Origin: a bacterium
Lineage (GTDB): Bacteria > Patescibacteriota > Patescibacteriia > JAGPKW01
DNA length: 64,000 bases
Direction: 5' to 3'
Assembly: GCA_021780535.1 (NCBI GenBank)
Contig: JAJXYN010000009.1
Span: forward strand, 303,923-367,922
This document shows positions 1 through 64,000 of the stretch, one piece after another; positions within the stretch are counted from its first letter, which is position 1, and each line of letters opens with the position of its first letter. Under the pieces are notes generated by a model. The model had not been told where the DNA came from. It made no database searches and worked only from the letters and a program-made list of their open reading frames with translations. A program made the position numbers and the translations under genes.

Positions 1-264
1 GTTGAACAGCTTCACCACAAAGAAGAAGCTTCCTATGACAAGAAAGAGATTGAGGGTTTGGGATATTTCAATATTGACAGTGTGTACGACCTGCGTGATT
101 TCGGTATAGAGATCTATCCTGCACAAAAGATCATTATTTCTGCCTGGATTCTGATAGCTCTCGGGGTATTCACTACTCCCATTGATGATTACCAAAGCAA
201 TCCAGATAAAAAAGAATTGCTCGCTTGGATGGAAGAAAAACCAGAAAACACTGGTTGCTCGTAA
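1..264 (+). CDS. 3' end of a CDS that begins upstream of the window (frame continues from nt 1); hypothetical protein; GC content (~42%) is higher than the window average
   Basis: Open frame from position 1 (VEQLHHKEEASYDKK...) running into the 58..264 ORF; no recognisable domain. Confidence 0.3.
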   Translation, partial: VEQLHHKEEASYDKKEIEGLGYFNIDSVYDLRDFGIEIYPAQKIIISAWILIALGVFTTPIDDYQSNPDKKELLAWMEEKPENTGCS

Positions 265-322
265 AGCTTTTTTGCTTTACAATGAGATATTGAAAGATAT
301 CTCATTTTTATTTTTATTAAAT

Positions 323-1021
323 ATGAAAGCTATAATACTTGCAGCTGGCAAAGGAACTAGATTTTTGCCTATAACAAACAAGATGCCAAAATGCCTTATT
401 GAAATAAATAATAAGCCAATATTAGAATATATACTTGAACAATTACCAGATGAAATAGATGAAATAATATTAGTTACCGCACACTTAGAAGATAAAATTA
501 AAGAATATTTTGGAAATAGTTTTAAAAATACAAAAATTATTTATAAATCTATGAGTGATGAAACTAAATATGGTACGGCTATTGCTGTTTTTACCATTAA
601 AGACATTATAAAAAATGATGAAAAATTTTTGGTATTAAATAGTGATGACTTGGTGTTAAAATCTGATCTAGAAAATATTATTAACATTAAAAATAATTTT
701 GTTTTTGCAATACACAAAGACATCCCAAAAAATACAAAATTTTTGGACATTAAAACTGAAAATGATAGAATTATTGGATTTGAAAAAATAGAAGAATTGA
801 AACCTATAAATATAGCTACTGGCGTTTATAAATTGGATTCTAATATTTTTAATTACGAGCCATACCTATTAAAAAATGGAGAATATAGTCTTCCTCATAC
901 TATATTAAATCTATCAAAAAATTATTTTATTAATTCTTATGAAATGAAAAATTGGTTACCAATAAATGATTTAAATGAACTTGATATTGCTAATAAAAAA
1001 ATAATTAATTTTTTTAATTAA
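323..1021 (+). CDS. Sugar-phosphate nucleotidyltransferase (glucose-1-P thymidylyl/uridylyl-transferase-like)
   Basis: N-terminal MKAIILAAGKGTRFLPIT...PKCLIEINNKPILEY is the classic G-x-G-T-R nucleotidyltransferase signature; start moved to ATG 323 (the ORF track's 182 start includes upstream leader). Confidence 0.75.
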   Translation: MKAIILAAGKGTRFLPITNKMPKCLIEINNKPILEYILEQLPDEIDEIILVTAHLEDKIKEYFGNSFKNTKIIYKSMSDETKYGTAIAVFTIKDIIKNDEKFLVLNSDDLVLKSDLENIINIKNNFVFAIHKDIPKNTKFLDIKTENDRIIGFEKIEELKPINIATGVYKLDSNIFNYEPYLLKNGEYSLPHTILNLSKNYFINSYEMKNWLPINDLNELDIANKKIINFFN

Positions 1022-1024
1022 AAA

Positions 1025-1045
1025 AGAGGGCTTAAAAAACCCTCT
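1025..1045. terminator. Bidirectional hairpin terminator between convergent genes
   Basis: agaggg-cttaaaaaa-ccctct inverted repeat flanked by A/T runs, between 182..1021(+) and 1063..1317(-). Confidence 0.5.
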
Positions 1046-1062
1046 GTGTTGAAATGGTAGTG

Positions 1063-1317
1063 TTATATATTGAATTCCTTGGGAACCAAGGAATCATTTA
1101 CATAACACCCTGGACACCTACCATCTTTCAAAGTGGTACCGCTACCAATCCAACCACAATTCCGACACACAAACATGTCGCGAGTCGTGACACCCATTGG
1201 TGAGAAAATACCACATGGGTCAAGATACTCTGGCAACCGCCTTCTTGGGAACGGTATAAACCGTTTCCTAAAAAAGAAAGATAAACTTTTTTTGTGATAT
1301 GCATTAGACATACTCAT
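1063..1317 (-). CDS. Small zinc-ribbon protein (CxxC...CxxC), compositionally atypical (~45% GC), preceded by a G-run SD-like sequence
   Basis: CRNCG and CPGC motifs; GGGGGGG 10-16 nt upstream of ATG, unlike host genes; local GC clearly above background. Confidence 0.4.
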   Translation of the reverse strand: MSMSNAYHKKSLSFFFRKRFIPFPRRRLPEYLDPCGIFSPMGVTTRDMFVCRNCGWIGSGTTLKDGRCPGCYVNDSLVPKEFNI

Positions 1318-1482
1318 AACTTAATTCCCCCCCTTAACAATATATGAGTACTTAGTATATTACCATTTTTTCATAAATTAGTCAATGTTTTGTATCTTAA
1401 AAATATACTTATCTTAATAAAAATTGGTTTTATATGAATTTCATATTATAATTAATATTAACTTTAAATAATTAATTATAAT

Positions 1483-2616
1483 ATGAAAAATAGATTCATT
1501 TTTGTTGTTTTGGTATTTATATTACTTTTTTCTAAAAATGTTTTTGCTGAAACAATTAATAAAGTAACTCCTGTACCTCAAAAAAAAGTATTTGTTCCAA
1601 AACAAAATTATCAAGCTAGTATTATATCTCAAAAAATTATTTACAAAGATGAATTTGATAGTTTTTATAAAGTTGGTTATGAAATAAATATAAAAAATAT
1701 TGGGAAAAATGATTGGGATAAAGAAGGTTTAAATCAAGTTGCCCTAGAATCTAAATATAGTTCTGATAATACTTATCCTATTTTTTTAAACAATATTGTG
1801 AGATCTGGGGATTCTATTACTTTTAAAATAATACTTGTTATAAATAAACCAAAAAATATATATAAAGATTATTTGTATTTATCAAAAAATAAAAAAGAAT
1901 TATTTGGATCTGGTATTAATATTGATATTAATTTAACAAATATTAAAAACACTCTACCATCAGATAAGCTATTAGATATAGCTCCTGTAGAACAAAAATA
2001 TTCTTTAAATTGTGAATCTGCTAGCTTACAAATGGGCTTATCTTATTATGGGATAACTAAAACTCAGGACGAAATATTAAATGAAGTTGGTTTTTCTACT
2101 AAATTACCTGCTCAAAAAATTGGTAATAGAATAATTTGGGGGGATCCAGATGATGGATTTGTTGGTGATTATAATGGTTTATATAGCTCATATTGTCCAA
2201 ATCAAACTGGCGATCAAAGCGTGAGAACTTTAAAATGCGCCACTGGTTGGGGTGTTAATAATGGACCTATAACAAAAGTTGCTAAAAAATATATCAAAAA
2301 TAGTTATGAATTAGACAATGCTTCTATTGTTGATCTAAAAAATGAATTAGCAAATGGTAATCCTATAATTTTTTGGGAAGTGCAGGATTCAAAAATGCCA
2401 GAGGAAAATATAGATATATATACAAAAGATACTTGGAAAAAAATAAATTATACAAGAACACATGTTGTATTACTTATTGGATATACAAATATTGGTGATG
2501 AAACTATTTACACTTTTAATGACCCTGCAACTGGTAATAGAATTAACCTTGCCGAACCTGATATGCGAAGAATATGGGATAGATATAATGATAACATAAC
2601 TGTTCTCAAGAAATAA
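1483..2616 (+). CDS. Secreted protein with C39-like (papain-fold) peptidase domain
   Basis: Signal peptide MKNRFIFVVLVFILLFSKNVFA; LNCESASLQMGLSYYG matches the Peptidase_C39_2 catalytic Cys region. Confidence 0.55.
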   Translation: MKNRFIFVVLVFILLFSKNVFAETINKVTPVPQKKVFVPKQNYQASIISQKIIYKDEFDSFYKVGYEINIKNIGKNDWDKEGLNQVALESKYSSDNTYPIFLNNIVRSGDSITFKIILVINKPKNIYKDYLYLSKNKKELFGSGINIDINLTNIKNTLPSDKLLDIAPVEQKYSLNCESASLQMGLSYYGITKTQDEILNEVGFSTKLPAQKIGNRIIWGDPDDGFVGDYNGLYSSYCPNQTGDQSVRTLKCATGWGVNNGPITKVAKKYIKNSYELDNASIVDLKNELANGNPIIFWEVQDSKMPEENIDIYTKDTWKKINYTRTHVVLLIGYTNIGDETIYTFNDPATGNRINLAEPDMRRIWDRYNDNITVLKK

Positions 2617-2660
2617 AAAAATCTGGCATATATTTTATTATATGTCAGATTTTTTAAATA

Positions 2661-3257
2661 TTAATATTTCATTCCCAAATAATCCATTACTTTTTTTATA
2701 TCTTCCCAAACAACTTTTTTGAGTGGAGAATTTTCTCCTCCGTTTCTTAATATATACGATGGATGATATATAGGCATAACTTTTATATTTTTATAATCAT
2801 ATAAATTACCATGTGTTTTTGTAATTCCATCTTTTGTGTTCAATAAAAATCTTGCTGATGTATTACCTACTGCTAATATTATTTTTGGCTTTATAATGTT
2901 AATTTGTTCTTCAATTATCCATCTTGCTGATTCTATTTCTTCTTTTTCTGGTGGCCTATCTTGCTCGCCTAAATTACCTTTAGTTGGTCTGCATTTAACA
3001 ATATTTGATATATAAATATCAAATCTTTTAATTTTCATTCCATTTTCAATAATTCTCGTCAATAATTGTCCACTTCTACCAACAAAAGGCCTTCCTTGTT
3101 CGTCTTCATCTTTGCCAGGAGCTTCTCCTATTATCATTATTTCTGCTTCTGCATTTCCTTCTCCAAAAACAAAATGTTTTCTATGTTTACATAGCTTACA
3201 TTCGTGTAATAAAATTGCTTTCTTTTCTAAATTATCCAATTCTTCTTTTTTTGACAT
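2661..3257 (-). CDS. Uracil-DNA glycosylase, family 4 (4Fe-4S type)
   Basis: GEGNAEAEIMIIGEAPG and FVGRSGQLL motifs plus N-terminal Cys cluster (CKLCKHRKHF) and HPSYIL C-terminal motif. Confidence 0.9.
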   Translation of the reverse strand: MSKKEELDNLEKKAILLHECKLCKHRKHFVFGEGNAEAEIMIIGEAPGKDEDEQGRPFVGRSGQLLTRIIENGMKIKRFDIYISNIVKCRPTKGNLGEQDRPPEKEEIESARWIIEEQINIIKPKIILAVGNTSARFLLNTKDGITKTHGNLYDYKNIKVMPIYHPSYILRNGGENSPLKKVVWEDIKKVMDYLGMKY

Positions 3258-3372
3258 TTATATTTTTTAAATATATTGCTTATAATTTATTACAAATAAA
3301 CAATTGTGTAAATATCATTTATATATTTTATTGAACATATTTATAACTAATTTTTTAATTTAAAATAAAAAA

Positions 3373-3400
3373 TACGGATCTGGAAAGATCCGCTTTTAAA
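3373..3400 (-). terminator. Rho-independent terminator for 3402..3704
   Basis: gcggatc-tttcca-gatccg hairpin followed by T-run when read on minus strand. Confidence 0.5.
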
Positions 3401-3401
3401 A

Positions 3402-3704
3402 TTATAGCCCAATACCTAATATACCACTTCCTTTATTTTCTTTGCAAAACTCAACTATCTTTTTAATTTCATCTATATAATAAATACTTTCTATTATTTC
3501 ACCATTTTTTTTATTTTTAAGTTTTGTCATTAGATTTCTGTATGTTTGAAGCTTTTTTGCTGCATTAAGATATTCTTTTCCCATATTCTCTTTTTCCAAA
3601 AGTTCGGCTAGCAATTCTTCTGCCGATTCTACTGGACTTGCTATAGCCCAATCTTGCTCTGAAATTTTTTTACCTTTTGTAACCTTAGGTTTATCTTGGA
3701 ACAT
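3402..3704 (-). CDS. Hypothetical protein
   Basis: 100-aa ORF, no recognisable motif. Confidence 0.35.
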   Translation of the reverse strand: MFQDKPKVTKGKKISEQDWAIASPVESAEELLAELLEKENMGKEYLNAAKKLQTYRNLMTKLKNKKNGEIIESIYYIDEIKKIVEFCKENKGSGILGIGL

Positions 3705-3857
3705 GATTTAAGCCTCCTTGTATTAAGCTAGTTTTCATCTTAATTTTTAACATAAAATAAATTATTTGTAAAATAAAACTTCAAACTAAAATAGCTTAAA
3801 GTTTTATCTAGTACCACAAATGGTATAATATAATTTATATTCGCTTATATTTATTAA

Positions 3858-5360
3858 CTATCTGAATCTTTTCTGAGCATTACTTGTTCCTCTTTTGCCA
3901 TGGAATTTACTTTTTCCAATATCTTTTCCTCCTTTTGCGCTTCTTCCCTCATATCTGTCTTTTTTGCCTTCAAATTTATTTTCAAATTGTTTATTGTCTT
4001 TCTTTTTTGGGCTAGTAAAAGTTTTTTTGATACTATATGGTTTTCTATTACTGAATTGTTTTTTAGTATTTGAATCAAATTTTCCAAAATTTCTTGAAGT
4101 TTCTATATAATCATTTTCTACTTGTGAAAAATTTCTATCATTTCTATCATTTCTATAATCTCTATTGCTTCTATCATTATTTTTACCATAAAATCTTGAT
4201 TCTACTGGAGTTGTTGATTTTCTTCTTTCTGGTAAAATACCTGCTTCCAATATTTTTATTTCTTTTTTTATCATTCTTTCTATTCTTCTAATATCAAACT
4301 TTTCTTGGTTTGTAACAAAAGATATTGCCCTACCAGTACTTCCATTTCTACCAGTTCTACCTATTCTATGAACATAATCATTTAAATCATCTGGCAAATC
4401 ATAATTTATCACAATAGATATTTCTTTTACATCAATTCCACGAGCTGCTATGTCTGTTGCTATTAAAACCCTATATTTACCAGATTTGAATCCTGATAAA
4501 GCTTCCTTTCTTTGAAATAATGATCTATCTGAATGTATTTCAGCGGCTTTATGCCCCATTGCATTTACATCACTTGCTAATCTTTTTGCTCCATATCTTG
4601 TTCTAACAAAAACAAGAACTGAACCCTTATTTTCATCTAATACCTTATCAAGCAATTGAACCTTTGCCTCTTTGCTCACTATATACATTTCTTGTTCAAC
4701 AAACTCTGCCGTTGTTCCTGCTGGAGCAATCTCTATTCTAAGAGGAGCTTCCATGTAGGTATTTGCTATCTCAATTATTTCTTGAGGCATTGTGGCTGAA
4801 AATAATAATGTTTGTCTTTCTTCTGGTACCTGCTTCATTATTGCTTTAATTTGTGGAGCAAAACCAACATCAAACATTCTATCTGCTTCATCAAGCACAA
4901 CCATAGAAATATTTTTTAATGTTGTTGTTTTGTGTTCTAAATGGTCTGCCAATCTTCCTGGTGTTGCTATTATTATATTTGGGTTTCTTTTTAACGCTAC
5001 TATTTGATTATTTATAGAGGCTCCACCAATCAAAACAGCTGTTTTTATTTTAAAATTACTTCCTATTTTAGAAATCATTTCATCTACCTGAATAGCAAGT
5101 TCTCTTGTTGGTAATAAAATTAACCCTTGACCACCTACTGTAATCAATTTTTGTAACATTGGTATCCCGAATGCTAATGTTTTACCAGTTCCAGTTTGAG
5201 CAATACCAACAACATCTTTTCCGCTTAAAGCTATTGGAATAACTTGATGTTGTATTGGTGTTGGTTTTACAAATTTATTTTTATTCAAAACAAAAAGTAA
5301 CTCTTTTGAGATATTTAACTCATCGAAACTTAATTCGATTTCTTTCTTTTCAATTTTCAT
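3858..5360 (-). CDS. DEAD-box ATP-dependent RNA helicase with long basic low-complexity C-terminal tail
   Basis: AQTGTGKT (Walker A), PTRELA, DEAD, SAT, HRIGRTGR motifs; ~120-aa R/K/N/D-rich tail. Confidence 0.9.
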   Translation of the reverse strand: MKIEKKEIELSFDELNISKELLFVLNKNKFVKPTPIQHQVIPIALSGKDVVGIAQTGTGKTLAFGIPMLQKLITVGGQGLILLPTRELAIQVDEMISKIGSNFKIKTAVLIGGASINNQIVALKRNPNIIIATPGRLADHLEHKTTTLKNISMVVLDEADRMFDVGFAPQIKAIMKQVPEERQTLLFSATMPQEIIEIANTYMEAPLRIEIAPAGTTAEFVEQEMYIVSKEAKVQLLDKVLDENKGSVLVFVRTRYGAKRLASDVNAMGHKAAEIHSDRSLFQRKEALSGFKSGKYRVLIATDIAARGIDVKEISIVINYDLPDDLNDYVHRIGRTGRNGSTGRAISFVTNQEKFDIRRIERMIKKEIKILEAGILPERRKSTTPVESRFYGKNNDRSNRDYRNDRNDRNFSQVENDYIETSRNFGKFDSNTKKQFSNRKPYSIKKTFTSPKKKDNKQFENKFEGKKDRYEGRSAKGGKDIGKSKFHGKRGTSNAQKRFR

Positions 5361-5671
5361 TTTTATTATTAAAAAAATTAGTGACCCGATTTCCTAATCA
5401 CGCCACTAATTTAGAGTATATGACACAATTTATAAAGAGACCAAGTCGAATATTTCTTATATGAAATATTTAATAATGTAAGGATAGCATGAAAAATTGC
5501 TAAAGTCAAATGAAATTTAATTATATTTATTACCTATAAAATAAATATAACAATTTTTTCTCGGTATTTCACACCAATTAAGATATTAAAGGAGCTTCAT
5601 AACGTTCAAAAATTGTTGTATTTATTTTATTGTTTTATATATAACTTACCAAATGTAAATTCAGAGTGTTT

Positions 5672-5986
5672 TTATTTCAATATTTCTAATACTTTATTCA
5701 CTAACATTCTCAACTCTTCTTTATCTTCTATTATATTTTCTGGCACTGTATAATATTTCATTTTATATGTTTTAAATGGTGAAAATGCTTTTGATTCAAA
5801 CTCTATATAATCATTTATTGTTTTATCATCTACTTTAAAATATAATTCATCGCCTGATATTAATGCGATGGCTTTGTTATTGTAGAAAATACAAACTCCA
5901 CCAAACATATTTTTGCTTGTGCATTCTAAACCTACTAACTCTAATTGCTCTAATATATATTCCTTATAGCTTTGCGTAAAAGACAT
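5672..5986 (-). CDS. TfoX N-terminal-domain-like protein
   Basis: KNMFGGVCIFYNNKAIALISGDELYFKVDD resembles TfoX_N fold consensus; weak. Confidence 0.4.
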   Translation of the reverse strand: MSFTQSYKEYILEQLELVGLECTSKNMFGGVCIFYNNKAIALISGDELYFKVDDKTINDYIEFESKAFSPFKTYKMKYYTVPENIIEDKEELRMLVNKVLEILK

Positions 5987-6013
5987 AATTTTGAATGTAT
6001 ATTATTTTTTAAT

Positions 6014-6733
6014 TTAATTACTAAATACTGTTACAAAATATGTTTTATCTCCATTTGTTTTACATATTCCGCTCCCAATATATTTGAATGCTGTTTTTAA
6101 AATATTTGCTTTATGATATTTTGGTTCATCCATCCACCAATTTATAGCATCATTATAAGACGAAGACGAACTGCCCCAATATAATATTTCAGTTGCTAAT
6201 GTCGCATTCCCGCTATTTGATTTTATACTAGACATAATCTTACTACTACTTCTATCAGCAGTGCTATTACTATTTATCATATCAACACATCTATCTTCTG
6301 CGGTCTTTGTTAAAACGCTACTTACAATTAAATTATTAACATTATTTTTATTTCTTTGTTCATTTAATAAATCATTCATTTTACTTGCATCTAATAATTT
6401 GTTATTACTACTTAAAGCTGATTGTTTTGATGTTTGTATTTCATCTGAAAATGGAGCAACATCAATTATTGTCGTGGTTGCTTCACTATTTGTTGTTATG
6501 TTTGTACTATTTGTTGACTGTGTTTGAGTACTATCTGTCAAAAGTTTTCTTAAATCATCAATTGTATTTATGGCGTGTTTATCAAGATTTTCTGGATTTA
6601 TATATATAATAGTTCCGTTTTTATCAATAAACATTATATCTTTTATTGCATCTGCCTTAACAATATTAGAAAAGGAAAATGTTGATATTATAAGTAAAAA
6701 TGAAATTAATAATAGATTTTTTTTATTATTCAT
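6014..6733 (-). CDS. Secreted CAP/SCP (PR-1-like) domain protein
   Basis: Signal peptide; LLNEQRNKNN...; AINWWMDEPKYH...AFKYIGSGICKTNGDKTYFVTVFS matches CAP domain C-terminal motifs. Confidence 0.6.
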   Translation of the reverse strand: MNNKKNLLLISFLLIISTFSFSNIVKADAIKDIMFIDKNGTIIYINPENLDKHAINTIDDLRKLLTDSTQTQSTNSTNITTNSEATTTIIDVAPFSDEIQTSKQSALSSNNKLLDASKMNDLLNEQRNKNNVNNLIVSSVLTKTAEDRCVDMINSNSTADRSSSKIMSSIKSNSGNATLATEILYWGSSSSSYNDAINWWMDEPKYHKANILKTAFKYIGSGICKTNGDKTYFVTVFSN

Positions 6734-6747
6734 ATATTTTGAATTAT

Positions 6748-7551
6748 TTATTTTAATATAGAATCTTTTTTATTCATGGTATCTTGATAACCTCTTTCTA
6801 CTAATTTTTTATAATTCTTTTTTCTAAAATCTAGAAAATGGGTTTCTTCGTTTGCTAATCTTAATACAATAGTTTTTTTATTTTTTATACTTTTAAGATT
6901 AAGTATATTTTCTATGGTATTATTTTTTTGCGCTACCATTACTAAAGCTCTTAATACATCTATGCTTTTTGTTTCTTTATCTACTATTATTTCTGATGAT
7001 ATATCTGAAATTATTATTTTATCACAATATTCTTCTACATATTTTACTGGAACATTATTTAAAACCCCCCCATCAACTAAATACATATTATTGTATTTAA
7101 GTGGTGGAAATATCCCTGGTATAGACATTGATGAAAATATTTCTGGAAATATTCTTCCCTTACTAAAAGAAACTTCTTTTGCATTATTTATATCAACCGC
7201 ATTAAAAGTTAGCGGAATAATAAAATCTTTAAAATCTCTTGCAGTTATATATTGTTTTAACATATCTTCTAATTTTGATTTTGGTGTTTTGTCTAAATGA
7301 GAAATTACCATTTGTGCTATCTTAAAAAAATCTAATTTTTCAACTAGCTTATCAAAATCTATATCTGGATCAGAAGCATACATTGCTCCTATTATCGCAC
7401 CTATTGACGTTCCTGATATTCTATCAATTTTTACATTTAATTCTTGTAATGCTTTTATGACCCCTATATGATAAAAACCTTTTGAACCTCCGCCTCCTAA
7501 AACTAATCCTATTTTGTTATTTCTTTTTTTGAATAAATTAAATAAAAACAT
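6748..7551 (-). CDS. Patatin-like phospholipase
   Basis: GLVLGGGGSKG (oxyanion G-G-G-x-K/R-G), GTSIG (G-x-S-x-G nucleophile), DGG (catalytic Asp motif). Confidence 0.85.
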   Translation of the reverse strand: MFLFNLFKKRNNKIGLVLGGGGSKGFYHIGVIKALQELNVKIDRISGTSIGAIIGAMYASDPDIDFDKLVEKLDFFKIAQMVISHLDKTPKSKLEDMLKQYITARDFKDFIIPLTFNAVDINNAKEVSFSKGRIFPEIFSSMSIPGIFPPLKYNNMYLVDGGVLNNVPVKYVEEYCDKIIISDISSEIIVDKETKSIDVLRALVMVAQKNNTIENILNLKSIKNKKTIVLRLANEETHFLDFRKKNYKKLVERGYQDTMNKKDSILK

Positions 7552-7656
7552 ATAATTTTATATTTATAAAATATTTTTATATTATTATTCTAGTCTATGC
7601 AAGAATTAAAGACAAATTAAAAAAGCGCCAAATCGTCTGGCGCTCACTAATTGTTT

Positions 7657-8460
7657 TTATATATCAGGAAAAAGTCTTGATGTTGATTCGCATATTTCTT
7701 TTAATTCTTTTGGCGAATATAGCTTTGATCGCCTTATTAATTCCCATGTATTTCTTGATTTTGTTGTATCCCATGGGCATACAGATCTCATCCATTCTAA
7801 CTTATCGCACTCTACTTTTGTAGATGGATCTTCTCTTGTGTAATGAATAACTTGGCAATTATGCATTCTATCTAATTTATCTTTTGACTGATCTAAGACT
7901 TTATATTCTATTGGATTTATTCTCTCAAGTAAAATTCTCAAAGCCCACATAAATTCACCATGGCAAACCATAATTACATTTTCTTTAGAATGTTGTCTAT
8001 TAAGAGTATCTATAATTATTCTTGATCTATTGCAAGTATCTGCCATCCTCTCTCCGCCTTGCGGTCTCCAATAAAAAGGATTTTCTTCTTTTTGTTTTTT
8101 CCACCCTGGAAATTCTTCCTCTCTTTCGTCTGGAGAAATGGTTCCAAGATACCCCCAATCTCTTTCTGTAATATCTGATCTAATCTGCCAATTAATATCT
8201 ATGTATGACGCTGTTTCTAGTGCTCTTTTATAACTAGAAACGAAGCCTACATCAAAAAAACCTTGTCCAAATCTTTCGTTTATATATGACCCTGTGATTT
8301 TTGCTTGTTCTATGCCTTTTAGACTTAGCCTATAATCAGAGTCATGTCTTTCTTTAAATTCTTTTGTATAAAGAGTTTTGTCTCCTCTTTTTAGTGCTTC
8401 CATTACAACATTACCTTCTGATTGGCCGTGTCTTATCAGGACCAAATTCTTTGGCATCAT
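7657..8460 (-). CDS. Histidine phosphatase superfamily (phosphoglycerate-mutase-like) protein
   Basis: LVLIRHGQSEGN (RHG catalytic motif) and downstream CHGEF His. Confidence 0.8.
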   Translation of the reverse strand: MMPKNLVLIRHGQSEGNVVMEALKRGDKTLYTKEFKERHDSDYRLSLKGIEQAKITGSYINERFGQGFFDVGFVSSYKRALETASYIDINWQIRSDITERDWGYLGTISPDEREEEFPGWKKQKEENPFYWRPQGGERMADTCNRSRIIIDTLNRQHSKENVIMVCHGEFMWALRILLERINPIEYKVLDQSKDKLDRMHNCQVIHYTREDPSTKVECDKLEWMRSVCPWDTTKSRNTWELIRRSKLYSPKELKEICESTSRLFPDI

Positions 8461-8587
8461 ATCATTAATCCCCCTCTTATTGTTTGTCTTTTATTTTATA
8501 TCATTTCATATTAATTATTGCAATTGTTTTTACTAGTCATGCAAAGTCTTGTTTTTTTTATATTTTTAAATTATAATGACTTGCATT

Positions 8588-8677
8588 GGAGAGGTGGCTG
8601 AGCGGTTGAAAGCACCACACTGCTAACGTGGCAGGGCCTAAAAACCCTCGCAGGTTCAAATCCTGTCCTCTCCGCCA
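8588..8677 (+). tRNA. tRNA-Ser (anticodon GCU)
   Basis: GGAGAGG acceptor stem pairing CCTCTCC, anticodon loop CUGCUAA, long variable arm, T-loop TTCAAAT, 3' GCCA encoded. Confidence 0.85.
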
Positions 8678-9062
8678 TACAGGGCTACCGAGATGCCTAG
8701 TTTTACTATGATGGCATTGATGAAACCCCATTAAATCACCAGAGTTTGGTGATTTTTTGTTTTTTTATTTCTCTAAGATTGGTCAATAAATTTTTGATAA
8801 ATTTCTCAATTTTCGAATATCTTGAAATGCAGACTAGAAATTAACTAAAAACTCCCATTAAAAAATAATTAAACTTGGTTCGAAACCTGTTTGCTCTGTT
8901 GGTAACTAGAGCTTCGCAAGGTTTTTGGTTATGTTAATATACTAATACCAACGCGATATTTGGTCTTATTTGGTAAATTAACAAAAATAAAATAGATACT
9001 TCTCTATAATCGAAAGGTATCTAAATTTATAAAATCTTAATTTTTAATAATAGAGATTAAGA
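8672..9062 (+). repeat. Flank repeat copy A: last 6 nt of tRNA-Ser plus ~385 bp of downstream sequence, repeated at 31021..31412 (and partially at 36283..36410)
   Basis: Direct comparison: ccgccatacagggctaccgagatgcctagttttactatgatggcatt...ttggttcgaaacct...taatagagattaag present in both places with ~90% identity. Confidence 0.8.
8733..8768 (+). terminator. Rho-independent terminator downstream of tRNA-Ser
   Basis: atcacca-gagtt-tggtgat hairpin followed by ttttttgttttttt; same element recurs in the two other flank copies. Confidence 0.6.
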
Positions 9063-9769
9063 ATATATTTAACTAAGAACTGGAGGTAATAAACTCCAGT
9101 TAAAATAAAGATAGAAGCTGTTACATATCTTAATATTTTTTCTACTTTAGATACTATATTTAAAGCTTTACTTAACTTATTAAAACTATAAGCTATTATA
9201 AAAGAAAATAATATTACAGGTAGACCGGTTCCTATCCCAAAGAAAGGAGCTAATAAAAATCCAAAATTAGTTTTAAGTATTAAAGGAATTAATATTCCAA
9301 AAAATAAAGCACCACTATAGGGACAAAAAGCTAAAGAAAATAAAATACCCATAAAAAATGAACCAATATAACCCTTAGTAGATAAATGATTTTTTAGTTG
9401 TTCTATCCTCTTATTTCTTATATTAATGTTTATTTTAATAACACCAAACATTAATAACCCTAATAGTATTAGAACTGGCCCTAAAACTTTATCGCCCCAT
9501 CCTTGAAATAGGCTGGATATTTTGAAAGATGATAAACCAAAATAAATTAGAAGAGCTATTAAAGTATAACTTAAAGATCTTCCTAAAGTATAAAATAAGC
9601 CACTTAAAATAGTTTTCTTTTGAGATTTTAAATCTTTTGAAATATATGCAACTGCAGTTATGTTTGTAGCAAGAGGACAAGGGCTAATTGATACTATAAC
9701 ACCCAAAAGAAAAGCTGTTATCAGTGGAATATTTGATGATTCTATTATTGTATTTATAAAATTTAACAT
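9044..9769 (-). CDS. CcdA/DsbD-family transmembrane thiol-disulfide electron transfer protein
   Basis: VSISPCPLATN first-Cys motif in TM1 as in CcdA (SPCVLP), multiple TM helices. Confidence 0.6.
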   Translation of the reverse strand: MLNFINTIIESSNIPLITAFLLGVIVSISPCPLATNITAVAYISKDLKSQKKTILSGLFYTLGRSLSYTLIALLIYFGLSSFKISSLFQGWGDKVLGPVLILLGLLMFGVIKININIRNKRIEQLKNHLSTKGYIGSFFMGILFSLAFCPYSGALFFGILIPLILKTNFGFLLAPFFGIGTGLPVILFSFIIAYSFNKLSKALNIVSKVEKILRYVTASIFILTGVYYLQFLVKYILNLYY

Positions 9770-9773
9770 ATTT

Positions 9774-10238
9774 CTATAATAAAGACCTTATTCTTGTTTC
9801 TAAATAATCCATAAACTTTTGCTTATCAGTAACAAGCATCCATAATTTACTCTCGTAACTAATATTATCTTTATTATCTTTAATCCCATTTATATATAAA
9901 GAAGATCCACTAGCTTGGAATTTTTCACCCAATGCTTTATTTTCTGGTAAATCTAAATTTATTTCTTTAAATATTATTTTTCCATTATTAAATTCAGTTA
10001 GAAATTTTGTTTCTATGGTTTCTTTTGCATACTTACCTAAATTAATACAAGAGATACATCTTTGTGTGTTATGAAATACAAAAACTTCTATTTTATCAGA
10101 TTGTATATTAGATATATGAACTTCTTGGTTTTTGGCTATATTATTTGAATTATTTCTATCTTTAGAGAAAGTTAATACTGAAATAAATATTGAAACTATA
10201 ATTAAACTAGCAGATAAAATTATTATCTTTTTATTCAT
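9774..10238 (-). CDS. Thioredoxin-like CxxC (CISC) membrane-anchored protein, likely CcdA partner
   Basis: N-terminal TM/signal, single RCISC motif; genomic context between permease and CcdA. Confidence 0.35.
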   Translation of the reverse strand: MNKKIIILSASLIIVSIFISVLTFSKDRNNSNNIAKNQEVHISNIQSDKIEVFVFHNTQRCISCINLGKYAKETIETKFLTEFNNGKIIFKEINLDLPENKALGEKFQASGSSLYINGIKDNKDNISYESKLWMLVTDKQKFMDYLETRIRSLL

Positions 10239-10246
10239 AATTGTTA

Positions 10247-11221
10247 TTATAAGATTATATTAAATAAATATCCTAAAATTATTATAAACAAACTAATTAA
10301 ACCAAAGAATATTAATAACAATTTCATCTTCATAACTTTCTTAAGAAGAATAGCTTCTGGTAACGATAAGCCAACTATAGCCATCATAAAAGCTAATGCT
10401 GTACCAATTGGAACTCCTTTTTGTATTAAAGCTTGAATTATAGGAAGAACCCCAGCTGCATTTGAATACATTGGTACACCTATTAGAACAGCAACGGGAA
10501 CGGCAAATGGATTATCTTTGCTTATATAATGCTCAAAAAATCCAGTAGGAACAAATCCATGTATTGCAGCTCCTATAGAAATACCTATTAAAATATATAA
10601 CAAAACCTTTTTTACAATAGATAGGGATTCTCTCAATATACTTGGTATATTTTTAAAAATAGTTCCTTTTTTTATTATTACTTGAGCTGCATTATTTTCT
10701 CTAATATTTTTTACAAAATCAGTAAGCTCATTTTCTAATTTTAATTTCCCAAGTACAAATCCACCAATAATTCCTAATAATATTGCAGATATTACATAAA
10801 TAGAGGTTATCCTTAATCCAAACATTCCAATGAACATTGCGACTGCGACTTCGTTTACTAGCGGAGATGTAATAAGGAATGAAAAAGTAACACCAAGAGG
10901 AATTCCGCCCTTAACAAACCCTATGAATAAAGGAATGGATGAGCAAGAACAAAACGGAGTTACTGCTCCAAATAGTGAAGCAATAATATATTCTAATCCA
11001 TATAACTTATTTTTAGATAAAAAATTCCTTACTTTTTCTACTGGAAAATAGAAATTAATAATACCCATTATAAAACTAATTATAAATAGAAGTATTATGA
11101 TTTTTATTGAATCATAAATAAAAAAATTTACAGAATTAGCTAGATTAGAATTCTTTATTAAATGAAATAGATTGTATGTTACTAAATCTGAAAAACTTTG
11201 TATTGGTTGAAATATATCCAT
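10247..11221 (-). CDS. ArsP-like permease (DUF318/YraQ family)
   Basis: VTPFCSCSSIP matches the conserved TPFCSCS motif of ArsP organoarsenical efflux permeases; 8+ TM helices. Confidence 0.7.
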   Translation of the reverse strand: MDIFQPIQSFSDLVTYNLFHLIKNSNLANSVNFFIYDSIKIIILLFIISFIMGIINFYFPVEKVRNFLSKNKLYGLEYIIASLFGAVTPFCSCSSIPLFIGFVKGGIPLGVTFSFLITSPLVNEVAVAMFIGMFGLRITSIYVISAILLGIIGGFVLGKLKLENELTDFVKNIRENNAAQVIIKKGTIFKNIPSILRESLSIVKKVLLYILIGISIGAAIHGFVPTGFFEHYISKDNPFAVPVAVLIGVPMYSNAAGVLPIIQALIQKGVPIGTALAFMMAIVGLSLPEAILLKKVMKMKLLLIFFGLISLFIIILGYLFNIIL

Positions 11222-11238
11222 AATATACTAATTATTTA

Positions 11239-11610
11239 TTAAGCAGCACCACCAGTGCCAGAGCATTTTCCTCCACAATCACATTGAGCAGTTTTATTAC
11301 AATCACAATCCTCACCACAATCAGATTTATCATCACAGCCACAACCCTTAAACTCAAAGTTATCTTTTACCGATTTTTCAACCATTTCTTTTAATTCTTC
11401 TTTTGATGGCAATACACCTACTAAAATTGGTTTATTATTTATGGCAAGCACTGGACTACTCATAACACCCATAGCTATTATTTCTGAAATATCTGTAACA
11501 TATTCAACATTTAACTCAAATCCTAATTCTTTTACCACTTCTTGTGTTAATTCATGTAATTTTTTACATTTTGCACAACCTGAACCTAAAACTTTTATTT
11601 TGATTTCCAT
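11239..11610 (-). CDS. Redox-active disulfide protein 2 (thioredoxin-fold, GCxKC) with Cys/Asp-rich C-terminal tail
   Basis: IKIKVLGSGCAKCKKL...VTDISEIIAMGVMSSPVLAINNK matches the small Trx-fold family found beside DUF318 permeases; C-terminal 40 aa carries nine Cys, eight of them in Cys-Asp/Asp-Cys pairs. Confidence 0.8.
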   Translation of the reverse strand: MEIKIKVLGSGCAKCKKLHELTQEVVKELGFELNVEYVTDISEIIAMGVMSSPVLAINNKPILVGVLPSKEELKEMVEKSVKDNFEFKGCGCDDKSDCGEDCDCNKTAQCDCGGKCSGTGGAA

Positions 11611-11617
11611 ATTTATT

Positions 11618-11929
11618 TTATTTAATACTTAAAAAACTATTTAATAATGATGAATACTTTTTAATAATATCTTTATTTAAAGAATAAAAAACTTTTAAAC
11701 CAACTTTATTTGATTTTAATAAATTAAAATATTTCATCACTCTTAAATGATGAGATATAAGGTTTTGGGGAATATCTAAAAACTCTTGTATTTCACATAC
11801 ACATCTTTCTTTGTTTTTAAGAAAGCATACTGTTTTTAATCTATTTTCTTCTGATATTATTTTTAGAAAATCTATCATTTCCGACATCTCTAAACTAATG
11901 TCTTTACAATTGAAACATTCTTTTTGCAT
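11618..11929 (-). CDS. arsR: ArsR/SmtB-family metalloregulator
   Basis: ERCVCEIQEFL (ELCVCD-type metal site) followed by HTH ...QNLISHHLRVMK. Confidence 0.85.
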   Translation of the reverse strand: MQKECFNCKDISLEMSEMIDFLKIISEENRLKTVCFLKNKERCVCEIQEFLDIPQNLISHHLRVMKYFNLLKSNKVGLKVFYSLNKDIIKKYSSLLNSFLSIK

Positions 11930-11943
11930 ATTATTAAGATAAG

Positions 11944-11965
11944 TATATCAATTTATATTGATATA
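11944..11965. promoter_or_regulatory. Putative ArsR operator (8-bp arms inverted repeat tatatcaa-N6-ttgatata) immediately upstream of arsR
   Basis: Perfect inverted repeat; identical element upstream of the second arsR paralog at 39038..39059. Confidence 0.55.
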
Positions 11966-12002
11966 GTATAACTTATTTTATAAATGGTCAAATGTTTATA
12001 AA

Positions 12003-13304
12003 TTAATTTTTAATTAAATTAATTTTCTTGTTTTTCATTATAAATTTATTCTTAAACATACCCATAAACTGTCTTTTTTCTTCTATAGAACCGTGGTTTA
12101 GTATAAACTTGGCATAATCTACTAAGTCTACCTTTCTATCGTTCATACCTCGTTCTACGTTGTTTATTTTAAGTACTTGTTTTTGTAGATGAGCAAATCT
12201 TTCCACTTCTATTCTTAACTTTTCTTTAATGTCTTCTTCTGGAATATCAATATCTTTTAGAAGTTTTATTATTTGCTCTATAAATTGTTCTTCTCTAATA
12301 TATCTATTACTACACTTAAGATCTTTTGTTCTATTACATCCATAGTAAATATATTTATTTACTCCACCATTTTTTAATTTCTTGTGTTTTTCCACCGCAC
12401 ATAAATTAGAGCTGCAATGACCACAAATCATAGAACCTAGAAAAGCAAACTCTTTTTCTCCATATTTGTAACTAGCTTTTCCTAATTTTATTTTTCTTTG
12501 AACGATTTCAAATAATTCTTTTGTAATTATTGGTTGATGATTTCCTTGGCACCAATTACCACTTCCTGCTGGATATTCAAACCATCCATAGTAAAATGGT
12601 CTACCAAGTAATATGTAGATATTTGCTAAAGACAGATTCTTACCACTTTTTGTTGTGAAATTTTGTTTTACAAACCAACTATGCAAAGCCCTACCAGAAT
12701 AGTTTTCATAAGCTACTTTCTCAAACGCTTGTTTGATTATTGGAGCTCTTTCAGGATCTGGAATTACTACTCCTGTTTTATTTTTTCTTTCATCATTAAG
12801 ATAGCCGATAGGAGCAACTCCTATCCAAAATCCTTTTGATGTTTTAATTTTCAAACCTCTTTTTACATTGATACTTTTATTATCATTCTCAAGTTTAGCC
12901 TGACCACCAAGTACTGCTAATAGAAATTTATCATTTGGTGTATTTTTAAAGTTTTGATTATACGTTCTTATTTCTTTAAGATAACTACCGTCTATTAAAT
13001 CTATAATACTTCCTAAATCTCCAGCATTTCTTGAAAGTCTATCAGTATTCCATGTTAGAATACCTTCGAATTTACCTTGTCTTAATTCTTTTATCATTTC
13101 ATTAAATATCGGCCTCTGACTTGAAGCTTTTGCAGAATGAGCCTCTTTTTTTATGCAAACCACATTAAGATTATCTCTTTCTGCTATTAAACTCATTTCA
13201 TTTTCTTGAGCTTCTATTGAAAGAGCCTGTTTTTCATCTTCTTCACTAGATTTTCTAGCATAAAGACAGTATCTAATTTCTGACGAAAACCCTTTGTTTT
13301 CCAT
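12003..13304 (-). CDS. Large serine recombinase (resolvase N-domain + recombinase domain + zinc ribbon)
   Basis: YARKSS (catalytic Ser region), RLSRN, recombinase-domain body and C-terminal CGHCSS...YYGC zinc ribbon. Confidence 0.85.
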   Translation of the reverse strand: MENKGFSSEIRYCLYARKSSEEDEKQALSIEAQENEMSLIAERDNLNVVCIKKEAHSAKASSQRPIFNEMIKELRQGKFEGILTWNTDRLSRNAGDLGSIIDLIDGSYLKEIRTYNQNFKNTPNDKFLLAVLGGQAKLENDNKSINVKRGLKIKTSKGFWIGVAPIGYLNDERKNKTGVVIPDPERAPIIKQAFEKVAYENYSGRALHSWFVKQNFTTKSGKNLSLANIYILLGRPFYYGWFEYPAGSGNWCQGNHQPIITKELFEIVQRKIKLGKASYKYGEKEFAFLGSMICGHCSSNLCAVEKHKKLKNGGVNKYIYYGCNRTKDLKCSNRYIREEQFIEQIIKLLKDIDIPEEDIKEKLRIEVERFAHLQKQVLKINNVERGMNDRKVDLVDYAKFILNHGSIEEKRQFMGMFKNKFIMKNKKINLIKN

Positions 13305-13398
13305 ATATTTATCATTAATTTGTTATCTATACACATTAATGACGCAACCCATCTAGTGCGTCTAGGATGAGCTGTTGGTAAGTAGTTGGTAAATAAAA
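13305..13398. repeat. Conserved right-end sequence of recombinase modules (near-identical to 34199..34291), containing candidate recombination site gttatctatacacattaatgacgcaa with internal inverted repeat gacgca-N10-tgcgtc
   Basis: Only 3 mismatches to the module-B copy across the ~94-bp block, three over ~25 bp near its 3' end, then identity ends abruptly; a variant of the core (tttgttatctatatacattaatgacgcaa) at 30770..30800. Confidence 0.6.
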
Positions 13399-13424
13399 AA
13401 AGATACAATTAATGTACCTTCTTT

Positions 13425-15797
13425 TTATTTATAAAGTTTTACTTTTGGATTATTTCTATACTTATTATAATCAAACCATTTTCTCATTATTATATATTGT
13501 ATTAGTCCAAAAAACATTATTATACCTATCGTTTCAATTGCTTTTATTGGTTCTAATGGTTTTATGTCGAAGAAATGTGATAATGGAGCATTATACATTA
13601 CAAATAATAAAAATATTATAATTATAAATGCAAATAAATATAATGCTTTCTTTTCTTTTTTATCACTTGAGGCGCCATAAGCTTTTGGCGCTAACATAAA
13701 AAACCAATATCCCAAAGCTATAATCACAATAACTACATAACTATTTGAACCATCTAGTTTATAATTAACAGGGCTTAATGCAAATGTAATTATTGATGCA
13801 ATTGCTATTATTACACTGTTTATTGCACAGAATGGTAATATTTTTTTAAAAAATAATTGTTGTGGATTTGCTCCTTCTTTATGTGCTGGAAATAACCCCC
13901 AATAAAGAAATGGGATAAATACAGTACAAACATTTATAATTGTTATATTTCTTGGAGACATTGGGTATGTAAAACCTAAAAGAGATACCCCGACAAACAA
14001 TAAAAACCCTATCATTACTTTATTTAGAAAAATACTTGTAACTAGTTCTATGTTTGTAATAATTGTTTCAGCCATATTAACCCCAATAGGCAATGCGGCA
14101 AAGCTATTGTTCATTAATACTATCTGCGCTATTTGTCTTGTAGCCCCAGCGCCATTAAACATTGCTATACCTAAGTCTGATTTTTTTATAGCTAGGGCGT
14201 CGTTTGCTCCATCTCCAACCATTGCTGTGAATCCTTTTGTTTTTAATATTTCTACTATTTTTTCTTTTTGATCTGGAGTTATTCTTGCAAATATATTACA
14301 GTTTTCTATTTTTTTCTCTAATTTTTCATTACTCCATTTTTTTATTTCCGGCCCAGTTATTATTAATTCTGTATTTTTAATTCCAGCTTCACAAGCTATT
14401 GCTCTTACTGTTTCTGGATTATCACCAGATATTACTCTTATATTAACACCTCTTTTTTGAAAGAAATTTATGATATTTTTTGTCCCGTGTCTTAATGGAT
14501 TATCTAAAACAAACAATCCTAATGGTTCTATTGATTCTTTAGAAAGTTTTTTAGAATGCAAGATTGGCTTTTGTGTTCTTGCTATAAGAACTAAACGCTT
14601 TGCTTTTGGTGTATAAAAATTAATTTTATCTTGAAGCCAATCACGTTTTTCTTTTGTATTTATGTAAGATAATAAAATATCTGGAGCACCAACCACTAAC
14701 GATACATTGCTTTTATTTATTTTTATTGTTGCGTGACCATATTTATATTGTGAAGAAAATGGTAAAAGACTAATTAACTCTGCTGTTACTTTTTTTGTTA
14801 TAACTTTTTTTACTATAGCCCTCATAGTTTCGGTGCCATCTTCTGTTAATCTTACATATTCTTTTATAAGTGTTGATATATAAGATATTTTTTCTTTTCC
14901 GAATACCTCTATCTTTTCTAAGTGTGGTGTATTTTCTGTTAATGTACCTGTTTTATCAACGCAAAGATTTTTTATTCTTCCCAACTTTTCTGTTGCGTTA
15001 ATCTCTTGTAATAATACTTGCTCTTTAAACATTTTAAGTGCTCCATATGCAAAGAATATAGTTATAGAAAGAATAAGGCCTTGTGGTACTAATGTACTTG
15101 TTAGTGTTGCTATATCTTTAACTATAGAAACAAAAAGATCATTTATTGAAAGTCCATATATTACTATATACGCAACTGTTACAAGTAATAAATATGTCAT
15201 GTACTTAATAAAAGTACTAAGAGTTTTTTGTATTGGACTTAAGTTTAAAGAATACTTTTTAATTTCTTCTGTCATTCCTGAGATATAACTTTCTTTTGGT
15301 GTTGCTATAACTTTTATAATACCAAATCCAGCAGTGACTATACTTCCTGCTAATATTTCATTGTTTTTGTGTTTTAATATACTTCTAGATTCTCCGGTGA
15401 TTAAAGCTTCATTGGTTGCTAAACCATAATTTTCTATTAATACACCATCTGCTGGTACTTGATCACCAAGCTTAATTTTTAATTTATCCCCGTTACAAAT
15501 TTTACTTATTGGAATTAAAATTTCATTTCCTTTTTTATCTATTAATGTAGCTTGTGGGGTCATTAGTAATTGTAGTTTTTCAAGTGCTATTTTAGCTCTT
15601 AATTCTTGAAAAATACCTATAACTATATTAAGTATAAAAACTATAGATAAAAACAATGCGTCACGATATTCTTTAAAATAAAACAATAATGAGATTACAA
15701 TAGAGAATAAAAGATTAACCAGAGTAATAAAATTTCTGAATATTACGGGCTTAATATTTTTTATAATCAAATTATATATAGAAGAATCGTTTGACAT
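13425..15797 (-). CDS. Cation-transporting P-type ATPase (P2-type, Ca2+/Mg2+-ATPase-like)
   Basis: TGES, DKTGTLTEN, VGAPD, MVGDGANDALAIKKSDLGIAM; no N-terminal metal-binding domain or CPC. Confidence 0.8.
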   Translation of the reverse strand: MSNDSSIYNLIIKNIKPVIFRNFITLVNLLFSIVISLLFYFKEYRDALFLSIVFILNIVIGIFQELRAKIALEKLQLLMTPQATLIDKKGNEILIPISKICNGDKLKIKLGDQVPADGVLIENYGLATNEALITGESRSILKHKNNEILAGSIVTAGFGIIKVIATPKESYISGMTEEIKKYSLNLSPIQKTLSTFIKYMTYLLLVTVAYIVIYGLSINDLFVSIVKDIATLTSTLVPQGLILSITIFFAYGALKMFKEQVLLQEINATEKLGRIKNLCVDKTGTLTENTPHLEKIEVFGKEKISYISTLIKEYVRLTEDGTETMRAIVKKVITKKVTAELISLLPFSSQYKYGHATIKINKSNVSLVVGAPDILLSYINTKEKRDWLQDKINFYTPKAKRLVLIARTQKPILHSKKLSKESIEPLGLFVLDNPLRHGTKNIINFFQKRGVNIRVISGDNPETVRAIACEAGIKNTELIITGPEIKKWSNEKLEKKIENCNIFARITPDQKEKIVEILKTKGFTAMVGDGANDALAIKKSDLGIAMFNGAGATRQIAQIVLMNNSFAALPIGVNMAETIITNIELVTSIFLNKVMIGFLLFVGVSLLGFTYPMSPRNITIINVCTVFIPFLYWGLFPAHKEGANPQQLFFKKILPFCAINSVIIAIASIITFALSPVNYKLDGSNSYVVIVIIALGYWFFMLAPKAYGASSDKKEKKALYLFAFIIIIFLLFVMYNAPLSHFFDIKPLEPIKAIETIGIIMFFGLIQYIIMRKWFDYNKYRNNPKVKLYK

Positions 15798-15923
15798 TAT
15801 TTATTTAAAACCTTTTATTTTATAGATATATTCTATAAGTAAAAAGACTTACTGTCTATTTGTTATTGGAATATTTTATATCTATGATATTATATAAAAA
15901 TTATTTTAATATATTATTATATT

Positions 15924-16664
15924 ATGAAAAAATTAAATTTACTTTTTAAAACATTAATAATTGTAAGCATCGTAGTTATTATAAAACTAGTTTTTCATTA
16001 TTTTAAAATAGAATTAATTTCTATAAACCCTTTATTTTCAGGGATAATAACAGCTAATGTATTTCTTTTAGGATTTCTTTTAACTGGTGTTCTTAGTGAT
16101 TATAAAGAATCTGAAAAATTACCAGGAGAGCTAGCTTCTTCTATTGAAGCAATTAAGGATGAAGTATCTATAATTTATAAAGCAAAAAATTCTGAAAATG
16201 CTAAAAAATGTTTAGAAGATTTAAAAATATTAACTATTTCTATAAAAGACTGGTTTCATAAAAAAGAGAAGATTTCTGAAATTCAAATAGAGTTATCAAA
16301 TTTTAATAATTATTTTCTTGAGTTTGAAAAAGAAACTCAAGCAAATTTTATAACTAGAATGAAGCAAGAACAAAATAATATTAGAAAATCTCTTACCAGA
16401 ATACACACCATAAGAGATACTAATTTTATATCATCTGGTTATTTAATAGCTAAAACAACAACATTTGCTTTGGTGTTTGGTTTAATTTTATCAAAAATAG
16501 AACCATTTTATGAATCATTGTTTTTTATGGGTGTTATAGTTTTTATGCTTGTATTTATGTTAAATTTAATAAAAGACTTGGATAATCCTTTTTCTTATTA
16601 TGAGAAAGATGCTGTAGAAGAAGTATCTCTTTATCCATTAAACAATTTAATAGATAGATGGTAG
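15924..16664 (+). CDS. Hypothetical membrane protein
   Basis: Several predicted TM helices; no motif. Confidence 0.35.
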   Translation: MKKLNLLFKTLIIVSIVVIIKLVFHYFKIELISINPLFSGIITANVFLLGFLLTGVLSDYKESEKLPGELASSIEAIKDEVSIIYKAKNSENAKKCLEDLKILTISIKDWFHKKEKISEIQIELSNFNNYFLEFEKETQANFITRMKQEQNNIRKSLTRIHTIRDTNFISSGYLIAKTTTFALVFGLILSKIEPFYESLFFMGVIVFMLVFMLNLIKDLDNPFSYYEKDAVEEVSLYPLNNLIDRW

Positions 16665-16721
16665 ATTAAAACACATAATTAACCACAAACAAAAACAGAC
16701 CAAATAAGGTCTGTTTTTAAA

Positions 16722-17009
16722 TTAAATTTTATCCCCACATCCTGGACAAAATTTAGACCCAGAAGTGATCTCTATGCCACAATTTTGGCAAAGCACTTTT
16801 TGATTTAATTGATTTCCGCAATTTTGACAAAATTTTGCATTAGAATTATTTATATATTCATTACATTTATTACAATTAAATCCATTATTATGATTATTAT
16901 TTTCATAATAGTCATCATCTTCGTCTTCTTCATTATGATTTCCTCTGTTGTTGCCGTTTCTATTATTTTTTCCTTCAAAAGCATCAAAAATATTTTCTAA
17001 AAAATCCAT
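16722..17009 (-). CDS. Double zinc-ribbon protein
   Basis: CNKCNEY..CQNCG and CQNCG..CPGCG paired CxxC motifs. Confidence 0.5.
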   Translation of the reverse strand: MDFLENIFDAFEGKNNRNGNNRGNHNEEDEDDDYYENNNHNNGFNCNKCNEYINNSNAKFCQNCGNQLNQKVLCQNCGIEITSGSKFCPGCGDKI

Positions 17010-17051
17010 GTTTATAAATTAATGATTAAAGATAGTTTGTTCTAATAATTG

Positions 17052-18155
17052 CTAATCATTATTAGATTCTGCATTATTTTTATCTAATTCTGTATTAACA
17101 GGTTTTTCTTCCTGTTTTTGTTCTTCTTTTTTATTATCTTCAATTTTTATTTCTGGTGGTTGTATATCTGGTTTATCTTGCTCTTTTGTTGGAATTATAT
17201 CCTGATTATTTGTGTTAATGGTATTACTATCTATATTCTGATTTTCATTTATTTTTTCGTTATTATTTTCTTTGATGTCTATTTTTTCCTGTTCTGCATT
17301 GTCTATAGTATCTGCATGATTATTTTCTTTTTCGTTTTTAGAATTATCGGATTTTTTTACATCTTCTACTTTATTATCTTCTGAATTTATATCTTTTGCT
17401 TCTTTATTATTATCATCATTATTTTCAATATTTAATTTGTTTGTATCATCTTTTTGGCTTTCTTCATTCATATCTTCTTGTTCTATTGTTGGAGTTATTT
17501 CATCTATAGCTTTTATTGTTTCTTGCAATATCTCTTTGTCTATTTTTGGATTACTTTCTAATTTTTCTCTATCCTGTTTAATTTCATTAAAGATTTTATT
17601 TTGTTTTATTTTCTTTTCTATAAATATCTTTACTGCCACTTTTTTTTGTTTTTCATCTTTTATATTTGATATTTCTGTATTTATTTTGTTATTTAGTTTT
17701 GATATTTCAAGTATTGTGTTTGCTATTGCTGAATTATATGAATTGTTATCTTCTGCATAAGCTATGTTAATTAAAGAAATTTGTTTGTTTAATTTGTTAA
17801 AATTTTTATTTTTTAAATATTCAACTTCAGCAACTCTTTTATCTATCAATACTGAATAATATTTTACTTTTGATAAACCTGTTTTTGTTTGAGATATTAC
17901 ATTTTCAATTCCTGTTTTTACGCCATAAAAAGGAGTGCCAAATGTTATAGAATTTGAATTGTATGAATAAATTGTAGATGTTGTTAAAACGATCAATAAT
18001 AGACCAACTATTGCTGGTTTTAATACGTAATTAAATTTAAATATATTTAAGTGCTTAAAATATAATTTAAAAAACATTCTAAAGTCTCTTAATGGACTTA
18101 AGTTTCTCTTAGAAATTTTATTCAATTTTTCAATTAACTCAATTTCTTTTTTCAT
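17052..18155 (-). CDS. Membrane protein co-transcribed with ECF sigma (putative anti-sigma factor) with acidic low-complexity C-terminus
   Basis: 4-nt overlap with upstream sigma gene; single TM (IVGLLLIVLTTSTIY); long D/E/N/K-rich tail. Confidence 0.4.
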   Translation of the reverse strand: MKKEIELIEKLNKISKRNLSPLRDFRMFFKLYFKHLNIFKFNYVLKPAIVGLLLIVLTTSTIYSYNSNSITFGTPFYGVKTGIENVISQTKTGLSKVKYYSVLIDKRVAEVEYLKNKNFNKLNKQISLINIAYAEDNNSYNSAIANTILEISKLNNKINTEISNIKDEKQKKVAVKIFIEKKIKQNKIFNEIKQDREKLESNPKIDKEILQETIKAIDEITPTIEQEDMNEESQKDDTNKLNIENNDDNNKEAKDINSEDNKVEDVKKSDNSKNEKENNHADTIDNAEQEKIDIKENNNEKINENQNIDSNTINTNNQDIIPTKEQDKPDIQPPEIKIEDNKKEEQKQEEKPVNTELDKNNAESNND

Positions 18156-18670
18156 GTCTTTTGGTTTATTATATCTTTCAAGTTTTTAAGAGCTCTTGAA
18201 ACTCCTGTTCTTATTGCAATTTTATTCTTCTTTAATACTTGCTCCATTTCTTCATATTCTAAATCATCAAAAAACTTGAGAGCTATTAAATATTGATCTG
18301 TTTTGTTTAATTGTTTTATTGCTTCTTTTAAACTTTCTATTGATGTTTTTGTGTCTATTAAATTATTTAAAAAATCTTTATCATCTACATGCACTTTACT
18401 ATCAATATTTTCATCAATATCATCAATTATTAACAATTCTTTACTTTTTCTAAAATAATCTACTAGATGATTGTGTGCCACCTTATATATCCAAACTTTA
18501 ATATTGTTTTCATTTTGTATTGAATCTATTTTGTCTATTACTTTTTCAAATACATCTTCTGTTAAATCTTCTGATAATTCTTTATCAAAATTTGTTCTAA
18601 ATAAAAAATAATTAAAGATATTACCTTTGAATTCGTTGTATATTGATGTGAATTTTATAAAATCAGACAT
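18152..18670 (-). CDS. ECF-type sigma-70 family sigma factor
   Basis: Region 2 (DLTEDVFEKV...WIYKVAHNHLVDYFRK) and region 4 HTH (EMEQVLKKNKIAIRTGVSRALKNLK). Confidence 0.7.
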   Translation of the reverse strand: MSDFIKFTSIYNEFKGNIFNYFLFRTNFDKELSEDLTEDVFEKVIDKIDSIQNENNIKVWIYKVAHNHLVDYFRKSKELLIIDDIDENIDSKVHVDDKDFLNNLIDTKTSIESLKEAIKQLNKTDQYLIALKFFDDLEYEEMEQVLKKNKIAIRTGVSRALKNLKDIINQKT

Positions 18671-18738
18671 ATTTTATTTATTCTCAAATTAAGAGACGTA
18701 TTACTTAATAATTTATTACATTTTTTAATAAAAAGCTA

Positions 18739-18781
18739 TATGTAATATTTTTTTATGATATTCGTATCTTTATACGTAAGA
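18739..18781 (+). promoter_or_regulatory. 42-bp promoter-like repeat, copy 1 (atgtaatattttt...attCGTAtc)
   Basis: Direct repeat of copy at 18858..18899; contains GTAAT...N16...CGTA resembling ECF (SigW-type) -35/-10. Confidence 0.35.
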
Positions 18782-18857
18782 CAAAAAATTTGTTAGCTTA
18801 ATAATAGACTAGCATAATGGCCCGTAATGGGCTTATTTATTATATAAATAATAAATA

Positions 18858-18899
18858 TGTAATGTTTTTAAAAGATATTCGTCTCTTTATGTGTAAGAA
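18858..18899 (+). promoter_or_regulatory. 42-bp promoter-like repeat, copy 2
   Basis: ~80% identical to copy 1, ~57 nt upstream of 18956 start. Confidence 0.35.
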
Positions 18900-18955
18900 T
18901 TTTAAATAACTAAAGGTCGGAAATAAATTTTAAATAATAATTAACTAAAATCAAT

Positions 18956-19759
18956 ATGAAAACAAACAAAATATTAGTTCCAGCTTTAATGCTTTCACTT
19001 TTTGTAACTCCTTATGTTTTTGCTGAAGATAATAACAATATTCAAAATAACGATAATCAAAATAATATTGGAGTAAGTGAAAATCAAGACAAACAAGATA
19101 ATAATGAATCATTAAAACAACAACGAGAAAGAAATAGAGAACAAAATAAACAAGAGCAGGAAAGAATCAGAGAACAAAATAAACAAGATTTAGAACAACA
19201 AGATGAGCAAGATGATAATGAGCAAGATCAAGAAGATAACGAAGATCAAAACATTGTAAAACAATTAGATAATTCAAATGATTTTAATTATGTTGATTCT
19301 TTAAAAATTGATAAAAATAATATAAATAAATATAGTGATGTAGTTTTGATGCTTAATAATTTTAAAGATGTGTTAGTAAAAATAAAGGATGCTACAAACA
19401 TTCAATCATCTATAGACTCTAGCTTAACAGATGCTGAAAAGGCATTATTAGGTCAATTGGTTTCTCAAAATAAGAATATATTTAGCGAGACAACAAAAAA
19501 CATTGATGAATTAAACTCATATATAGATCAATATGTTAAATTACTAACTCCACTTGGTGATGCCAATATTTCTAAGTATATAAAAGGATATTTACTATCA
19601 GAATTAAATAATATGAAAGATTTGATAAGTAACGAGCAAGACTTAGCAAAAGAAGCTATTAATTCTGTAATGTACGCTCCAGTGCCTGTAAGTACAACAA
19701 CATCTACTATACCAGCAACATCTAGCTCATCAACTTCTACAACTACAACAACTAACTAA
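18956..19759 (+). CDS. Secreted low-complexity protein (Q/N/E-rich repeats, S/T-rich C-terminus)
   Basis: Signal peptide MKTNKILVPALMLSLFVTPYVFA; REQNKQEQERIREQNKQ repeats. Confidence 0.5.
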   Translation: MKTNKILVPALMLSLFVTPYVFAEDNNNIQNNDNQNNIGVSENQDKQDNNESLKQQRERNREQNKQEQERIREQNKQDLEQQDEQDDNEQDQEDNEDQNIVKQLDNSNDFNYVDSLKIDKNNINKYSDVVLMLNNFKDVLVKIKDATNIQSSIDSSLTDAEKALLGQLVSQNKNIFSETTKNIDELNSYIDQYVKLLTPLGDANISKYIKGYLLSELNNMKDLISNEQDLAKEAINSVMYAPVPVSTTTSTIPATSSSSTSTTTTTN

Positions 19760-19773
19760 TAAATTATAAATAT

Positions 19774-20115
19774 ATGAAAAAATTATTATCAATATTAGTT
19801 ATTCCAGCATTTTTACTTTCATCATCTGCATTTGCTCTTGATGCTACAACTCCAATTAGTACTACTCCATCAACTACTGTAACATCAACACAAACAACCC
19901 CTGCTATAAATGAAAAAACTTTAAAAACAGATTTGCTAAAGCTAAAGAAAGCTGGAGTATTAATTAAAAAGGATGTTAAAAAGGATTTGTCTAAAACAAA
20001 GAAACAAAACATAAAAAGCAAGCAAAAGAAAGAAACCGTAGCTAAACAAAAAGCATTAGCTGCAAAAAAAACTTCAAAAAAGATAAATACGCCCACTATA
20101 AAAATAACTAAATAA
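19774..20115 (+). CDS. Secreted T-rich/K-rich small protein
   Basis: Signal peptide; TTPISTTPSTTVTSTQTTP then lysine-rich tail. Confidence 0.45.
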   Translation: MKKLLSILVIPAFLLSSSAFALDATTPISTTPSTTVTSTQTTPAINEKTLKTDLLKLKKAGVLIKKDVKKDLSKTKKQNIKSKQKKETVAKQKALAAKKTSKKINTPTIKITK

Positions 20116-20122
20116 TATAAAA

Positions 20123-20146
20123 ACACCGAAATGGTGTTTTTATATT
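20123..20146 (+). terminator. Rho-independent terminator
   Basis: acacc-gaaat-ggtgt hairpin + ttttta. Confidence 0.55.
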
Positions 20147-20249
20147 ACCTTACTAATTTACAAGAAGTAGACAAACAGTAGATAAATATGCTTTACTTTT
20201 GCCTTTTTTCAAGTTAATATAATAATACAATTTAATTTGCCTAAACTAA

Positions 20250-20400
20250 TACCAACAGGTGTTGGCATGGCATAAAATCCATAACGAACAAGCTAGGTCT
20301 TCTGACTAGTATTTTTCGTTATGGTCTACATTCGAAAGGATGTAGGGCTAAACCTCGAAAGAGGCATGCCAAAATACTTTGTCGGGAGGCCTTTTTGTTT
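20250..20400 (+). ncRNA. Candidate structured RNA (unclassified): closing helix ggcatg/catgcc enclosing a 10-bp helix with nested hairpin, a ctacat/atgtag hairpin with tcGAAAgg loop and a cctc-GAAA-gagg hairpin
   Basis: Multi-helix arrangement with two GAAA tetraloops, local GC ~42% in a 25% background, no ORF, ~40 nt upstream of a small gene. Confidence 0.35.
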
Positions 20401-20438
20401 CCTGATATTGAAAATCCATAACTAACTAATACAATAAA

Positions 20439-20672
20439 ATGTCTCTAAAATATTGTGCTTTATGCAAAAGAAATGTAGAGCCAAAAAGAGCAATAGGAAT
20501 TGGTACTTTGTTACTTGTTCTATGTACTTTTGGTTTCTGGTTGTTACTTATACCACTTTATCGCAAAAAGTGTCCTATATGTAAAACAACTTTGTTAAGT
20601 GGTATTGAAAATAGTATTGAAGATAAAAAAGTCGATGAAATTCAGATAGTTGAAACTTCTATTGATAAATAA
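20439..20672 (+). CDS. Small membrane protein with split zinc ribbon
   Basis: CALCK...TM hairpin...CPICK. Confidence 0.4.
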   Translation: MSLKYCALCKRNVEPKRAIGIGTLLLVLCTFGFWLLLIPLYRKKCPICKTTLLSGIENSIEDKKVDEIQIVETSIDK

Positions 20673-20691
20673 TTTTTAATACTAAATAAAA

Positions 20692-21783
20692 ATGGAAAAG
20701 AAAATATTACAAACAAATCAATGCCCGTTTTGCTTTAATAAAATAGATATTAGAGCAATTAAATGTGATAAATGTCGCTCTGATTTAACTACAAATGAAG
20801 CACAAAATAAGATTAGAAAAATATTAGATGAACAAACAGACAAAAAGAATAAAGAGACTGATAAAAATAATCAACAAAAAAGTCATACAATAAAAATATT
20901 TTTTTATGTAGCATCTTTCTTGTTATTTTTAGCACTAGTTTCGTTACACGCTTTAGGGTATTCTATATTTTTTGCATTAGCTATAGCTTTTGTTGTTTAT
21001 CAAGACAAAGTATTTAATATTATTGATAAGAATTATAAGATTGAAGAAAAAAATAAATTTCAAAAAACCATTAGAAAAGTTATTATAGGTTTTCTTGCTT
21101 TAATATTTTTAGGATGTTTTATAGCTTTCATGCAACAAGCAACAGAAAGCCCAGAACATAAATTAGCAAGGCAAAAAGTTGAACAAGAACAAATTCAAAA
21201 AACAAATGAAGCTAAGCAAAAGGCTGACGCAGAAGCAAAAAGAATAGCAGATGAAAAAATCAAACAAGAAAAAGCACAAAGAGAGCAAGAGGCTCCAGCT
21301 AAAATAACTAGCTTTATACAACAAGTTAAAGATATAAAAACTGATAAGAAATATGAAGATGTAAAAAGTATAGAACTTGAAGCAATATCAATTAATGCTT
21401 TTGGACAAATAATAAAAGAATATAGAGCCGATTTCCCAGATAATAAAGAAATACAAAATCTTACAAATCAATTGGAAACGTCTGTTAAAAATAAACAATT
21501 ATCTTTATTCCCAAATTTAAGAAAAAATTATGGAACTATTTCTAAAAATCTTCTTTGGGAAAATGATGTAGAAGCTAGTGTTTTTGGGACTGGAAATAGC
21601 ACAATAGAATTTGTTGGTGGAGTATTTGCATCAAATAAAAACATAAAAGAATTCTATTCTAAAATAGCAGATATGTTAAAAGAATTAAGATTTGATAGAG
21701 CTAATTTCAAATGGTATTCATATGATAATGGGTCTTATTATGAAATAGAAAGCTTAAAGGATGGAGAATTCTTGATTAAATAG
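20692..21783 (+). CDS. Membrane protein with N-terminal zinc ribbon and coiled-coil region
   Basis: CPFC...CDKC, 3 TM helices, KQEKAQREQE coiled coil. Confidence 0.4.
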   Translation: MEKKILQTNQCPFCFNKIDIRAIKCDKCRSDLTTNEAQNKIRKILDEQTDKKNKETDKNNQQKSHTIKIFFYVASFLLFLALVSLHALGYSIFFALAIAFVVYQDKVFNIIDKNYKIEEKNKFQKTIRKVIIGFLALIFLGCFIAFMQQATESPEHKLARQKVEQEQIQKTNEAKQKADAEAKRIADEKIKQEKAQREQEAPAKITSFIQQVKDIKTDKKYEDVKSIELEAISINAFGQIIKEYRADFPDNKEIQNLTNQLETSVKNKQLSLFPNLRKNYGTISKNLLWENDVEASVFGTGNSTIEFVGGVFASNKNIKEFYSKIADMLKELRFDRANFKWYSYDNGSYYEIESLKDGEFLIK

Positions 21784-21816
21784 AAAAAAATCTAGAGATT
21801 AATTTCTCTAGATTTT

Positions 21817-23247
21817 TTAGTCTATTATGTAAATACGAGGCGGTCCTTTGTATTCAGTAATAAAGTATATACAAGCTATTGTTAAAGCATCGACTAAATC
21901 ATCATGTTTAGTGCTTCCAAAATCTAATATTTGATTTATTAATTCTTTATTACAACCCTTAGGAAATCTTATAATACCTTCTTTTATATGATTAGAAATC
22001 ATATTCAATCTAGTTCTTTTATCCTTACCACCAAGACTATAAGATACAACACCATCTACACCATCCTTTTTCAATTGTTGTTCTATTGCTTGTTGATAGC
22101 CATTATTTTCTATAATTATTTTAGTTCTTCTTTCGTTATTTTCTTTAATATCTTTTAGTGTTTGTATTGTCTCAGGAAACTTCATTTTCTTATTTATAAT
22201 CTCAGGCATTACATAAATAATATTTTTATGACCATATTCTCCAACATCTTCTTGATAACATTTTATTGTAACTATTCCAGTATAATCAGCTGTATCTCTT
22301 TGAGATATAGCAGGATCTACTCCTGTTATATAAGTTAGGAATTGTCCGTCTCTATGAGTTATTTCATCATAATAATGTATCCATTCAGGCTCTATAATTG
22401 CATCATCATCAGGAACTATTTTTAACATATACTCTCTTTCAAATATTCTGTCATTAAAAACTTTCCTTCTCTCAAATTCTATTGCATCAGTATTAGGATA
22501 TTTTGATAACCAGTTTATAGTTCCATCATCTTCCATTAATTTTATTTCTTTATAAATGCCATCAATTTCATTAAGTTCTAATTTATCTTTCATTCTCATT
22601 AAAAGTGAATCTCTGTGGAGTAAATTACCAACAAAAATCATTCTAGTATTAATATCTCCAGTTGGAATAATTTCACCAGTAATCCAATCAAACATCTTAT
22701 TTCTACTTTCCATAGTTCTAACAGATTCTGTATCTTCAATATCATCACAAATAATAATTTGAGGCCTATTACTTTTATGTCTAATACCACGAATAGATTG
22801 TTCCATGGAAACTGCCATTATTTTTGCATCATATTCTGGAATTAAAATACATCTATTATTCCATTCTTTGTCTGAAATTGAATAACTATAATCTTCTTTT
22901 AACAACCTATTTTCTTCAAGTTCACGACGAATATTTATTAAATGTTGTCGCGCTTGTTTTTCTGTTTTTCCAAGAACAAGAATAAATTTAATATTATTAT
23001 TCAATATAGACCATATAGGGAATGAGGTAGTGATAATAGTTGATTTAGCAGAACCACGAAAAGCTACTATTACTAAATTTCTTATACTATCATCCTTAAT
23101 TAAACCAAATAATTCTTTATGAAAAGGTGCTGATTTTAACTTTAGATAATGTCTAAAATAAATTCCAAAAAATACCCTATTATCAAGTTTAGAGGCATAA
23201 ATTCTGGAAACTTTATTTTTAATTATATTGTCAAAATCAACACTCAT
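21817..23247 (-). CDS. Phage terminase large subunit
   Basis: VIVAFRGSAKST Walker-A-like ATPase motif; C-terminal RNaseH-like nuclease motif DDLVDALTIA. Confidence 0.8.
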   Translation of the reverse strand: MSVDFDNIIKNKVSRIYASKLDNRVFFGIYFRHYLKLKSAPFHKELFGLIKDDSIRNLVIVAFRGSAKSTIITTSFPIWSILNNNIKFILVLGKTEKQARQHLINIRRELEENRLLKEDYSYSISDKEWNNRCILIPEYDAKIMAVSMEQSIRGIRHKSNRPQIIICDDIEDTESVRTMESRNKMFDWITGEIIPTGDINTRMIFVGNLLHRDSLLMRMKDKLELNEIDGIYKEIKLMEDDGTINWLSKYPNTDAIEFERRKVFNDRIFEREYMLKIVPDDDAIIEPEWIHYYDEITHRDGQFLTYITGVDPAISQRDTADYTGIVTIKCYQEDVGEYGHKNIIYVMPEIINKKMKFPETIQTLKDIKENNERRTKIIIENNGYQQAIEQQLKKDGVDGVVSYSLGGKDKRTRLNMISNHIKEGIIRFPKGCNKELINQILDFGSTKHDDLVDALTIACIYFITEYKGPPRIYIID

Positions 23248-23249
23248 TT

Positions 23250-23618
23250 TTATAAATTATTTAATGATTCTTTTAATTCTTCTTTTTCTTCATCAGATAG
23301 TTCAATTTCATTCTTAATCTTTCCTGATAACTGAACTTTAGTTCTGAATTTCTCATGTCTATTCTTTAACCAGAATATTACAGCTGTAAGTTCATTATCT
23401 TTAATGTTTTGTATTAAAGTACTTTCTGCCATATCATTTATCAATTCAGAACCTCTTTGGATTGCATCATCAACTTTAGATTTCAATTCAAAATCTTTCT
23501 CTATCCAACGATAAAAAGTTTGTCTTGTTATTCCTATCTTCTTACAAGCAATTTCTATAATAGGAGCTTTCTCTAATTCTGAAATTAATCTATCTGTGAT
23601 AGCCTTAGTTTTTTTCAT
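23250..23618 (-). CDS. Phage terminase small subunit-like HTH protein
   Basis: IGITRQTFYRWIEKD HTH and AVIFWLKNRHEKFR motif typical of TerS; immediately upstream of TerL. Confidence 0.55.
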   Translation of the reverse strand: MKKTKAITDRLISELEKAPIIEIACKKIGITRQTFYRWIEKDFELKSKVDDAIQRGSELINDMAESTLIQNIKDNELTAVIFWLKNRHEKFRTKVQLSGKIKNEIELSDEEKEELKESLNNL

Positions 23619-24388
23619 AATTTTTCAGCTTTTAAATTAGTTAACTTTTCCCAACGTTTAATAATAACTTCACAATAATGTGGGTCTTTTTCTATTGATA
23701 TACACCTTCTTTTTGTATGCTCTGAGGCAATAATAGTAGAACCGCTGCCACCAAAACAATCATAAACAATGTCATTTATCCTTGTGCTGTTTAAAATAAT
23801 CTTCCTAAGTAATCCTATCGGTTTCATTGTTGGATGAAGACTACTACTATTTGGTTTTGGATAATATAAAACTGTTTTATCTTTTGAACCTATAAATTCA
23901 TGTTTTCCAAACCATCCATAAAGTATTAATTCATGCATGGGAAGCCAATCATTTCTTGTTATGGTGCTGTGATTCTTAACCCAAATTAATAATTGAGCTG
24001 TTTTAATTTTTAACTCATCAAATGCTTGTTTTAAGGCAAACAACATTTTGTCTGAATTAAAAACATAAATTAAGTTTTTATCTTCTAATTTTGATAAAAC
24101 TGGTTCAATATATTTCTTTGTAAATTCTACATATTCTTTATCTGTAGATATGTTATCGTTCTCAATAATTCTATCTACTTTTACATCAGCAAATCCTTTC
24201 TTATTTTCTACATAAGAAATACCATATGGAGGATCTGTAATTATTGCTTTTATCTTATTTTCTCCAATGACTTTATTTACAAAGTCATTATCTAAACTAC
24301 TTCCACATCCTAGAATATGAGAACCTAATCTAAAGATTTCTCCATTTTTAATTAAGTTTTTTTGCTTTTTGTCCTGTATATTTTTCAT
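23615..24388 (-). CDS. DNA methyltransferase (N6-adenine/N4-cytosine, beta class)
   Basis: IITDPPYGI (motif IV) followed by C-terminal DCFGGSGST (motif I). Confidence 0.85.
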   Translation of the reverse strand: MKNIQDKKQKNLIKNGEIFRLGSHILGCGSSLDNDFVNKVIGENKIKAIITDPPYGISYVENKKGFADVKVDRIIENDNISTDKEYVEFTKKYIEPVLSKLEDKNLIYVFNSDKMLFALKQAFDELKIKTAQLLIWVKNHSTITRNDWLPMHELILYGWFGKHEFIGSKDKTVLYYPKPNSSSLHPTMKPIGLLRKIILNSTRINDIVYDCFGGSGSTIIASEHTKRRCISIEKDPHYCEVIIKRWEKLTNLKAEKL

Positions 24389-25634
24389 ATCTTTTTATTA
24401 TTAATTTTATAAATTTAGGTTGTTTTTCAACTAGAAAACACCTTCTTTTTAATTGAATAGCACTTAGTAAAGATGAGCCCGATCCTCCGAATAAATCCAA
24501 TATTATGTCATTAACTTTTGTGCATCTTCTAAATGGTTTTTCATTTAAATCTAGTGGCTTGCTAGTTGGATGTTCATAATCACTAGCTGGTAATCTTTTT
24601 GAAAGCCAAATATTAAATAGATCTAATATGTCATCAGTTAATCCATTTCCAGTTCCTATTTCTTTATTTAATATTTCATTAAAATTTTTTATATCTTTAT
24701 TTATAAATGGTCTACCTCTAGTTCCGTATACACAAGATTCCATAACCTTGTTAAAAGCACATGAGACAACGGGATTTGCATTGTTTTTAATCCATAAACA
24801 AACTCTTTTATTTTCAATTCCATTTTGTTTAAAAGTGTCTTGCATTAATCCTATATATTTTTCATCACACCAATAAAAAACGTGGCAATCTTTCTCGCAA
24901 ACAGATAATCCATTTTTTATTGTTTTATCTATAAATTCAGAATATTCTTTATCACTTAAATTATCATCTATTTTGTCTCCATATTTTTTCTTTCCCCCTA
25001 CGCCTTTTTCATAATCAAGATTAATATTATATGGGGGATCACAGTATAAAATTCCAACCTTATTTTCACCAAGAAGTTTTTTCACAATATTTATATCAGT
25101 AGAGTCTCCATATATGAGACGATTATTACCAAGCTCAAAAATGTCACCGTATTCTATATCCAATAACTCCATTTCTTCATCTATATTTTCTAGTTCTTTT
25201 TCTTCATCAAAATTATCATCCTCTATTTCAAGAACATCGTCCCATATAGAGCTTAAATCTTTATCATCAAAACCAGATTCAATAAGCAAATCCATATCTA
25301 AGTCTTTTAATAAATCCCAATCCCATGATCCTGTATTTCTATTAAGTCTTAAGCAAAGTTCTTTTTCCTTACTTAAATCTTGGATATTCAAATACACAAC
25401 AGGAATTGTTTTATATCCAAGACTTTTAGCAATACTCCATCTAAAATGACCACCTAGAATTATATTTTTTCTATCTTTATACCCATTACAAATTACTGGA
25501 TCTATAAGACCGAACTTTTTTATACTATCTGTTAAATCAGAAGTTTCTTTTTTCGACCATTTACGAGGGTTAACCTCAATTGATTTTAAATCATTGACAT
25601 TAACCTCAACGATTTTTATGTTTTCTTTATCCAT
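24348..25634 (-). CDS. ParB-like nuclease domain fused to DNA methyltransferase
   Basis: N-terminal ParB-N motif (IEVNPRKWSKKE...GLIDPV), LYCDPPYNI, DLFGGSGSS. Confidence 0.85.
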   Translation of the reverse strand: MDKENIKIVEVNVNDLKSIEVNPRKWSKKETSDLTDSIKKFGLIDPVICNGYKDRKNIILGGHFRWSIAKSLGYKTIPVVYLNIQDLSKEKELCLRLNRNTGSWDWDLLKDLDMDLLIESGFDDKDLSSIWDDVLEIEDDNFDEEKELENIDEEMELLDIEYGDIFELGNNRLIYGDSTDINIVKKLLGENKVGILYCDPPYNINLDYEKGVGGKKKYGDKIDDNLSDKEYSEFIDKTIKNGLSVCEKDCHVFYWCDEKYIGLMQDTFKQNGIENKRVCLWIKNNANPVVSCAFNKVMESCVYGTRGRPFINKDIKNFNEILNKEIGTGNGLTDDILDLFNIWLSKRLPASDYEHPTSKPLDLNEKPFRRCTKVNDIILDLFGGSGSSLLSAIQLKRRCFLVEKQPKFIKLIIKRYEKYTGQKAKKLN

Positions 25635-25839
25635 ATTTTCGGATTAGATTAATTAGTTAAAATAGTGTTTTTAAAAACAAAAATGGACTATTTTGTAAGA
25701 ACTACAAAAGAGGGTTACTCTTTCATAATTTTTACAAAATAGTCCATGTTGAGGCGCAATGCCTCTCTAGTGTTTTAACACCTTCTATCAAACATTTCTG
25801 TTTGAAATATACAATTACTATTTAAGTAAAGTTTATATT

Positions 25840-26400
25840 TTATTTTGTTGTATCCTTATAATCAAAAACTATTCTCATATTCATCTTTTTGAAAACATCT
25901 TCATCTATAACTATTGGTAGCTTATCAGAAGACACAAACGTTCTTTTTTTGTTACTAGGCTTATCCATACTGCTAAACATAGCCTTGCCATCATTAAATA
26001 TAACTAGCTCATCTTTTTTCATAAAGAATCTTCCTTGTTTACCGTTTTTCTTACTTTTACTAATACCTCTTATTAAGTCATTTGTATTAGAATGAGTAAA
26101 ATTATGAGCCCCTATATCTGTTAAGCAAACACCTTCTACTTTATTAACTACCATTTTAATATCAAATCCGGGTTTATACATCTGTTTAATATTATCAGCT
26201 TGTTCGCTAATAATACTAGAAGTTCTTTTTATTATTTCCTCATCACTAGAAGCATTATCTAAACCAAGTTTATCAATGGCGAATAAATCAAATATAAAAT
26301 TCATTTGAATACCATCTACAAGATATTGTATCTTTAAAGAATCCATATTTGAATTTCTGTAATCTGTTATAGTTTTTGAGAAGGTAATGTTTTCATCCAT
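25840..26400 (-). CDS. Hypothetical protein (prophage region)
   Basis: ORF only. Confidence 0.3.
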   Translation of the reverse strand: MDENITFSKTITDYRNSNMDSLKIQYLVDGIQMNFIFDLFAIDKLGLDNASSDEEIIKRTSSIISEQADNIKQMYKPGFDIKMVVNKVEGVCLTDIGAHNFTHSNTNDLIRGISKSKKNGKQGRFFMKKDELVIFNDGKAMFSSMDKPSNKKRTFVSSDKLPIVIDEDVFKKMNMRIVFDYKDTTK

Positions 26401-26409
26401 TTTGTTTTA

Positions 26410-26652
26410 TTAAAATTTAGTATCTATTATCTTAGACTCATTACCATAAGAATCAGAATCTCTGAATTTATTATTTCTACCTTGTATTTTCAGTTCTGAT
26501 TTTTGATGTATTGCTATAGACCTTGCTTTTTCTATTGCTTCTTTTTGAGTATTGAATAAAAATGTCATTTTGCTATTATTTTCTCCCTTTACACCCCAAT
26601 CTTTTTTGCTTTTATTGTTTTTTAGTTTTACAACATATTGATTTTTTCCCAT
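26410..26652 (-). CDS. DUF2188-family small protein
   Basis: WGVKGENNSKMTFLFNTQKEAIEKARSIA...RDSDSYGNE fits the DUF2188 pattern. Confidence 0.5.
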   Translation of the reverse strand: MGKNQYVVKLKNNKSKKDWGVKGENNSKMTFLFNTQKEAIEKARSIAIHQKSELKIQGRNNKFRDSDSYGNESKIIDTKF

Positions 26653-26822
26653 TTTATTTTTTGTTAATATTTAGATTATTATTTGAACTTAAGCCTTTAT
26701 TGTCTGTATACCCACAATCTGGACAAGTTCCTTGTGGTTTTGGTTTTTCTTGGTTACAATTTGGACAAGGATTTACGTCCTTTTGATTTATTTCTTTATC
26801 AAACATAAATTTAGATTAATGG

Positions 26823-27134
26823 TTAGTACTTATTTTGAATATTATATTTTGGCTTGAACTTGAAAATTTCACTCTTTTCTAAATCCTCAGCTTCTTTTAT
26901 TGTTGAGCAGGTGCAATAATTAAAATGTGTAATTCCATACCACTCATTAGCTTGAATATGTTGTAAAAGCCTTCCTCTTACACCTTGCTCGCTTGTAGCT
27001 TTTCCTACATAGTCTACATTTATTGTACCCTGTTGATTTGCTTGTCCTAGGTAATAAATTCCTATAACATTTGAATTCCAATTAGAGATAGTATTCTTAT
27101 CATAACTAAATGGTCCTTTGTAAAATTGAATCAT
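26823..27134 (-). CDS. Small stand-alone GIY-YIG nuclease-domain protein
   Basis: GIYYLG...(10 aa)...DYVGKA, then R (VRGRLLQH) and downstream E/N residues. Confidence 0.55.
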   Translation of the reverse strand: MIQFYKGPFSYDKNTISNWNSNVIGIYYLGQANQQGTINVDYVGKATSEQGVRGRLLQHIQANEWYGITHFNYCTCSTIKEAEDLEKSEIFKFKPKYNIQNKY

Positions 27135-27338
27135 ATTTCTAAAATTACTTAATTAATTTATAAATTCTGACCTTTGAAGGAGAGATTTTTAACGCTTATA
27201 GGTAGTATACAATAAAAAAATATTTTTGTAAACAAGTGAAAGTGTTTTTTAAAAATATTAACTTATTTAAATTAAAACTTTACATATGTAAACTTTTAGT
27301 ATAAAATACTAGTAGATAACAAAGAAATCACACAAAAT

Positions 27339-27986
27339 ATGACAAAAAATGAGGAATTTTTACTTAAGAAAATAAAGGATAACAAATTAGACGGATTATC
27401 TCTTAGAGAAATATCTGATTTAATACCAAATAGTGCTGGAAATGCAGGAACAGCACAATATTATTTAGAAAAACTTCAAAAAAATGGTTATATAATTTGG
27501 AATAGAACAAGAAAGAAAATTGTTTTACTTGGTGAAGTTGTTAAACAAAACATAAAATCAAATGTTCTTAGGCTCCCTTTTTATGGATATGCTAATTGTG
27601 GAGAAGCTTTATCTTTTGCAGATAATACCATTGAAAGATTTATAGAAGTATCATCTCCAATTTTAAAAAACAAAACTCAAGATGATCTTTTTATAGTTCA
27701 AGCAGATGGAGATTCTATGAATTTGCAGGAAATTAATGGTAAAAAAATAGAAAGTGGTGACTTTATTATTATTGATAAAAGTGAAATCAATGATTTGAAA
27801 AATGGTGATTGTGTTCTATCAATAATAAATGGAATGGCTAATATAAAAATATATAATAAAAGTGTTAAAGATGATTATATAAAATTGGAACCAAATTCCT
27901 CAAACAAGAATCATTTTCCGATATTTATTCATGAAGATGGAAATTTCACTATAGCAGGAAAGATTTTAGAAATAATAAAAAAATAA
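27339..27986 (+). CDS. LexA/CI-like repressor (HTH + S24 peptidase domain)
   Basis: N-terminal winged HTH (LSLREISDLIP...YYLEKLQKNGYI); GDSM serine motif and downstream Lys in C-terminal S24 domain. Confidence 0.75.
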   Translation: MTKNEEFLLKKIKDNKLDGLSLREISDLIPNSAGNAGTAQYYLEKLQKNGYIIWNRTRKKIVLLGEVVKQNIKSNVLRLPFYGYANCGEALSFADNTIERFIEVSSPILKNKTQDDLFIVQADGDSMNLQEINGKKIESGDFIIIDKSEINDLKNGDCVLSIINGMANIKIYNKSVKDDYIKLEPNSSNKNHFPIFIHEDGNFTIAGKILEIIKK

Positions 27987-28035
27987 AGGGTTAAAACCCT
28001 TTATTTTTGTTAGAGTTCATTATTAATTCATTAAA

Positions 28036-29217
28036 ATGTCTAAAAATCTAAAAGAAAAACAATATTATGAAGACCTATATGATTCTGAAACAATAGAAGA
28101 TTGTAAGAGAATGTTTTGTAATTCTACTGATAGAAAGTTTTTAGACAAAGAAATTAATAAATATAAAGACAAGAAATCGGCATCAGAAATGTTAAATAAA
28201 TGGGCTGATACAGTTGATAAAATAGGTCTATATTTCTTTAAAGGAGATAGATATAGAAAAAGAGAAGAAACAATAAGAGAATGGATGGCAAAAGATAGAA
28301 ATAGAGACCAAAAACTGGAAAATACAAATTTGGAAAATATTAAATGTAAATATTGTAATACCCTAATGGATTTAATAGATAAAGATTATTTTCCAAAGAA
28401 TATTGAACCATTAGAAGAATCTATATTATTTATCTACAGTTGTCCTAAGTGTAAAAAATCTAGAGCAATATTTGAAAATAATGAGGAATATATTCCAAAA
28501 AAAGTATTATGTCCTAAATGTAATAATGAACTAGATGTAAAAGGAAATGCAACCGAAGACAAGCTTATAACAACTTATAAATGCAATAATTGTGATTATA
28601 TAAATATTGATGAGATAGAAAGATTTAAACCAGAAAATAAAGAAATAGATTATGAACAATTTCTAAAAAATAAAAAAGAATATTGTTTAGATGATAAAGA
28701 AGGAATGGAATATGTTTCTCAATCTATAAGACTAGAAAGTCTCACAAAAGAATTCGAGAAAGATAAAGAAAAAGAAAAACAGAAAGCAACATACGATAAA
28801 ATAAAAGAACTTAATAAACCCAAAATATTTGACTTACAAGAACTTTTATCAAAAGGATTAGAAAAATATAAGTTTGTTAAATTAAATTTTAAAGAACCAC
28901 AAATTGAGAAGTTTATCACTATAGAATTTACAATTTATGACTCAGAAAGCTCTAGAAGTGAATATGATGCTAAAAATATATTACAAAAGCAAATAGAAGC
29001 AATATTAAAAGAAACTAATTGGATTTTGATGAGTGATGGAATTAGCTATAGATTAGGAATGTTGTCTGGAAGATTAAAAGCTTATGAAAGAGAAGAAGAT
29101 TTAGTTGAATTAGTTAATAAAAGATTTAAAGATCTAAAACCTAAAGAAGAAAAAATAGACTCAAACAGAAAAGACTGGGTTGTGAAAGGTGCAAACGGAG
29201 AGGATATAACTTTATGA
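28036..29217 (+). CDS. Multi-zinc-ribbon protein, unknown function
   Basis: CKYCN..CPKCK and CPKCN..CNNCD; its 3' ~95 bp is duplicated at 36112..36207. Confidence 0.4.
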   Translation: MSKNLKEKQYYEDLYDSETIEDCKRMFCNSTDRKFLDKEINKYKDKKSASEMLNKWADTVDKIGLYFFKGDRYRKREETIREWMAKDRNRDQKLENTNLENIKCKYCNTLMDLIDKDYFPKNIEPLEESILFIYSCPKCKKSRAIFENNEEYIPKKVLCPKCNNELDVKGNATEDKLITTYKCNNCDYINIDEIERFKPENKEIDYEQFLKNKKEYCLDDKEGMEYVSQSIRLESLTKEFEKDKEKEKQKATYDKIKELNKPKIFDLQELLSKGLEKYKFVKLNFKEPQIEKFITIEFTIYDSESSRSEYDAKNILQKQIEAILKETNWILMSDGISYRLGMLSGRLKAYEREEDLVELVNKRFKDLKPKEEKIDSNRKDWVVKGANGEDITL

Positions 29218-29498
29218 TAGAAGAAGATTATATAACAACGGTTGGAAAAATAATCCCGCCTAAAGGCAAAAATAGAATGCCAATAAGATATTTAGTTTCA
29301 TACCCCAAGGAATTTAATGAAAGATTATATGAGGAATCAATGGAGGCTATTTATAAAATAATTTTTTATTATGATAAAACAAAAACTACCACCAATGAAA
29401 GTTGTGATTCCGCCCCAAGGAAAAAGAAGATTCTCAATAATAATGGAGGCATGCTTTCCAGAAAATCCAGGCCAAAGAGAACAAGAGGAATTATTTAA
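29214..29498 (+). CDS. Small protein carrying repeat unit 1 (IIPPKGKNRMPIRYL...); possibly the 5' part of a frameshifted gene
   Basis: Paralogous ~45-aa unit recurs in the overlapping +1-frame ORF 29371..29595. Confidence 0.35.
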   Translation: MIEEDYITTVGKIIPPKGKNRMPIRYLVSYPKEFNERLYEESMEAIYKIIFYYDKTKTTTNESCDSAPRKKKILNNNGGMLSRKSRPKRTRGII

Positions 29499-29595
29499 AG
29501 CAGTTGATAAAATAATAATCTCTGAAATTATGAAGGATATGAATAAAAATGACCCATATTATAAAGAATATGAAAAAATACTTAACATATTATAA
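29371..29595 (+). CDS. Small protein carrying repeat unit 2 (VIPPQGKRRFSIIME...)
   Basis: See previous; alternative start ATG at 29395. Confidence 0.35.
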   Translation: MIKQKLPPMKVVIPPQGKRRFSIIMEACFPENPGQREQEELFKAVDKIIISEIMKDMNKNDPYYKEYEKILNIL

Positions 29596-29637
29596 GTTAA
29601 GTTGTAGGATAAAAATAAGATTTTTAAAAAAACCAAA

Positions 29638-30102
29638 ATGAATGACGAAAATAAAAGAAAACACTTAGAAATGATACAAAATATAGTTACTAGAATGGGA
29701 AATAATTTATTTTTCCTAAAAGGTTGGTCTATTACAATAATAGCAGCTATATATGCTATTCTTGCAAAAGATATAAGTTTAAAATACATGATTTTCGCAG
29801 CAATTCTTCTTATAATACTATGGATTCTTGACGGTTATTTCTTACATCAAGAAAGATGTTTTAGAGATTTATATGATGCTGTAAGAATTAAAAAAGAAGA
29901 AGATATAGACTATTCTATGAATATAAAAGAATATATAAAAGGAAAAAATACTTGGTTAAAATCAATGTTTTCAAAAACATTAAATATATTTTATGGATCA
30001 ATGTTATTTTTAATAATTATTATGATTGTGTTATCAAATATTAAAATAAATATATCTATTACTTGGAACAATCAAAACAATAATCAAATAATACAAAAAT
30101 AG
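29638..30102 (+). CDS. Small 3-TM membrane protein, translationally coupled to downstream TIR-like gene
   Basis: Predicted TM helices WSITIIAAIYAIL, MIFAAILLIILWIL, SMLFLIIIMIVL; stop at 30102, next start at 30104. Confidence 0.45.
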   Translation: MNDENKRKHLEMIQNIVTRMGNNLFFLKGWSITIIAAIYAILAKDISLKYMIFAAILLIILWILDGYFLHQERCFRDLYDAVRIKKEEDIDYSMNIKEYIKGKNTWLKSMFSKTLNIFYGSMLFLIIIMIVLSNIKINISITWNNQNNNQIIQK

Positions 30103-30103
30103 A

Positions 30104-30763
30104 ATGGGCAGAAAAATATTTGTTAGCTATAAATATGCTGATTCATCTGTTCCGGATTTAAATCTTGGTGAACAGACAACTGTTAGGCATTATGTTGATA
30201 TAATACAAGGACTTTTATCAGAAGAAGATCATATAAACAAGGGTGAAAACGATGGAGAAGATTTAAGTTCTTTTAAAGAAAGTACGATAGAATCAAAATT
30301 AAGAGATAAAATATTTGATAGCACTATAACAATAGTTTTAATATCAAAAAACATGAAAGATCCTAGCAAGAATGAATCAGACCAGTGGATACCTTGGGAG
30401 GTTTCATATTCATTAAAAGAGATTACAAGAGGAGATAAAACAAGTGGCACAAATGCCATGTTAGCAGTTGTTTTACCAGATGAAAAAAATGATTATTCCT
30501 ATTTCGTAAATCACTTTGCTTGTACTACAAGTTGGAATACAGATATACTTTTTAAAATTCTTGGAAATAATATGTTTAATAGGAATAATAAAAATTTAAT
30601 CTCATGCCAAACTTGTGGAGGAACGCATCATATAGACGATGATCACTCATATATTCACCCAGTAAAATGGTGCGATTTCATAAAAGATATAAATAAATAT
30701 ATAGATATAGCTTTAAAAATGAATAATAATCTCAATGAATATAAAATTCAAAAGGAATTATAA
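30104..30763 (+). CDS. TIR-like domain protein (ThsB/DUF1863-like) with Cys/His-rich C-terminus
   Basis: KIFVSYKYADS N-terminal strand motif and SDQWIPWEVSYSL (W-x-x-E) motif as in ThsB (RVFFSFHYQD ... RRWVRYEIMKS); recalled alignment, not computed. Confidence 0.6.
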   Translation: MGRKIFVSYKYADSSVPDLNLGEQTTVRHYVDIIQGLLSEEDHINKGENDGEDLSSFKESTIESKLRDKIFDSTITIVLISKNMKDPSKNESDQWIPWEVSYSLKEITRGDKTSGTNAMLAVVLPDEKNDYSYFVNHFACTTSWNTDILFKILGNNMFNRNNKNLISCQTCGGTHHIDDDHSYIHPVKWCDFIKDINKYIDIALKMNNNLNEYKIQKEL

Positions 30764-30906
30764 TTTTGTTTTTGTTATCTATATACATTAATGACGCAAT
30801 AAAAATCACATATCTAGCAGTTGATAACTTATAATATTTTAGGCTAATATTAGCTATATTATGCTGATATTTATCTATAAAGTCAAGTTAAAAACCTTCT
30901 ATTTTT

Positions 30907-31020
30907 TATGTGTAACATTTGTAACATTTTTTTGCGACCGAGATGCCTCATTTTTCTCCAAAATCCTACCCCCAAAACCCCTTATGGTGCTTGTATGTGT
31001 GGGTACCAGACCGAGGCTTC
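30907..31020 (+). repeat. ~115-bp repeat unit (tgtgtaacatttgtaacattt...gcgACCGAGATGCCtcatttttctcc...cttcccgcc), second copy at 35475..35629
   Basis: ~85% identity between copies; contains a second instance of the accgagatgcc motif also present just downstream of tRNA-Ser. Confidence 0.7.
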
Positions 31021-31412
31021 CCGCCATACAGGGCTACCGAGATGCCTAGTTTTACTATGATGGCATTGAGTTATCCCAGAAAAATCATCAGAAATGGTGA
31101 TTTTTTGTTTTTTTATTTCTCTAAGGTTGGTCAATAAATTTTTTATAAATTTCTCAATTTTCGAATACCTTGAAATGCAGATTATAAATTAATGAAAATC
31201 CCTCATTAATAAACAATTAAATTTGGTTCGAAACCTAGATGCTCTGTTGGTAACTAGAGCTTCGCAAGGTTTTTGGTTATGTTAACATACTAATACCAAC
31301 GCGACATTTCGGTCTTATTTGGTAAATTAACAAAAATAAAAAAAGATACTTCTCTATAATCGAAAGGCGTCTAAATTATAAAATCTTAATTTTTAATAAT
31401 AGAGATTAAGAA
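31021..31412 (+). repeat. Flank repeat copy B (partial tRNA-Ser 3' end ccgcca + downstream flank)
   Basis: See copy A; terminator hairpin variant atcatca-gaaa-tggtgat. Confidence 0.8.
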
Positions 31413-31541
31413 AAATATTTAATAAATTAACTAATAATATATGATTTAAAATCTTCATCATTTCTTCATTTTGATTTGATATGATTTGTAGTTATTGGTT
31501 TATGGAGTTAGAATTATTTAATAAATATATAATTATAATTT

Positions 31542-32882
31542 ATGTCAGATAACATAAAACAAGAAGAAGCTAATCAACAAAATGACAATAAAATATTAAG
31601 TAAAGAAAAGGAAAAAGAACTAGATTTTTTCATTACAACTCCATTAAGATCAGCTAACAATTTAATGAACAAATTATATAGCGATGATAGTTTTTATGAA
31701 ACAACTACTTATGCATTTGTTTCACCAGGAGATGCTAAAAAACTTTTTTTCTATGGAGCGTGTAAGGAGGTATTAAAAACCTGTATATATTTAATGAACA
31801 ATAAAGAATTTCTAGGAGGATCTATAAATGATAAAGATTTTGGTATTGTAGAAAAAGTAATAATGGGGTCAACAATAGATACTCAAACATATCATAGAAG
31901 AAAGATGGTGGAGCTATTAAGTATTGTTATATTATTTGATAGAAACACTAAACATGATGAAGAATACAGAATATATAAATCAGCTGAGAATTTAGATTTA
32001 TTCCTAAGCAGACAATCTGATTTTAAAGAACTTTTTAATGGAAAAATAATATTAAATACTCAACATTCAATAGATGATTTTATAGGAAGGATTGATAGTG
32101 ATAAAAAAGCCATCGAACTTACAGATGTTTGGTTTTTAAATGAAAAAAAACTAAAAAATCAAACTCCAGGTATATTTAAGAGCAAAAAAGGAATATATGA
32201 TTCAGCAATGCTTGTTGCTACTCCTGATGAAAAAATAGCTCTTGGTATATCCTATGGCCGTGGCTATTCTCGTGCTAGTCAATCAATTCATCCAATGTTA
32301 GGAAGTAGTAATTATGGTAAAGAAGATAATGATATCGAACATGTACTTATGAATTCAATTTATATGTCAATTATATGTATGCAAATAATGCATATAGCCT
32401 ATAAGTTAACTGGTTTTGAGGATGAATTTGGATTATCAAAAATCATGGGAACTAATTTTGAAAAATCAGAAGCATCTAAATCAATTGGAGTTTTACAGAA
32501 AGATTTTGATAAAGGAGATCTTATACTTACTTCATGGACAGATATTGCAGAAATAATTGATGAAGAAACAAGTAAATACGGATATAAGGCTTATAAAATA
32601 AAATATCTTTTAACACCACCGCTACCAGAATATCCAGAAGATTGGATAGAAGCACAAAACATATTAGCGCGTATATTATCAAAAAAAACTGTAAGAAAAA
32701 TGTTTAACAATATGGTTATAGAAAAAATGTCTAAAGATGTTATTGAATTATGGCCCGATGTATTAAAACAACCAGATGAAGAACTTATGAAATCAGCAAA
32801 ACATGTGTTTATTGATTTACATAAAGCCAATGTCTTGATACCAATGTTACTAAAAAGTGGTTTCTTAAAGAAAACTAGTTAA
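31542..32882 (+). CDS. Hypothetical 446-aa protein (sole cargo of module B)
   Basis: Intact ORF, host-like composition, no recognisable motif. Confidence 0.45.
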   Translation: MSDNIKQEEANQQNDNKILSKEKEKELDFFITTPLRSANNLMNKLYSDDSFYETTTYAFVSPGDAKKLFFYGACKEVLKTCIYLMNNKEFLGGSINDKDFGIVEKVIMGSTIDTQTYHRRKMVELLSIVILFDRNTKHDEEYRIYKSAENLDLFLSRQSDFKELFNGKIILNTQHSIDDFIGRIDSDKKAIELTDVWFLNEKKLKNQTPGIFKSKKGIYDSAMLVATPDEKIALGISYGRGYSRASQSIHPMLGSSNYGKEDNDIEHVLMNSIYMSIICMQIMHIAYKLTGFEDEFGLSKIMGTNFEKSEASKSIGVLQKDFDKGDLILTSWTDIAEIIDEETSKYGYKAYKIKYLLTPPLPEYPEDWIEAQNILARILSKKTVRKMFNNMVIEKMSKDVIELWPDVLKQPDEELMKSAKHVFIDLHKANVLIPMLLKSGFLKKTS

Positions 32883-32896
32883 TATTAGTAAGAATA

Positions 32897-34198
32897 TTAA
32901 TTTTTTATTAAACTAATCTTCTTATTTTTCATTACAAACTTATTCTTAAACATACCCATAAACTGTCTTTTTTCTTCTATAGAACCGTGATTTAATATAA
33001 ACTTGGCATAATCTACCAAGTCTACTTTTCTATCGTTCATACCTCTTTCTACATTGTTTATTTTTAGTACTTGTTTTTGTAGATGAGCAAATCTTTCTAC
33101 TTCTATTCTTAACTTTTCTTTAATGTCTTCTTCGGGAATATCAATATCTTTTAGAAGCTTTACTATTTGCTCTATAAATTGTTCTTCTCTAATATATCTA
33201 TTACTACATTTAAGATCTTTTGTTCTATTACATCCATAGTAAATATATTTATTTACTCCACCATTTTTTAATTTCTTATGTTTTTCTACTGCACATAAAT
33301 TAGAACTACAATGGCCACAAATCATAGACCCTAAGAATGCAAATTCTTTTTCTCCATATCTATAACTAGCTTTTCCTAATTTTATTTTTCTTTGAACTAT
33401 TTCAAAGAGTTCTTTTGTAATTATTGGTTGATGATTTCCTTGGCACCAATTACCACTTCCTGCTGGATATTCAAACCATCCATAATAAAAAGGCCTTCCA
33501 AGTAGTATATAGATATTTGCTAAGGATAAATTCTTACCACTTTTTGTCGTGAAATTTTGCTTTACAAACCAACTATGTAAAGCTCTACCAGAATAGTTTT
33601 CATAAGCCACCTTCTCAAATGCTTGTTTAATTATTGGGGCTCTTTCAGTATCTGGAATTACTACTCCTGTTTTATTTTTTCTTTCATCATTAAGATATCC
33701 AATAGGCGCAACTCCTATCCAAAATCCTTTTGATGTTTTAATTTTAAGACCTCTTTTTACATTGATACTTTTATTATCATTCTCAAGTTTAGCCTGACCG
33801 CCAAGTACAGCTAATAGAAATTTATCATTCGGAGTATTTTTAAAGTTTTGATTATATGTTCTTATTTCTTTCAGGTAACTACTATCTATCAGGTCTATTA
33901 TACTTCCTAAATCCCCGGCATTTCTTGAAAGTCTATCAGTATTCCATGTTAGAATACCTTCAAATTTTCCTTGTCTTAATTCTTTTATCATTTCATTAAA
34001 TACTGGTCTTTGACTTGAAGCTTTTGCAGAATGGGCTTCTTTTTTTATACAAACTACATTTAAACTATCTCTTTCTGCTATTAAACTCATTTCATTCTCT
34101 TGAGCTTCTATCGAAAGAGCTTGTTTTTCGTCTTCTTCACTAGATTTTCTAGCATAAAGACAATATCTAATTTCTGATGAAAACCCTTTGTTTTCCAT
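32897..34198 (-). CDS. Large serine recombinase (second copy)
   Basis: 8 aa differences from 12003..13304 over 433 aa. Confidence 0.85.
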   Translation of the reverse strand: MENKGFSSEIRYCLYARKSSEEDEKQALSIEAQENEMSLIAERDSLNVVCIKKEAHSAKASSQRPVFNEMIKELRQGKFEGILTWNTDRLSRNAGDLGSIIDLIDSSYLKEIRTYNQNFKNTPNDKFLLAVLGGQAKLENDNKSINVKRGLKIKTSKGFWIGVAPIGYLNDERKNKTGVVIPDTERAPIIKQAFEKVAYENYSGRALHSWFVKQNFTTKSGKNLSLANIYILLGRPFYYGWFEYPAGSGNWCQGNHQPIITKELFEIVQRKIKLGKASYRYGEKEFAFLGSMICGHCSSNLCAVEKHKKLKNGGVNKYIYYGCNRTKDLKCSNRYIREEQFIEQIVKLLKDIDIPEEDIKEKLRIEVERFAHLQKQVLKINNVERGMNDRKVDLVDYAKFILNHGSIEEKRQFMGMFKNKFVMKNKKISLIKN

Positions 34199-34339
34199 AT
34201 ATTTATCATTAATTTGTTATCTATACACATTAATGACGCAACCCATCTAGTGCGTCTAGGATGAGTTGTTGGTAAGTTGTAGGTAAATAAAAAAGAGCCC
34301 TGTTGTCAGGGCTCTACTCAAGAAAGATTGACTTGTGTG

Positions 34340-34864
34340 TTACTTGTCTTTCTTCACTATGAGTTTTGGCGCATCGATGTTGAGAGGCGCCCCGGAGTAA
34401 ATGTAGGTAGCGTTGGCACCTGCAAATTCAACCGGATTTCCGTCGGGAAGGAAGAAGTGGATACCTGGGTTGTTTTTACCATAGGTACCGTCCAGATCAG
34501 GAGCATCAACAATTTGGTACGAATAATTACCACTAAAGTTGAATTTCTGCATCATTTGTTCAGGGTAAATGTACGACTGAGTTGAGGCAGGCTTTCCTTC
34601 GGTTACGAAATAGCCAATGCAGTAGTTACCCACAAAGATGTAGGTATATGCCGGTACGCTTGGCTTGTTCCAATACTCGTACCAACGCTTCTGCGTCATG
34701 GCTTCCTGGAAGTAGTCGAGCTTAGGCGGACCACCAATTGCCTCAATGACCGCTTTAGCATTTTCTTCCTGGGACTTTTCCAGTTGTTGCCTGGCGGTTG
34801 GTTCCCAACTACAACCCGAGAGAACGGCTCCAACAAGGAGCAACAAAAAAACGAGTTTTCTCAT
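34340..34864 (-). CDS. Lipoprotein, compositionally foreign (~48% GC)
   Basis: LSGC lipobox after signal peptide; 4-nt overlap with upstream gene. Confidence 0.5.
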   Translation of the reverse strand: MRKLVFLLLLVGAVLSGCSWEPTARQQLEKSQEENAKAVIEAIGGPPKLDYFQEAMTQKRWYEYWNKPSVPAYTYIFVGNYCIGYFVTEGKPASTQSYIYPEQMMQKFNFSGNYSYQIVDAPDLDGTYGKNNPGIHFFLPDGNPVEFAGANATYIYSGAPLNIDAPKLIVKKDK

Positions 34865-35307
34865 TTTTCACCTCCGATAGTATCGTTGACCATTTGGATC
34901 TCATAAGGCAGATCCTCAGCCTTCCACAAATTTCTGGTCTTCTGCTTTGACCGACTGTTGTACTGCTGGATCTGATTGTTGAGAATCATTTTCAGACCAG
35001 TGTAATCAGTCAGGCGAAGACTGTTGGTATCAGTGCCCCTGGAAAGCTCGAAAGCTTCCTTGGCGGCGGCCAGGTTTGCTTTTGATGCATCAATCTGAGC
35101 CTTCTGGTCGTAAAACCATTGGTAATCAGAGATGATCTTGTGCGGATCAGTGACCTCGGAAACGATACCGGTTGCGATGCTGAACGGCCAAATGTGAGCG
35201 ATGGCGCTCACACCAAGATAGATACCAACAACAATAATGATGCCGATAATCCACTTGACAGTTTTCTTCGAGGTAGCTTCTTCAAGCTCGTCCCTCAGAT
35301 ATCCCAT
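34861..35307 (-). CDS. N-terminally TM-anchored protein, compositionally foreign, canonical GGAGG SD
   Basis: GGAGG 7 nt upstream of ATG (absent from host genes); single N-terminal TM. Confidence 0.5.
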   Translation of the reverse strand: MGYLRDELEEATSKKTVKWIIGIIIVVGIYLGVSAIAHIWPFSIATGIVSEVTDPHKIISDYQWFYDQKAQIDASKANLAAAKEAFELSRGTDTNSLRLTDYTGLKMILNNQIQQYNSRSKQKTRNLWKAEDLPYEIQMVNDTIGGEK

Positions 35308-35703
35308 ACGTACCTCCTTGTCCTATTTTGGACTCTATTACTATAACATAAATAGTACATTTTGTCAATTATTTTTGCCATCTTTACTTATTATTTTTAT
35401 TTAATACTATTCAATAAAATATAAACATTTTTGAATATGTAGTGTCGCATATGTCGCATTAAATTTGTCTTTTTTTGTGTAACATTTGTAACATTTTACA
35501 TCCTATGTACTGTCTAATTTGTCCAATTTTTACCTCTGCGACCGAGATGCATCATTTTTCTCCAAAACCCTACTCTTAAAACCCCTTATGGTACTTGTAT
35601 GTATGAGTACCAAACCGAGACTTCCCGCCTTCGCTCGCTATAGCGAGCTTCAGCGGATAAATCCGCAAGGATATTATTCAAAGAAAATACTCCATTAAAA
35701 AAT

Positions 35704-35726
35704 CTCGCGAAAGCGGGCTTTTTTAA
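35704..35726 (+). terminator. Hairpin + T-run (ctcgc-GAAA-gcggg-ctttttt), preceded by two short perfect palindromes
   Basis: gctcgctatagcgagc and gcggataaatccgc palindromes at 35631..35668 then terminator-like hairpin. Confidence 0.35.
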
Positions 35727-35755
35727 TATTTGAATTAATTTTTAATTAACTTTTT

Positions 35756-35992
35756 ATGTATTTTGTTTATATATTAAGATGTTCAAATAAATCTACATAT
35801 ACTGGCTGTACAAATAATATAAAAGAAAGGATTAAAAGACATAAAAATGGAAAAGTTTTTTCTACCAAAAACAAATTGCCAATAAGATTAATATATTTAT
35901 CTGTTTTTAGAAACAAATATCTTGCTTATAATTTTGAAAAGTATTTAAAATCTGGTTCTGGTAGAGTTTTTATTAGAAAACATTTAATATAA
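35756..35992 (+). CDS. GIY-YIG nuclease superfamily protein (UPF0213/YhbQ-like)
   Basis: YFVYILRCSNKSTYTGCTNNIKERIKRHKNG is a near-textbook GIY-YIG signature. Confidence 0.85.
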   Translation: MYFVYILRCSNKSTYTGCTNNIKERIKRHKNGKVFSTKNKLPIRLIYLSVFRNKYLAYNFEKYLKSGSGRVFIRKHLI

Positions 35993-36111
35993 ATTAATCT
36001 ATAAATTCATTATAAATATACTACTTGTGTGATTTAATCTTATTAACATTTTAGTAACTTTAAAAAAATTTAATAGCTATGTAGAATGATTATAAATATT
36101 GATAAATCAAA

Positions 36112-36207
36112 CAATATTAAAAGAAACTAATTGGATTTTAATGAGTGATGGGATTAGTTATAGATTAGGAATGTTGTCTAGGAGATTAAAAGCTTATGAA
36201 AGAGAGG
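36112..36207 (+). pseudogene. Orphan duplicated fragment of the 3' end of gene 28036..29217
   Basis: ~90% nucleotide identity to 29000..29095, no upstream reading frame. Confidence 0.6.
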
Positions 36208-36282
36208 AATAGGATGCCTAATTTAGACAATAAATGAGCGATAGCGAATATTATTGTCTTATCCTCGTAGTGGGTTTACTAT

Positions 36283-36410
36283 GATGGCATTAATGAAACC
36301 CATTAAATCACCAGAGTTTGGTGATTTTTTAGTTAATAAAAGAACGAAGTGAATATTATTAACTTATCCCAGAATGAGATTGTTTTTTTATTTCTCTAAG
36401 GTTATTGGAA
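36283..36410 (+). repeat. Flank repeat copy C (partial), carrying both terminator-hairpin variants
   Basis: ttactatgatggcattaatgaaacccattaaatcaccagagtttggtgatttttt ... gtttttttatttctctaagg. Confidence 0.65.
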
Positions 36411-36419
36411 ATTTTAAAA

Positions 36420-36560
36420 CTGAAAAACTGAAAAATTCAAAACAATTTTAAAACATATAAATTTTAAATTTAAAAACAAAATACAAATATTTCTTGTTTT
36501 TAATTTTAGATTTTAAAATTTTGACTTTAAAATTGTTTTGAAATTTGTCCATATATAAAT
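36420..36560. repeat. AT-rich region with ~17-bp inverted repeats (ttcaaaacaattttaaa / tttaaaattgttttgaa) ~70 bp apart and tandem ctgaaaaa units
   Basis: Read directly from sequence. Confidence 0.5.
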
Positions 36561-36676
36561 TCAGATACATTTAAGAAACATTTTTAATAATCTAAATGAA
36601 TTAAACTGATACATATTATTTACTTTGTTTAGTATTAATAATAAAATATTATTTATAATCAATCAATCTAAATTAT

Positions 36677-37270
36677 ATGGAAAAATTTAAAACAAATCAT
36701 AAGGTTGATCTATTTTTAAGTAAGACAAAAATATGGAAGGAAGAATTCAAAGAATCTAGAAGAATTATTTTAGAATGTGGACTAACAGAAGAACTAAAAT
36801 GGGGGCAACCTTGTTATACTTTCAATGGAGCAAATATAATTATACTTGGCGGATTTAAGGCTTATTTCGGTATTTTGTTTGTTAAGGGGGCTTTATTAAA
36901 AGATCCTAAAAAAATATTAATCCAACAAACAGAAAATGTGCAATCTGGTCGCCAAATCAGATTTACAAATGTTGACGAAATAATAAACCAAGAATTAATA
37001 TTAAAATCATATATCAAAGAAGCTATTGAAGTTGAAAAAATGGGATTAAAAGTTGAGATGAAAAAAGTAACAGATTTTAAAATCCCCGAAGAATTGGAAA
37101 AAGAATTTAATAAAAATTCTAAATTAAAAACAGCATTCACTTCCCTAACTCCAGGGCGCCAAAGAGCTTATATACTTTATTTTACTGGAGCCAAACAATC
37201 CAAAACTAGAGAAGTAAGAATTGATAAATATATTCCACAAATTTTAAATGGAAAAGGTTTAAACGATTAA
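36677..37270 (+). CDS. YdeI/OmpD-associated (DUF1801) family protein
   Basis: C-terminal TPGRQRAYILYFTGAKQSKTREVRIDK motif. Confidence 0.6.
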   Translation: MEKFKTNHKVDLFLSKTKIWKEEFKESRRIILECGLTEELKWGQPCYTFNGANIIILGGFKAYFGILFVKGALLKDPKKILIQQTENVQSGRQIRFTNVDEIINQELILKSYIKEAIEVEKMGLKVEMKKVTDFKIPEELEKEFNKNSKLKTAFTSLTPGRQRAYILYFTGAKQSKTREVRIDKYIPQILNGKGLND

Positions 37271-37274
37271 TAAT

Positions 37275-37844
37275 ATGAAAACCAAACAAAGATGTGCATG
37301 GGCCGGCAATGACCCTATATATATAAAATACCACGACGAAGAATGGGGCGTACCAGTTCATGATGATAAAATTCATTTTGAATTTTTAATTTTAGAAGGA
37401 GCACAAGCTGGTTTAAGTTGGAAAACTATATTAAATAGAAGAATTGGTTATAAAAAAGCTTTTAAAAATTTTGATGTAATAAAAGTCGCAAAGATGACTG
37501 ACCAAGAATTAGAATCGCTTATGTTTGATCCTGGCATTATCCGTAATCGTTTAAAAATTTTTGCTGCAAGAAAAAATGCTAAAGTTTTTTTGGATATTCA
37601 AAAAGAATTTGGTAGTTTTGACTCATACATTTGGGGCTTTGTAGAAAATAAAACTATATTTGGAAATAGAAAAACAACAAAAGACCTCCCCGCAACTTCA
37701 AAAGAAAGTGATGAATTATCTAAAGATTTGAAAAAAAGAGGAATGTCTTTTGTTGGTTCAACAATTATGTATGCACACATGCAAGCAACCGGGCTTGTAA
37801 ATGATCATACTATTGATTGTTGCTGTTTTAAATTAAAATCTTAA
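37275..37844 (+). CDS. tag: DNA-3-methyladenine glycosylase I
   Basis: QRCAWAGNDPIYIKYHDEEWGVPVHDDKIHFEFLILEGAQAGLSW closely matches Tag. Confidence 0.9.
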   Translation: MKTKQRCAWAGNDPIYIKYHDEEWGVPVHDDKIHFEFLILEGAQAGLSWKTILNRRIGYKKAFKNFDVIKVAKMTDQELESLMFDPGIIRNRLKIFAARKNAKVFLDIQKEFGSFDSYIWGFVENKTIFGNRKTTKDLPATSKESDELSKDLKKRGMSFVGSTIMYAHMQATGLVNDHTIDCCCFKLKS

Positions 37845-37905
37845 TAAGTCACAAGATTATTTAATATCATGGAAAATTCTACATCATTATGATGATTTAT
37901 ATTTC

Positions 37906-38703
37906 TTAAATGACTGAACTAATTAATTTGAAAAATACAATAATTAAGATAATTCCAATTATTATTTGAAATATTTTTCTCCATTCGTTTTTAAAAAATT
38001 TTTCAGTTATTTTAAATACAATATGTATCCCAAACCATAAAGAAATTCCTAACAAAAAATCGTTTATAGTCATAGATATATTTTTGACTACATATAAGCT
38101 ATGGATAATTATTGCAAATAAAGAAGAATATAGTGCCGTGATAGTATTACCAATATACACTTGACTCATGTTCATGTGTCCAATTTTTATAGCAAATGGT
38201 AATTTTAATGGCTTTAAACTTGTACCTGAAAGTCCAGTAAAAAAGCCGCTAACAACTGGCCCAAATAAACCACATATTTTTTGATATGTTAATTTTGCTG
38301 AATCATGATTCAATTCTTCTGGTTTAAAATGAATAAAAATTAAACGTAATCCATACAATAAAGCTATAATACTAATTGTTATTAATAAAAATTTAGAAGA
38401 AATATTAAAGAACACAAACGATCCTAAAGATGCTCCAATTAAAGCTAGTAATGGAACTACTGTTAAAAATTTATTTTTATTTTTAGGTGGTATATTTTTT
38501 ATTTTTTCCCTATTTTGCCATAATACATATATCGCACCAAAGAATATAATCCAAAGAAAAATATTAATAGCTTGGAATACAGGAAAACTCATTAATGATA
38601 TTAGTAAAATAATTGCAAAAAATCTATCAAATTGAATTTTTAATCCCGCTGTAACAAAACCAACAATAATAATAATTATAAAAAATGAAACTAATGGAGT
38701 CAT
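37906..38703 (-). CDS. TauE/SafE-like membrane permease
   Basis: 8 TM helices, glycine-rich repeat LFGPVVSGFFTGLSGTS; downstream of ArsR paralog. Confidence 0.5.
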   Translation of the reverse strand: MTPLVSFFIIIIIVGFVTAGLKIQFDRFFAIILLISLMSFPVFQAINIFLWIIFFGAIYVLWQNREKIKNIPPKNKNKFLTVVPLLALIGASLGSFVFFNISSKFLLITISIIALLYGLRLIFIHFKPEELNHDSAKLTYQKICGLFGPVVSGFFTGLSGTSLKPLKLPFAIKIGHMNMSQVYIGNTITALYSSLFAIIIHSLYVVKNISMTINDFLLGISLWFGIHIVFKITEKFFKNEWRKIFQIIIGIILIIVFFKLISSVI

Positions 38704-38708
38704 ATTTT

Positions 38709-39026
38709 TTATTTTAATTTAATATTTAAAAAATTATTTAATAATGATGAATACTTTTTAATAATATTTTTATTTAAAGAATAAAAAACTTTTAAACCAA
38801 TTTTATTTGATTTTAATAAATTAAAATCTTTCATTACTTTTAAATGGTGTGATACTAAGTTTTGTGGAATATTTAAAAATTCTTTTATTTCACATACACA
38901 TTTTTCATCATCTATGAGAAAACATATTATTTTTAATCTACTTTCCTCTGATATTATTTTTAGAAAATCTATCATCTCTGACATTTCTAAACTTGTGTTT
39001 TTACAATTGAAATATTCTTTTTTCAT
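38709..39026 (-). CDS. arsR: ArsR/SmtB-family metalloregulator (paralog, ~80% identical to 11618..11929)
   Basis: EKCVCEIKEFL and HTH QNLVSHHLKVMK. Confidence 0.85.
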   Translation of the reverse strand: MKKEYFNCKNTSLEMSEMIDFLKIISEESRLKIICFLIDDEKCVCEIKEFLNIPQNLVSHHLKVMKDFNLLKSNKIGLKVFYSLNKNIIKKYSSLLNNFLNIKLK

Positions 39027-39037
39027 ATTATTAAAAC

Positions 39038-39059
39038 TATATCAATTTATATTGATATA
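39038..39059. promoter_or_regulatory. Putative ArsR operator (tatatcaa-N6-ttgatata), identical to 11944..11965
   Basis: Perfect inverted repeat immediately upstream of arsR start. Confidence 0.55.
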
Positions 39060-39174
39060 GTACTACTTATTTTTTTCTGAGTCAAATATTAATTAACTTA
39101 TAAGTAAATATAATACTTTTAAATAAATACTTTATGAGTTAATATATGAATATGACTTATAATATACTAATAAC

Positions 39175-39645
39175 ATGAATAACATAATGATTTTTATAGC
39201 AAAATACTTGTATTTATTTGAAATAATAGCATTTGCTATATATTTTATACTACAATCAAAAGAGATACGAAAACATATTTTGATTCTATCTTCTATTTAT
39301 CTACCAACAACTTATATTGTTGCAAAAATTTCTTCTTTTATTTATTTTGATCCAAGACCATTTATTATAAACCATTTTGTTCCACTTATTTCTCACACTA
39401 ATGACAATGGCTTTCCGTCAGATCATATGTTACTTACAAGCGCTATTGCCTCTATCTTATTTATATATAATAAAAAATTAGGAATAATATTTTGGATAGT
39501 GGCTATTATGATTGGCTTATCTAGAGTATTTGTTGGAGTACATCATTTTATTGATATAATTGGAAGCGCTATTATTTCTATAATAACAATAATTATAATT
39601 AGCAAGTATGTTACACCAAAAATTATGATAAAATATAAAAAATAA
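39175..39645 (+). CDS. PAP2-family membrane phosphatase
   Basis: KISSFIYFDPRP, PSDH, SRVFVGVHHFID motifs. Confidence 0.8.
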   Translation: MNNIMIFIAKYLYLFEIIAFAIYFILQSKEIRKHILILSSIYLPTTYIVAKISSFIYFDPRPFIINHFVPLISHTNDNGFPSDHMLLTSAIASILFIYNKKLGIIFWIVAIMIGLSRVFVGVHHFIDIIGSAIISIITIIIISKYVTPKIMIKYKK

Positions 39646-39649
39646 ACTT

Positions 39650-40315
39650 ATGAAAATACTTATTGTTGAAGACAATCAAAAATTAGCAGGATATATTAAA
39701 AAAGCTCTGGAACAAAAAAGCTATACAGTTGATTGTGTTTATGATGGTGAGAATGGAGAAAATCGTGCAGAGTTTAATGAATATGATTTAATAATTTTAG
39801 ATTGGATGTTACCAAAAAAAGATGGTATTACTGTATGTAATAATTTAAGAAATAAAAATATTAATGTCCCAATAATAATACTTACCGCTAAAGATGAGTT
39901 AGATGATAAAATTATGGGTCTTGATAATGGTGCTGATGATTATTTGGTTAAACCGTTTGAACTTGAAGAATTACTAGCTAGAATAAGAGCACTACTTCGA
40001 AGACCTAAAGAAAAAGTTGGAGAAATTTTAATGGTAAAAGATATTTTAGTTGATAATGCTAAACATATTATAACAAAAAATAATATTGAAATATCTTTGA
40101 CACTAAAGGAGTATGCTATACTTGAATATTTAATTCAAAACAAAGGTCAAGTTATAACAAGAGATCAAATATTAGAACATTGTTGGGATTTTTCTTTTGA
40201 TTCTTTTAGTAATATCGTTGATGGGTTTATTAAACAACTTCGTAAAAAATTAAATGATAAAGATGAAAAATATATTAAAACAATTAGAGGAATTGGCTAT
40301 AAATTTCAAGAATAA
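39650..40315 (+). CDS. OmpR-family response regulator
   Basis: Receiver domain (IVEDNQKL...DLIILDWMLPKKDG) and winged-helix output domain. Confidence 0.9.
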   Translation: MKILIVEDNQKLAGYIKKALEQKSYTVDCVYDGENGENRAEFNEYDLIILDWMLPKKDGITVCNNLRNKNINVPIIILTAKDELDDKIMGLDNGADDYLVKPFELEELLARIRALLRRPKEKVGEILMVKDILVDNAKHIITKNNIEISLTLKEYAILEYLIQNKGQVITRDQILEHCWDFSFDSFSNIVDGFIKQLRKKLNDKDEKYIKTIRGIGYKFQE

Positions 40316-41288
40316 TTATTTTTTTAATACAAAAATAAAACTCTCTATTTATTATGCTTTTATAATGCTTATTGTACTAACTATTTTTAGTATTGTTATT
40401 TATGGTATTTCTATAAAAAATTTATCTGATAGTTTTGATGATCAATCTAAAATGAATGACCCAAAAATAAAAAATGAAATAAATGCATTCCAAGATAGAT
40501 TACAAATTACGATAATAAGTACTGATTTATTTGTATTTATTCTAACTTTAATATTATCATATTATTTATCTAGCAAAACTTTAAAACCTATTAAAACAGC
40601 CTACTTAAAACAAAAAAAGTTTGTAGCTGATTCCGCACATGAATTTCGTACTCCCCTTGCAATTATGAAAACTGGATCAGAAATGATTTTAAATAGTAAT
40701 GCAAATAATGCAGAATATAAAAAATTAATACATGAACAAATAGAAGAAATAGATTATCTAACCGAAATGATAAATGAGCTTTTATTTTTAGCAAAAAACG
40801 ATGATATAAAAAATATAACTTTTGAAGAATTTAATCTTAGTAATTTAATAAAAAAACAAATTGAATCAATAATGCCTTATGCAAAAATAAAAAACATTAA
40901 TTTAGATTTTAAAATTACAGATGAAATATATTTTAACGGAAATAGTATTTATTTAAAAAAACTTATAAATAATTTAATTAAAAATGCTATTGATTATAAT
41001 AAATTAAATGGAAGTGTTATTGTTTCTTTAGAAAAAATAAAACAAAATATTGTGTTAAGTATTAAAGATACTGGAATAGGAATAAGTAAAGAAGATTTAA
41101 GATATATTTTTGATAGATTTTATAAAGTTGATAAATCAAGAGCTAGAGAATCTAACGGATCTGGATTGGGTCTTTCTATTGTTTCTGAAATTATTAAAAT
41201 ACACAATGGGAAAATATCTGTTGTGAGTAAAGAAGGTTTAGGCTCAGAATTTACTGTTTTATTTTCCTCATACAATTCTCATATTTAA
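40254..41288 (+). CDS. Sensor histidine kinase (start uncertain: 40254/40263 with 62-nt overlap, or 40365)
   Basis: H-box SAHEFRTPLAIMK, N-box, G-boxes GSGLGLSIV; two TM helices. Confidence 0.85.
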   Translation: MIKMKNILKQLEELAINFKNNYFFNTKIKLSIYYAFIMLIVLTIFSIVIYGISIKNLSDSFDDQSKMNDPKIKNEINAFQDRLQITIISTDLFVFILTLILSYYLSSKTLKPIKTAYLKQKKFVADSAHEFRTPLAIMKTGSEMILNSNANNAEYKKLIHEQIEEIDYLTEMINELLFLAKNDDIKNITFEEFNLSNLIKKQIESIMPYAKIKNINLDFKITDEIYFNGNSIYLKKLINNLIKNAIDYNKLNGSVIVSLEKIKQNIVLSIKDTGIGISKEDLRYIFDRFYKVDKSRARESNGSGLGLSIVSEIIKIHNGKISVVSKEGLGSEFTVLFSSYNSHI

Positions 41289-41428
41289 TATATATAATTA
41301 TACTAATTAATAAGAAAGTGTATTAGTATATTAAAAAAGAACATTTTAAAAAATTTAAATTACTCTTTAACCAACAAATAATAAAAACAAATTGGGGGTA
41401 TATTTTAATAATATTTTTTATATCTATT

Positions 41429-41992
41429 TTGGCAAATTTATTTGTGTTGCTTGCTTATTATAAAGAATTACCAAAAAAAGATGACATAAAAAATATATTT
41501 CATATTAAAAAAATAATACCTTTACCAACAGAGATTAATAAAAACTTTATAGATCAAATAAATAGATGTTTTATCCCAATAGCTTCTGTATATAAATACA
41601 CGCTACGAATAGTTTCTGGATTTCGTTCAGTAGAAGAACAAAATAATATATATAATCAAGGAAGAACTATAAATGGGCATTTAATTACAGAAGCCCCTGG
41701 TGGAAAAAGTTTACACAATTTTGGCTTTGCTGTAGATGTGGTTGATAAATATAGAGGTTATAATATTAATTGGAATAAACTTGGAAATATTGCAAAATTT
41801 TGTGGACTTGAAGAAGGTATAGAAGGAGATCAGGCGCATTTTCAATATCGTGACAATCTCACTAAAGAAGATTTTATAGCTGGCAAAAGACCAAAACTAC
41901 TTACATTGCCATGCGATATAATGAATAAAAAAATAGAACCAATAAAATTAACATGGAAAGAGTTAAAAAATTGTGGTGCCCCAAACTTTTAA
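41429..41992 (+). CDS. Peptidase M15 family (D-Ala-D-Ala carboxypeptidase/ L-Ala-D-Glu peptidase-like)
   Basis: VSGFRSVEEQNNIY and SLHNFGFAVDVV zinc-binding motifs. Confidence 0.7.
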   Translation: MANLFVLLAYYKELPKKDDIKNIFHIKKIIPLPTEINKNFIDQINRCFIPIASVYKYTLRIVSGFRSVEEQNNIYNQGRTINGHLITEAPGGKSLHNFGFAVDVVDKYRGYNINWNKLGNIAKFCGLEEGIEGDQAHFQYRDNLTKEDFIAGKRPKLLTLPCDIMNKKIEPIKLTWKELKNCGAPNF

Positions 41993-42068
41993 AAATTACT
42001 TTCTTCATATAATCCTCATAATAGAAGTATATAATTACAATAATTAATAATTTAACTATTTATTTTTT

Positions 42069-42800
42069 ATGAATAAAACTCAAAATATAATTTCAATAAG
42101 CAATTTAACTCACATCTATAAAAATAAAAAGGCCTTAGATGATTTAAATTTGGAAATATCTAAAAATGAAATATTTGGTTTTTTGGGTCATAATGGAGCT
42201 GGAAAAACAACCACTATAAGTATTTTAACAACATTATTAAAGCCAACTTCTGGTAATGCTAAAATTTGTGGCTTTGACGTTGTGAAAGATAGTATGGAAG
42301 TAAAAAAACTTATTGGATATTTACCAGAAAATGTAAAATTTTATGATAATTTAACAGCATATGAAAATTTAGAATATTTTGCAAAAATTTCTGGAATTAA
42401 AAATCCTAAGGAAAAAATATTTGATATTTTAAAATTTATAGATTTTGAAGGTATTGAGAATAAAAAAATTGGCGAATTTTCTAAAGGTATGCACCAAAGA
42501 ATAGGTATAGCCCAAGCCATTATCCACGAACCTCAAGTTCTTTTTCTTGATGAACCAACATCTGGACTTGATCCTATGGGGATAAAGAAACTAAGAGAAA
42601 TAATAATAAAACTTAATAAAGAAAAACAGATGACTATTTTTATGAATACTCATCTATTATCTGAAGTTGCAAAAGTTTGCACTACTATAGGAGTTTTAAA
42701 TAGTGGCAAACTTATTTATAAAAACTCTCTTAAAGAAACTCTTAAGCGTTTTAATAATGAGAACTCTCTTGAAGAAATATATTTTAACATAGAACAATAA
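42069..42800 (+). CDS. ABC transporter ATP-binding protein
   Basis: GHNGAGKTT Walker A, signature variant FSKGMHQR, LFLDEPTSGLD Walker B. Confidence 0.85.
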   Translation: MNKTQNIISISNLTHIYKNKKALDDLNLEISKNEIFGFLGHNGAGKTTTISILTTLLKPTSGNAKICGFDVVKDSMEVKKLIGYLPENVKFYDNLTAYENLEYFAKISGIKNPKEKIFDILKFIDFEGIENKKIGEFSKGMHQRIGIAQAIIHEPQVLFLDEPTSGLDPMGIKKLREIIIKLNKEKQMTIFMNTHLLSEVAKVCTTIGVLNSGKLIYKNSLKETLKRFNNENSLEEIYFNIEQ

Positions 42801-42801
42801 T

Positions 42802-43749
42802 ATGAATAAAATTTTTTATATAGCAAAAGAAGAAATTAAAATTCTTTTTAGAGAAAAAATATTTTTTACTCTTCTTGGTGTATTTGTTGTAATGTCTTTA
42901 ATATCTTCATTTCTTGGTTTTATGGCAACAAACACTACAACATCTATTTATAATTCATCTGTTAAATTTCTTATACAAAAAGGTATTAATAATATACCGC
43001 CAAACCCAATGTTGTCTTTTGGTGCTCTTACTGATTTTAGAAACATAATAATATATATGTTTTTAATTGGAGCATTACTTGCAGTTGTTATAGGTCATAG
43101 AAGTTTTATAAGAGAAAGAAAATCTGGGGTTTTACCTATTTTATTTTCTCGCCCAATATCTTCAAATACATTATTTTTTGGAAAAGCATTAGGAATTGGT
43201 ATAACTATTTTTTCTATTATACTTTCTGCATTTTTAATAGGTATTCTATCATCATTACTTTTACCATATAGACATCTTCTTTTTGATGACATTCTTAGAT
43301 TAATTATATTTTATATATTTTCTTTTTTCTATTTATTATTTTTTGGATTTGTTGGATTATTATTTGCAATAAAAACAAAAAGTGAATCTTTAGCTTTGTT
43401 TATTCCTATTTGTATTTGGGTTGGTATAAGTTTTGTTTTGCCAGAAATTATTTCCGGACAAAATCCAACAGCACTTCTTAATCCAATAGCAATGGGTCAA
43501 GTACAAGTTCAAAATAGTGTATTTTTTTCCTTAATGCAAACATATTTACAACCTTTTTCTATTGGCGGACAATACACATCTTTCGCATTGCAATTAATCA
43601 ATAACACATCACAAACATCATTAATTAATGTTATTTTAAATAATTTATCAAATATAACAACATTATTTATTTCTATTATTGGAACTTCTACTTTATGTAT
43701 TTATTCTATAAATAAAAATAATATTGGAAAGGATGAAATTTATGAATAA
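42802..43749 (+). CDS. ABC-2-type transporter permease
   Basis: 6 TM helices, genomic coupling to ATPase. Confidence 0.55.
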   Translation: MNKIFYIAKEEIKILFREKIFFTLLGVFVVMSLISSFLGFMATNTTTSIYNSSVKFLIQKGINNIPPNPMLSFGALTDFRNIIIYMFLIGALLAVVIGHRSFIRERKSGVLPILFSRPISSNTLFFGKALGIGITIFSIILSAFLIGILSSLLLPYRHLLFDDILRLIIFYIFSFFYLLFFGFVGLLFAIKTKSESLALFIPICIWVGISFVLPEIISGQNPTALLNPIAMGQVQVQNSVFFSLMQTYLQPFSIGGQYTSFALQLINNTSQTSLINVILNNLSNITTLFISIIGTSTLCIYSINKNNIGKDEIYE

Positions 43750-44722
43750 TGTTTATCAAGTTATCACTGTAGCCAAAAAAGAATATATAGATGCTTTAAA
43801 AAATAGAGTGTTTATTATATTTGTTTCATTTTTACTCATTCTTACTTTTGTATCTATAATTGTATCCTCTTTTGATTTTCAAGCTAAAGTAATTTCTTAT
43901 CAAACAGCATTAGCTGAATTACAAGCTAGCCACCAAATAATACAAAACTTAACAGCCCCAGAATTTTATCCATTACAATTATTAAGAGGAACTATAGAGT
44001 ATATTGAAATAATAGGAGCGATACTTGCAATAGTTTTAGGATATTTGTCCATAGCCAAAGAAAAAGGAAACAATACTTTACAATTATTATTTACTAGACC
44101 AATAAGTAAAATAAAATTATTTTTTGGTAAATTTCTTGGAAACGTATTACTACTTACCTCTGTTTCTGGATTTATGTTTTTTGGAATTTATTTAATTATA
44201 TCTTTAATTGGAAAAACAGTAATTACCAACATTGAAATAGAAAAAATATTTTTGTCATTTATTTTCTCTATAATATATTTATCAACATTTTTTTCTATTT
44301 CAGCATTACTTGCTTTAATTTTTAAATCATTATCAAATTCATTAATTTTATCTTTTGTGATCTGGATAGTTTTCGTATTGGTTATTCCCCAAATTGGAGA
44401 TACATTAGATCCAGACAATCAAGTTCCTGGTGGATTATTTAATAAAATCGGAATAACACAAAAATCGGATCAATTAACGATTTTAAAAGATTTTTCAAGT
44501 TATGAGAAAGCTAGAGATAGCCTAGAACAATCTTCATTTACAAAACACTATGAAAGATTAATATTTGCTTTATTAGGTATTAAAGATATGTATAATGGTA
44601 AAACTATTAATTTTATTATAAACGATAAAAATAGTGATATATTATGGCTTGTTTCTGCAATGATTTTATCTAGTACATTAACCTCAATAATTTTTACAAA
44701 AAAGAAATTAATTAATAAATAA
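43724..44722 (+). CDS. ABC-2-type transporter permease (second)
   Basis: 6 TM helices; overlaps previous gene. Confidence 0.55.
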   Translation: MERMKFMNNVYQVITVAKKEYIDALKNRVFIIFVSFLLILTFVSIIVSSFDFQAKVISYQTALAELQASHQIIQNLTAPEFYPLQLLRGTIEYIEIIGAILAIVLGYLSIAKEKGNNTLQLLFTRPISKIKLFFGKFLGNVLLLTSVSGFMFFGIYLIISLIGKTVITNIEIEKIFLSFIFSIIYLSTFFSISALLALIFKSLSNSLILSFVIWIVFVLVIPQIGDTLDPDNQVPGGLFNKIGITQKSDQLTILKDFSSYEKARDSLEQSSFTKHYERLIFALLGIKDMYNGKTINFIINDKNSDILWLVSAMILSSTLTSIIFTKKKLINK

Positions 44723-44728
44723 TACAAT

Positions 44729-45382
44729 ATGACTAAAAAGAATATAACTATAATAATTGGTGTTGGTATTTTAATGATAGGACTTACTATTTTTAATTCT
44801 AATAACAACAAAAAAAATCAAACAAATACAATAACAAACAATATAAATCAAAATAAAAACAATATAAATCAAAATAAAAACAATAATACAAACATTAATA
44901 ATAATATAGATAATTCTATAAAAATACCAACTAACCCTACTGATATAGTTCCTGGCTTATACCAAAATCCTATAATAAATACTGCTACTATTGATGGTTT
45001 TAAAATAATTAATAGTAAAGTAGAAAACAATGAAGATATTAATAAAAAAATAGTTGATGATCATTTAGAATTAACATTGAAAAATATTTCTGGAAAAGAT
45101 ATTTCTGATTTTGAGGTTTATTATACAATTACAGATACCGTAACAAATCAAAAAGAAGGATACTATAAAAAACTAGATGGTTTTGTATTAAAAAATAATG
45201 AAATTAAATCTATACATTTTGATAATAAAACTGGAGATGGTCATTTTACATCTAACATTAATAGTCTTTATTACAAATCATCAAATAAAATGATTTTTGA
45301 TGTTATGGTAAGTACTCCTGGATATAAAATAGAGACAGTAAGCATTAATAAAGATGCTGGTGGAGCAGAATTAAAAGATTAA
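44729..45382 (+). CDS. Secreted/anchored Asn-rich protein with tandem NINQNKN repeats
   Basis: N-terminal TM/signal; coding tandem repeat at 44840..44890. Confidence 0.4.
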   Translation: MTKKNITIIIGVGILMIGLTIFNSNNNKKNQTNTITNNINQNKNNINQNKNNNTNINNNIDNSIKIPTNPTDIVPGLYQNPIINTATIDGFKIINSKVENNEDINKKIVDDHLELTLKNISGKDISDFEVYYTITDTVTNQKEGYYKKLDGFVLKNNEIKSIHFDNKTGDGHFTSNINSLYYKSSNKMIFDVMVSTPGYKIETVSINKDAGGAELKD

Positions 45383-45565
45383 TTATAATTAAAAAACCAC
45401 TCACATTATTGAGTGGTTGTGTTTTTCTTACCTTTCATACACCAAAGGTACTCCCCTATGCGCTCTTCTGTTTCCCTGTGTTAAATTTTATAAAAAATAT
45501 TATATTTTTAACGTAATACTTAGGGTAGTATATTTATAATTTATTTAAAAATTAATAATAATTAT

Positions 45566-45808
45566 ATGATGTGGGGGTTTGGTAATAATTTAATGGGTTG
45601 GGGTTTTGGGTTTTATGGCTGGATTTTTATGGTTCTTATTTGGGCCATGATTATTATTGGTATTGTTTTTTTTATTAAATGGTTTATGACAAAATCTAGT
45701 GATTTACATAATCAAGACAAGTCTCCTATTGAAATTTTAAAAGAGCGCTATGCAAAAGGCGAAATTGATAAAAAAGAATTTGAAAATATAAAAAAAGACT
45801 TAAATTAA
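45566..45808 (+). CDS. Small membrane protein with SHOCT domain
   Basis: C-terminal ILKERYAKGEIDKKEFENIKKDL. Confidence 0.55.
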   Translation: MMWGFGNNLMGWGFGFYGWIFMVLIWAMIIIGIVFFIKWFMTKSSDLHNQDKSPIEILKERYAKGEIDKKEFENIKKDLN

Positions 45809-45900
45809 TAATTTGTTAGGTAAGTTTTATAAACCTTACCTATTTTAAATAATTATTTTATGAGTTAAAATGTAACTATATAATAAAATAAAAATAAAAT

Positions 45901-46104
45901 ATGCAAAAAAACATGGGAACGTTAGATAAAATAATTAGATTAATTCTAGCTATAATATTTATAGTACTTTATTTTACTAATATAGCTACTGGAGTACTAG
46001 GAATTATATTATTAGTATTAGCAGCTGTGTTTGTATTAACAAGTATTGTTGGATTTTGCCCACTATATATAATATTTAAAATAAATACTAACTCAAAAAA
46101 ATAA
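45901..46104 (+). CDS. DUF2892 (YgaP-like) small membrane protein
   Basis: LDKIIRLILAI...GFCPLY. Confidence 0.55.
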   Translation: MQKNMGTLDKIIRLILAIIFIVLYFTNIATGVLGIILLVLAAVFVLTSIVGFCPLYIIFKINTNSKK

Positions 46105-46148
46105 GCATAAACTAAAAATCTCATGGAATTAACCATGAGATTTTTAGT

Positions 46149-47438
46149 TTATTTTTTTTGACTTATATATTTTTTCGCTGAAGTTGCAGATACCGCGCCC
46201 ATAGCTTCTGCTACTACTATTTGTTTTAAATCTGAAAATCCGGTCGTAATATCTCCTGCCGCATAAACACCTTCTAGATTTGTTTTACAATTTTGATCTA
46301 TTTTAATAAATCCAGAATCATTTTTTTCTATTCCTAATTTTTCAAGTAAAGCATCATTTGGGATCGTTCCTATTTCTATAAATAAACCATCTATTTTTAA
46401 TTTATTGCTTCCATTATATTCTTTGTCTAATATTATTTCTTCTACGATATTGCTTCCTTGTATTTCCAAAACATTAGATGAAGATATTAGATGGATATTG
46501 TGTCTCTTTTTTACTTCTTCTTTTAAAGCTTCATCTTTTGCTGAAAATTCTTCTTTTCTATAAATTAAATAAACATCAGTGGAAACATCACTCAAATGCA
46601 AAGCTCCTGTTAACGCTGCATCACCAGCACCAAGAACTGCTACTACTTTATCTTGATAAAACATCCCATCACATATAGTGCAATATGATATCCCTTTTCC
46701 TGAAAATTCTGATTCGCCTTTAATCCCAGCTTTTCTTTTTTCTGTGCCCAAAGCTATTATTAAACTTTTACCTTTATAATGCCTATTGCCGTCTGTTATT
46801 ATTTTAAAAATACCATTATCATCTTTTTCTATTTGTTTAACCACATCCATAACGTGCTCACATTGATCATATTTTTTGAAATGCTGTAATAATTTTTGAG
46901 ATAATTCCGACCCTTCTATATTTGGCAAGGCTGGATAATTATCTACTAAATGCGTCTTTGCAACCATTCCTCCTATTTCTCCACCTATAACAACATTGCT
47001 CATATTATATCTACTTGCATATATAGATGCTGTTGCACCTGCCGGACCAGATCCTATTATAATTGTATCAAATATTTTTTCATTACTAACTATGTCTTCT
47101 TTAATTTCTACACCCATTAAAGCTATATTTTTCAATATATCCTCTTTATTTATATAGCCTAATAATCTTTGACCAATTTCAACTCCATTTTTATAGAATA
47201 ATAAAGTTGGTGAACTCATTACATTTAGACTCATTGCTAGATCTTTATTTTCTTGTCTAAATATTTTTGTAAATAATATTTTACTTCCATAACGCTTTGA
47301 TAATTCTATATATTTTTCAGCCAATGCCTCACAAGGTGGGCATTCTGTTGAATAAAAATCAATTATTACGTTTTCATTATTTTTAATAATATCGTAAAAT
47401 TCATCTTTATTTATATGTATTATTTCTTCTTTATTCAT
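46149..47438 (-). CDS. Thioredoxin–thioredoxin reductase fusion protein
   Basis: N-terminal Trx (STECPPCE), then TrxB FAD site IIIGSGPAGATAS and redox-active CTICDG, NADPH site AVLGAGDAA. Confidence 0.85.
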   Translation of the reverse strand: MNKEEIIHINKDEFYDIIKNNENVIIDFYSTECPPCEALAEKYIELSKRYGSKILFTKIFRQENKDLAMSLNVMSSPTLLFYKNGVEIGQRLLGYINKEDILKNIALMGVEIKEDIVSNEKIFDTIIIGSGPAGATASIYASRYNMSNVVIGGEIGGMVAKTHLVDNYPALPNIEGSELSQKLLQHFKKYDQCEHVMDVVKQIEKDDNGIFKIITDGNRHYKGKSLIIALGTEKRKAGIKGESEFSGKGISYCTICDGMFYQDKVVAVLGAGDAALTGALHLSDVSTDVYLIYRKEEFSAKDEALKEEVKKRHNIHLISSSNVLEIQGSNIVEEIILDKEYNGSNKLKIDGLFIEIGTIPNDALLEKLGIEKNDSGFIKIDQNCKTNLEGVYAAGDITTGFSDLKQIVVAEAMGAVSATSAKKYISQKK

Positions 47439-48540
47439 TTGTTTTATTAATACTTAATTTATTTGGTAACCAAAAAGATATTGGTATTTGAACTAGATAT
47501 GACAAGACTATTACTATTATTATTTGAGAATAAACCTGATTTTGATAAATTAATGATGTTGAGAAACCTAAGGCTAGCGTTATATATCTTAAATAATTTC
47601 CCCATATTAAAGCTTTTGTTTCTGCAGTTTTATTCTTTTTAAATATAAATAAATTTATTGATAAGATTGTTGCGTAAAATATAATTACTGGAATTATTGA
47701 TTTTAATAACAAATCTGGCTTTTCAAAAATTATTATATTTTGTTTCATCCCCATTAAAAAGAATAGTGTAAAAAACATACCTATATTACTTATTCCCGAA
47801 AAAATTATTTTTGATTTTTCAAATTTATTTTCTTGTAATATTTTCTTTAAAATTTTTTGAGTTGTAAAAGCTAGACCAAGTGGTATTAAAACTATTATTA
47901 ATATTGGGATAGCTATTTGCACAGCACGTATTGAATGACTATTACCAAAAGAGCAAGATAATGTATTGTTTGTAGCCTTAGATATTAAACAACCACCTGT
48001 ATGATTTGTTGCTTGTATCCCTTGATAAAAATTATCAAATTTTGGTTGTCCGATCTGAGTATTTATGTTTCCAACAAATGTATTTATAAAAAATGATAGG
48101 AATATTGGAACTAACACAACGGCAGTTAATAAATTTGCGACTATTATTCCAACAGTTACTACTAAATCTGACTTTGTTTTTTGTGCCCAAGAAACAACCA
48201 TTCCACCGCCTGGTAATATAGATAATAAGAATAATCCTAAAAATAATACTGGATAATCTCTTAAGAATAGATACCCAACTAAAAATCCTATTAATGGTAT
48301 CATTACGAAATTTAATAATATTGATATTATTATTATATTTTTATGTTTGTAAATATCTTTTAATTTACTAAAATCTAAAGACACGAGAGATGGATATATC
48401 ATTGTTAAAGCTGCAAAAATACACACTAAAACACTAAACTCAAAACCACCTAAAAATCTAGCAAATAATATCCCTGAAAAAATACTTAGCAAAATTAAAA
48501 AAAATAAATTTTTTTGTATAAATTTAAAAATCTTTTCCAT
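47431..48540 (-). CDS. BASS/ACR3-like (SBF family) transporter with Cys-rich central insert
   Basis: MIYPSLVSLDFSKLKD and LFLLSILPGGGMVVSW resemble ACR3/BASS motifs (no APCTAM Cys); 8-nt overlap with trx-trxB. Confidence 0.45.
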   Translation of the reverse strand: MEKIFKFIQKNLFFLILLSIFSGILFARFLGGFEFSVLVCIFAALTMIYPSLVSLDFSKLKDIYKHKNIIIISILLNFVMIPLIGFLVGYLFLRDYPVLFLGLFLLSILPGGGMVVSWAQKTKSDLVVTVGIIVANLLTAVVLVPIFLSFFINTFVGNINTQIGQPKFDNFYQGIQATNHTGGCLISKATNNTLSCSFGNSHSIRAVQIAIPILIIVLIPLGLAFTTQKILKKILQENKFEKSKIIFSGISNIGMFFTLFFLMGMKQNIIIFEKPDLLLKSIIPVIIFYATILSINLFIFKKNKTAETKALIWGNYLRYITLALGFSTSLIYQNQVYSQIIIVIVLSYLVQIPISFWLPNKLSINKTNE

Positions 48541-48585
48541 TTTTTGTATTATTTAACCTTACTAATTTAATAAAAATGTTTATAC

Positions 48586-48613
48586 ATTATATCACAGGGG
48601 TGGGGGGTGTCAA
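48586..48613 (-). promoter_or_regulatory. Consensus sigma-70 promoter (TTGACA-N16-TATAAT on minus strand) with poly-C spacer CCCCCCACCCCTGTGA
   Basis: Exact hexamers; same architecture at 53743..53770. Confidence 0.6.
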
Positions 48614-48648
48614 GAGTGTTATAAAAACTGCAAAAAATAATATTAAAA

Positions 48649-49869
48649 TTATTTTTTTACTATGTCTTTTATAAGAAAACCTATTAATGAAGATGCTATC
48701 GCTGCTAATATTAATATATATTTAAAATCGTAAGGAATAAATATTATAAATATAGTTGATAAAACTAAAATAAAACTCCTACCTAAAAAATTAGACATTA
48801 TTCTCATAACAACATACTCATCTATTAGATCTCCTTTGTTTCTTGCTCCCTCATAAAAACGAGAGTCTCTTGGTATTCTTAATATTGGCTCTACAATGTT
48901 TTGATATGTTGAAGCTACAAATAATTGTAAATTTGTTAGTGATAAAATTTTCCATATCCAACCTAATCCATAAAGAATTCCTCCAAGTTTTGCAATTTTT
49001 GATTTGCTTTTTATATCTGTTAACTTACCAACTAAAGAATTTACTATCAATGAAGCTAATAAAACCAATGATACTAATATACCAATAGAATTTATATCGT
49101 TTTTCATAAGAATGAATATAATTATTGGCCATATTGTTATTTTTATACCCATTTCTGCTCCTTCAGAAAATCCTATAAAAAAATTTCTTATATATCTTTT
49201 TGAAAATATGTTTTTGAATGTTTCTATAAAACCAAATGAATATTGTTGCTTTGTATCATTCATTTTTAATAATGGGAATATAGATATAATATAAATCAAA
49301 ACTGCTAATATAAAAAGAATATTAAATCCTATTTTATCTATAATCAATGATGCTATAAATGGTAATGCAACTCCTACTATTGATAATATATTTCTAATTC
49401 TACCAATTTGTGAACCTCTTTTGCTTTGATCTGTAAACAATGATATGTCCACATGATACCCTATCCAATAAAAAGATCTTGCTACTACCATTGTAATTAA
49501 ATACAAAACAATTGCTATGGTTGTATTAAAATCAAAAATTAAAAATGTGCCATAATTAAGCATAAAAAATATACTACCTATTATTATGGAATTTTTTATA
49601 CCTATTTTACCTAATGCTTTTGCCCCAAAAATAAGTCCAAATATAGATAATATGCTATCTATAGAAAAAAGTATAAAAATATATAATAATGATAGATCTA
49701 ATTTTTGATAAATAAATATTACAGAAAACATAACTAACATTGAATCTGCTATAGCTTGTATAGCTGTGGACAAGGACAATGATAGTAAATCTTTACTGAA
49801 TAAATTTATTTTATTTATATTTTTAACTTTTTCCATTTGTGTAGTTTTATTAGTTAATAAGTATATCAT
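48649..49869 (-). CDS. MFS-type transporter
   Basis: 12 predicted TM helices, 406 aa. Confidence 0.5.
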   Translation of the reverse strand: MIYLLTNKTTQMEKVKNINKINLFSKDLLSLSLSTAIQAIADSMLVMFSVIFIYQKLDLSLLYIFILFSIDSILSIFGLIFGAKALGKIGIKNSIIIGSIFFMLNYGTFLIFDFNTTIAIVLYLITMVVARSFYWIGYHVDISLFTDQSKRGSQIGRIRNILSIVGVALPFIASLIIDKIGFNILFILAVLIYIISIFPLLKMNDTKQQYSFGFIETFKNIFSKRYIRNFFIGFSEGAEMGIKITIWPIIIFILMKNDINSIGILVSLVLLASLIVNSLVGKLTDIKSKSKIAKLGGILYGLGWIWKILSLTNLQLFVASTYQNIVEPILRIPRDSRFYEGARNKGDLIDEYVVMRIMSNFLGRSFILVLSTIFIIFIPYDFKYILILAAIASSLIGFLIKDIVKK

Positions 49870-49936
49870 AAATTTATTTTATTTTTTATACTACAAAAAT
49901 AAAAAACACTTAGTTATATAAGTGTTTTTTTATTAT

Positions 49937-50356
49937 TTAGTAATTTACTTGATTATATCCTCTTCCGAAACCGCCACCCATTCCACATCCACCACCATTA
50001 CCTCTGCCCATAAAACTGTTTGTAGAAGTTCTAAGCCCTAATTCAGCTCTTATTTTATCTGCTTCTGCTGTTTTTCCTTCTAAGCCTAACTTATTAGCTT
50101 CTGCAAATTTTGCAAAATTATCTTTATTTATTACAGATAAAACTCTTCTTCCCATATTTGTTTTTTCCATTTCTGTTTTCCATGCTTCATAATTATTTGT
50201 AGCAAAAGCGTTTTGCATTATTGTATGTCTTTCTGTTGTATAGTTTGGTCCTTGTTTTGTGTAATTGCCTTGATAAGCAAATGCATTAGATGTTGCCATA
50301 AAAACAGAAACTAAACCAATGACTAAAGCTGGTAATACTAAATTTACTTTTTTCAT
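49937..50356 (-). CDS. Secreted protein with Gly-rich C-terminus
   Basis: Signal peptide; GRGNGGGCGMGGGFGRG tail. Confidence 0.4.
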   Translation of the reverse strand: MKKVNLVLPALVIGLVSVFMATSNAFAYQGNYTKQGPNYTTERHTIMQNAFATNNYEAWKTEMEKTNMGRRVLSVINKDNFAKFAEANKLGLEGKTAEADKIRAELGLRTSTNSFMGRGNGGGCGMGGGFGRGYNQVNY

Positions 50357-50532
50357 ATAATTTTATTATTAAATTAATTAAATAAGAAATAGCTATTTTC
50401 TTTCTCACTAGGTAATACATTTAAAAAAATAATTTCTTTCATTTTTAATTTTATAATTAAGATTATGAATATTGAAATAAATTATAATTTTAATTGTATT
50501 ACTTTGTATAATAATTATATTAATAATATAGC

Positions 50533-51252
50533 ATGAAAAAAAATTTTTTGTTTGTATTTTCTCTAGTTTTTATTTTACCTAATATATCCATGGCTGATGT
50601 TAGTTCTAACATAGCAACAAACACCGCTGAGCCAACTGCTATAAATTCTACTGATATTGTTGAATTAACTGGAAAAGAAATTAAAGGTAAGACCGTTGCT
50701 GAAGTTGCCGATTATTATAAAATAAACTCGGATGCTCTTGCTACAAAATTAAGTGATTATTTAAAAGTAAATATAAAACCTTCTGAAAGTTTTCAATTAT
50801 TACATGACAACTATGGTCTTGAGCCTAGTTTTGTTAGTGATTTAGCGAAAGAAATAAAAAATTCTAATAACATTACGACAACTTCTTCTGTTGAAAGTGT
50901 TATAGAAAAACAAAAAATATCAGACGAAATTGCTCCTGAAAAAAATTATTTTGTCTTACAAGTATCTAGTTCTTTAATATTGTTATATATAATTACTTTT
51001 GTATTAGCAAAGAAAAAAATAATTTCAGAAATACTACATAAAAAAATATGGAATAACATTCTTCTTTTTGTTTTTCTAGGAATGGGAATATTAGGATTAT
51101 TGCTAGCTGTCAGAATTCAATACGGGGTTAAAACAATACTACCTTTTAATATGTTATTTTGGCATGTTGAATTTGGAATTACTATGGCTATAATATCTAT
51201 ATTTCATGTATTGTGGCATATAAAATATTATATAAATATTAAAAATAAATAA
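50533..51252 (+). CDS. Secreted/membrane protein (signal peptide, C-terminal TM helices)
   Basis: ORF and hydrophobicity only. Confidence 0.4.
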   Translation: MKKNFLFVFSLVFILPNISMADVSSNIATNTAEPTAINSTDIVELTGKEIKGKTVAEVADYYKINSDALATKLSDYLKVNIKPSESFQLLHDNYGLEPSFVSDLAKEIKNSNNITTTSSVESVIEKQKISDEIAPEKNYFVLQVSSSLILLYIITFVLAKKKIISEILHKKIWNNILLFVFLGMGILGLLLAVRIQYGVKTILPFNMLFWHVEFGITMAIISIFHVLWHIKYYINIKNK

Positions 51253-51280
51253 AAAATTGTCATCAAAAGATGACAATTTT

Positions 51281-51472
51281 TTATTTTACAAATACTTTAG
51301 AAACCCACTCTCCATCACCTATTCTATACCAACCATTATTTTCCTCAAATACTACTACTTCTGCACCTTTTGATAATTTTTTTATGGCCTTATCTTTTAT
51401 TGATGGGTTATCACGAACATTAACATTGTTTGATGTTATCTTTCCTTTTAATAAAATTGTTTTAGCTCCCAT
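51281..51472 (-). CDS. Small SH3b-domain protein (start trimmed to internal Met to avoid overlap with upstream gene)
   Basis: GKITSNNVNVRDNPS...GAEVVVFEENNGWYRIGDGEWVSKVFV is a bacterial SH3 pattern. Confidence 0.4.
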   Translation of the reverse strand: MGAKTILLKGKITSNNVNVRDNPSIKDKAIKKLSKGAEVVVFEENNGWYRIGDGEWVSKVFVK

Positions 51473-51521
51473 TAACAAAGGAAGTGTGCGAACTGGCTCA
51501 ACAAAAAATTGTCCTGGTAGA

Positions 51522-52364
51522 TTATACCCACAAGATGCACTTCCACCACCATCTGCTTGTAATTGATGCTCTACTGGTATGCCGGCTATAATTAATGCAT
51601 GCATTACTTGCCTCTTTTTCCGTAGCTAATTGACTGCAATAAACTACTAATTCTTTCCCATCATTAGATACACCCAAAAATAAACGAGAAGTTGCTGTAC
51701 CATCATCATTTTTTGTTACATTTGGAGAAAATCCTTCTAGTGCCTGATCTCCTGTTTTATTATCTATAAATTCAGATGAATCAAAGTCTTTAACTAATGC
51801 AACACCATCTTTATTGTTAATAATAAGCATGCGTCTAGCCCTTGCCATGTCTGGAACAGAACGACTTCCACTTGTTATTGTTGTTTTTCCATTAATGGAG
51901 TATTTTACTGCCATACTTAAATCTGTAGAATTTGGCTTCATATTAAAAAATGCTGCATCCCAAATAAATTTTATTCCTGCGTCTATTGATTTTGATTGTT
52001 CTGACCCTATTCTTTTAAAAGACAGGTTATGATAATCATTTATATCTAATGACGTTGTATTAATTTTTTCATTAGAAAACGGTTTTGATTCTAATACATT
52101 TAAATCTTGTGGCTCACCTGCCCCAAATATAAAATTAATTTGATTTTGTGGCAGATAAATACGAGTCAAAAAATCAACCGCACCATTTTCTTTTGGTGCT
52201 TTAAAATATGAACTTATTCCAGGAGCATTAACCCATGTTATTATAGAAAAACCTTCCGGTGTGATTGGCGCATAAACTGGTTTTTCTTGAATTTTTGATG
52301 CTAAAACTGGCGTTGCTATTATTAATGTTAAAATTACTAAAAAATTTGTGAAAATTTTTTTCAT
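51522..52364 (-). CDS. Secreted hypothetical protein
   Basis: Signal peptide MKKIFTNFLVILTLIIATPVLA. Confidence 0.4.
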   Translation of the reverse strand: MKKIFTNFLVILTLIIATPVLASKIQEKPVYAPITPEGFSIITWVNAPGISSYFKAPKENGAVDFLTRIYLPQNQINFIFGAGEPQDLNVLESKPFSNEKINTTSLDINDYHNLSFKRIGSEQSKSIDAGIKFIWDAAFFNMKPNSTDLSMAVKYSINGKTTITSGSRSVPDMARARRMLIINNKDGVALVKDFDSSEFIDNKTGDQALEGFSPNVTKNDDGTATSRLFLGVSNDGKELVVYCSQLATEKEASNACINYSRHTSRASITSRWWWKCILWV

Positions 52365-52503
52365 TGAAGTAAATAAATGAACTTACTTATTATATTTTAT
52401 ATTATAGATAAAAAAACATATTAATACTAGATAATTTTTGTTACTATATTTACATTTTAGCGTTATAATATATGTAGAAATATATAAACTTTAATTAAAT
52501 GAT

Positions 52504-53076
52504 ATGAATCATAAAAAATTTATAGGAATTATACTGATTAGTTTTGTTAGTTTAATTATTATAATTACCATTCCTGTTGTTTATTTTTTATCAAGTAGGA
52601 ATAATAATTTAAAATTACCAAATAATACTCCTATTGAAAATAGTAAAAATCAAATAACTGAAACTAAAACATCTGTTGAATATAATAATAAAGAATATGG
52701 TTTTATTTTTTCTTTACCAAATGATTGGAATAATTATTCAATAGTGGAAGGAAAATGGACTGGAAATAGCATTAATTCTAGTGGTTCACAAAATATTGGC
52801 ACAGAAGAAGGCCCAATGATTTCTATCAGAAACCCTAAATGGACAACTAATGAACCAATGCAAGATATTCCAATTATGATTTTTACAAATAAACAATGGG
52901 ATTCACTTAAAAAAGATGAATTTCATATAGGAGCAGCCCCTATTAATCCAAGCGAACTTAATCACAATACAAACTATGTTTTTGCATTGCCGGCTAGATA
53001 TAATTTTGCTTTTCCAAAAGGATTTGAAGAAGTAGAGCAAATTTTGCAAAATAAACCGTTAGGCGTAATTAATTAA
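52504..53076 (+). CDS. Membrane-anchored hypothetical protein
   Basis: N-terminal TM; ORF only. Confidence 0.4.
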   Translation: MNHKKFIGIILISFVSLIIIITIPVVYFLSSRNNNLKLPNNTPIENSKNQITETKTSVEYNNKEYGFIFSLPNDWNNYSIVEGKWTGNSINSSGSQNIGTEEGPMISIRNPKWTTNEPMQDIPIMIFTNKQWDSLKKDEFHIGAAPINPSELNHNTNYVFALPARYNFAFPKGFEEVEQILQNKPLGVIN

Positions 53077-53128
53077 TTTAATCTAATTAAAAAATCACCA
53101 CAAAACAATGTGATGATTTTTTTGTAAA

Positions 53129-53452
53129 TTATAAAGATTTTTTTAATTCTTGACTAAACACGTTTGCTGGTCTAAATCCTATAAAATCTTCTACAACTTT
53201 TCCATTTTTAAACAATTTCATATTTGGGATACTCATAATGTTGTATTCCATTGCAAGCATTCCATTGTCTCCATTTTCAGTATCTATTTTACAAATTTTT
53301 AATTTACCTTCAAATTCTTTTGATAATTCCTCAAGAACTGGAGCCATCATTCTACAAGGACCACACCAAGGTGCCCAAAAATCTACTAAAACTGGCAAAT
53401 CTGATTTTAATACTTCTTGTTCAAAATCTGATTTATTTATATCTTTTGGCAT
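53129..53452 (-). CDS. trxA: Thioredoxin
   Basis: [13 protein letters not shown] active site. Confidence 0.9.
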
Positions 53453-53466
53453 ATTTTGTAATATTA

Positions 53467-53727
53467 TTAATTATTATTTAAATTTTTTAAAAGCTTTTTA
53501 AAAGCTCCTTTATCTAGGTTTTTATTAACAAAACAATTATCTAATTCTTCTTCTATTATTTTATTCATAATAGACAACATTGCTGATCTTACTGATTTCA
53601 TTTGAATCAACAAATCTTCGCAATTGTTTTTGTCATCTAGCATTTTTGAAATGCCGTTTAATTGCCCGATGACATTATTTATTCTTTGTTTGTATGATTT
53701 TTCTGGCATTTTATTTGTTTTTATCAA
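53467..53727 (-). CDS. CsoR/RcnR-family repressor with Cys-x29-Cys and Glu in place of His (CstR-like signature)
   Basis: NNCEDLL...EEELDNC; spacing matches CsoR C36/C65 but position -4 is Glu not His. Confidence 0.65.
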
Positions 53728-53742
53728 TAAAAATCTTTTTTT

Positions 53743-53770
53743 ATTATATCACGGGGGGGTGGGGTGTCAA
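53743..53770 (-). promoter_or_regulatory. Consensus sigma-70 promoter (TTGACA-N16-TATAAT) with poly-C spacer CCCCACCCCCCCGTGA, 15 nt upstream of the CstR-like gene
   Basis: 28-bp block conserved with 48586..48613. Confidence 0.6.
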
Positions 53771-53836
53771 GAGCTTTTAAGAAAATACTTCACTCTATTT
53801 GAAATATTTTCTTTTTCATGGTTGTATTAGTTATAT

Positions 53837-54412
53837 ATGGATATCAATTTGGAAGAAAAATCCGACATAGAACTTGTTAGGTTATCCATCTTAAATCAAG
53901 ATGATTATGTTTTTATTATTAATAAATATGAAAACAAAATAGAAAGATACTTAAAAAGATTGGGAGATCTAAGAAATGAGGATATAGAAGATCTATTGCA
54001 AGATATTTTTTTAAAAGTTTATAAAAATTTAAATAATTTTAACCCTGAATTAAAATTTTCATCTTGGATATATAGAATAGCTCACAATGAAGCTATAAAT
54101 AAATTTAAAAGAAATAGAAATGTTAATTTAAATTTTGATGATATTGATTATTTTATAAATAAAATATCTGATTGTGTTGATTGTAATAAAGAAAATATAA
54201 GTAACAATATAGATAATAGTTTTTTGAAAGATAAAATTCAAACAACTTTGAGTAAAATGAATATTAAATATAGAGAAGTATTGATGTTAAAATTTATTGA
54301 AGATAAAGATTATAACGAAATATCTGATATTATTAAAAAACCTATCGGGACTGTTGGAACATTAATAAATAGAGCAAAAAAACAATTTAAAGAATTATAT
54401 GAATATAAATAA
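53837..54412 (+). CDS. ECF-type sigma factor
   Basis: Region 2 (DIFLKVYKNLNNF...WIYRIAHNEAINKFKR) and region 4 HTH. Confidence 0.7.
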   Translation: MDINLEEKSDIELVRLSILNQDDYVFIINKYENKIERYLKRLGDLRNEDIEDLLQDIFLKVYKNLNNFNPELKFSSWIYRIAHNEAINKFKRNRNVNLNFDDIDYFINKISDCVDCNKENISNNIDNSFLKDKIQTTLSKMNIKYREVLMLKFIEDKDYNEISDIIKKPIGTVGTLINRAKKQFKELYEYK

Positions 54413-55127
54413 TTTTTTACAAAAAATTAAAAAAGAAAAACCTACTCCAAAATGGATATTTATATCTAAAAGTATTTTATTTTGGACAATGTTTGTTTTA
54501 TTTGTATTTATTGGCGTTGTATCTATTTCTCTCATTATATACTCTTTGTTTAATAGTGATTTTAATATAAATAATACTAACCTTGAATTACAAATAAAAT
54601 TTATATTTAATTCTTTACCTTATGTGTGGATTATTATAACTGCATTATTTTTTGTTGTTTCTTATTTAAATATTAGAAAAACTGAAAATGCTTATAAATT
54701 TTTAAGTATGAAAAATATACTATTAGCATTAGTCGTTACATTTGTTTTAGCTATTGTTTTTTATAATATTGGTTTTTCTAAATTTTTAGATAAAAATTTA
54801 CAAGAAAATATTCCTGTATATAAAAATTATATGAGCCAACATATGTTTGATGTTTGGAATAATCCTGACGAAGGATTATTAATTGGAAAAATAAAAGAAA
54901 TTACAACAAATAATCAAATAATATTAGATACTTACGACCAAAAAGAATGGATTATAAATACCAATGAAAACACTACAATCAGAGGAAGAGTTGAGATATC
55001 TATTGGAAGTGGAATAAAAATTATTGGGACAAAAACTGGAAATAACACTTTTGAGGCTCAAGAAATTAGACCAGAAATGGGAATGATGATGCAAAACAAT
55101 CAAATGATGAACATGATGAATAATTAA
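54399..55127 (+). CDS. Membrane protein overlapping ECF sigma gene (putative anti-sigma)
   Basis: 14-nt overlap; 3 TM helices. Confidence 0.4.
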   Translation: MNINNFLQKIKKEKPTPKWIFISKSILFWTMFVLFVFIGVVSISLIIYSLFNSDFNINNTNLELQIKFIFNSLPYVWIIITALFFVVSYLNIRKTENAYKFLSMKNILLALVVTFVLAIVFYNIGFSKFLDKNLQENIPVYKNYMSQHMFDVWNNPDEGLLIGKIKEITTNNQIILDTYDQKEWIINTNENTTIRGRVEISIGSGIKIIGTKTGNNTFEAQEIRPEMGMMMQNNQMMNMMNN

Positions 55128-55130
55128 TAA

Positions 55131-56504
55131 TTATTCTTTAGATTCAACATGTATTACAACTCTTTTTATTTCTGAAACTTTTTCTTTCAATAAATATTCA
55201 AATTTCATAGTTATATCATGAATTTTTTCTAAAGATATATTATGCTGAGCCAGACAATGAAACGATACAAATAATTTTTCTTCTATTCTTCTTATTAATA
55301 TATTATGGGGCTCACAAATTTCTTCAATAGTTTTGTCTATTTCACTTATAGCATCCTTAACCCTTTTTTGTTCTTCTTTTGTTATGTTAGAACTTAAAAT
55401 TGCATGTTTTTTTAATGGCTCAATGTGTGAATTTAATTCCGTATTGTCTTCAACTTCGTTTTTTATTGATTTTTCAAAATTAGTAGCAATATCATGAGCT
55501 TCTTTTATTGTTAAATCATCTGGCAATTCTAAATCGTAACTTATATATTGTTTATTATCTAAATTATCTACAATAACATCATGAACAGAAAAGCCATTTT
55601 TTAAAGCTAGCGCACGTATTGATTCTACTATTGTTTCATCATTTGACTTTACTGGTTTAATATTAATAACAATATCTGCTTCTTTGATTTCTTTTTTTAT
55701 TTCTACTTCTATGTTTTGAGAGATTTCATGAACTTTATCAATTGATAGTTTATGATTTACAACTATAATTAATTCTATAGACAAATTAGACCCAAGATGT
55801 CTCACTCTAATTCTTTCAATATCTATAATATAATCTATTTTTTTTACAATTTCTTTAATCTTTTCTAAAACTCCAGATGGAGTACCGTCAACTAAAACAT
55901 CTATTGTTTTTTTACCTAAACGATAAGCTGCTAAAAAAACAAATATAGAAACACCCATTGCGGCAATAGTATCCGCTCCTCTTATCCCAAATAATATAAA
56001 AACTAAACCAAGCAACACTACTCCTGAACTTAAAATATCAGAACTAAAATGCAATGCATCAGCTTCAAGCGCTTGGCTATTTGTTTCTTTTGCTATTTTT
56101 TTAAGAGCTCTTGATCTTGAAATATCTATAATCATAGACAACACAACAACCACAAAAGCATACCAAGTTGCTTTCACTTCAATATCACCAACTATTAATT
56201 TATGGACTGATTCGTAAATAATCCAAAAACCAGTAATAAACAACAATCCTGTTTCAATAAGTGCAGAAATACTTTCAATTTTACCATGCCCATAATTATG
56301 ATCTTCATCTGCTGGTTTATCTCCTACTTTAACAGCAAAAAATGTCATAACCGCCGCTGCTAAATCAAGTAATGAATGAACAGCTTCTGAAAGAATACCC
56401 ATACTTCCAGTTAATACTCCTACTATAAATTTGGTTGTTGTTAAAATAACACCGGCTACAACAGAACTTATAGCAACTAATTCTTTTTTATTTTTCATAA
56501 ACAA
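55131..56504 (-). CDS. Cation diffusion facilitator (CDF) family metal efflux protein with extended C-terminal domain
   Basis: HSLLDLAAAVMTFFAV...DEDHNYGHGKIESISALIE; six TM helices. Confidence 0.85.
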   Translation of the reverse strand: MFMKNKKELVAISSVVAGVILTTTKFIVGVLTGSMGILSEAVHSLLDLAAAVMTFFAVKVGDKPADEDHNYGHGKIESISALIETGLLFITGFWIIYESVHKLIVGDIEVKATWYAFVVVVLSMIIDISRSRALKKIAKETNSQALEADALHFSSDILSSGVVLLGLVFILFGIRGADTIAAMGVSIFVFLAAYRLGKKTIDVLVDGTPSGVLEKIKEIVKKIDYIIDIERIRVRHLGSNLSIELIIVVNHKLSIDKVHEISQNIEVEIKKEIKEADIVINIKPVKSNDETIVESIRALALKNGFSVHDVIVDNLDNKQYISYDLELPDDLTIKEAHDIATNFEKSIKNEVEDNTELNSHIEPLKKHAILSSNITKEEQKRVKDAISEIDKTIEEICEPHNILIRRIEEKLFVSFHCLAQHNISLEKIHDITMKFEYLLKEKVSEIKRVVIHVESKE

Positions 56505-56594
56505 ACTTTTTTGTTAAACAATAAATCTAATTAGTATAAAGTATAGCTATTTAATGTCAATAAAAACACCACTCATCTAAAGAGTGGCATTTTA

Positions 56595-59500
56595 TTATTT
56601 AATTATATTAACAATGTCAGATTTTATAAAATGTAAATTATCAAGAACTGTATTAGTTTTAGGTAATACTCCTTTTACTATCACATCTACTCCCAAAAAT
56701 TTAACAATATCACCAATATTATTAAATTCTTTTTCTTTTTTCATATTATTACCTTCCGTATAGCCATAATATATAGATTTATAAGTTTTACCATCTATAG
56801 AAATATCTGAAAAATCAATATTAGTTAATTTATTATTATATTCTTTTGGGATATTATTATTTACTAGATATGTCCATTCTCCACCATCATCTGTTTTAAA
56901 ATTTTTTATAATACTATCTGAACTTGTAGATAAATATTTATTAACTTCTTGAGTTATGTCTTGGTTCATAGAAACTTCTTTTTTATTCATTTCTAACGAA
57001 CTAAACTTAGCAAATGAAATAAATAAGAATGTGAATATTATTATCATTAAAAACACAGTCATGTTAGATAATATATTTTTCTTATTAGGTTTGAATGTTT
57101 TTAAAAGTAATGAACTAGATACAACAGAAACTGAACTTAGAGCCATAGATATCCCTGCAAGCTCTGGAGCTAATACCAAACCAAATCCAGCAAATACTCT
57201 AGCAGCAATTGGGATGCCTATTACATTATAAAACAATGCAAAAAACATATTTTGTTTTATCTTCCACATTGTTTGTTTTGAAAGATTAATAGCAGTTATA
57301 ACATCATTTAAATCATTTTTCATTATAACTATACTACCAGCCTCTATAGCTACATCAGTACCAGATCCCATAACTATTCCTAAATCTGATTGAGCAAGTG
57401 CTGGAGCATCATTAATACCATCTCCAACCATAGCGACTTTTTTACCTGTTGCTTGTAATTTTTTAACTTCGCTTGCTTTATCTTCTGGAAGAACTTCTGC
57501 TAAAACGTTTTTTATACCCAATTCTTTTGCTATAGCTATTGCCGTTCTTTGATTATCTCCAGTAATCATATAAACATCAATACCCATTTTATTTAGTTTT
57601 TTTATAGCATCTTTTGATGTTTCTTTTAACGTATCAGCAACAGCAATAACGCCTATAATATCAGTTTCTGAAGATAAAATCATAACAGTTTTACCTTCTT
57701 CTTCTAATTTATTTATTTTTCTATTCAAAGAAGTGGTTAAAAAACTTTCCGTGCCACAAACTTCTAATATTTTTCTATTACCAAAAAAATACTTTATATT
57801 TTGTATAACTCCAGATATTCCATGGCCAGGTATGGCTGTAAACTCTGAAACATTTTCCAAATCAATACCCTCATCTTTTGCATAACTATATATAGCTTCA
57901 GCAAGAGAGTGTTCGGAATTTTTTTCAAGAGAACTTGCTATAAATAATATTTCATCTTCACCAAAGTTTTTAAAATCTAATATATCTGTAACAACAGGTT
58001 TTCCGTTTGTTAATGTTCCTGTTTTGTCAAAAACTATAGCATTAATTTTCTCTGCCATCTCAAGTGGCTCACCACCTTTAATTAAAATACCATTTTCCGC
58101 ACCTTTACCAGTTCCAACCATTATTGCTGTTGGAGTAGCAAGACCAAGTGCACAAGGGCAAGCTATTACTATAACCGATGTAAGCGCCATCAAAGAGAAA
58201 GATAAACTAGCACCTAAAAAGAAAAACCAAACTATAAATGTTATAACAGCAAGACCAATAACAATAGGAACGAATACCGCTGATATTCTATCCGCAAAGG
58301 ATTGTATTTGAGATTTAGAACCTTGAGCATCTTCTATTAATTGTATAATTCTAAACAATACTGTGTCTGACCCAACTTTTGTGGCCTCTAATTCAAATGA
58401 ACCGTGTTTATTAATAGTGGATCCAATAACTTTGTCTCCAATATTTTTTTCAACAGGAATACTTTCTCCTGTTATCATAGATTCATCAACAGAAGAATTG
58501 CCATTAACCAAAACACCGTCAACTGGTATTTTTTCTCCAGGGCGAACTAATATAATATCCCCCACTTGAACTTCTTCTATTGGGACATCTCTAGTTGCTC
58601 CACTAACTCTATCAGTTATTAATCTTGCTGTTTTGGCCTGCAATCCTATTAATTTAGATATGGCGTCCGAAGTTTTATTTTTAGTTTTAGCTTCAAGCCA
58701 TTTACCAAGAATAACAAAAGTAATTAAAAATGAAGATGTTTCAAAATATAATTCTGGAATTTTTCCTCCATTTAAACCAATTATAGAGTTATTTGTCGTA
58801 ATGAAATATATGAAATTAACAATACTATAAATATATGCGACCGATGTTCCTATTGATACCAAGCTATCCATGTTAAAAGTTTTCATACGAAGACCAGAAA
58901 TAAATCCTTTATAGAAACCTCTCCCGATAATAAATTGTATTGGTGTTGCTAATATTAAAGAAATTATTCCAAAATATGGTGGCAAATTATTTGCTCCTGG
59001 TAAAAATTTAAAGAAATCTAAGAACATAAAATATAACATTGGCAAACTCAATATAAAAGCAAATAAAAATTTATTAAACATGCTTTTAATTTCTTTTTCT
59101 TTATTTTTCTTTTCTTCTTCTGAATTACTAGTAGTTAATAATGTTGCACCATAGCCAGCTTTTTTAATAGCACTCAAAACATCATTAACAGAGGTTACAT
59201 TTTCATCAAACATAACAGATGCTTTTTCACTAGCAAAACTAACATTAGATTGTTTAATTCCATTTAACTTTTTTACTGACCTATCTATAATATTAGCACA
59301 AGAAGCACAATGCATACCCTTAACAACAACATCTATTTTTTTATTATTATTTGATATTGCTTGCACCGATGAATGATTGTCGTTCCCTACTGTGTTAATT
59401 ATATTTTGTTTTTCATTATTATTAAAAATATTTTGAAAGTTCAATATTTGAGAAATGTCTTTAATAATATTAATGTTCTTACTATTTTCTGGACCATCAA

Positions 59501-59891
59501 GATTAATTGTTTTATTATTTTTTATCTTGCCATCAAAATATGGGTTACCATTTTTATCTCTCAATATTTTACCCTCACCTTCAATATTATTTTCTAATCT
59601 AAATTTTAAATTATTTTTTTCATTAGAAAATAATTTTGAATTTTCTTGTACTGGTGAGATTAATTGTTCTTTTTCAATAATACTATCAACAATGTAATTT
59701 TCTTTCTCTATCACACTTACTATATCATTTGATAAAATTAGATCATTAAATATTTTAATAGTGGCATCGCCGGTATTACTATTTATTTGTATTTCAGCTG
59801 TATTATCTAACTCTAAAATAACTTCCTTTATAATTTGCTCGCAAGCAGAACAATGCATACCTTTAATTTTTAAGACGAATTCTCTACTCAT
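56595..59891 (-). CDS. copA: Copper-translocating P1B-type ATPase with two N-terminal HMA domains and ~200-aa C-terminal extension
   Basis: MHCSACEQ and [11 protein letters not shown] motifs, [27 protein letters not shown]. Confidence 0.9.
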
Positions 59892-59902
59892 TATTTATTT
59901 AA

Positions 59903-60115
59903 TTAATTTTTAAAATCTAATACTTTATATTCTGTCCCTAATAAGGCTGATTCAATTTGATCTAATTTAATATCTTTATTAGAAATAATATTTCCTGTAC
60001 CGTCAACATTAATACTAATTCCAGAAACACCATCAATTGTAGATAATTTTCTAGAGATTATTTTTGTACAAGATTGACAATGAACATTTGAAAATTTAAT
60101 ATCAATTTTTTTCAT
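59903..60115 (-). CDS. copZ: Copper chaperone (HMA domain)
   Basis: VHCQSCTKII CxxC in a 70-aa ferredoxin-like HMA protein. Confidence 0.75.
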   Translation of the reverse strand: MKKIDIKFSNVHCQSCTKIISRKLSTIDGVSGISINVDGTGNIISNKDIKLDQIESALLGTEYKVLDFKN

Positions 60116-60116
60116 A

Positions 60117-61592
60117 TTAATTAAAGTTAATAGTAAAATTATACATTCCCATACTACATGTTCCTGAAAGTACAGAACCTACTGCTTGATTTCCTAAATC
60201 TGTAAAAATAGAAGAATTAGTTGGAACTCTGCCACTATATCCAATACTTGGGATGTTTACACCATGAGAACAATCATATCCACTACCTCCATCAAATTCT
60301 ATTTGTGTTGGAACGCCAGCTTTGGCATTTGTTGTAGATGGAGAATAACCACTATCAACTTTAATTTTTATAATTTGTTTACCATTTACCTCTGTAACAT
60401 TATCTGTAATATTACTAGAAGTATTATTATTGTTGTTATTGTTATTATTTAAAGTACAAGCAGGAGAAGTAGAATCCACAGAACATGCTGATTGATTATT
60501 TTGAACATTATTTATTTTAAAACCACCAACAAGCATTAAATTATATCCATTATTCAAATCAAACAAAGCAAATGCTACAACAGCTATACCCGCAACTTTA
60601 AAAAATATTCCGGAGAACTTACCTTTTATAAACGAAGTTAATCCACCCACACCTAACAATCCTGGAGCTGTTCCTAAAGCAAATAAAGCCATAATTATTC
60701 CACCAGAAAAAAATCCACCAGAAGAAACAGCATACAATTGCATTGCTTGAGTAAAGCCACAAGGCAAAAAGAACGTTAAAGCACCCAAAAGCATAGTGCC
60801 CCTATGAGAATATTGTTTTTCATCAGTTATGCCAAAAAATCTAGAAATACTTTTTGGTAAAGTAAATTTAAATTTAGAAATGAAAGGAAAAATATTTAAC
60901 AATTGAGCTCCTAGTAATAGCATAAAAATACCAACACCTATAGTTAAAATACCTGTTAATGAAATAGATATTTTAAAAGCAGACCCAACCAATCCCAACA
61001 CACCGCCTAACATAAAAAATCCTAAAATTCTTCCAAGGTTAAAAAATACATGAGGAATAAATTTTTGCTTAGCCGTTAAGTTTGGATGTTTTTCAGAAAA
61101 CTTAGTAGATACCCCCATAATTAATCCTCCGACTAATGCCATACAACTTGAAACTCCGGCAGTTAATCCTACTAATATAGCCGTTGACCAAGAAACTGAG
61201 CTAGATGATACATTAACAGCAAAAAGTTTATCTAACTTTAATAAGCCAAAAAGTATATATAAAGTTAAGAAAATAATTCCAGCGGTTAGTAACTCTGTAT
61301 AATCAGTTTTGTTTTTTGAAAATATTTTATTATCATCATTATCACTATTTTTATTTATTTTTTCAAATTCTTCTTCATTAATTTTTTCTAAAATATCATA
61401 TCCCATTACTTTTAAATCTTTTTTTATTTCCTGCTCATTTGGTTCTTTATCTTTATAGTAAATTTCTGCAATACCTGTTTTACAATTAACATTTATTTTT
61501 TCTACATGATGAGAATTTTTTAATTTATCCTCAATAAGAATCTCACAAGATTTGCAATGCATTCCTGAAATTTTATAAACTACTTTTTGCAT
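60117..61592 (-). CDS. HMA-domain + CcdA/cycZ-like membrane domain protein (copper-tolerance type) with extra C-terminal extracytoplasmic domain
   Basis: N-terminal MHCKSCE HMA; TM domain with SSCMAL and FFLPCGFTQA Cys motifs; Asn-run linker then ~110-aa domain. Confidence 0.6.
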   Translation of the reverse strand: MQKVVYKISGMHCKSCEILIEDKLKNSHHVEKINVNCKTGIAEIYYKDKEPNEQEIKKDLKVMGYDILEKINEEEFEKINKNSDNDDNKIFSKNKTDYTELLTAGIIFLTLYILFGLLKLDKLFAVNVSSSSVSWSTAILVGLTAGVSSCMALVGGLIMGVSTKFSEKHPNLTAKQKFIPHVFFNLGRILGFFMLGGVLGLVGSAFKISISLTGILTIGVGIFMLLLGAQLLNIFPFISKFKFTLPKSISRFFGITDEKQYSHRGTMLLGALTFFLPCGFTQAMQLYAVSSGGFFSGGIIMALFALGTAPGLLGVGGLTSFIKGKFSGIFFKVAGIAVVAFALFDLNNGYNLMLVGGFKINNVQNNQSACSVDSTSPACTLNNNNNNNNNTSSNITDNVTEVNGKQIIKIKVDSGYSPSTTNAKAGVPTQIEFDGGSGYDCSHGVNIPSIGYSGRVPTNSSIFTDLGNQAVGSVLSGTCSMGMYNFTINFN

Positions 61593-61648
61593 ATATGTTT
61601 TTTATTATATATTTTAATTATTAATTTTATTTATTTATTTTATAATAT

Positions 61649-61667
61649 TATACCTGGGGGGTAGGTA
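61649..61667. promoter_or_regulatory. CsoR-type operator candidate 1 (ATACCT-GGGGGGT-AGGTAT)
   Basis: 6-bp inverted arms around G-tract. Confidence 0.5.
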
Positions 61668-61751
61668 TGTAAATAATTATACTCCTATAAAAAAAGAAGT
61701 CAAACATATTGTGAATACTGATTTATAATATATTTTTTTATAGTTATACAC

Positions 61752-61770
61752 ATACCTCCCATATAGGTAT
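61752..61770. promoter_or_regulatory. CsoR-type operator candidate 2 (ATACCT-CCCATAT-AGGTAT)
   Basis: Same arms. Confidence 0.5.
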
Positions 61771-61825
61771 AAAATCATAAAATTTATTTTAAGCTATATT
61801 TTAATTTTTTTATTTTATGTTATAC

Positions 61826-61842
61826 TACCCCCTATATGGGTA
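61826..61842. promoter_or_regulatory. CsoR-type operator candidate 3 (TACCC-CCTATAT-GGGTA)
   Basis: Related inverted repeat 24 nt upstream of csoR. Confidence 0.5.
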
Positions 61843-61865
61843 AATAAAAAATAAAATCATAAAAC

Positions 61866-62144
61866 ATGAGCCAAGCATTAGAAAATAAAAAAAAATCATT
61901 AATAGCATTAAAAAAAGCTAATACAATGATTGGGAAAATTATAAAAATGGTGGATGATAATGAATACTGCATAGACATTATGCAACAAAATCTAGCAACA
62001 ATAGGACTTTTGAAATCTGTTCATGAAAAATTAATGGAAGGACATTTAAACTCTTGTGTTAAAAATGCATTAGCATCAAAAAACGAAAATTTAAAACAAA
62101 AAATGATTGATGAAATTATAAAAGTTAGTAAATATAATAAATAA
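61866..62144 (+). CDS. csoR: Copper-sensing CsoR repressor (canonical Tyr-Cys ... His-x3-Cys)
   Basis: EYCIDI ... MEGHLNSC: C-x24-H-x3-C spacing of Cu(I)-CsoR. Confidence 0.75.
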   Translation: MSQALENKKKSLIALKKANTMIGKIIKMVDDNEYCIDIMQQNLATIGLLKSVHEKLMEGHLNSCVKNALASKNENLKQKMIDEIIKVSKYNK

Positions 62145-62209
62145 TTCTTACAATAAAAACATTCTATATTAAGAATGTTTTTATTTTTTAAATAATAATA
62201 TGTATTTTA

Positions 62210-62953
62210 TTATTTATGTAGTCTTCCTTGACTAAGTTTTCCATCAGTAATCGTTGTTGCATTTATATTTGATCCATTAATTGTACCTTGTATTATTAGT
62301 GTATCTCCGATTTTTATATCTGATATTAATATAAGTGTTGGAGTTGGCTTTAATCCAGTATTTACTGGGGTAAATTTATTTAATATTGCCTTACTAGCAT
62401 CAACTGTATATGTTGTTAATGTAGAATTTGTTTTTACAAATCCATTATTTCTTGTAATTGTTATTGTAGCACCATCAATATTAGATACCGTTCCAATAAT
62501 CCTTGGAATTTTATTTTCTTTATTATGTTCTGATCGAATAATTTTACCGTCTATAATATTTTCTGCTGCGATAGATTCACCATTTACAACCCCTTGGACC
62601 ATTAAAGTATCTCCAACCTTTATATCAGAAACTAAAACTTCTGACGTTAAATTATTTGAACCATCTGTTTGTGTTATAATCTTTTTAATTTTTGCACTAC
62701 TAGCATCTATTGTATATTTAGTGGATTGAGATTTATTACTAATTGTAATAATACTCCCATTTATATCAAGGACTACCCCCATTATTCTTGGTACTTTATT
62801 TTCTGAAATATTGTGTTTATTATTGTTATTTCTAAACATTCTTCCACTGTTTCCTGTTGCAGCAAAAGCTGATGTACTTATTATTATACTTATTGTTATT
62901 ATTGTAACCCCAACAACAATAAAAATCTTTTTATTTTGTTTGTTTTGTTTCAT
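62210..62953 (-). CDS. Secreted protein with two ~100-aa internal tandem repeats
   Basis: Signal peptide; PRIMGVVLDINGS...SDIKVGDTLMVQG repeated as PRIIGTVSNIDGA...SDIKIGDTLIIQG. Confidence 0.45.
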   Translation of the reverse strand: MKQNKQNKKIFIVVGVTIITISIIISTSAFAATGNSGRMFRNNNNKHNISENKVPRIMGVVLDINGSIITISNKSQSTKYTIDASSAKIKKIITQTDGSNNLTSEVLVSDIKVGDTLMVQGVVNGESIAAENIIDGKIIRSEHNKENKIPRIIGTVSNIDGATITITRNNGFVKTNSTLTTYTVDASKAILNKFTPVNTGLKPTPTLILISDIKIGDTLIIQGTINGSNINATTITDGKLSQGRLHK

Positions 62954-63161
62954 GAATTTTTGTATTAATTATTAATAATTAACTCCTTATTTAATATTAC
63001 GAGCAAAAATGATAAAAAGTTGCAAAATAATATTATTATCCTATATTTAGAGCATCTATTGTAATTATTTTTGTTTTATATAAATCTAAAATTAGCTTTT
63101 TTCTGACATATATGGTATTCTTGTTTTATTATCTTATTATATAAAAATTAAATTAAATTAT

Positions 63162-63710
63162 ATGGGCGATTTTAATAGAGGTGGTTCACGAGGTGGATTT
63201 GGTAGAGGTGGGTTTAATAAAGGTGGTTCACGAGGTGGATTTGGTGGTGGATCTAGAGGTGGTTCACGAGGTGGATTTGGTGGTGGAGACAGAGAAATGT
63301 TTGATGCTGTTTGTGATGATTGTGGTAGAGATTGTCAAGTTCCATTTCGTCCAACAAGCGGAAAACCAATTTTTTGCAGTGAATGTTTTGAAAAAAATTC
63401 TGAAGCAAAAGGTGGAAATTCAAGAAGAGATTCTGGAAGAGATTCAAGAGATAGTGATTTTAAAAGAAATGATTTTTCTGATAACAAGAAAACAAACAAC
63501 AATCTTGATGAAAAAATAGGATTATTAAGTATTAAACTTGATAAGATAATAGAATTATTAGACAATACAAAAAAAGAAAAAATAGACGAAATGCCTGCTA
63601 TTATTAAAAAAGTTTTAAAAACAAAGGAAATAAAAGAAGAAAAAACTGAAGAAAAACCAGCTAAAAAAGTTGTAACAAAAAAGACCACTAAAAAAACTAC
63701 AAAAAAATAG
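63162..63710 (+). CDS. RGG-repeat (GGSRGGFG) N-terminus + CxxC...CxxC zinc ribbon + Lys-rich tail protein
   Basis: Five GGSRGGFG-like units, CDDCGRDC...CSECF, KKxxTKK tail. Confidence 0.45.
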   Translation: MGDFNRGGSRGGFGRGGFNKGGSRGGFGGGSRGGSRGGFGGGDREMFDAVCDDCGRDCQVPFRPTSGKPIFCSECFEKNSEAKGGNSRRDSGRDSRDSDFKRNDFSDNKKTNNNLDEKIGLLSIKLDKIIELLDNTKKEKIDEMPAIIKKVLKTKEIKEEKTEEKPAKKVVTKKTTKKTTKK

Positions 63711-63757
63711 ATTTTACAAAAAAATAAGCCAAGAACATTGGTTTATTTTTTTATATC

Positions 63758-64000
63758 TTAACTCTTTCTTTCTTTACTCATTAACATATTTACAGCTTCT
63801 TTCATGTTTCCGGCTAGTGTTATCCCAGAATTCACAAAAAATATTTGATCTGCATTTTCTATCGTGTTTAATCTATGAGCTATTATTACCTTTGTTGTTG
63901 TTTTTGGTAATTTATTTATTATATCTTCTAATAATTTTTCTGTTACTGTATCTATATTTGCTGTCGCCTCATCTAATATTAATATTTCTGGATTTCTCAA
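63758..64000 (-). CDS. C-terminal part of ABC exporter ATP-binding domain (gene continues beyond window end)
   Basis: ILILDEATANID (Walker B/D-loop) and IIAHRLNTI (H-loop). Confidence 0.7.
   Translation of the reverse strand: MRNPEILILDEATANIDTVTEKLLEDIINKLPKTTTKVIIAHRLNTIENADQIFFVNSGITLAGNMKEAVNMLMSKERKS

What the first reader, a model, noticed from the sequence alone, without database searches (positions are those of the whole stretch)
31542..32882. Unknown 446-aa protein is the sole cargo of recombinase module B
Module A carries a recognisable resistance cassette in the slot between the shared left arm and the recombinase. Module B carries a single 446-aa ORF with no motif I can recognise.
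- Cargo slots of small integrative modules are usually filled with selectable functions (resistance or defence).
- This makes the protein a prime candidate for an undescribed single-gene defence or abortive-infection function.
Basis: inference. Interest (0 to 1): 0.65.

Follow-up and report, generated by a model that had tools for sequence, protein, structure and literature searches.

The report
Orphan enzyme-like cargo of recombinase module
The 446-aa gene is real, intact and the only gene in the swappable slot of a small serine-recombinase element; it belongs to a strongly conserved, uncharacterised protein family (a distant branch of Pfam DUF5677) with no solved-structure or phage-protein match, which repeatedly sits beside recombinases and anti-phage genes, so a defence role is likely but unproven.

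Summary
ORF 31542-32882 (+) is an intact 446-codon gene. It is the only gene between the left arm and the large serine recombinase (LSR) that modules A and B share. Four metagenomic relatives have the same arms, sit at a tRNA-Ser, and each carries different cargo, so the slot is truly variable.

"No recognisable motif" is nearly right. The protein has no hit in Pfam, PADLOC, PHROGs, NCBIfam or PDB sequences. A confident AlphaFold model (pLDDT 84) has no significant PDB or BFVD fold match. It does belong to a family of about 450 clusters at 50% identity, found mainly in candidate-phyla-radiation (CPR) and other uncultured bacteria. In that family, 41 of 110 distant members hit Pfam DUF5677.

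Invariant R120 and H250, with E124, Y238 and S246, and dN/dS of about 0.04 suggest an enzyme. Of 17 independent loci, 5 have an LSR within about 7 kb and 5 have known defence genes within about 5 kb. No partner gene is conserved.

The defence reading is the best guess (about 0.4) but is only contextual. The one DUF5677 protein tested elsewhere was not among the candidates reported to protect. It is a new member of a known kind of locus, of moderate interest.

The parts
31542..32882 (+). ORF446: intact 446-aa cytoplasmic protein of a divergent DUF5677-related family. It has a helical N-domain (about residues 20-320), a Tudor/SH3-like beta-barrel (about 327-379) and a C-terminal helical bundle.
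31021..31541 (.). Left arm of module B. Positions 31021-31422 are shared with module A. Positions 31423-31532 are also conserved in related modules L023, L077, L103 and partly L024. The arm ends where each cargo gene starts and contains a -10-like TAGAAT at 31509-31514, so it is the probable cargo promoter/5' region.
   Evidence: the promoter is inferred, and the consensus scan did not list it
32897..34198 (-). Large serine recombinase B (433 aa; Resolvase + Recombinase + Zn_ribbon_recom). It is convergent with ORF446, with 14 nt between the two stop codons.
34199..34294 (.). Right end of the module, upstream of the recombinase gene. Similarity to module A, L103, L024 and L023 stops here.
30933..31025 (+). 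Left copy of the 93-nt repeat X. It ends in CCCGCC at the junction with the left arm, the position a tRNA-Ser 3' end occupies in module A and in all four related modules. It may be a pseudo-attachment site.
35537..35629 (+). Right copy of repeat X (89% identical), followed by three hairpins and a terminator-like site (35630-35725).
34295..35340 (-). GC-rich (about 45-50%, against 26% for the window) two-gene cassette: a 174-aa lipoprotein-like ORF and a 148-aa membrane-like ORF. It lies outside the A/B-shared module but inside the X repeats.
8588..13400 (.). Module A, used for comparison: tRNA-Ser(GCT) 8588-8677, left arm 8672-9072, ArsR/thioredoxin-like/ArsP permease/154-aa/DsbD-like cargo 9044-11929 (-), recombinase A 12003-13304 (-), right end to 13400.
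29638..30763 (+). Adjacent candidate defence pair just outside module B: PDC-M50A-like (29638-30102) and ThsB-like TIR protein (30104-30763).

Best explanation
ORF446 is a functional stand-alone accessory gene carried as interchangeable cargo in the expression slot of a small tRNA-Ser-type integrative module. The module consists of a left arm with a conserved upstream region, the cargo, and a convergent large serine recombinase.

The protein is a cytoplasmic, enzyme-like member of a large uncharacterised family distantly related to Pfam DUF5677. I infer that a polar cluster on the helical domain (R120, E124, Y238, S246, H250) is a hydrolytic active site. I also infer that the Tudor/SH3-like barrel and C-terminal helices act in recognition or regulation.

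Its most likely biological role is a single-gene conflict function, either anti-phage/abortive infection or competition between mobile elements, that benefits the element's host.

Shown: the gene is real, its slot is variable, the family is wide and strongly constrained, and it recurs beside recombinases and defence genes.

Inferred: catalysis, the roles of the domains, and the defence role itself.
For: Gene and family:
- The gene is intact, with 83 close clusters and 449 representatives at 50% identity. Nearly all are 420-460 aa with a single architecture.
- hhalign between the close and the distant sets gives probability 100%, E 2e-90.
- 41 of 110 distant members hit DUF5677, best E 1.5e-8, always over the region that maps to residues about 107-265.
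- R120 and H250 are invariant. E124, F132, Y238, S246, G325 and D326 are at least 95% conserved across 110 divergent sequences.
- dN/dS is 0.03-0.06 where synonymous sites are not saturated.
- No transmembrane segment was found.

Slot variability:
- L023/L103, L077 and L024 share both arms and an 82-84% identical recombinase, and all sit at a tRNA-Ser. They carry three further, unrelated cargoes.
- One of these cargo proteins has a weak HEPN hit.

Context of family members:
- An LSR lies within about 7 kb in 5 of 17 independent loci. These include L019, which has the same tail-to-tail layout although its LSR is only 36% identical.
- Known defence genes lie within about 5 kb in 5 of 17 loci.
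- One homologue lies directly after a tmRNA gene.
- One member is fused to a SLOG ligand-sensor domain.

Independent literature: DUF5677 is statistically enriched next to serine recombinases in Bacillota (PMC12632615).
Against: - PADLOC gives no match for the ORF or for 110 relatives.
- No known effector fold was matched.
- The invariant S246 and H250 lie in a low-confidence loop of the model.
- I could not inspect model coordinates, so spatial clustering of the conserved residues is not shown.
- The DUF5677 ORF tested in E. faecalis was not among the five protective candidates.
- Several homologues sit among housekeeping genes with no defence or mobile-element marker.
- Such strong purifying selection and 60% identity across phyla fit a conserved enzymatic function of any kind, not defence specifically.
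- The module A slot holds an ArsR/redox-permease cassette, so the slot is not restricted to defence genes.
Confidence: 0.4

Rival explanations
1. ORF446 is a non-defence accessory enzyme or regulator, a 'moron' with a stress, metabolic or nucleic-acid-modification role. It is carried in the slot because it gives the host some other selectable benefit, as the ArsR/thioredoxin/permease cassette of module A probably does.
For: - dN/dS is about 0.04 and identity is 60% across phyla.
- Homologues lie between housekeeping genes in L104, L106, L012 and L006.
- There is no PADLOC match.
- The tested DUF5677 protein was not reported as protective.
- Module A shows that the slot accepts non-defence cargo.
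Against: - The family is very patchy: 9 of 185,579 GTDB species representatives.
- It recurs beside LSRs and defence genes.
- It lies at integration hot spots: tmRNA, and tRNA-Trp nearby.
- No metabolic operon partner is conserved.
Confidence: 0.3
2. ORF446 is an addiction or stabilisation toxin of the mobile element, or a self-contained toxin with an internal regulatory domain, that penalises loss of the module.
For: - It is a single conserved gene in minimal integrative elements, such as L005, which has only LSR, Rep and a few ORFs.
- Its conservation looks enzyme-like.
Against: - No conserved small neighbouring antitoxin gene was found across 17 loci.
- In the window nothing lies between it and the recombinase.
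- Many copies are not in recognisable elements.
Confidence: 0.1
3. ORF446 is an accessory factor of the large serine recombinase, either a recombination directionality factor or a targeting factor.
For: - It recurs next to LSRs, twice in the same convergent tail-to-tail layout (window and L019).
- One family member carries an N-terminal excisionase-type HTH_17 domain.
Against: - Module A and the four related modules have the same or closely related recombinase (98% and 82-84% identity) without it.
- None of 81 loci around relatives of this LSR (0.7 Mb) encodes a family member.
- 12 of 17 family loci have no LSR nearby.
- The protein is far more conserved (48-60% identity) than the neighbouring LSRs (30-37%), which is not what co-evolving partners would show.
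Confidence: 0.05
4. ORF446 is the effector arm of a Thoeris-like pathway together with the ThsB-like TIR protein encoded 780 bp upstream.
For: - A ThsB-like gene is adjacent (PADLOC E 4e-80).
- One family member is fused to a SLOG domain, the sensor type used by ThsA (the role of SLOG in ThsA is from my own knowledge).
Against: - A module boundary (right-end remnant, repeat X, left arm) separates the two genes.
- The TIR gene already has its PADLOC partner PDC-M50A.
- No Pfam TIR domain is recorded among the neighbours of the 11 homologue loci with precomputed annotation. Only the nearest neighbours of five further loci (L014, L017, L019, L020, L022) were scanned.
- ORF446 itself has no SLOG, Macro or SIR2 domain.
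Confidence: 0.05

Closest known systems
Pfam DUF5677 (PF18928), family of unknown function
   Same: The helical core of the ORF446 family (window residues about 107-265, holding R120, E124, Y238, S246 and H250) is the region that matches the DUF5677 model in 41 of 110 relatives. DUF5677 has also been reported as enriched beside serine recombinases (PMC12632615).
   Different: The window protein and its close relatives do not reach the Pfam model at all. The family is about 440 aa, against a 166-position Pfam model, and has an extra N-terminal helical region, a Tudor/SH3-like barrel and a C-terminal helical bundle. It is found mainly in CPR and other uncultured lineages. No function is known for either group.
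Serine-recombinase-associated defence loci (RADS; Andersen et al. 2025, bioRxiv, PMC12632615)
   Same: A cargo gene lies directly beside a serine recombinase, the cargo varies between otherwise similar loci, and defence genes are nearby.
   Different: RADS was built on small EF_B0058/Gin-like recombinases whose cargo is predicted to be co-transcribed downstream. Here the recombinase is a 433-aa large serine recombinase, convergent with the cargo, and the cargo appears to be driven from a conserved arm next to a tRNA-Ser junction.
Integrase-adjacent defence hot spots of prophages and satellites (for example P2/P4 hot spots; own knowledge, Rousset et al. 2022)
   Same: There are conserved flanks with an integrase and a hypervariable one- or two-gene slot, and many slot genes are orphans.
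   Different: The recombinase is of a different type and the host lineage is different. None of the slot genes found here matches a validated defence system, and one slot variant is an ArsR/redox-permease cassette.
ThsA-type effectors of Thoeris (effector domain plus SLOG sensor; own knowledge)
   Same: One family member (P0066) has a SLOG domain fused to the ORF446-like domain, and the window copy lies beside a ThsB-like TIR gene.
   Different: ORF446 has no SLOG, SIR2 or Macro domain. The fusion is a single case, and a module boundary separates ORF446 from the TIR gene.

Membership tests
Pfam DUF5677 (PF18928) | The protein itself matches the Pfam HMM at or above the gathering score (27.1 bits) | tested here: not met
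   The window protein has 0 Pfam families at E<=0.01 and 0 at E<=1 (member 1).
Pfam DUF5677 (PF18928) | Homology to bona fide DUF5677 sequences, shown transitively through relatives | tested here: met
   - The A1 profile retrieves the distant members at E<1e-34.
- hhalign of A1 against A3 gives probability 100%, E 2e-90.
- 41 of 110 of these members hit DUF5677, best E 1.5e-8. I estimate that as about 35 bits by scaling from the 21.5 bits at E 2.6e-4 seen.
- The hits always fall on the same region.
Known or candidate anti-phage systems (PADLOC-DB 2.0.0) | Match to any PADLOC protein model | tested here: not met
   No hit for ORF446. Among 110 relatives there were only scattered single chance-level hits with E>=0.005.
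HEPN superfamily RNases | Conserved Rx4-6H motif on a four-helix bundle | tested here: not met
   R244-x5-H250 exists in the window protein, but R244 is replaced by Q, E, S or M in relatives. The invariant Arg (R120) is 130 residues from H250. There are no HEPN Pfam hits.
Thoeris ThsA-type effector | SLOG or Macro sensor domain plus SIR2 or transmembrane effector, genetically paired with ThsB | tested here: not met
   No such domains in ORF446. Only P0066 carries SLOG. No Pfam TIR domain is recorded among the neighbours of the 11 homologue loci with precomputed annotation. Only the nearest neighbours of five further loci (L014, L017, L019, L020, L022) were scanned.
Recombination directionality factor of large serine recombinases | Consistently encoded with its cognate recombinase (there is no sequence signature) | tested here: not met
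   It is absent from module A and from four related modules with the same recombinase lineage. None of 81 LSR-relative loci encodes it.
Recombination directionality factor of large serine recombinases | Stimulates attL x attR recombination by the recombinase | not testable with these tools
   This requires a recombination assay.
Large serine recombinase (neighbouring gene 32897-34198) | Resolvase catalytic domain, Recombinase domain and zinc-ribbon domain | tested here: met
   PF00239 at 3.5e-21, PF07508 at 1.1e-13 and PF13408 at 1.9e-8.
Variable-cargo integrative module | Conserved arms and recombinase with different genes in the slot in independent genomes | tested here: met
   Six slot contents were found behind the same arms: A, B, L023=L103, L077 and L024. 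Four of these modules sit at a tRNA-Ser.

The most novel reading that the evidence does not exclude
The ORF446/DUF5677 superfamily is a new single-gene immune or inter-element conflict effector. It has a previously unseen enzymatic helical domain coupled to a Tudor-like barrel. It spreads on serine-recombinase elements and is a notable part of the little-known defence repertoire of CPR (Patescibacteria) and other uncultured bacteria. If true, this would give a first function to DUF5677.
Probability: 0.3. Interest if true: 0.7.

Novelty: new member of a known kind. Interest (0 to 1): 0.5.

Why it matters
If the family is a defence or conflict effector, several things follow.
- It would give a first function to DUF5677.
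- It would add a single-gene system with no solved-structure counterpart.
- It would shed light on immunity in CPR bacteria, where few systems are recognisable.

Independently of that, the tRNA-Ser/large-serine-recombinase module is compact. It has a conserved promoter-bearing arm and a hypervariable one- or two-gene slot. That makes it a natural bait for finding further orphan accessory genes in uncultured low-GC bacteria.

If the gene turns out to be an ordinary accessory enzyme, the finding is routine.

Tried and rejected
- **Sequence libraries.** Pfam, PADLOC, PHROGs and NCBIfam on the ORF gave nothing. PDB sequence searches with two family profiles gave only noise, E>=0.16.
- **HEPN idea.** Rejected because the Arg of the apparent Rx5H motif is not conserved.
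- **Membrane protein idea** (raised by GPCR/rhodopsin-like fold hits). Rejected because no hydrophobic segment was found.
- **Phage- or plasmid-borne gene.** No match in INPHARED or PLSDB. IMG/VR gave only one partial hit.
- **Conserved partner gene.** An all-against-all BLAST of neighbours found only LSRs shared between loci.
- **Two further database searches** meant to reach annotated DUF5677 proteins returned nothing new.
- **Rfam on the repeat-X region.** No credible family.
- **Host taxonomy.** Not established. Exact-match clusters carry no names.
- **Composition coincidence.** Rows 1-1000 and 32001-33000 have identical composition values, but the sequences are only 31% identical, so it is a coincidence.

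Full report
**1. The observation**

The ORF at 31542-32882 (+) is an uninterrupted 446-codon frame. The window is 26% GC. At that composition about one random codon in twelve is a stop, so an open frame of this length is not chance (my arithmetic). Homologues align over 95-100% of its length. The ORF has 27.8% GC, close to the host and to the neighbouring recombinase gene (29%), and it has no hydrophobic segment.

The next gene is convergent, 14 nt away, at 32897-34198 (-). It is a 433-aa large serine recombinase (LSR) with Resolvase, Recombinase and Zn_ribbon_recom domains.

**2. The module**

- The left arm 8672-9072 matches 31021-31422 at 90.6%.
- The right arm 12002-13400 matches 32896-34294 at 93%.
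- The two recombinases are 98% identical in protein.

Module A starts at the 3' end of a tRNA-Ser(GCT) gene at 8588-8677. Its slot carries ArsR, a thioredoxin-like protein, an ArsP-type permease, a 154-aa ORF and a DsbD-like protein. ORF446 is the only gene in slot B.

A metagenome scan and an IMG/VR scan with the recombinase found close relatives (82-84% nt identity over the complete recombinase genes): L023, L024, L077, L028 and L103. BLASTN shows that L023, L024, L077 and L103 contain both arms. ARAGORN shows that each of the four abuts a tRNA-Ser gene. Their slots hold three further, mutually unrelated contents:
- a 404-aa protein (L023 and L103);
- a 164-aa plus a 230-aa protein (L077);
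- a 231-aa plus a 355-aa protein (L024).

None of these has a PADLOC hit. The only Pfam hints are a sub-threshold LA2681-like HEPN match (E 2.9e-4) for the 164-aa protein and a weaker sub-threshold HNH_repeat match (E 0.009) for the 230-aa protein. PDB sequence searches of the three cargo proteins I queried (404, 355 and 164 aa) gave nothing.

In these relatives the left arm continues through the stretch that corresponds to window 31423-31532. It ends where each cargo gene starts, and it contains a conserved -10-like TAGAAT at 31509-31514. I infer that the arm supplies the cargo promoter. The consensus scan did not list a promoter there, and no Shine-Dalgarno sequence is visible. None is visible for the recombinase gene either.

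So this is a compact integrative module, made of arm, cargo and LSR, with a truly hypervariable slot.

**3. Boundary complications**

Module B does not sit at a tRNA. Its left arm abuts a 93-nt sequence, X (30933-31025), that ends in CCCGCC. In module A the tRNA-Ser ends in CTCCGCC at the same position.

A second copy of X (35537-35629, 89% identical) lies beyond a GC-rich two-gene cassette at 34295-35340. It is followed by hairpins and a terminator-like site. That stretch folds with z = -3.9 but matches no Rfam family.

There are also traces of decayed earlier insertions:
- a 29-nt motif from the region upstream of the recombinase gene recurs at 30771-30799;
- a fragment of the 393-aa gene lies at 36109-36209;
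- left-arm fragments lie at 36275-36403.

The region from 8.6 to 36.4 kb therefore looks like a mosaic island. It includes a phage-like block with terminase, methylases and an S24 repressor, which is collinear with the IMG/VR contig L103.

Whether the unit that moved was 31021-34294 or 31026-35629 remains open. In the second case ORF446 would share the element with the GC-rich cassette.

**4. What the protein is**

ORF446 itself has no hit in Pfam, PADLOC, PHROGs or NCBIfam.

*Family size and distribution*
- It has 83 related clusters at 34-62% identity, all hypothetical proteins.
- A profile search of 1.84 billion representatives gives 449 hits at E<=0.001 and 334 at E<=1e-10. Almost all are 420-460 aa.
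- Among GTDB species representatives only nine genomes carry it. All are metagenome-assembled genomes (MAGs): Saccharibacteria, Parcubacteria, Paceibacterota, Glassbacteria, Bacteroidota and Omnitrophota. Another homologue is from Moraniibacteriota.
- There is no match in INPHARED phages or PLSDB plasmids, and only one partial hit in IMG/VR.

*Structure*
- The AlphaFold2 model is confident: pLDDT 83.8, pTM 0.80.
- It has a long-helix domain (about residues 20-320), a five-stranded barrel (327-379) and a C-terminal helical bundle.
- Foldseek against PDB and BFVD finds nothing at E<=0.001.
- PDB sequence profiles find nothing.

*The link to DUF5677*
- Scanning 110 divergent family members against Pfam gave 41 hits to DUF5677 (PF18928), best E 1.5e-8. 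No other family was hit by more than two members.
- The individual hits I could see (P0157, P0199, P0217, P0224) all map to window residues about 107-265.
- The close and the distant subsets are homologous over their full length: hhalign probability 100%, E 2e-90.
- The family is therefore a distant, longer branch of DUF5677. The window protein itself does not reach the Pfam model.

*Conservation*
- Across the 110 sequences R120 and H250 are invariant.
- E124, F132, Y238, S246, G325 and D326 are at least 95% conserved.
- dN/dS is 0.03-0.06 for the pairs whose synonymous sites are not saturated.
- This pattern suggests an enzyme. No catalytic chemistry can be assigned.
- The apparent HEPN-like R244-x5-H250 is not conserved.

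*Fusions*

Rare fusions add an N-terminal SLOG (LDcluster4) domain in P0066, two SH3 domains in P0123, or an HTH_17 domain in P0107.

**5. Genomic context of the family**

I examined 17 independent loci. No partner gene is conserved.

The only neighbour shared between independent loci is a large serine recombinase. It occurs in five loci:
- the window;
- L019, which has the same convergent tail-to-tail layout although the LSRs are only 36% identical;
- L010;
- L005, a minimal LSR-plus-Rep element;
- L105.

Known defence genes lie within about 5 kb in five loci:
- ThsB-like TIR plus PDC-M50A in the window;
- type I RM, EcoRI-type methylase and GmrSD in L003;
- DndB, Vsr and a Dcm-type methylase in L004;
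- a type III-like methylase plus ResIII helicase in L022;
- Shedu (SduA_C) in L105.

One homologue lies directly after a tmRNA gene and another near a tRNA-Trp.

Against this, L104, L106, L012 and L006 show mostly housekeeping neighbours. None of the 81 loci around relatives of this LSR encodes a family member. ORF446 is therefore one of many interchangeable cargoes, not a fixed partner of the recombinase.

**6. Literature**

DUF5677 appears in only two papers of the searchable library. The relevant one is Andersen et al. 2025 (bioRxiv, PMC12632615).
- It reports that serine recombinases mark anti-phage defence loci.
- It lists DUF5677 among the domains significantly enriched and predicted to be co-transcribed with small serine recombinases in Bacillota.
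- It tested one DUF5677 ORF in E. faecalis against six phages.
- The five of nine candidates reported as protective were KAP NTPase, Schlafen, superinfection exclusion, an AAA ATPase and an Abi-like protein, not DUF5677.

The recombinase association is thus independently known, and the single functional test gave no reported protection.

**7. Mechanism**

Best-supported reading (confidence about 0.4): a stand-alone cytoplasmic enzyme-like protein, expressed from the conserved arm, that serves a conflict function, either anti-phage/abortive infection or anti-mobile-element. The R/E/Y/S/H cluster would be the active site and the barrel plus C-terminal helices a recognition or regulatory module. 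The single SLOG fusion suggests that the domain can be placed under ligand control, as effectors are (the role of SLOG is from my own knowledge).

Only the gene's integrity, the family conservation, the slot variability and the contextual associations are shown. The rest is inference.

Rivals:
- a non-defence accessory enzyme (0.3);
- an addiction toxin (0.1);
- an LSR directionality or targeting factor (0.05; argued against);
- a Thoeris-like effector for the adjacent TIR gene (0.05; argued against by the module boundary between them and by the absence of recorded TIR neighbours at the annotated homologue loci).

**8. Verdict**

The finding is real and correctly described.

The protein is not entirely unplaceable, since it is a divergent DUF5677 relative. 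The locus type, with variable cargo beside a serine recombinase near defence genes, has been described. I therefore rate it a new member of a known kind. Interest is moderate (0.5), because no member of the superfamily has a known function or a solved structure, and the family is large, tightly constrained and concentrated in uncultured bacteria.

Noticed in passing
window 29638-30763: A two-gene candidate defence pair lies directly upstream of module B: a PDC-M50A-like protein (PADLOC E 4e-48) and a ThsB-like TIR protein (PADLOC E 4e-80; Pfam ThsB_TIR E 7e-5).
   Followed up: partly
window 30933-31025 and 35537-35629 (plus 30910/35477): A 93-nt direct repeat (89% identical) brackets module B plus a GC-rich cassette. 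It ends in CCCGCC where a tRNA-Ser 3' end sits in module A and in all related modules. The right copy with its downstream hairpins (35530-35725) folds with z = -3.9 but has no Rfam match. It could be a pseudo-attachment site or an unknown small RNA gene.
   Followed up: partly
window 34295-35340: A segment of about 45-50% GC sits in a 26% GC genome and encodes a 174-aa lipoprotein-like and a 148-aa membrane-like protein on the minus strand. It has no Pfam or PADLOC hit and no DNA match in PLSDB or INPHARED. It looks like a recent foreign insertion.
   Followed up: partly
window 20164-27986; L103 1-4404: A phage-like block (terminase large subunit, two N6/N4 DNA methylases, one with a ParB_N domain, and an S24 repressor) is collinear with IMG/VR contig L103. 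In L103 the same tRNA-Ser/arm/cargo/LSR module lies 2.5 kb from it. The module may be the integration end of a prophage-like element.
   Followed up: partly
window 20238-20354: A LOOT RNA (Rfam RF03000, 67 bits) lies at the edge of the phage-like block. The region is conserved in L103 (4169-4404).
   Followed up: no
window 36109-36209, 36275-36403, 30771-30799: Decayed fragments are present: the 3' part of the 393-aa gene (28997-29097), the start of the left arm, and a 29-nt motif from upstream of the recombinase gene. They indicate repeated insertion and decay at this island.
   Followed up: partly
window 11612-12023 and 38708-39114: The ArsR gene of module A and its upstream region have an 86% identical paralogue next to a TauE-family gene in the chromosome, outside the island.
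   Followed up: no
L014 1024-2439: The divergent neighbour of a homologue is a single ORF that fuses a LexA DNA-binding domain, an S24 peptidase domain and an N6/N4 DNA methylase domain. This is an unusual architecture.
   Followed up: no
L023 3082-4293 (= L103 8300-9514), L024 8299-10103, L077 365-1609: The alternative cargo proteins in the same module slot are all orphans: no PADLOC hit, and no PDB sequence hit for the three I queried. One has a weak HEPN-like hit. By eye, another has a CxxC...EH(I)IP motif reminiscent of HNH nucleases. They are further candidates of the same kind as ORF446.
   Followed up: partly

What the first reader, a model, noticed from the sequence alone, without database searches (positions are those of the whole stretch)
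34292..35335. 1-kb compositionally foreign island (~48% GC, canonical GGAGG SD) inserted exactly at the end of module B
Identity between the two recombinase modules stops at 34291. The next base begins a GC-rich hairpin (gagccctg-ttgtc-agggctc) and two overlapping genes, a lipoprotein and a TM-anchored protein.
- Their codon usage is far GC-richer than anything else in the window.
- One of them has a textbook GGAGG ribosome-binding site, whereas host genes show no SD.
- Composition returns to ~25% GC at about 35335.
- This is either a very recent horizontal acquisition targeted to the module boundary or a chimeric assembly join.
Basis: seen in the sequence. Interest (0 to 1): 0.6.

Follow-up and report, generated by a model that had tools for sequence, protein, structure and literature searches.

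The report
Foreign phage-type gene cassette in mobile element
The 1-kb GC-rich stretch is real, horizontally acquired DNA: a self-contained two-gene cassette (membrane protein plus lipoprotein, of a widespread but uncharacterised phage family) carried as cargo in a small recombinase-driven mobile element next to a serine tRNA gene. It is not an assembly error and not a very recent event.

Summary
Window 34295-35320 is 47% GC against 26% for the rest (z 7.6; tetranucleotide z 14). Its two genes have GC3 of 0.52-0.56 against 0.09-0.23, and both carry GGAGG ribosome-binding sites, which only 2 of 60 other genes have.

It is not a chimera. Three further independent assemblies reproduce the junctions. 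A 91%-identical ortholog from another sample has the same layout, with a compensatory change in the hairpin.

The island is a complete transcription unit: promoter TTGACA-17-TATAGT, two translationally coupled genes and an intrinsic terminator. That is the anatomy of a phage "moron".

It lies in the variable body of a 4.6-kb large-serine-recombinase element (31026-35629). This is the distal unit of a 27-kb tandem array inserted at the 3' end of tRNA-Ser(GCT). A related contig has the empty site.

In sibling elements the same slot holds restriction-modification and Abi genes, or phage genes.

The membrane protein and lipoprotein are a conserved adjacent pair. Each family has more than 500 sequence clusters, including phages of Arthrobacter, Microbacterium, Klebsiella and Rhizobium. 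No member has a known function.

The genes are under purifying selection (dN/dS 0.06-0.09). My best functional guess is envelope-level superinfection exclusion, at about 35% confidence.

The parts
8588..8677 (+). tRNA-Ser(GCT). Its 3' end (CCGCC, 8672-8676) is the left attachment junction (attL) of the inserted array.
   Evidence: ARAGORN and Rfam. In the empty-site contig L043 the same tRNA is followed directly by the sequence found at window 35630 onwards.
8678..31025 (.). Unit A of the tandem array, a phage-like element. In order it holds: X_A block, ArsR/thioredoxin/ArsP/DsbD cargo, recombinase A (12003-13304, -), P-type ATPase, sigma factor, LOOT RNA, terminase small and large subunits, methylases, CI/S24 repressor, a ThsB-TIR-like ORF, W_A block and Z (30933-31025).
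   Evidence: It is syntenic with IMG/VR contig L041.
31026..31537 (.). X_B, the conserved non-coding left-end block of unit B. The internal junction CCGCC|ATACAGGG lies at 31021-31033.
   Evidence: 90.6% identical to X_A, which abuts tRNA-Ser. The block is present downstream of every related recombinase (L035, L036, L037, L041).
31542..32882 (+). 446-aa ORF of unknown function, occupying cargo slot 1 of unit B.
   Evidence: No match in Pfam, NCBIfam, PADLOC or PHROGs.
32897..34198 (-). Large serine recombinase B (433 aa).
   Evidence: Resolvase + Recombinase + Zn_ribbon_recom domains. 93% nucleotide identity to copy A, with dS 0.43 and dN/dS 0.025.
34199..34290 (-). Conserved recombinase 5' UTR / promoter block. 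Its outer edge is the left border of the variable slot.
   Evidence: Alignment of eight copies. Similarity ends at about 34287-34294 in all of them.
34294..34315 (-). Intrinsic terminator of the cassette: AGAGCCCTG-ACAA-CAGGGCTCT followed by TTTTTATTTA.
   Evidence: The ortholog L028 has GAGCTCTG..CAGAGCTC, a compensatory change that keeps the stem.
34340..34864 (-). Lipoprotein gene (174 aa, lipobox LSG|C). Its SD GGAGG lies at 34871-34875.
   Evidence: Family alignment. dN/dS 0.064 against L028.
34861..35307 (-). Gene for an N-terminally membrane-anchored helical protein (148 aa). Its SD AAGGAGG lies at 35313-35319.
   Evidence: dN/dS 0.093 against L028.
35340..35368 (-). Sigma-70-type promoter TTGACA-17 nt-TATAGT, 11 of 12 matches, with TG extension.
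   Evidence: Both hexamers are conserved in L028 although the spacer has changed.
35390..35536 (.). W_B, the conserved right-hand block of the element. It contains TGTGTAACATTTGTAACATTTT and forms the right border of the variable slot.
   Evidence: 89% identical to L035 135-243, where it flanks a type I R-M/Abi cargo. The motif is also present in L036, L037, L041 and at 30898-30930.
35537..35629 (.). Z', the element-side arm of attR. It ends in the shared core CCGCC (35625-35629).
   Evidence: 89% identical to Z at 30933-31025. Junction sequences are listed.
35630..35727 (+). Native sequence downstream of tRNA-Ser, with its terminator (35704-35717 plus T-tract). This is host DNA to the right of the array.
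   Evidence: 80% identical to the sequence that directly follows tRNA-Ser in L043. Terminator found.

Best explanation
**What it is**
The island is a horizontally acquired, self-contained expression cassette. On the minus strand it reads: sigma-70 promoter, SD, membrane-anchored protein gene, SD, lipoprotein gene (coupled by an ATGA overlap), intrinsic terminator. This is the anatomy of a phage 'moron'.

**Where it sits**
- It occupies the variable body of a 4.6-kb element mobilised by a large serine recombinase (unit B, 31026-35629).
- The slot lies between the conserved recombinase 5' UTR and the conserved W/Z' end.
- Unit B is the distal member of a 27-kb tandem array (8678-35629).
- The array integrated by recombination at a CCGCC core in the 3' end of tRNA-Ser(GCT).

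**Origin**
The cassette came from a phage-associated gene pool of mid-GC, SD-using organisms. The actual donor is unsampled: the best relatives are 50% identical or less.

**How it most likely works (inferred)**
- The two products assemble on the outer face of the cytoplasmic membrane. One is held by its N-terminal helix (N-in, C-out) and the other by its lipid anchor.
- They are expressed constitutively from their own promoter.
- My preferred mechanism, at about 35%, is that they protect the carrier cell at the envelope by blocking genome entry or adsorption of incoming phages, in the way of prophage Sie proteins.

**Shown versus inferred**
- Shown: composition, gene structure, promoter/SD/terminator motifs, independent junction support, orthologous copy, purifying selection, pair conservation in phages, element architecture, empty site.
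- Inferred: complex formation, topology, expression, the exclusion function and recombinase activity.
For: **The island is foreign DNA**
- GC z = 7.6 and tetranucleotide z = 14.1.
- GC3 and SD usage differ from the 60 other genes.

**The junctions are real**
- Both are reproduced in independent assemblies.
- They are also present in a 91%-identical ortholog with co-diverged flanks.

**It is a working transcription unit**
- Promoter and terminator are detected.
- Both are conserved in L028, and the terminator stem carries a compensatory change.
- dN/dS is 0.093 and 0.064.

**It lies inside an integrated element**
- The recombinase has the LSR domain set.
- Recombinase copies at 83-99% nucleotide identity to those in the window sit in six other contexts. 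All have the same X ... recombinase-UTR ... variable body ... W order.
- The empty attB is found in L043. There tRNA-Ser...CCGCC is joined directly to the sequence at window 35630 onwards, and the left flank is syntenic for 3.7 kb.
- attL, the internal junction and attR all share CCGCC.

**Contents of the same slot in sibling elements**
- L035: type I R-M plus Abi_alpha/PDC-S47.
- L036/L037 and L041: type II R-M.
- L030: Dam-type methylase.
- Unit A and L041: phage genes.

**The two genes are a phage-associated pair**
- An adjacent TM partner is found in 17 of 25 loci that carry a lipoprotein homolog.
- Both partners are recognisable in Arthrobacter phage EvePickles gp70/71, Microbacterium phage Caron gp26/27 and Klebsiella phage Eowyn 325/326.
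- The lipoprotein family has 558 clusters and the TM family 504.

**Fit to the moron concept**
- Morons are defined by deviating GC content plus their own promoter and terminator.
- The first characterised moron product, HK97 gp15, is a superinfection-exclusion protein (PMC3594210).
Against: **No direct functional evidence**
- There is no match in Pfam, NCBIfam, PHROGs (functional categories), PADLOC or PDB sequences.
- The AlphaFold models have pLDDT 61 and 76 and give no significant fold matches.

**Context in cultured phages**
- There the pair lies among early, recombination and nucleotide-metabolism genes.
- That fits exclusion, but it fits other early functions equally well.

**The slot argument is guilt by association**
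- The slot also holds non-defence genes, such as the P-type ATPase and phage genes of unit A.

**Limits of the empty-site evidence**
- Synteny with L043 to the right of the site extends only about 0.3 kb.
- X-like fragments to the right of attR (36275-36330) hint at older decayed insertions. The 'native' flank may itself be old element DNA.

**Other gaps**
- Recombinase activity, excision and the exact crossover dinucleotide are untested.
- The host taxon, and therefore its envelope type, is unknown.
Confidence: 0.7

Rival explanations
1. Chimeric assembly or contamination: the GC-rich kilobase belongs to another organism and was joined in silico.
For: There is an abrupt compositional switch at both ends. 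One independent contig (L002) stops at 34321, inside the hairpin.
Against: L003 and L004 come from different samples and different assemblers, and each spans both junctions at 99.9-100% identity. L028 carries the same junctions at 91% identity, with flanks that diverged in step with the island. The terminator T-tract is shared with the recombinase UTR block.
Confidence: 0.02
2. A very recent insertion that the cassette itself targeted to the recombinase-module boundary, for example by its own site-specific mechanism.
For: A/B identity ends within a few bases of the hairpin. The composition shows no obvious amelioration: GC is 0.47 in both orthologs.
Against: - The cassette has no recombinase, no terminal repeats and no target duplication of its own.
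- The same border is the start of the variable region in all family members, whatever their cargo.
- The arrangement predates a divergence of dS 0.2-0.5.
Confidence: 0.1
3. The pair is a two-component spanin (Rz/Rz1-like i-spanin plus o-spanin) left over from a prophage lysis cassette.
For: - The architecture matches: an N-terminal TM helix followed by long helices, then an overlapping lipoprotein gene.
- In L012 the pair follows an SLT lytic transglycosylase gene.
- In uncultured large phages it follows a T4-type RNA ligase gene. From my own memory, the T4 spanin genes pseT.2/pseT.3 have a similar neighbourhood.
Against: - Homologous pairs occur in phages of Arthrobacter and Microbacterium. 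From general knowledge these hosts have no outer membrane.
- There the pair lies among recombination and nucleotide-metabolism genes, not lysis genes.
- The mature lipoprotein is 157 aa, predicted beta-rich, and has many invariant motifs. From my own knowledge, typical o-spanins are short and proline-rich.
- In the window there is no holin or endolysin, yet the genes are under strong purifying selection and have their own constitutive-type promoter.
- The pair also occurs among housekeeping genes in MAG contig L026.
Confidence: 0.07
4. The pair is a membrane complex with a function other than exclusion. Examples are anchoring or assisting phage DNA replication or recombination at the membrane, modifying the envelope, or signalling. 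It would then be carried here as neutral or otherwise beneficial cargo.
For: - It is consistently placed next to RecE/RecT, ERF/YqaJ, SSB, exonuclease and helicase genes in phages.
- It has strongly conserved motifs (YQWFYDQ, YNSRSKQITRNLWKA-DLPY, GKPASTQSY, DLDGTYG-NNPGIRFF), which suggest a specific ligand or partner.
- No PADLOC match was found.
Against: - Both conserved domains are predicted to lie outside the cytoplasm, away from the DNA machinery.
- In the window it is retained under purifying selection in an element that has no replication genes.
- Sibling elements carry defence genes in the same slot.
Confidence: 0.4

Closest known systems
Phage morons, e.g. the HK97 gene 15 moron (Juhala et al. 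2000; Cumby et al. 2012, as summarised in PMC3594210)
   Same: It is an independent transcription unit with its own promoter and terminator. Its GC content differs clearly from its neighbours. It lies in a phage-derived or mobile element at a position where relatives carry other genes. Its products are membrane proteins.
   Different: - It sits in a 4.6-kb recombinase element that has no phage structural genes, not in a complete prophage.
- It has two coupled genes rather than one.
- It shows no sequence similarity to gp15.
- Expression and phenotype are untested.
Surface lipoprotein or membrane superinfection-exclusion proteins: Ltp of S. thermophilus phage TP-J34 (PMC3952083), P22 SieA (PMC10883804), T5 Llp, phi80 Cor, T4 Imm/Sp (the last four from my own knowledge)
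   Same: The proteins are encoded by a phage or mobile element, anchored in the envelope (a lipoprotein and/or an inner-membrane protein), and expressed independently of lytic genes.
   Different: No detectable homology to any of them. Here the unit is an obligate-looking TM plus lipoprotein pair found in phages of both monoderm and diderm hosts. No exclusion phenotype is known.
Two-component spanins (lambda Rz/Rz1, T4 PseT.2/PseT.3)
   Same: The gene architecture matches: a TM-anchored helical protein followed by an overlapping lipoprotein gene.
   Different: The pair is present in phages of hosts without an outer membrane. It lies outside lysis cassettes. The lipoprotein is large, conserved and beta-rich. 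The pair is retained without lysis genes (see the rival explanation).
Integrative elements driven by large serine recombinases that accrete in tandem at one site, e.g. SCCmec/SCC composite islands with CcrAB at rlmH (from my own knowledge), and serine-integrase prophages (at most 28% identity to the recombinase)
   Same: The recombinase has the Resolvase + Recombinase + zinc-ribbon domains. Integration is at the 3' end of a conserved gene with only a short shared core. Units are arranged in tandem and separated by att-like junctions. Accessory and defence cargo is variable.
   Different: The target is tRNA-Ser(GCT). The recombinase is only distantly related to characterised ones. The units range from a phage-like 22-kb element to a 4.6-kb mini-element. 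Activity is unproven.

Membership tests
Phage moron | [quoted passage not shown] | tested here: met
   47% against 26% GC, z = 7.6. GC3 is 0.52-0.56 against 0.09-0.23. Definition taken from PMC3594210.
Phage moron | Own promoter and own terminator | tested here: met
   TTGACA-17-TATAGT at 35368-35340 and a 9-pair hairpin plus T-tract at 34315-34294. Both are conserved in the ortholog L028, with a compensatory stem change. These are motif-level findings only; transcription was not measured.
Phage moron | An addition between genes that are adjacent in related phage genomes | tested here: inconclusive
   Relatives share the flanking UTR and W blocks but carry other cargo between them (R-M, Abi, phage genes). 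No relative with an empty slot was found.
Phage moron | Expressed from the repressed prophage and beneficial to the host | not testable with these tools
   This needs transcriptomics or a phenotype. Purifying selection (dN/dS 0.06-0.09) is only indirect support.
Large-serine-recombinase integrative element | Recombinase with Resolvase catalytic domain, Recombinase domain and zinc ribbon | tested here: met
   PF00239, PF07508 and PF13408, all above their cut-offs.
Large-serine-recombinase integrative element | Insertion relative to an empty attB, with att junctions sharing only a short core | tested here: met
   L043 has tRNA-Ser...CCGCC|TTCGCTCGC. The window has CCGCC|ATACAGGG at 8672 and 31021, and CCGCC|TTCGCTCGC at 35625. 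Right-flank synteny is only about 0.3 kb.
Large-serine-recombinase integrative element | Excision or integration catalysed by the recombinase (circular form, attP) | not testable with these tools
   This needs reads or PCR across a Z'|X circular junction, or an in vitro assay.
Two-component spanin | i-spanin with N-terminal TM helix and helical periplasmic domain, plus o-spanin with a lipobox | tested here: met
   TM helix at residues 18-38 with helices at 55-88 and 95-124. Lipobox LSGC.
Two-component spanin | Confined to phages of hosts with an outer membrane and linked to holin/endolysin genes | tested here: not met
   Homologous pairs occur in Arthrobacter and Microbacterium phages next to RecE/RecT, SSB and exonuclease genes. 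The window has no lysis genes near the pair.
Known superinfection-exclusion / defence protein families (Ltp, PADLOC models) | Sequence membership in a described family | tested here: not met
   No PADLOC, Pfam or NCBIfam match, and no PHROG match with a functional annotation. The only NCBIfam matches are weak signal-peptide-level ones.
Known superinfection-exclusion / defence protein families (Ltp, PADLOC models) | Protects the carrier cell from phage infection | not testable with these tools
   This requires phage challenge experiments.

The most novel reading that the evidence does not exclude
The membrane-protein plus lipoprotein pair is a new, widespread two-component envelope-level anti-phage (superinfection-exclusion) system. 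It would be shared by lytic and temperate phages of both monoderm and diderm bacteria, and traded as a ready-to-express cassette between mobile elements across phyla. Here it has landed in a 26%-GC genome that hardly uses SD sites.
Probability: 0.3. Interest if true: 0.6.

Novelty: new member of a known kind. Interest (0 to 1): 0.4.

Why it matters
- **A clean worked example.** A sequence that looks like a suspicious compositional break turns out to be real cargo of a mobile element. Both junctions, the empty site and the element architecture are all resolved from public data alone.
- **A gene pair worth testing.** The finding flags a conserved two-gene family, with more than 500 clusters for each partner, that has never been characterised. 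Members are present in easily handled cultured phages (Arthrobacter EvePickles gp70/71, Microbacterium Caron gp26/27, Klebsiella Eowyn). Its position in a slot that otherwise carries restriction-modification and Abi systems gives a testable hypothesis: exclusion at the cell envelope.
- **A recombinase family.** It also defines a family of serine recombinases that target tRNA-Ser at a CCGCC core and build tandem arrays in uncultivated low-GC bacteria.

Tried and rejected
**Searches for a function that gave nothing**
- Pfam, NCBIfam, PHROGs and PADLOC gave no informative match for either protein.
- PDB profile searches gave only noise.
- AlphaFold2 with the shallow alignments then available gave pLDDT 61 for the lipoprotein and 76 for the TM protein.
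- In hindsight the structure predictions should have waited for the deeper alignments.
- A search for domain fusions among relatives found none that were useful.

**RNA and pattern searches**
- Rfam at permissive thresholds found nothing in the Z/Z', W or X blocks.
- An exact-pattern scan for the recombinase UTR in IMG/VR found nothing.
- Two of the three IMG/VR hits to the W motif (L039, L040) were unrelated mid-GC contigs.

**Host taxon: not determined**
- The window holds no marker genes.
- Cluster look-ups carry no names.
- Accession numbers are not in the paper library.
- The LOOT RNA literature gave no lineage.

**Amelioration: no conclusion**
- S>W and W>S differences between the two orthologs are equal (35 and 35).
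- This is uninformative, because an unpolarised comparison is symmetric by construction.

**Readings considered and rejected**
- Spanin: rejected on host range and gene context.
- Native highly expressed genes: rejected because GC3 is far outside the range of the other genes in the window and the genes lie inside inserted DNA.
Full report
**1. The observation**

A sliding GC profile shows 43-51% GC from about 34290 to 35320, against 15-33% on both sides. No other kilobase of the window exceeds 35%. For the 1026 bases 34295-35320, GC is 47.0%; other stretches of that length have a mean of 26.1% and sd of 2.7, so z = 7.6. The tetranucleotide distance to the rest of the window has z = 14.1.

The stretch holds two minus-strand ORFs:
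- a 174-aa lipoprotein at 34340-34864, starting MRKLVFLLLLVGAVLSG|C;
- a 148-aa protein at 34861-35307 with one N-terminal TM helix.

They overlap by ATGA. Their GC3 is 0.52 and 0.56, against 0.09-0.23 for the 60 other ORFs of at least 100 aa. Both have GGAGG 5-6 nt before the ATG, whereas only 2 of the 60 others have any SD-like motif.

BLAST puts the end of identity between the two recombinase modules at 13400/34294, with 93.2% identity over 1399 nt.

**2. Not a chimera, and not very recent**

Exact-protein look-ups found the two genes on five contigs from four samples. Aligned to the window:
- L003 (ENA ERZ27236874) covers 35702 to 33470 at 99.9% identity.
- L004 (Logan assembly of SRR17201898) covers 35650 to 34236 at 100%.
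- Both of these cross both junctions.
- L002 (ERZ27236866) crosses the right junction and stops at 34321.

A fifth, diverged copy is more telling. L028 (Logan SRR8925783, 1261 nt) aligns end to end with 35496 to 34230 at 91% identity. It has the same low-GC right flank, promoter, two genes, hairpin and recombinase 5' UTR.

Identity by segment:

| Segment | Identity |
|---|---|
| W / promoter | 86.9% |
| TM gene | 94.6% |
| Lipoprotein gene | 90.3% |
| Terminator | 85.7% |
| Recombinase UTR | 91.8% |

The island and its flanks therefore diverged together.

The hairpin stem changes from GAGCCCTG/CAGGGCTC to GAGCTCTG/CAGAGCTC, which is a compensatory change.

Between the two copies, dS is 0.22 and 0.47 and dN/dS is 0.093 and 0.064. 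The genes are functional and the arrangement is old. For comparison, dS between the window's two recombinase copies is 0.43.

**3. Anatomy of the island**

On the minus strand there is a near-consensus sigma-70 promoter, TTGACA-17-TATAGT with a TG extension, at 35368-35340. There is also an intrinsic terminator at 34315-34294: 9 pairs, 6 of them G-C, followed by TTTTTATTTA.

The full order is: promoter, AAGGAGG, TM-protein gene, GGAGG, lipoprotein gene, terminator. The terminator's T-tract is the first part of the block shared with module A. This explains why the A/B identity appears to stop 'exactly' at the hairpin.

A deviating GC content together with an own promoter and an own terminator is the published description of a phage moron (PMC3594210).

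**4. What surrounds it: a recombinase element family**

The neighbouring 433-aa protein has Resolvase, Recombinase and zinc-ribbon domains, which makes it a large serine recombinase. It is at most 28% identical to characterised phage serine integrases.

Closely related copies of this recombinase occur elsewhere. The protein copies belong to one 90%-identity cluster. The genes are 89-99% identical to the window's copies in nucleotides. The copy in the IMG/VR contig L041 is 83% identical in nucleotides. In every case the order is the same: X block, cargo 1, recombinase, about 90 nt of conserved 5' UTR, variable body, W block containing TGTGTAACATTTGTAACATTTT, a short sequence ending in CC(G/A)CCA, and then, where the contig continues, the next X.

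Similarity among all UTR copies ends at the position equivalent to 34287-34294.

Contents of the variable body next to the UTR:

| Element | Variable body |
|---|---|
| L035 | Type I R-M plus Abi_alpha (PADLOC PDC-S47) plus YgjP |
| L036 / L037 | R.Pab1-type endonuclease plus type II methylase |
| L041 | Two methylases plus a 174-aa ORF |
| L030 | Dam-type methylase |
| Unit A | P-type ATPase, then phage genes: terminase large subunit (phrog_38, E = 2e-84), terminase small subunit, CI/S24 repressor, ParB-methylase |
| Unit B | Only the GC-rich cassette |

Cargo slot 1 is likewise variable:
- ArsR/thioredoxin/ArsP/DsbD in A and L030;
- a GajB-like UvrD helicase in L035;
- a weak HEPN-like ORF in L036;
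- an unknown 446-aa ORF in B.

**5. The array is an insertion at tRNA-Ser**

X_A begins at the CCGCCA 3' end of tRNA-Ser(GCT) at 8588-8677. X_B begins at an identical CCGCCA that ends the 93-nt Z block (30933-31025). A second copy, Z' (35537-35629, 89% identical), ends in CCGCC and is followed by unrelated sequence carrying a terminator.

This predicted an attB made of the tRNA 3' end joined to the sequence at 35630 onwards. A scan of metagenome contigs for the tRNA 3' end found exactly that in L043 (JGI Ga0302292_1000439, 28% GC). There tRNA-Ser(GCT) ...CCTCTCCGCC is followed by TTCGCTCGCTGTAGCGAGCTTCGGCGGATAAATCCGC... This is 80% identical to window 35625-35734, including the terminator.

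The 3.7 kb to the left in L043 is syntenic with window 5681-8676. Hence 8678-35629 (27 kb) is inserted DNA. It consists of two tandem units, A (8678-31025) and B (31026-35629), and CCGCC is shared by attB, attL, the internal junction and attR. L037 shows another member of the family sitting next to tRNA-Ser.

Caveats:
- Synteny to the right of the site in L043 extends only about 0.3 kb.
- Fragments of X occur to the right of attR (36275-36330), so older decayed insertions may lie there.
- Non-canonical recombination (attP with attL or attR) is needed to build a tandem array. This is known for SCC elements (my own knowledge) but untested here.

**6. The two proteins**

The lipoprotein has 12 relatives in a single-sequence search and 558 clusters with a profile. 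All are 150-205 aa, none carries a Pfam domain, and every one that has a name is 'hypothetical' or 'membrane protein'. Apart from its own cluster (which holds the L028 ortholog), none is more than about 50% identical to the window protein.

The TM protein has 19 relatives, and 504 representatives in the exhaustive profile search. In 17 of 25 loci with a lipoprotein homolog, a TM-partner homolog lies immediately upstream on the same strand.

The pair occurs in these contexts:
- uncultured phage-like contigs with DNA polymerase A, T4-type RNA ligase, Thg1, SIR2, ERF/YqaJ and SLT genes;
- MAGs of Spirochaetota, Treponema and Victivallaceae at 44-46% identity, and a few Saccharibacteria, Parcubacteria and Bacillota contigs;
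- cultured phages of Arthrobacter, Microbacterium, Curtobacterium, Rhizobium, Klebsiella/Serratia, Fusobacterium, Tenacibaculum and Streptococcus.

In EvePickles (gp70/71), Caron (gp26/27) and Eowyn (325/326) both partners are recognisable. They sit among RecE/RecT, SSB, exonuclease, NrdH and helicase genes.

Both families have strongly conserved motifs: YQWFYDQ and YNSRSKQITRNLWKA-DLPY in the TM protein, and GKPASTQSY and DLDGTYG-NNPGIRFF in the lipoprotein.

The closest contigs have 33-59% GC. Combined with the GGAGG sites, this points to a mid-GC, SD-using, phage-associated donor pool. The donor itself is not in the databases.

**7. Mechanism**

Shown: the cassette has the signals of an autonomous, constitutively expressed unit. 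Its products carry export and anchoring signals. It is maintained by selection in an element without lytic genes. The same pair is maintained in many phages.

Inferred: the TM protein is N-in/C-out, because lysines precede the helix. The lipoprotein is lipid-anchored on the same face. The two form a complex, as suggested by translational coupling and co-conservation.

I consider envelope-level superinfection exclusion the most likely role, at about 35%, for three reasons:
- This is what prophage morons and phage-encoded lipoproteins or membrane proteins typically do. Examples are HK97 gp15, Ltp and SieA (PMC3594210, PMC3952083, PMC10883804).
- Sibling elements carry R-M and Abi systems in the same slot.
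- Early expression in lytic phages also fits (T4 Imm/Sp, my own knowledge).

Another extracytoplasmic role is about equally likely.

A spanin role is unlikely, at about 7%. The pair occurs in phages of hosts without an outer membrane and outside lysis cassettes. The lipoprotein is large and conserved. Here the pair has no holin or endolysin partner.

**8. Comparison, novelty and verdict**

The island is a new example of a known kind of thing: a moron-like cargo cassette in an integrative element. Its horizontal-transfer alternative is right in substance, but wrong on 'very recent' and on 'targeted to the boundary'.

What is new, to a modest degree:
- the uncharacterised and widespread two-gene family;
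- the tRNA-Ser-targeting serine-recombinase element family with modular defence cargo in a 26%-GC lineage that hardly uses SD sites.

Interest is 0.4. The host taxon remains undetermined.

Noticed in passing
window 20238-20354 (+): A LOOT RNA (Rfam RF03000, 67 bits against a gathering score of 46) lies inside the phage-like unit A, upstream of the terminase genes. The region is conserved at 78% in IMG/VR contig L041 (4312-4547).
   Followed up: partly
window 8678-9076 and 31026-31537 (X blocks): A non-coding block of about 400-500 nt is conserved at 84-93% among all related recombinase elements. Its hairpin ATGCC...GGCAT (8693-8719 / 31042-31068) becomes ATACC...GGTAT in L036, a compensatory change. 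It may be a structured RNA or an att-proximal regulatory region. There is no Rfam match.
   Followed up: partly
window 30933-31025 and 35537-35629 (Z, Z'): These 93-nt direct repeats (89% identical) bracket unit B. They contain a hairpin kept by wobble or compensatory changes (GGTGCT..GGTACC versus GGTACT..AGTACC). In L035 and L036 the same position holds unrelated sequences of about 68 nt that also end in CC(G/A)CCA. Their nature (att arm or small RNA) is unresolved.
   Followed up: partly
window 13320-13348, 34214-34242, 30773-30800: A 28-nt motif, TTGTTATCTATAYACATTAATGACGCAA, occurs in both recombinase 5' UTRs. It occurs again near the right end of unit A, without a recombinase gene next to it. 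It may be an operator or protein-binding site, or a UTR remnant.
   Followed up: no
window 30104-30763 (+): A 219-aa ORF at the right end of unit A matches the Thoeris ThsB TIR-like domain (PF08937, 23.6 bits, cut-off 21.2). It is a possible defence gene.
   Followed up: no
window 35756-36550: The 78-aa GIY-YIG ORF (35756-35992) just right of attR is absent from the empty-site contig L043, apart from its last 50 nt or so. Further right, 36109-36209 copies 28997-29097 (93%) and 36275-36330 copies X 8702-8758 (96%). These look like remnants of older insertions.
   Followed up: partly
whole window: Only 2 of 60 non-island genes have an SD-like motif, and GC3 is 0.09-0.23. The rest of the window is rich in metal and redox resistance genes (CopA-type and another P-type ATPase, a CDF transporter, an ACR3-like protein, a thioredoxin-reductase fusion). 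The host taxon could not be determined.
   Followed up: partly
window 11612-12023 and 38708-39114: Two ArsR/HTH_5 genes with their upstream regions are 86% identical at the nucleotide level. One lies inside unit A next to the recombinase. The other lies outside the array, next to a TauE gene.
   Followed up: no
L026 5986-6950 (MAG contig CALXWP010000006.1, 29% GC): A distant low-GC version of the pair occurs with the gene order swapped (lipoprotein first, then a 130-aa TM protein ending ...PEDLP). It lies between a DapF-MurE-like fusion gene and an inorganic pyrophosphatase-like gene, which is an apparently chromosomal, non-phage context.
   Followed up: partly

Follow-up and report, generated by a model that had tools for sequence, protein, structure and literature searches.

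What is controlled by two near-ideal promoters whose spacers consist of C-tracts, and to what signal does the CsoR-family protein encoded behind one of them respond? The window, meaning the whole 64-kb stretch of DNA analysed here, has a G+C content of about 26%. On its minus strand, the sequences TTGACACCCCCCACCCCTGTGATATAAT (48613..48586, 5′ of a transporter operon) and TTGACACCCCACCCCCCCGTGATATAAT (53770..53743, 5′ of the CsoR-family gene) each form a perfect TTGACA-N16-TATAAT promoter with a 16 nt spacer and an extended -10 (TG). The first-pass annotation had described both as perfect promoters with C-tract spacers, and this was confirmed. They are the only perfect matches to TTGACA-N15–19-TATAAT in the window (n = 2), compared with a mean of 0.39 in shuffled sequences, of which 5 in 100 reached two. 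Embedded in them are the putative operators, giving TTGACA-CCCCACCCCCCCGTGA-TATAAT at the autoregulatory promoter (53743..53770) and TTGACA-CCCCCCACCCCTGTGA-TATAAT at the second promoter (48586..48613). At the former site, two C-tracts are enclosed by CAC-N11-GTG. The core CACCCC-N3-CCCC-N-GTG is present only at these two places in the window, even with up to two mismatches tolerated (expected 0.01), the 28-nt pattern had no match in 100 shuffles, and no comparable double C-tracts were found elsewhere in the 64-kb window. The similarity of the two sites extends into their flanks: each is preceded by CTC, and ATTTTTATT follows about 8 nt after the -10.

The CsoR-family gene (53467..53709, minus strand) codes for a predicted repressor of 80 aa (PF02583, 62.5 bits versus a cutoff of 22.8). 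Its family membership is as originally annotated, but the start is not: translation more likely begins at the ATG at 53709 than at the TTG at 53727, and the ATG yields a product identical to database protein P0001. The C...E...C triad was read correctly, and an alignment shows C30, E55 and C59 to be invariant across the clade. The protein has neither the Cu-ligand His nor the Tyr found just before the first Cys of Cu-type CsoRs, and shows the x-C-x-C fingerprint by which CstR-type sensors are defined. Its best PDB match, both by single sequence and by family profile, is the CstR of Streptococcus pneumoniae (SpCstR, 7mq1), for which the profile score is 47.3 bits, compared with 38.9 bits for the best Cu-CsoR. 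The fingerprint and this closest solved relative, which carries C30/N55/C59 at the same positions, support its description as a CstR-like paralogue. The C-E-C pattern recurs in 106 of the 120 best family matches, and the few source-labelled members among these 120 are Patescibacteria or Falkowbacteria. Among the nearest 50%-cluster representatives, C-N-C, C-E-C, C-Q-C or C-S-C prevail, with C-H-C dominant only farther out, and one orthologue (P0006) has an additional vicinal Cys and hence three thiols. The clade is separate from CstR and apparently Patescibacteria-wide. The conserved Glu between the two Cys could instead be part of a metal or metalloid site, which would speak against the redox switch proposed below.

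A thioredoxin gene, trxA (53129..53452, minus strand; WCGPC; TIGR01068, 115.1 bits versus a cutoff of 96.8; PF00085), begins 14 nt past the repressor gene and shares its transcript. In each of the 11 distinct orthologues with a readable neighbourhood, trxA lies directly downstream of the regulator gene and a G/C-tract putative operator lies inside the promoter. The flanking DNA has diverged among these orthologues and the 28-bp block has been retained; in metagenome and genome scans the motif was found, among relatives, only before csoR-like/trxA. Such strict linkage of the block to the regulator gene is a signature of autoregulation, and its presence in the promoter of every orthologous operon examined supports the original proposal that the C-tract blocks are CsoR-family operators. 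In orthologues at 47–52% identity, the block is a palindrome of the ACACCCC-N3-GGGGTGT type at the identical promoter position, and in the window clade the GGGG half of the palindrome is now CCCC. The operator of this clade is therefore non-palindromic, with both tracts C on one strand, a feature that does not favour the switch.

The second promoter, 45 nt upstream of the start codon, serves an operon of two genes. The first (47431..48540, minus strand) encodes an SBF-fold membrane transporter (BASS/ACR3 superfamily; PF01758, 77.2 bits) of a Patescibacteria-specific family, in which C40 and a C184-x11-C196 loop are invariant by family alignment. Annotation pipelines call this family 'ACR3/arsenic resistance protein'. 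As a true ACR3 the transporter was rejected, since it scores far under the cutoff of the ACR3 model (79.7 versus 282.8) and failed both catalytic-residue tests: the Cys in TM4 is replaced by Gly and the Glu in TM9 by Gln, both invariantly in the family. It is not a TauE either; the actual TauE gene of the window lies at 37906..38703, and no operator was found there. Overlapping the transporter gene by 8 nt is a fusion gene (46149..47438, minus strand), the product of which joins an N-terminal Trx domain (CPPC; PF00085, residues 6–105) to a TrxR-like flavoenzyme (CTIC; PF07992, residues 123–414; TIGR01292, 301.7 versus a cutoff of 343.45). The same fusion follows the transporter in the relative L040. 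Of the BASS/ACR3-like transporter and Trx-TrxB operon initially described, the SBF-family assignment and the Trx-TrxR fusion thus stand, while the likeness to ACR3 does not extend to the diagnostic residues. The operon is closed by a bidirectional, intrinsic-terminator-like hairpin with a 20-bp stem (46107..46152), and is abutted by a short YgaP-like TM gene (45901..46104). In other Patescibacteria, the transporter-Trx-TrxR module is linked to YgaP-like proteins and a rhodanese whose loop (CAGGGRS) is of the C-X4-R sulfurtransferase type, under a Cys-containing regulator of the ArsR/SmtB type, which carries vicinal Cys (ECCVGEL) at its alpha-3 metal-box position. In metagenome and genome scans, the C-tract site in front of the transporter operon turned up only in the window genome, a confinement that also sits poorly with the switch; its sequence is identical to the autoregulatory site of another relative, L008.

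The window carries a second CsoR gene (61866..62144), which encodes a canonical Cu-type protein (Y-C..H..C) with operators of its own (ATACCT-N7-AGGTAT) and adjoins CopZ-like, P1B-ATPase (CopA-like) and CDF genes. Metal-resistance genes lie 1.4–8 kb from the region of the C-E-C regulator. That the window also encodes a Cu-type CsoR with separate operators implies that the C-E-C protein is a non-metal paralogue, and the earlier view that this is not a metal regulon is well supported. The suggested parallel with the staphylococcal cst operon was not borne out. Rhodanese, persulfide dioxygenase (PDO), SQR and CoA-persulfide reductase are absent from both operons and were not found among the ORFs of at least 110 aa scanned from 34 to 64 kb of the window, and the transporter is of the SBF family, not TauE. 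Arsenate reductase was likewise found neither in the operons nor among these ORFs. The lack of cst-type sulfur-oxidation genes in the regulon, as seen within 64 kb, is a further point against the switch.

The predicted targets of the repressor form a thiol-redox system. As judged from sequence, two very strong promoters are most likely kept silent by a two-Cys CsoR-family repressor for as long as its cysteines stay reduced. The reduced tetramer would bind the G/C-tract operator that fills the spacer and overlaps the -35 of both near-ideal sigma-70-type promoters, and so would exclude RNA polymerase. Thiol stress, from persulfides, polysulfides or other thiol oxidants, would then join C30 to C59′ across neighbouring protomers, with E55 lying between these Cys where SpCstR has N55 as its 'wedge'. 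The oxidised repressor would let go of the DNA, derepressing its own operon (repressor and TrxA) and, in the window genome, also the SBF-type transporter and the Trx-TrxR fusion. The induced thioredoxin system could clear oxidised sulfur species and presumably re-reduce the repressor, closing a negative feedback loop. On balance, the protein is probably a CsoR-family repressor with a dithiol mechanism like that of CstR, which controls the thioredoxin system and is released by oxidation. If so, it would give Patescibacteria a simple thiol-stress switch.

A narrower reading, in which the protein is a strict persulfide/RSS sensor and functional orthologue of CstR, is possible but rather doubtful. 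Sulfane sulfur would link C30 to C59′ through di-, tri- or tetrasulfide bridges, the depersulfidase system would consist of thioredoxin and Trx-TrxR, and the transporter would move a sulfur compound. The x-C-x-C fingerprint, the similarity to SpCstR, the rhodanese and YgaP-like membrane proteins of the module elsewhere in Patescibacteria and the YgaP-like gene abutting the operon here are all consistent with it; the absence of the four sulfur-gene types from the operons and scanned ORFs, and of an operator at the TauE gene, is not. The conserved core is only regulator plus thioredoxin, the classic content of disulfide-stress regulons (Spx, SigR-RsrA). Moreover, persulfide specificity cannot be deduced from resemblance to CstR, because true CstRs react with H2O2 in vitro only 3–5 times slower than with cysteine persulfide. 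Of the reactive-sulfur or thiol-stress regulon first suggested, the non-metal character is retained but specificity for persulfide is not. A role in sensing thiophilic metals or metalloids (As(III), Sb(III), Cd, Cu(I)) bound at a Cys2(Glu) site, with a regulon of efflux pump and thioredoxin system, the latter needed for, e.g., arsenate reduction, is unlikely. The pipeline name of the transporter, the vicinal Cys of the ArsR/SmtB-type regulator heading the module elsewhere, the three thiols of P0006 and the nearby metal-resistance genes all point that way, but the ACR3 arsenite-transport residues are invariantly replaced, arsenate reductase was not found in the regions scanned, and the Cu-ligand His and preceding Tyr are missing. 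The metal cluster is already served by the canonical CsoR, and the universally conserved partner is thioredoxin, not the pump.

The C-tracts might also be promoter architecture or the site of another factor, unbound by the CsoR-like protein and similar through duplication of a strong promoter. TTGACA and TGnTATAAT are promoter elements by themselves, the common flanks are compatible with duplication of a promoter cassette, and similar promoters with C-rich spacers occur without an adjacent CsoR gene in unrelated, G+C-richer genomes. This is nonetheless very unlikely, given that G/C tracts are extremely rare in the window's DNA of 26% G+C, that they are kept in the spacer across orthologues with diverged flanks and linked to the regulator in all 11, and that in distant orthologues the spacer is a canonical CsoR-family palindrome. 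Hardly credible is an FrmR-type formaldehyde or electrophile sensor, cross-linking Pro2 to the first Cys. The protein begins Met-Pro (MPEK...), retains that Cys and weakly matches the NCBIfam FrmR model (32.6 bits versus a cutoff of 133), but Pro2 is not conserved (orthologues begin MSEK or MKT), position Y lacks the FrmR His and the regulated genes include no formaldehyde dehydrogenase.

An oxidation-released repressor of thioredoxin genes has counterparts in the Spx, SigR-RsrA and OxyR systems. There, as in the scheme proposed here, trx genes are turned on through a Cys-based switch, which thioredoxin, once produced, returns to its starting state, but the folds are unrelated, and those proteins are activators or an anti-sigma factor whereas the window protein would be a promoter-occluding repressor. 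Within its own family, the Cu(I)-CsoRs (Mycobacterium tuberculosis, Bacillus subtilis, Streptomyces lividans, Geobacillus 4M1P) share Cys at X and Z and operators with G/C tracts and a short flanking dyad. They differ in having His at Y, Tyr before the first Cys and copA/copZ targets, traits found instead in the window protein at 61866..62144, which has all the characters of a Cu(I)-CsoR. The RcnR/FrmR type-1 operators (TACT-G6-N-AGTA) resemble the window sites in combining a G/C tract on one strand with a short inverted repeat, which suggests a shape (A-form-like) readout. In contrast to type-1, the window sites have two tracts, 11–12 nt in total, and the 11-nt dyad spacing typical of type-2, and the repressor lacks the H-C-H-H and P-C-H-x fingerprints. 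G/C-tract operators had been taken as a mark of the RcnR/FrmR/CstR branch; they characterise the CsoR/RcnR family as a whole, and the CstR operators described so far are type-2 palindromes, which the all-C tract of the window sites is not.

The closest likeness is to CstR (Staphylococcus aureus, Enterococcus faecalis and S. pneumoniae SPD_0073, PDB 7MQ1), which shares the PF02583 fold family and x-C-x-C. SpCstR senses via C30/C59′ with N55 as wedge, and the window repressor has C30/E55/C59 at identical positions, Glu replacing Asn at Y. Like the CstR of S. aureus, it occurs alongside a canonical Cu-CsoR with distinct operators. Operators already described for cst and CsoR (ATATACCCTTATGGGGTATAT and ATATACCCCTNAGGGGTATAT) both resemble the palindromes of the orthologues at 47–52% identity; the cst operator is a C-tract/G-tract palindrome, whereas in the window clade both tracts are C on one strand, a form not seen among the characterised CsoR-family operators compared. 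The CstR regulon comprises rhodanese, PDO, SQR, CoAPR and TauE, that of the window a thioredoxin system and an SBF-type transporter, and unlike CstR the window clade is always co-transcribed with trxA. By sequence comparison, the system thus appears to be a conserved, CstR-like one, variant in its Glu wedge, its trxA partner and its all-C operator.

Two minus-strand promoters in the window combine perfect TTGACA and TATAAT hexamers with a spacer filled by C-tracts. Site 1 (48613..48586, cTC-TTGACA-CCCCCCACCCCTGTGA-TATAAT) precedes a transporter gene, and site 2 (53770..53743, cTC-TTGACA-CCCCACCCCCCCGTGA-TATAAT) precedes a csoR-like gene. Both spacers are 16 nt long, with TG at the extended -10 position. 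Window G+C is about 26%, and these are the only perfect TTGACA-N15-19-TATAAT sequences within the 64 kb (shuffle mean 0.39). With up to two mismatches allowed, the tract core CACCCC-N3-CCCC-N-GTG likewise occurs only at these two places (0.01 expected), and among all G/C runs of at least 4 nt in the window there is no other double tract. The pair of perfect-consensus C-tract promoters described in the first-pass annotation is thus confirmed, far beyond chance expectation. About 8 nt 3′ of each -10 (48565..48578 and 53722..53735, minus strand) the leaders share the stretch ATTTTTATT(A/G)A, and AGATTTTTAT is found at the equivalent place in several relatives. This stretch could be a second cis element, or it may only reflect AT-rich chance or a past duplication of the promoter. 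Near the two operons, neither Rfam nor tRNA scans gave an RNA element; a match to LOOT RNA (RF03000) lies at 20238..20354 (+), with 67.4 bits, above the gathering score.

The csoR-like gene downstream of site 2 (53467..53709, minus strand) encodes an 80 aa regulator, here called the C-E-C protein, with a PF02583 (CsoR/RcnR superfamily) match over residues 10–79 (62.5 bits, cutoff 22.8, E 4.9e-17). The ORF list proposes TTG 53727 as the start, at a distance of only ~16 nt to the -10, while ATG 53709 gives a product identical to a database protein (P0001) and orthologues start at the same place, so the shorter gene was adopted. Just 14 nt 3′ of it is trxA (53129..53452, minus strand), specifying a canonical thioredoxin (TIGR01068, 115.1 against a cutoff of 96.8) with a WCGPC motif in its translation. 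Divergent from the csoR-like gene, at 53837..55127 (+), are an ECF sigma factor gene and a membrane protein gene whose product is a putative anti-sigma factor. Similar sigma pairs stand directly upstream of thiol-redox modules at several other Patescibacteria loci (L008, 5416..6727; L040, 2710..3698; L041, 1..1079). The linkage may be a recurring one. At 51281..52364 (minus strand), in a region locally richer in G+C, two ORFs in different frames, 280 and 107 aa long, share 83 nt; they may be a single gene that is frameshifted or mis-assembled.

Behind site 1, an SBF-family transporter gene (47431..48540, minus strand) starts 45 nt 3′ of the promoter and overlaps by 8 nt the gene for a 429 aa Trx-TrxR fusion (46149..47438, minus strand). 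In the fusion protein an N-terminal thioredoxin domain (CPPC) precedes a thioredoxin-reductase-like flavoenzyme, with matches to PF00085 and PF07992. Its reductase part scores 301.7 with TIGR01292 (TrxB), just under the cutoff of 343.45, over the full model length. The redox motif of this domain is CTIC, not the usual CATC, and a YRKEEFS stretch occupies the place where NADPH-dependent thioredoxin reductases carry HRRxxxR, so the electron donor may not be NADPH. The operon is closed by a bidirectional terminator with a 20 bp stem (46107..46152). Sharing this terminator, and convergent with the fusion gene, is a gene (45901..46104, +) for a 67 aa YgaP-like_TM protein (PF11127) with a GFCPLY motif.

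The transporter belongs to the SBF/BASS superfamily (PF01758, 77.2 bits, cutoff 24.3), and no sequence match was found in the PDB. The first-pass annotation called it BASS/ACR3-like and TauE/BASS-type; it is neither a TauE nor a true ACR3 arsenite permease. The ACR3 model TIGR00832 gives it 79.7 (cutoff 282.8), with only part of the model covered. A Cys in TM4 and a Glu in TM9 are essential in ACR3 (PMC9671657); compared with the annotated pSinA ACR3, the Cys is replaced by Gly (RCIAM/PGGGM) and the Glu by Gln (LVEVP/LVQIP), and both replacements are invariant in an alignment of the Patescibacteria transporter family. The 'arsenic resistance/ACR3' label widely given to this family is therefore probably wrong. 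The family has invariants of its own: C40, a C184-x11-C196 loop that is probably extracytoplasmic, judging from the distribution of positive charges, and LPGGGM (alignment A1). The window does carry a TauE/SafE-family gene (PF01925; 37906..38703, minus strand), and no C-tract operator occurs upstream of it.

Persulfide-sensing CstR clusters are defined by an x-C-x-C fingerprint together with genomic context (Fakhoury et al., PMC8643695); in the W-X-Y-Z fingerprint, x-C-x-C denotes two Cys and a Y position without His (PMC8643695). The regulator's clade shows no variation at C30, E55 and C59, and the C-E-C combination is present in 106 of the best 120 of 530 family members. With no His at Y, the protein therefore has the x-C-x-C fingerprint. 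Alignment to solved structures places E55 opposite the Cu-ligand His of CsoRs and opposite N55 of Streptococcus pneumoniae CstR (SpCstR, PDB 7MQ1), whose sensing residues C30/N55/C59 have the same numbering. The CstR-like Cys-Glu-Cys triad noticed earlier is borne out by this correspondence. SpCstR is the best PDB match for the single sequence (E 8.1e-8; Geobacillus CsoR, 1.5e-7) and for the family profile (47.3 bits, against 38.9 for Geobacillus CsoR), the margin being modest, if clearer by profile than by single-sequence E-values.

The fingerprints of other branches of the superfamily are absent, and the RcnR and FrmR readings were rejected on that ground. Cu(I)-sensing CsoRs have x-C-H-C and a second-shell Tyr before the first Cys, and here E55 replaces the His and N29 the Tyr. 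RcnR and InrS require H-C-H-H or H-C-H-C with an N-terminal His; the C-E-C protein has no His at W or Y, and the RcnR model gives it 36.3 bits (cutoff 138). FrmR requires P-C-H-x and a conserved Pro2; Pro2 is found in the window protein, orthologues begin MSEK or MKT, the His is absent, and the FrmR model gives 32.6 bits (cutoff 133). In one orthologue (P0006; loci L005 and L020) an additional, vicinal Cys (NCCEDLL) raises the number of thiols per protomer to three. The source contig, CAZHKK010000015.1, bears the label 'uncultured Gammaproteobacteria', yet has 24% G+C and Patescibacteria-like gene content, and is probably mis-binned.

A word-indexed search recovered six relatives of the regulator with 72–75% identity over full-length alignments, and a profile search gave the 530 family members. 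The best 120 of these are ~80 aa long and mostly nameless, the few named by source coming from the Patescibacteria group or Falkowbacteria bacteria. Gene context was read for 11 distinct regulators out of the hundreds (P0001, P0002, P0003, P0006, P0007, P0076, P0077, P0086, P0098, P0103 and P0113), and in all 11 a thioredoxin gene lies directly 3′. The C-tract promoter block is kept in all relatives down to ~57% identity, while its flanks are not conserved. It appears as TTGACACCCTCCACCCCTGTGTTATAAT, ...CCCCCTACCCCTGTGATATAAT, ...CCCTCCTCCCCTGTGATATAAT, ...CCCCCTCCCCCTGTGATATAAT, or in a form identical to window site 1.

Three orthologues at 47–52% identity (loci L043–L045) have pseudo-palindromes at exactly the equivalent promoter position (TTGACACCCCATAGGGGTATATGCTAAGAT; TTGACACCCCCCAGGGGTGTATGCTATTAT; TTGACACCCCCTGGGGGTATGCTATAAT). 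These are ACACCCC-N3-GGGGTGT palindromes of the classical type-2 CsoR/CstR kind, for which the cst operator ATATACCCTTATGGGGTATAT, with the cst-type palindrome ATATACCC-N-GGGGTATAT (PMC8643695), and the Streptomyces CsoR consensus ATATACCCCTNAGGGGTATAT serve as comparisons. Window sites 1 and 2 have C-tracts only and are not palindromic (orthologue ACACCCCCCAGGGGTGT versus window form ACACCCCCCACCCCTGT). Compared base by base, site 1 and the L044 site agree up to and including TTGACACCCCCCA; site 1 then has CCCC in place of GGGG, and TGT follows in both. From this alignment, the window clade kept the operator geometry and the ACA...TGT dyad, with one G/C tract flipped between strands. A shape (A-form-like) readout of G/C tracts has been proposed for the CsoR family, and the half-site flip is compatible with it. 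The C-E-C protein very probably binds sites 1 and 2.

A motif scan of the genome collection returned nine loci, seven of them on G+C-rich or mid-G+C contigs of Chloroflexota, Binatia and Elusimicrobia without a CsoR gene, and these were taken as chance matches or unrelated C-rich promoters. Of 17 loci from a metagenome scan, 11 represent one Dehalococcoidia-like repeated promoter block before a 100 aa ORF, again with no CsoR gene, and another (L025) is a further unrelated promoter without one. The repeated block TTGACACCCTTTACCCCAGTGTTATAAT, with conserved upstream sequence, occurs in L015, L022, L023, L026–L028, L030–L033, L035 and L036 (two copies in L027), on Dehalococcoidia-like contigs of ~45–49% G+C. 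The 100 aa ORF that it precedes contains Cys (MLPLAARDVYEEIL...), and the block looks like a multicopy or mobile element unrelated to CsoR. Among relatives, the genome and metagenome scans place the window motif only before csoR-like/trxA.

Homologues of the transporter with 38–50% identity are common in Patescibacteria, where they lie in a conserved module (L040, 3824..7671; L041, 2860..6766; L042, 4051..6725; L046, 2..2092) that also holds TrxR and Trx. In L040–L042 the module has, behind a perfect palindrome (TATATCAATATAAATTGATATA), the gene for an 87 aa ArsR/HTH_5 regulator whose Cys are vicinal (ECCVGEL); this gene was not seen on the truncated L046 contig. A 298 aa YgaP-like_TM protein is encoded in L040 and L041, and a C-terminal fragment of it in L046; the 67 aa protein of the window may be what remains of it, or a short version. 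After Trx, L040 has a Trx-TrxR fusion like that of the window, and L041 a rhodanese with the loop CAGGGRS. A CsoR-type operator upstream of the transporter homologue was absent at the five loci examined, three of which (L040–L042) have the ArsR-type regulator and its palindrome. From this comparison, the window lineage appears to have placed an old thiol-redox module under a CsoR-type operator instead of ArsR-type control, and the transporter/Trx-TrxR arm of the regulon is predicted from a single genome, that of the window.

Metal or metalloid sensing by the C-E-C protein is very improbable, and the strongest argument is the presence in the same window of a canonical Cu-type CsoR of 92 aa (61866..62144, +). 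This paralogue has the Cu-CsoR features, Y-C..H..C with the Tyr before the first Cys (EYCIDIM...EGHLNSC), and is 31% identical to the C-E-C protein. Its best PDB match is Geobacillus CsoR (E 4.9e-9), with no CstR among its PDB matches. Two putative operators, ATACCT-N7-AGGTAT, lie in its divergent intergenic region (61650..61668 and 61752..61770), and a third, TACCC-N7-GGGTA, at 61826..61842, so that the joint form is (A)TACC(T/C)-N7-(A/G)GGTA(T). Two of these sites have a TAC-N11-GTA geometry, a counterpart of CAC-N11-GTG in the C-E-C operators. Behind the three sites, divergent from the canonical gene, lies a metal cluster (55131..61592, minus strand). Its products are a fusion of HMA and DsbD_2 domains, an HMA protein resembling CopZ, a P1B-ATPase (1098 aa, two HMA matches) and a CDF transporter in which ZT_dimer domains are repeated. 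At the P1B-ATPase/HMA genes the window's G/C runs show no C-tract operator of the C-E-C type, and copA/copZ are neither regulated by nor neighbours of the C-E-C gene. Copper or heavy-metal sensing is thus already served by a separate paralogue with different operators. The same arrangement, with a CsoR and a CstR, is known from Staphylococcus aureus (PMC8643695).

A CstR-like dithiol switch is the best-supported model for the C-E-C protein, and switching by Cys oxidation is reasonably likely. The reduced tetramer would sit on the tract that separates -35 from -10 in the two very strong promoters, and an oxidative C30-C59′ bridge would release it from the DNA. TrxA, the Trx-TrxR fusion and the transporter would then be induced, and the thioredoxin system would clear the stress and reset the repressor; this feedback loop is suggested most by the universal co-transcription with trxA. 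DNA binding, switching and inducer are all what we infer for a regulon viewed within 64 kb of the source genome. Affinity to CstR points to persulfide as the inducer, as does the association of the target module in other lineages with rhodanese and YgaP-like proteins, although strict persulfide specificity is doubtful. A general thiol oxidant would account for a regulon that holds a pure thioredoxin system and no sulfur-oxidation genes, and CstRs react with H2O2 only 3–5 times more slowly than with persulfide.

Taken as one proposal, the C-E-C protein could be a Patescibacteria-wide, thioredoxin-coupled CsoR-family switch through which these reduced genomes mainly regulate their response to thiol stress. 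The window lineage would additionally have captured the transporter/Trx-TrxR module, elsewhere under an ArsR-type vicinal-Cys regulator, and the operator flip (GGGG to CCCC, with geometry and ACA/TGT dyad kept) would reflect reading of tract shape, not bases. This combination as a whole is put forward tentatively. If it is true, operator evolution has provided a natural experiment on G/C-tract shape versus base reading by the CsoR family. With operators of two types at hand, one palindromic and one with C-tracts on a single strand, shape and base reading in CsoR-DNA recognition can be cleanly told apart. Few Patescibacteria (CPR) have been cultured, and how they regulate genes and sense stress is therefore largely uncharted; a compact, phylum-conserved unit of regulator, thioredoxin and operator is a tractable in vitro model for thiol/sulfur stress sensing in minimal cells.

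In the literature, no description was found of a CsoR-family regulator coupled to thioredoxin, or of such a regulator in Patescibacteria. The nearest known system is CstR, also of the CsoR superfamily, which the C-E-C protein would resemble in its mode of action and with which it shares the x-C-x-C fingerprint. It differs in regulon and neighbourhood. Those of CstR serve sulfide/sulfite detoxification (rhodanese, PDO, SQR, CoAPR, TauE; PMC8643695). The parallel to the staphylococcal cst operon drawn in the first-pass annotation falls away here: the regulated genes are TrxA, the SBF transporter and Trx-TrxR, neither operon has cst-type genes, and orthologous regulator loci show only trxA, likewise without them. 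On the operator the picture is mixed: the C-tracts of the window are non-palindromic, and the 47–52%-identity orthologues carry cst/CsoR-type palindromes. What would set the present system apart is a dithiol CsoR clade with a Glu 'wedge', its phylum-wide spread and its predicted thioredoxin regulon, together with an unusual same-strand C-tract operator in one subclade; the repertoire of the CsoR family would thereby be widened by a Glu-wedge dithiol sensor whose regulon is not one of sulfur oxidation.
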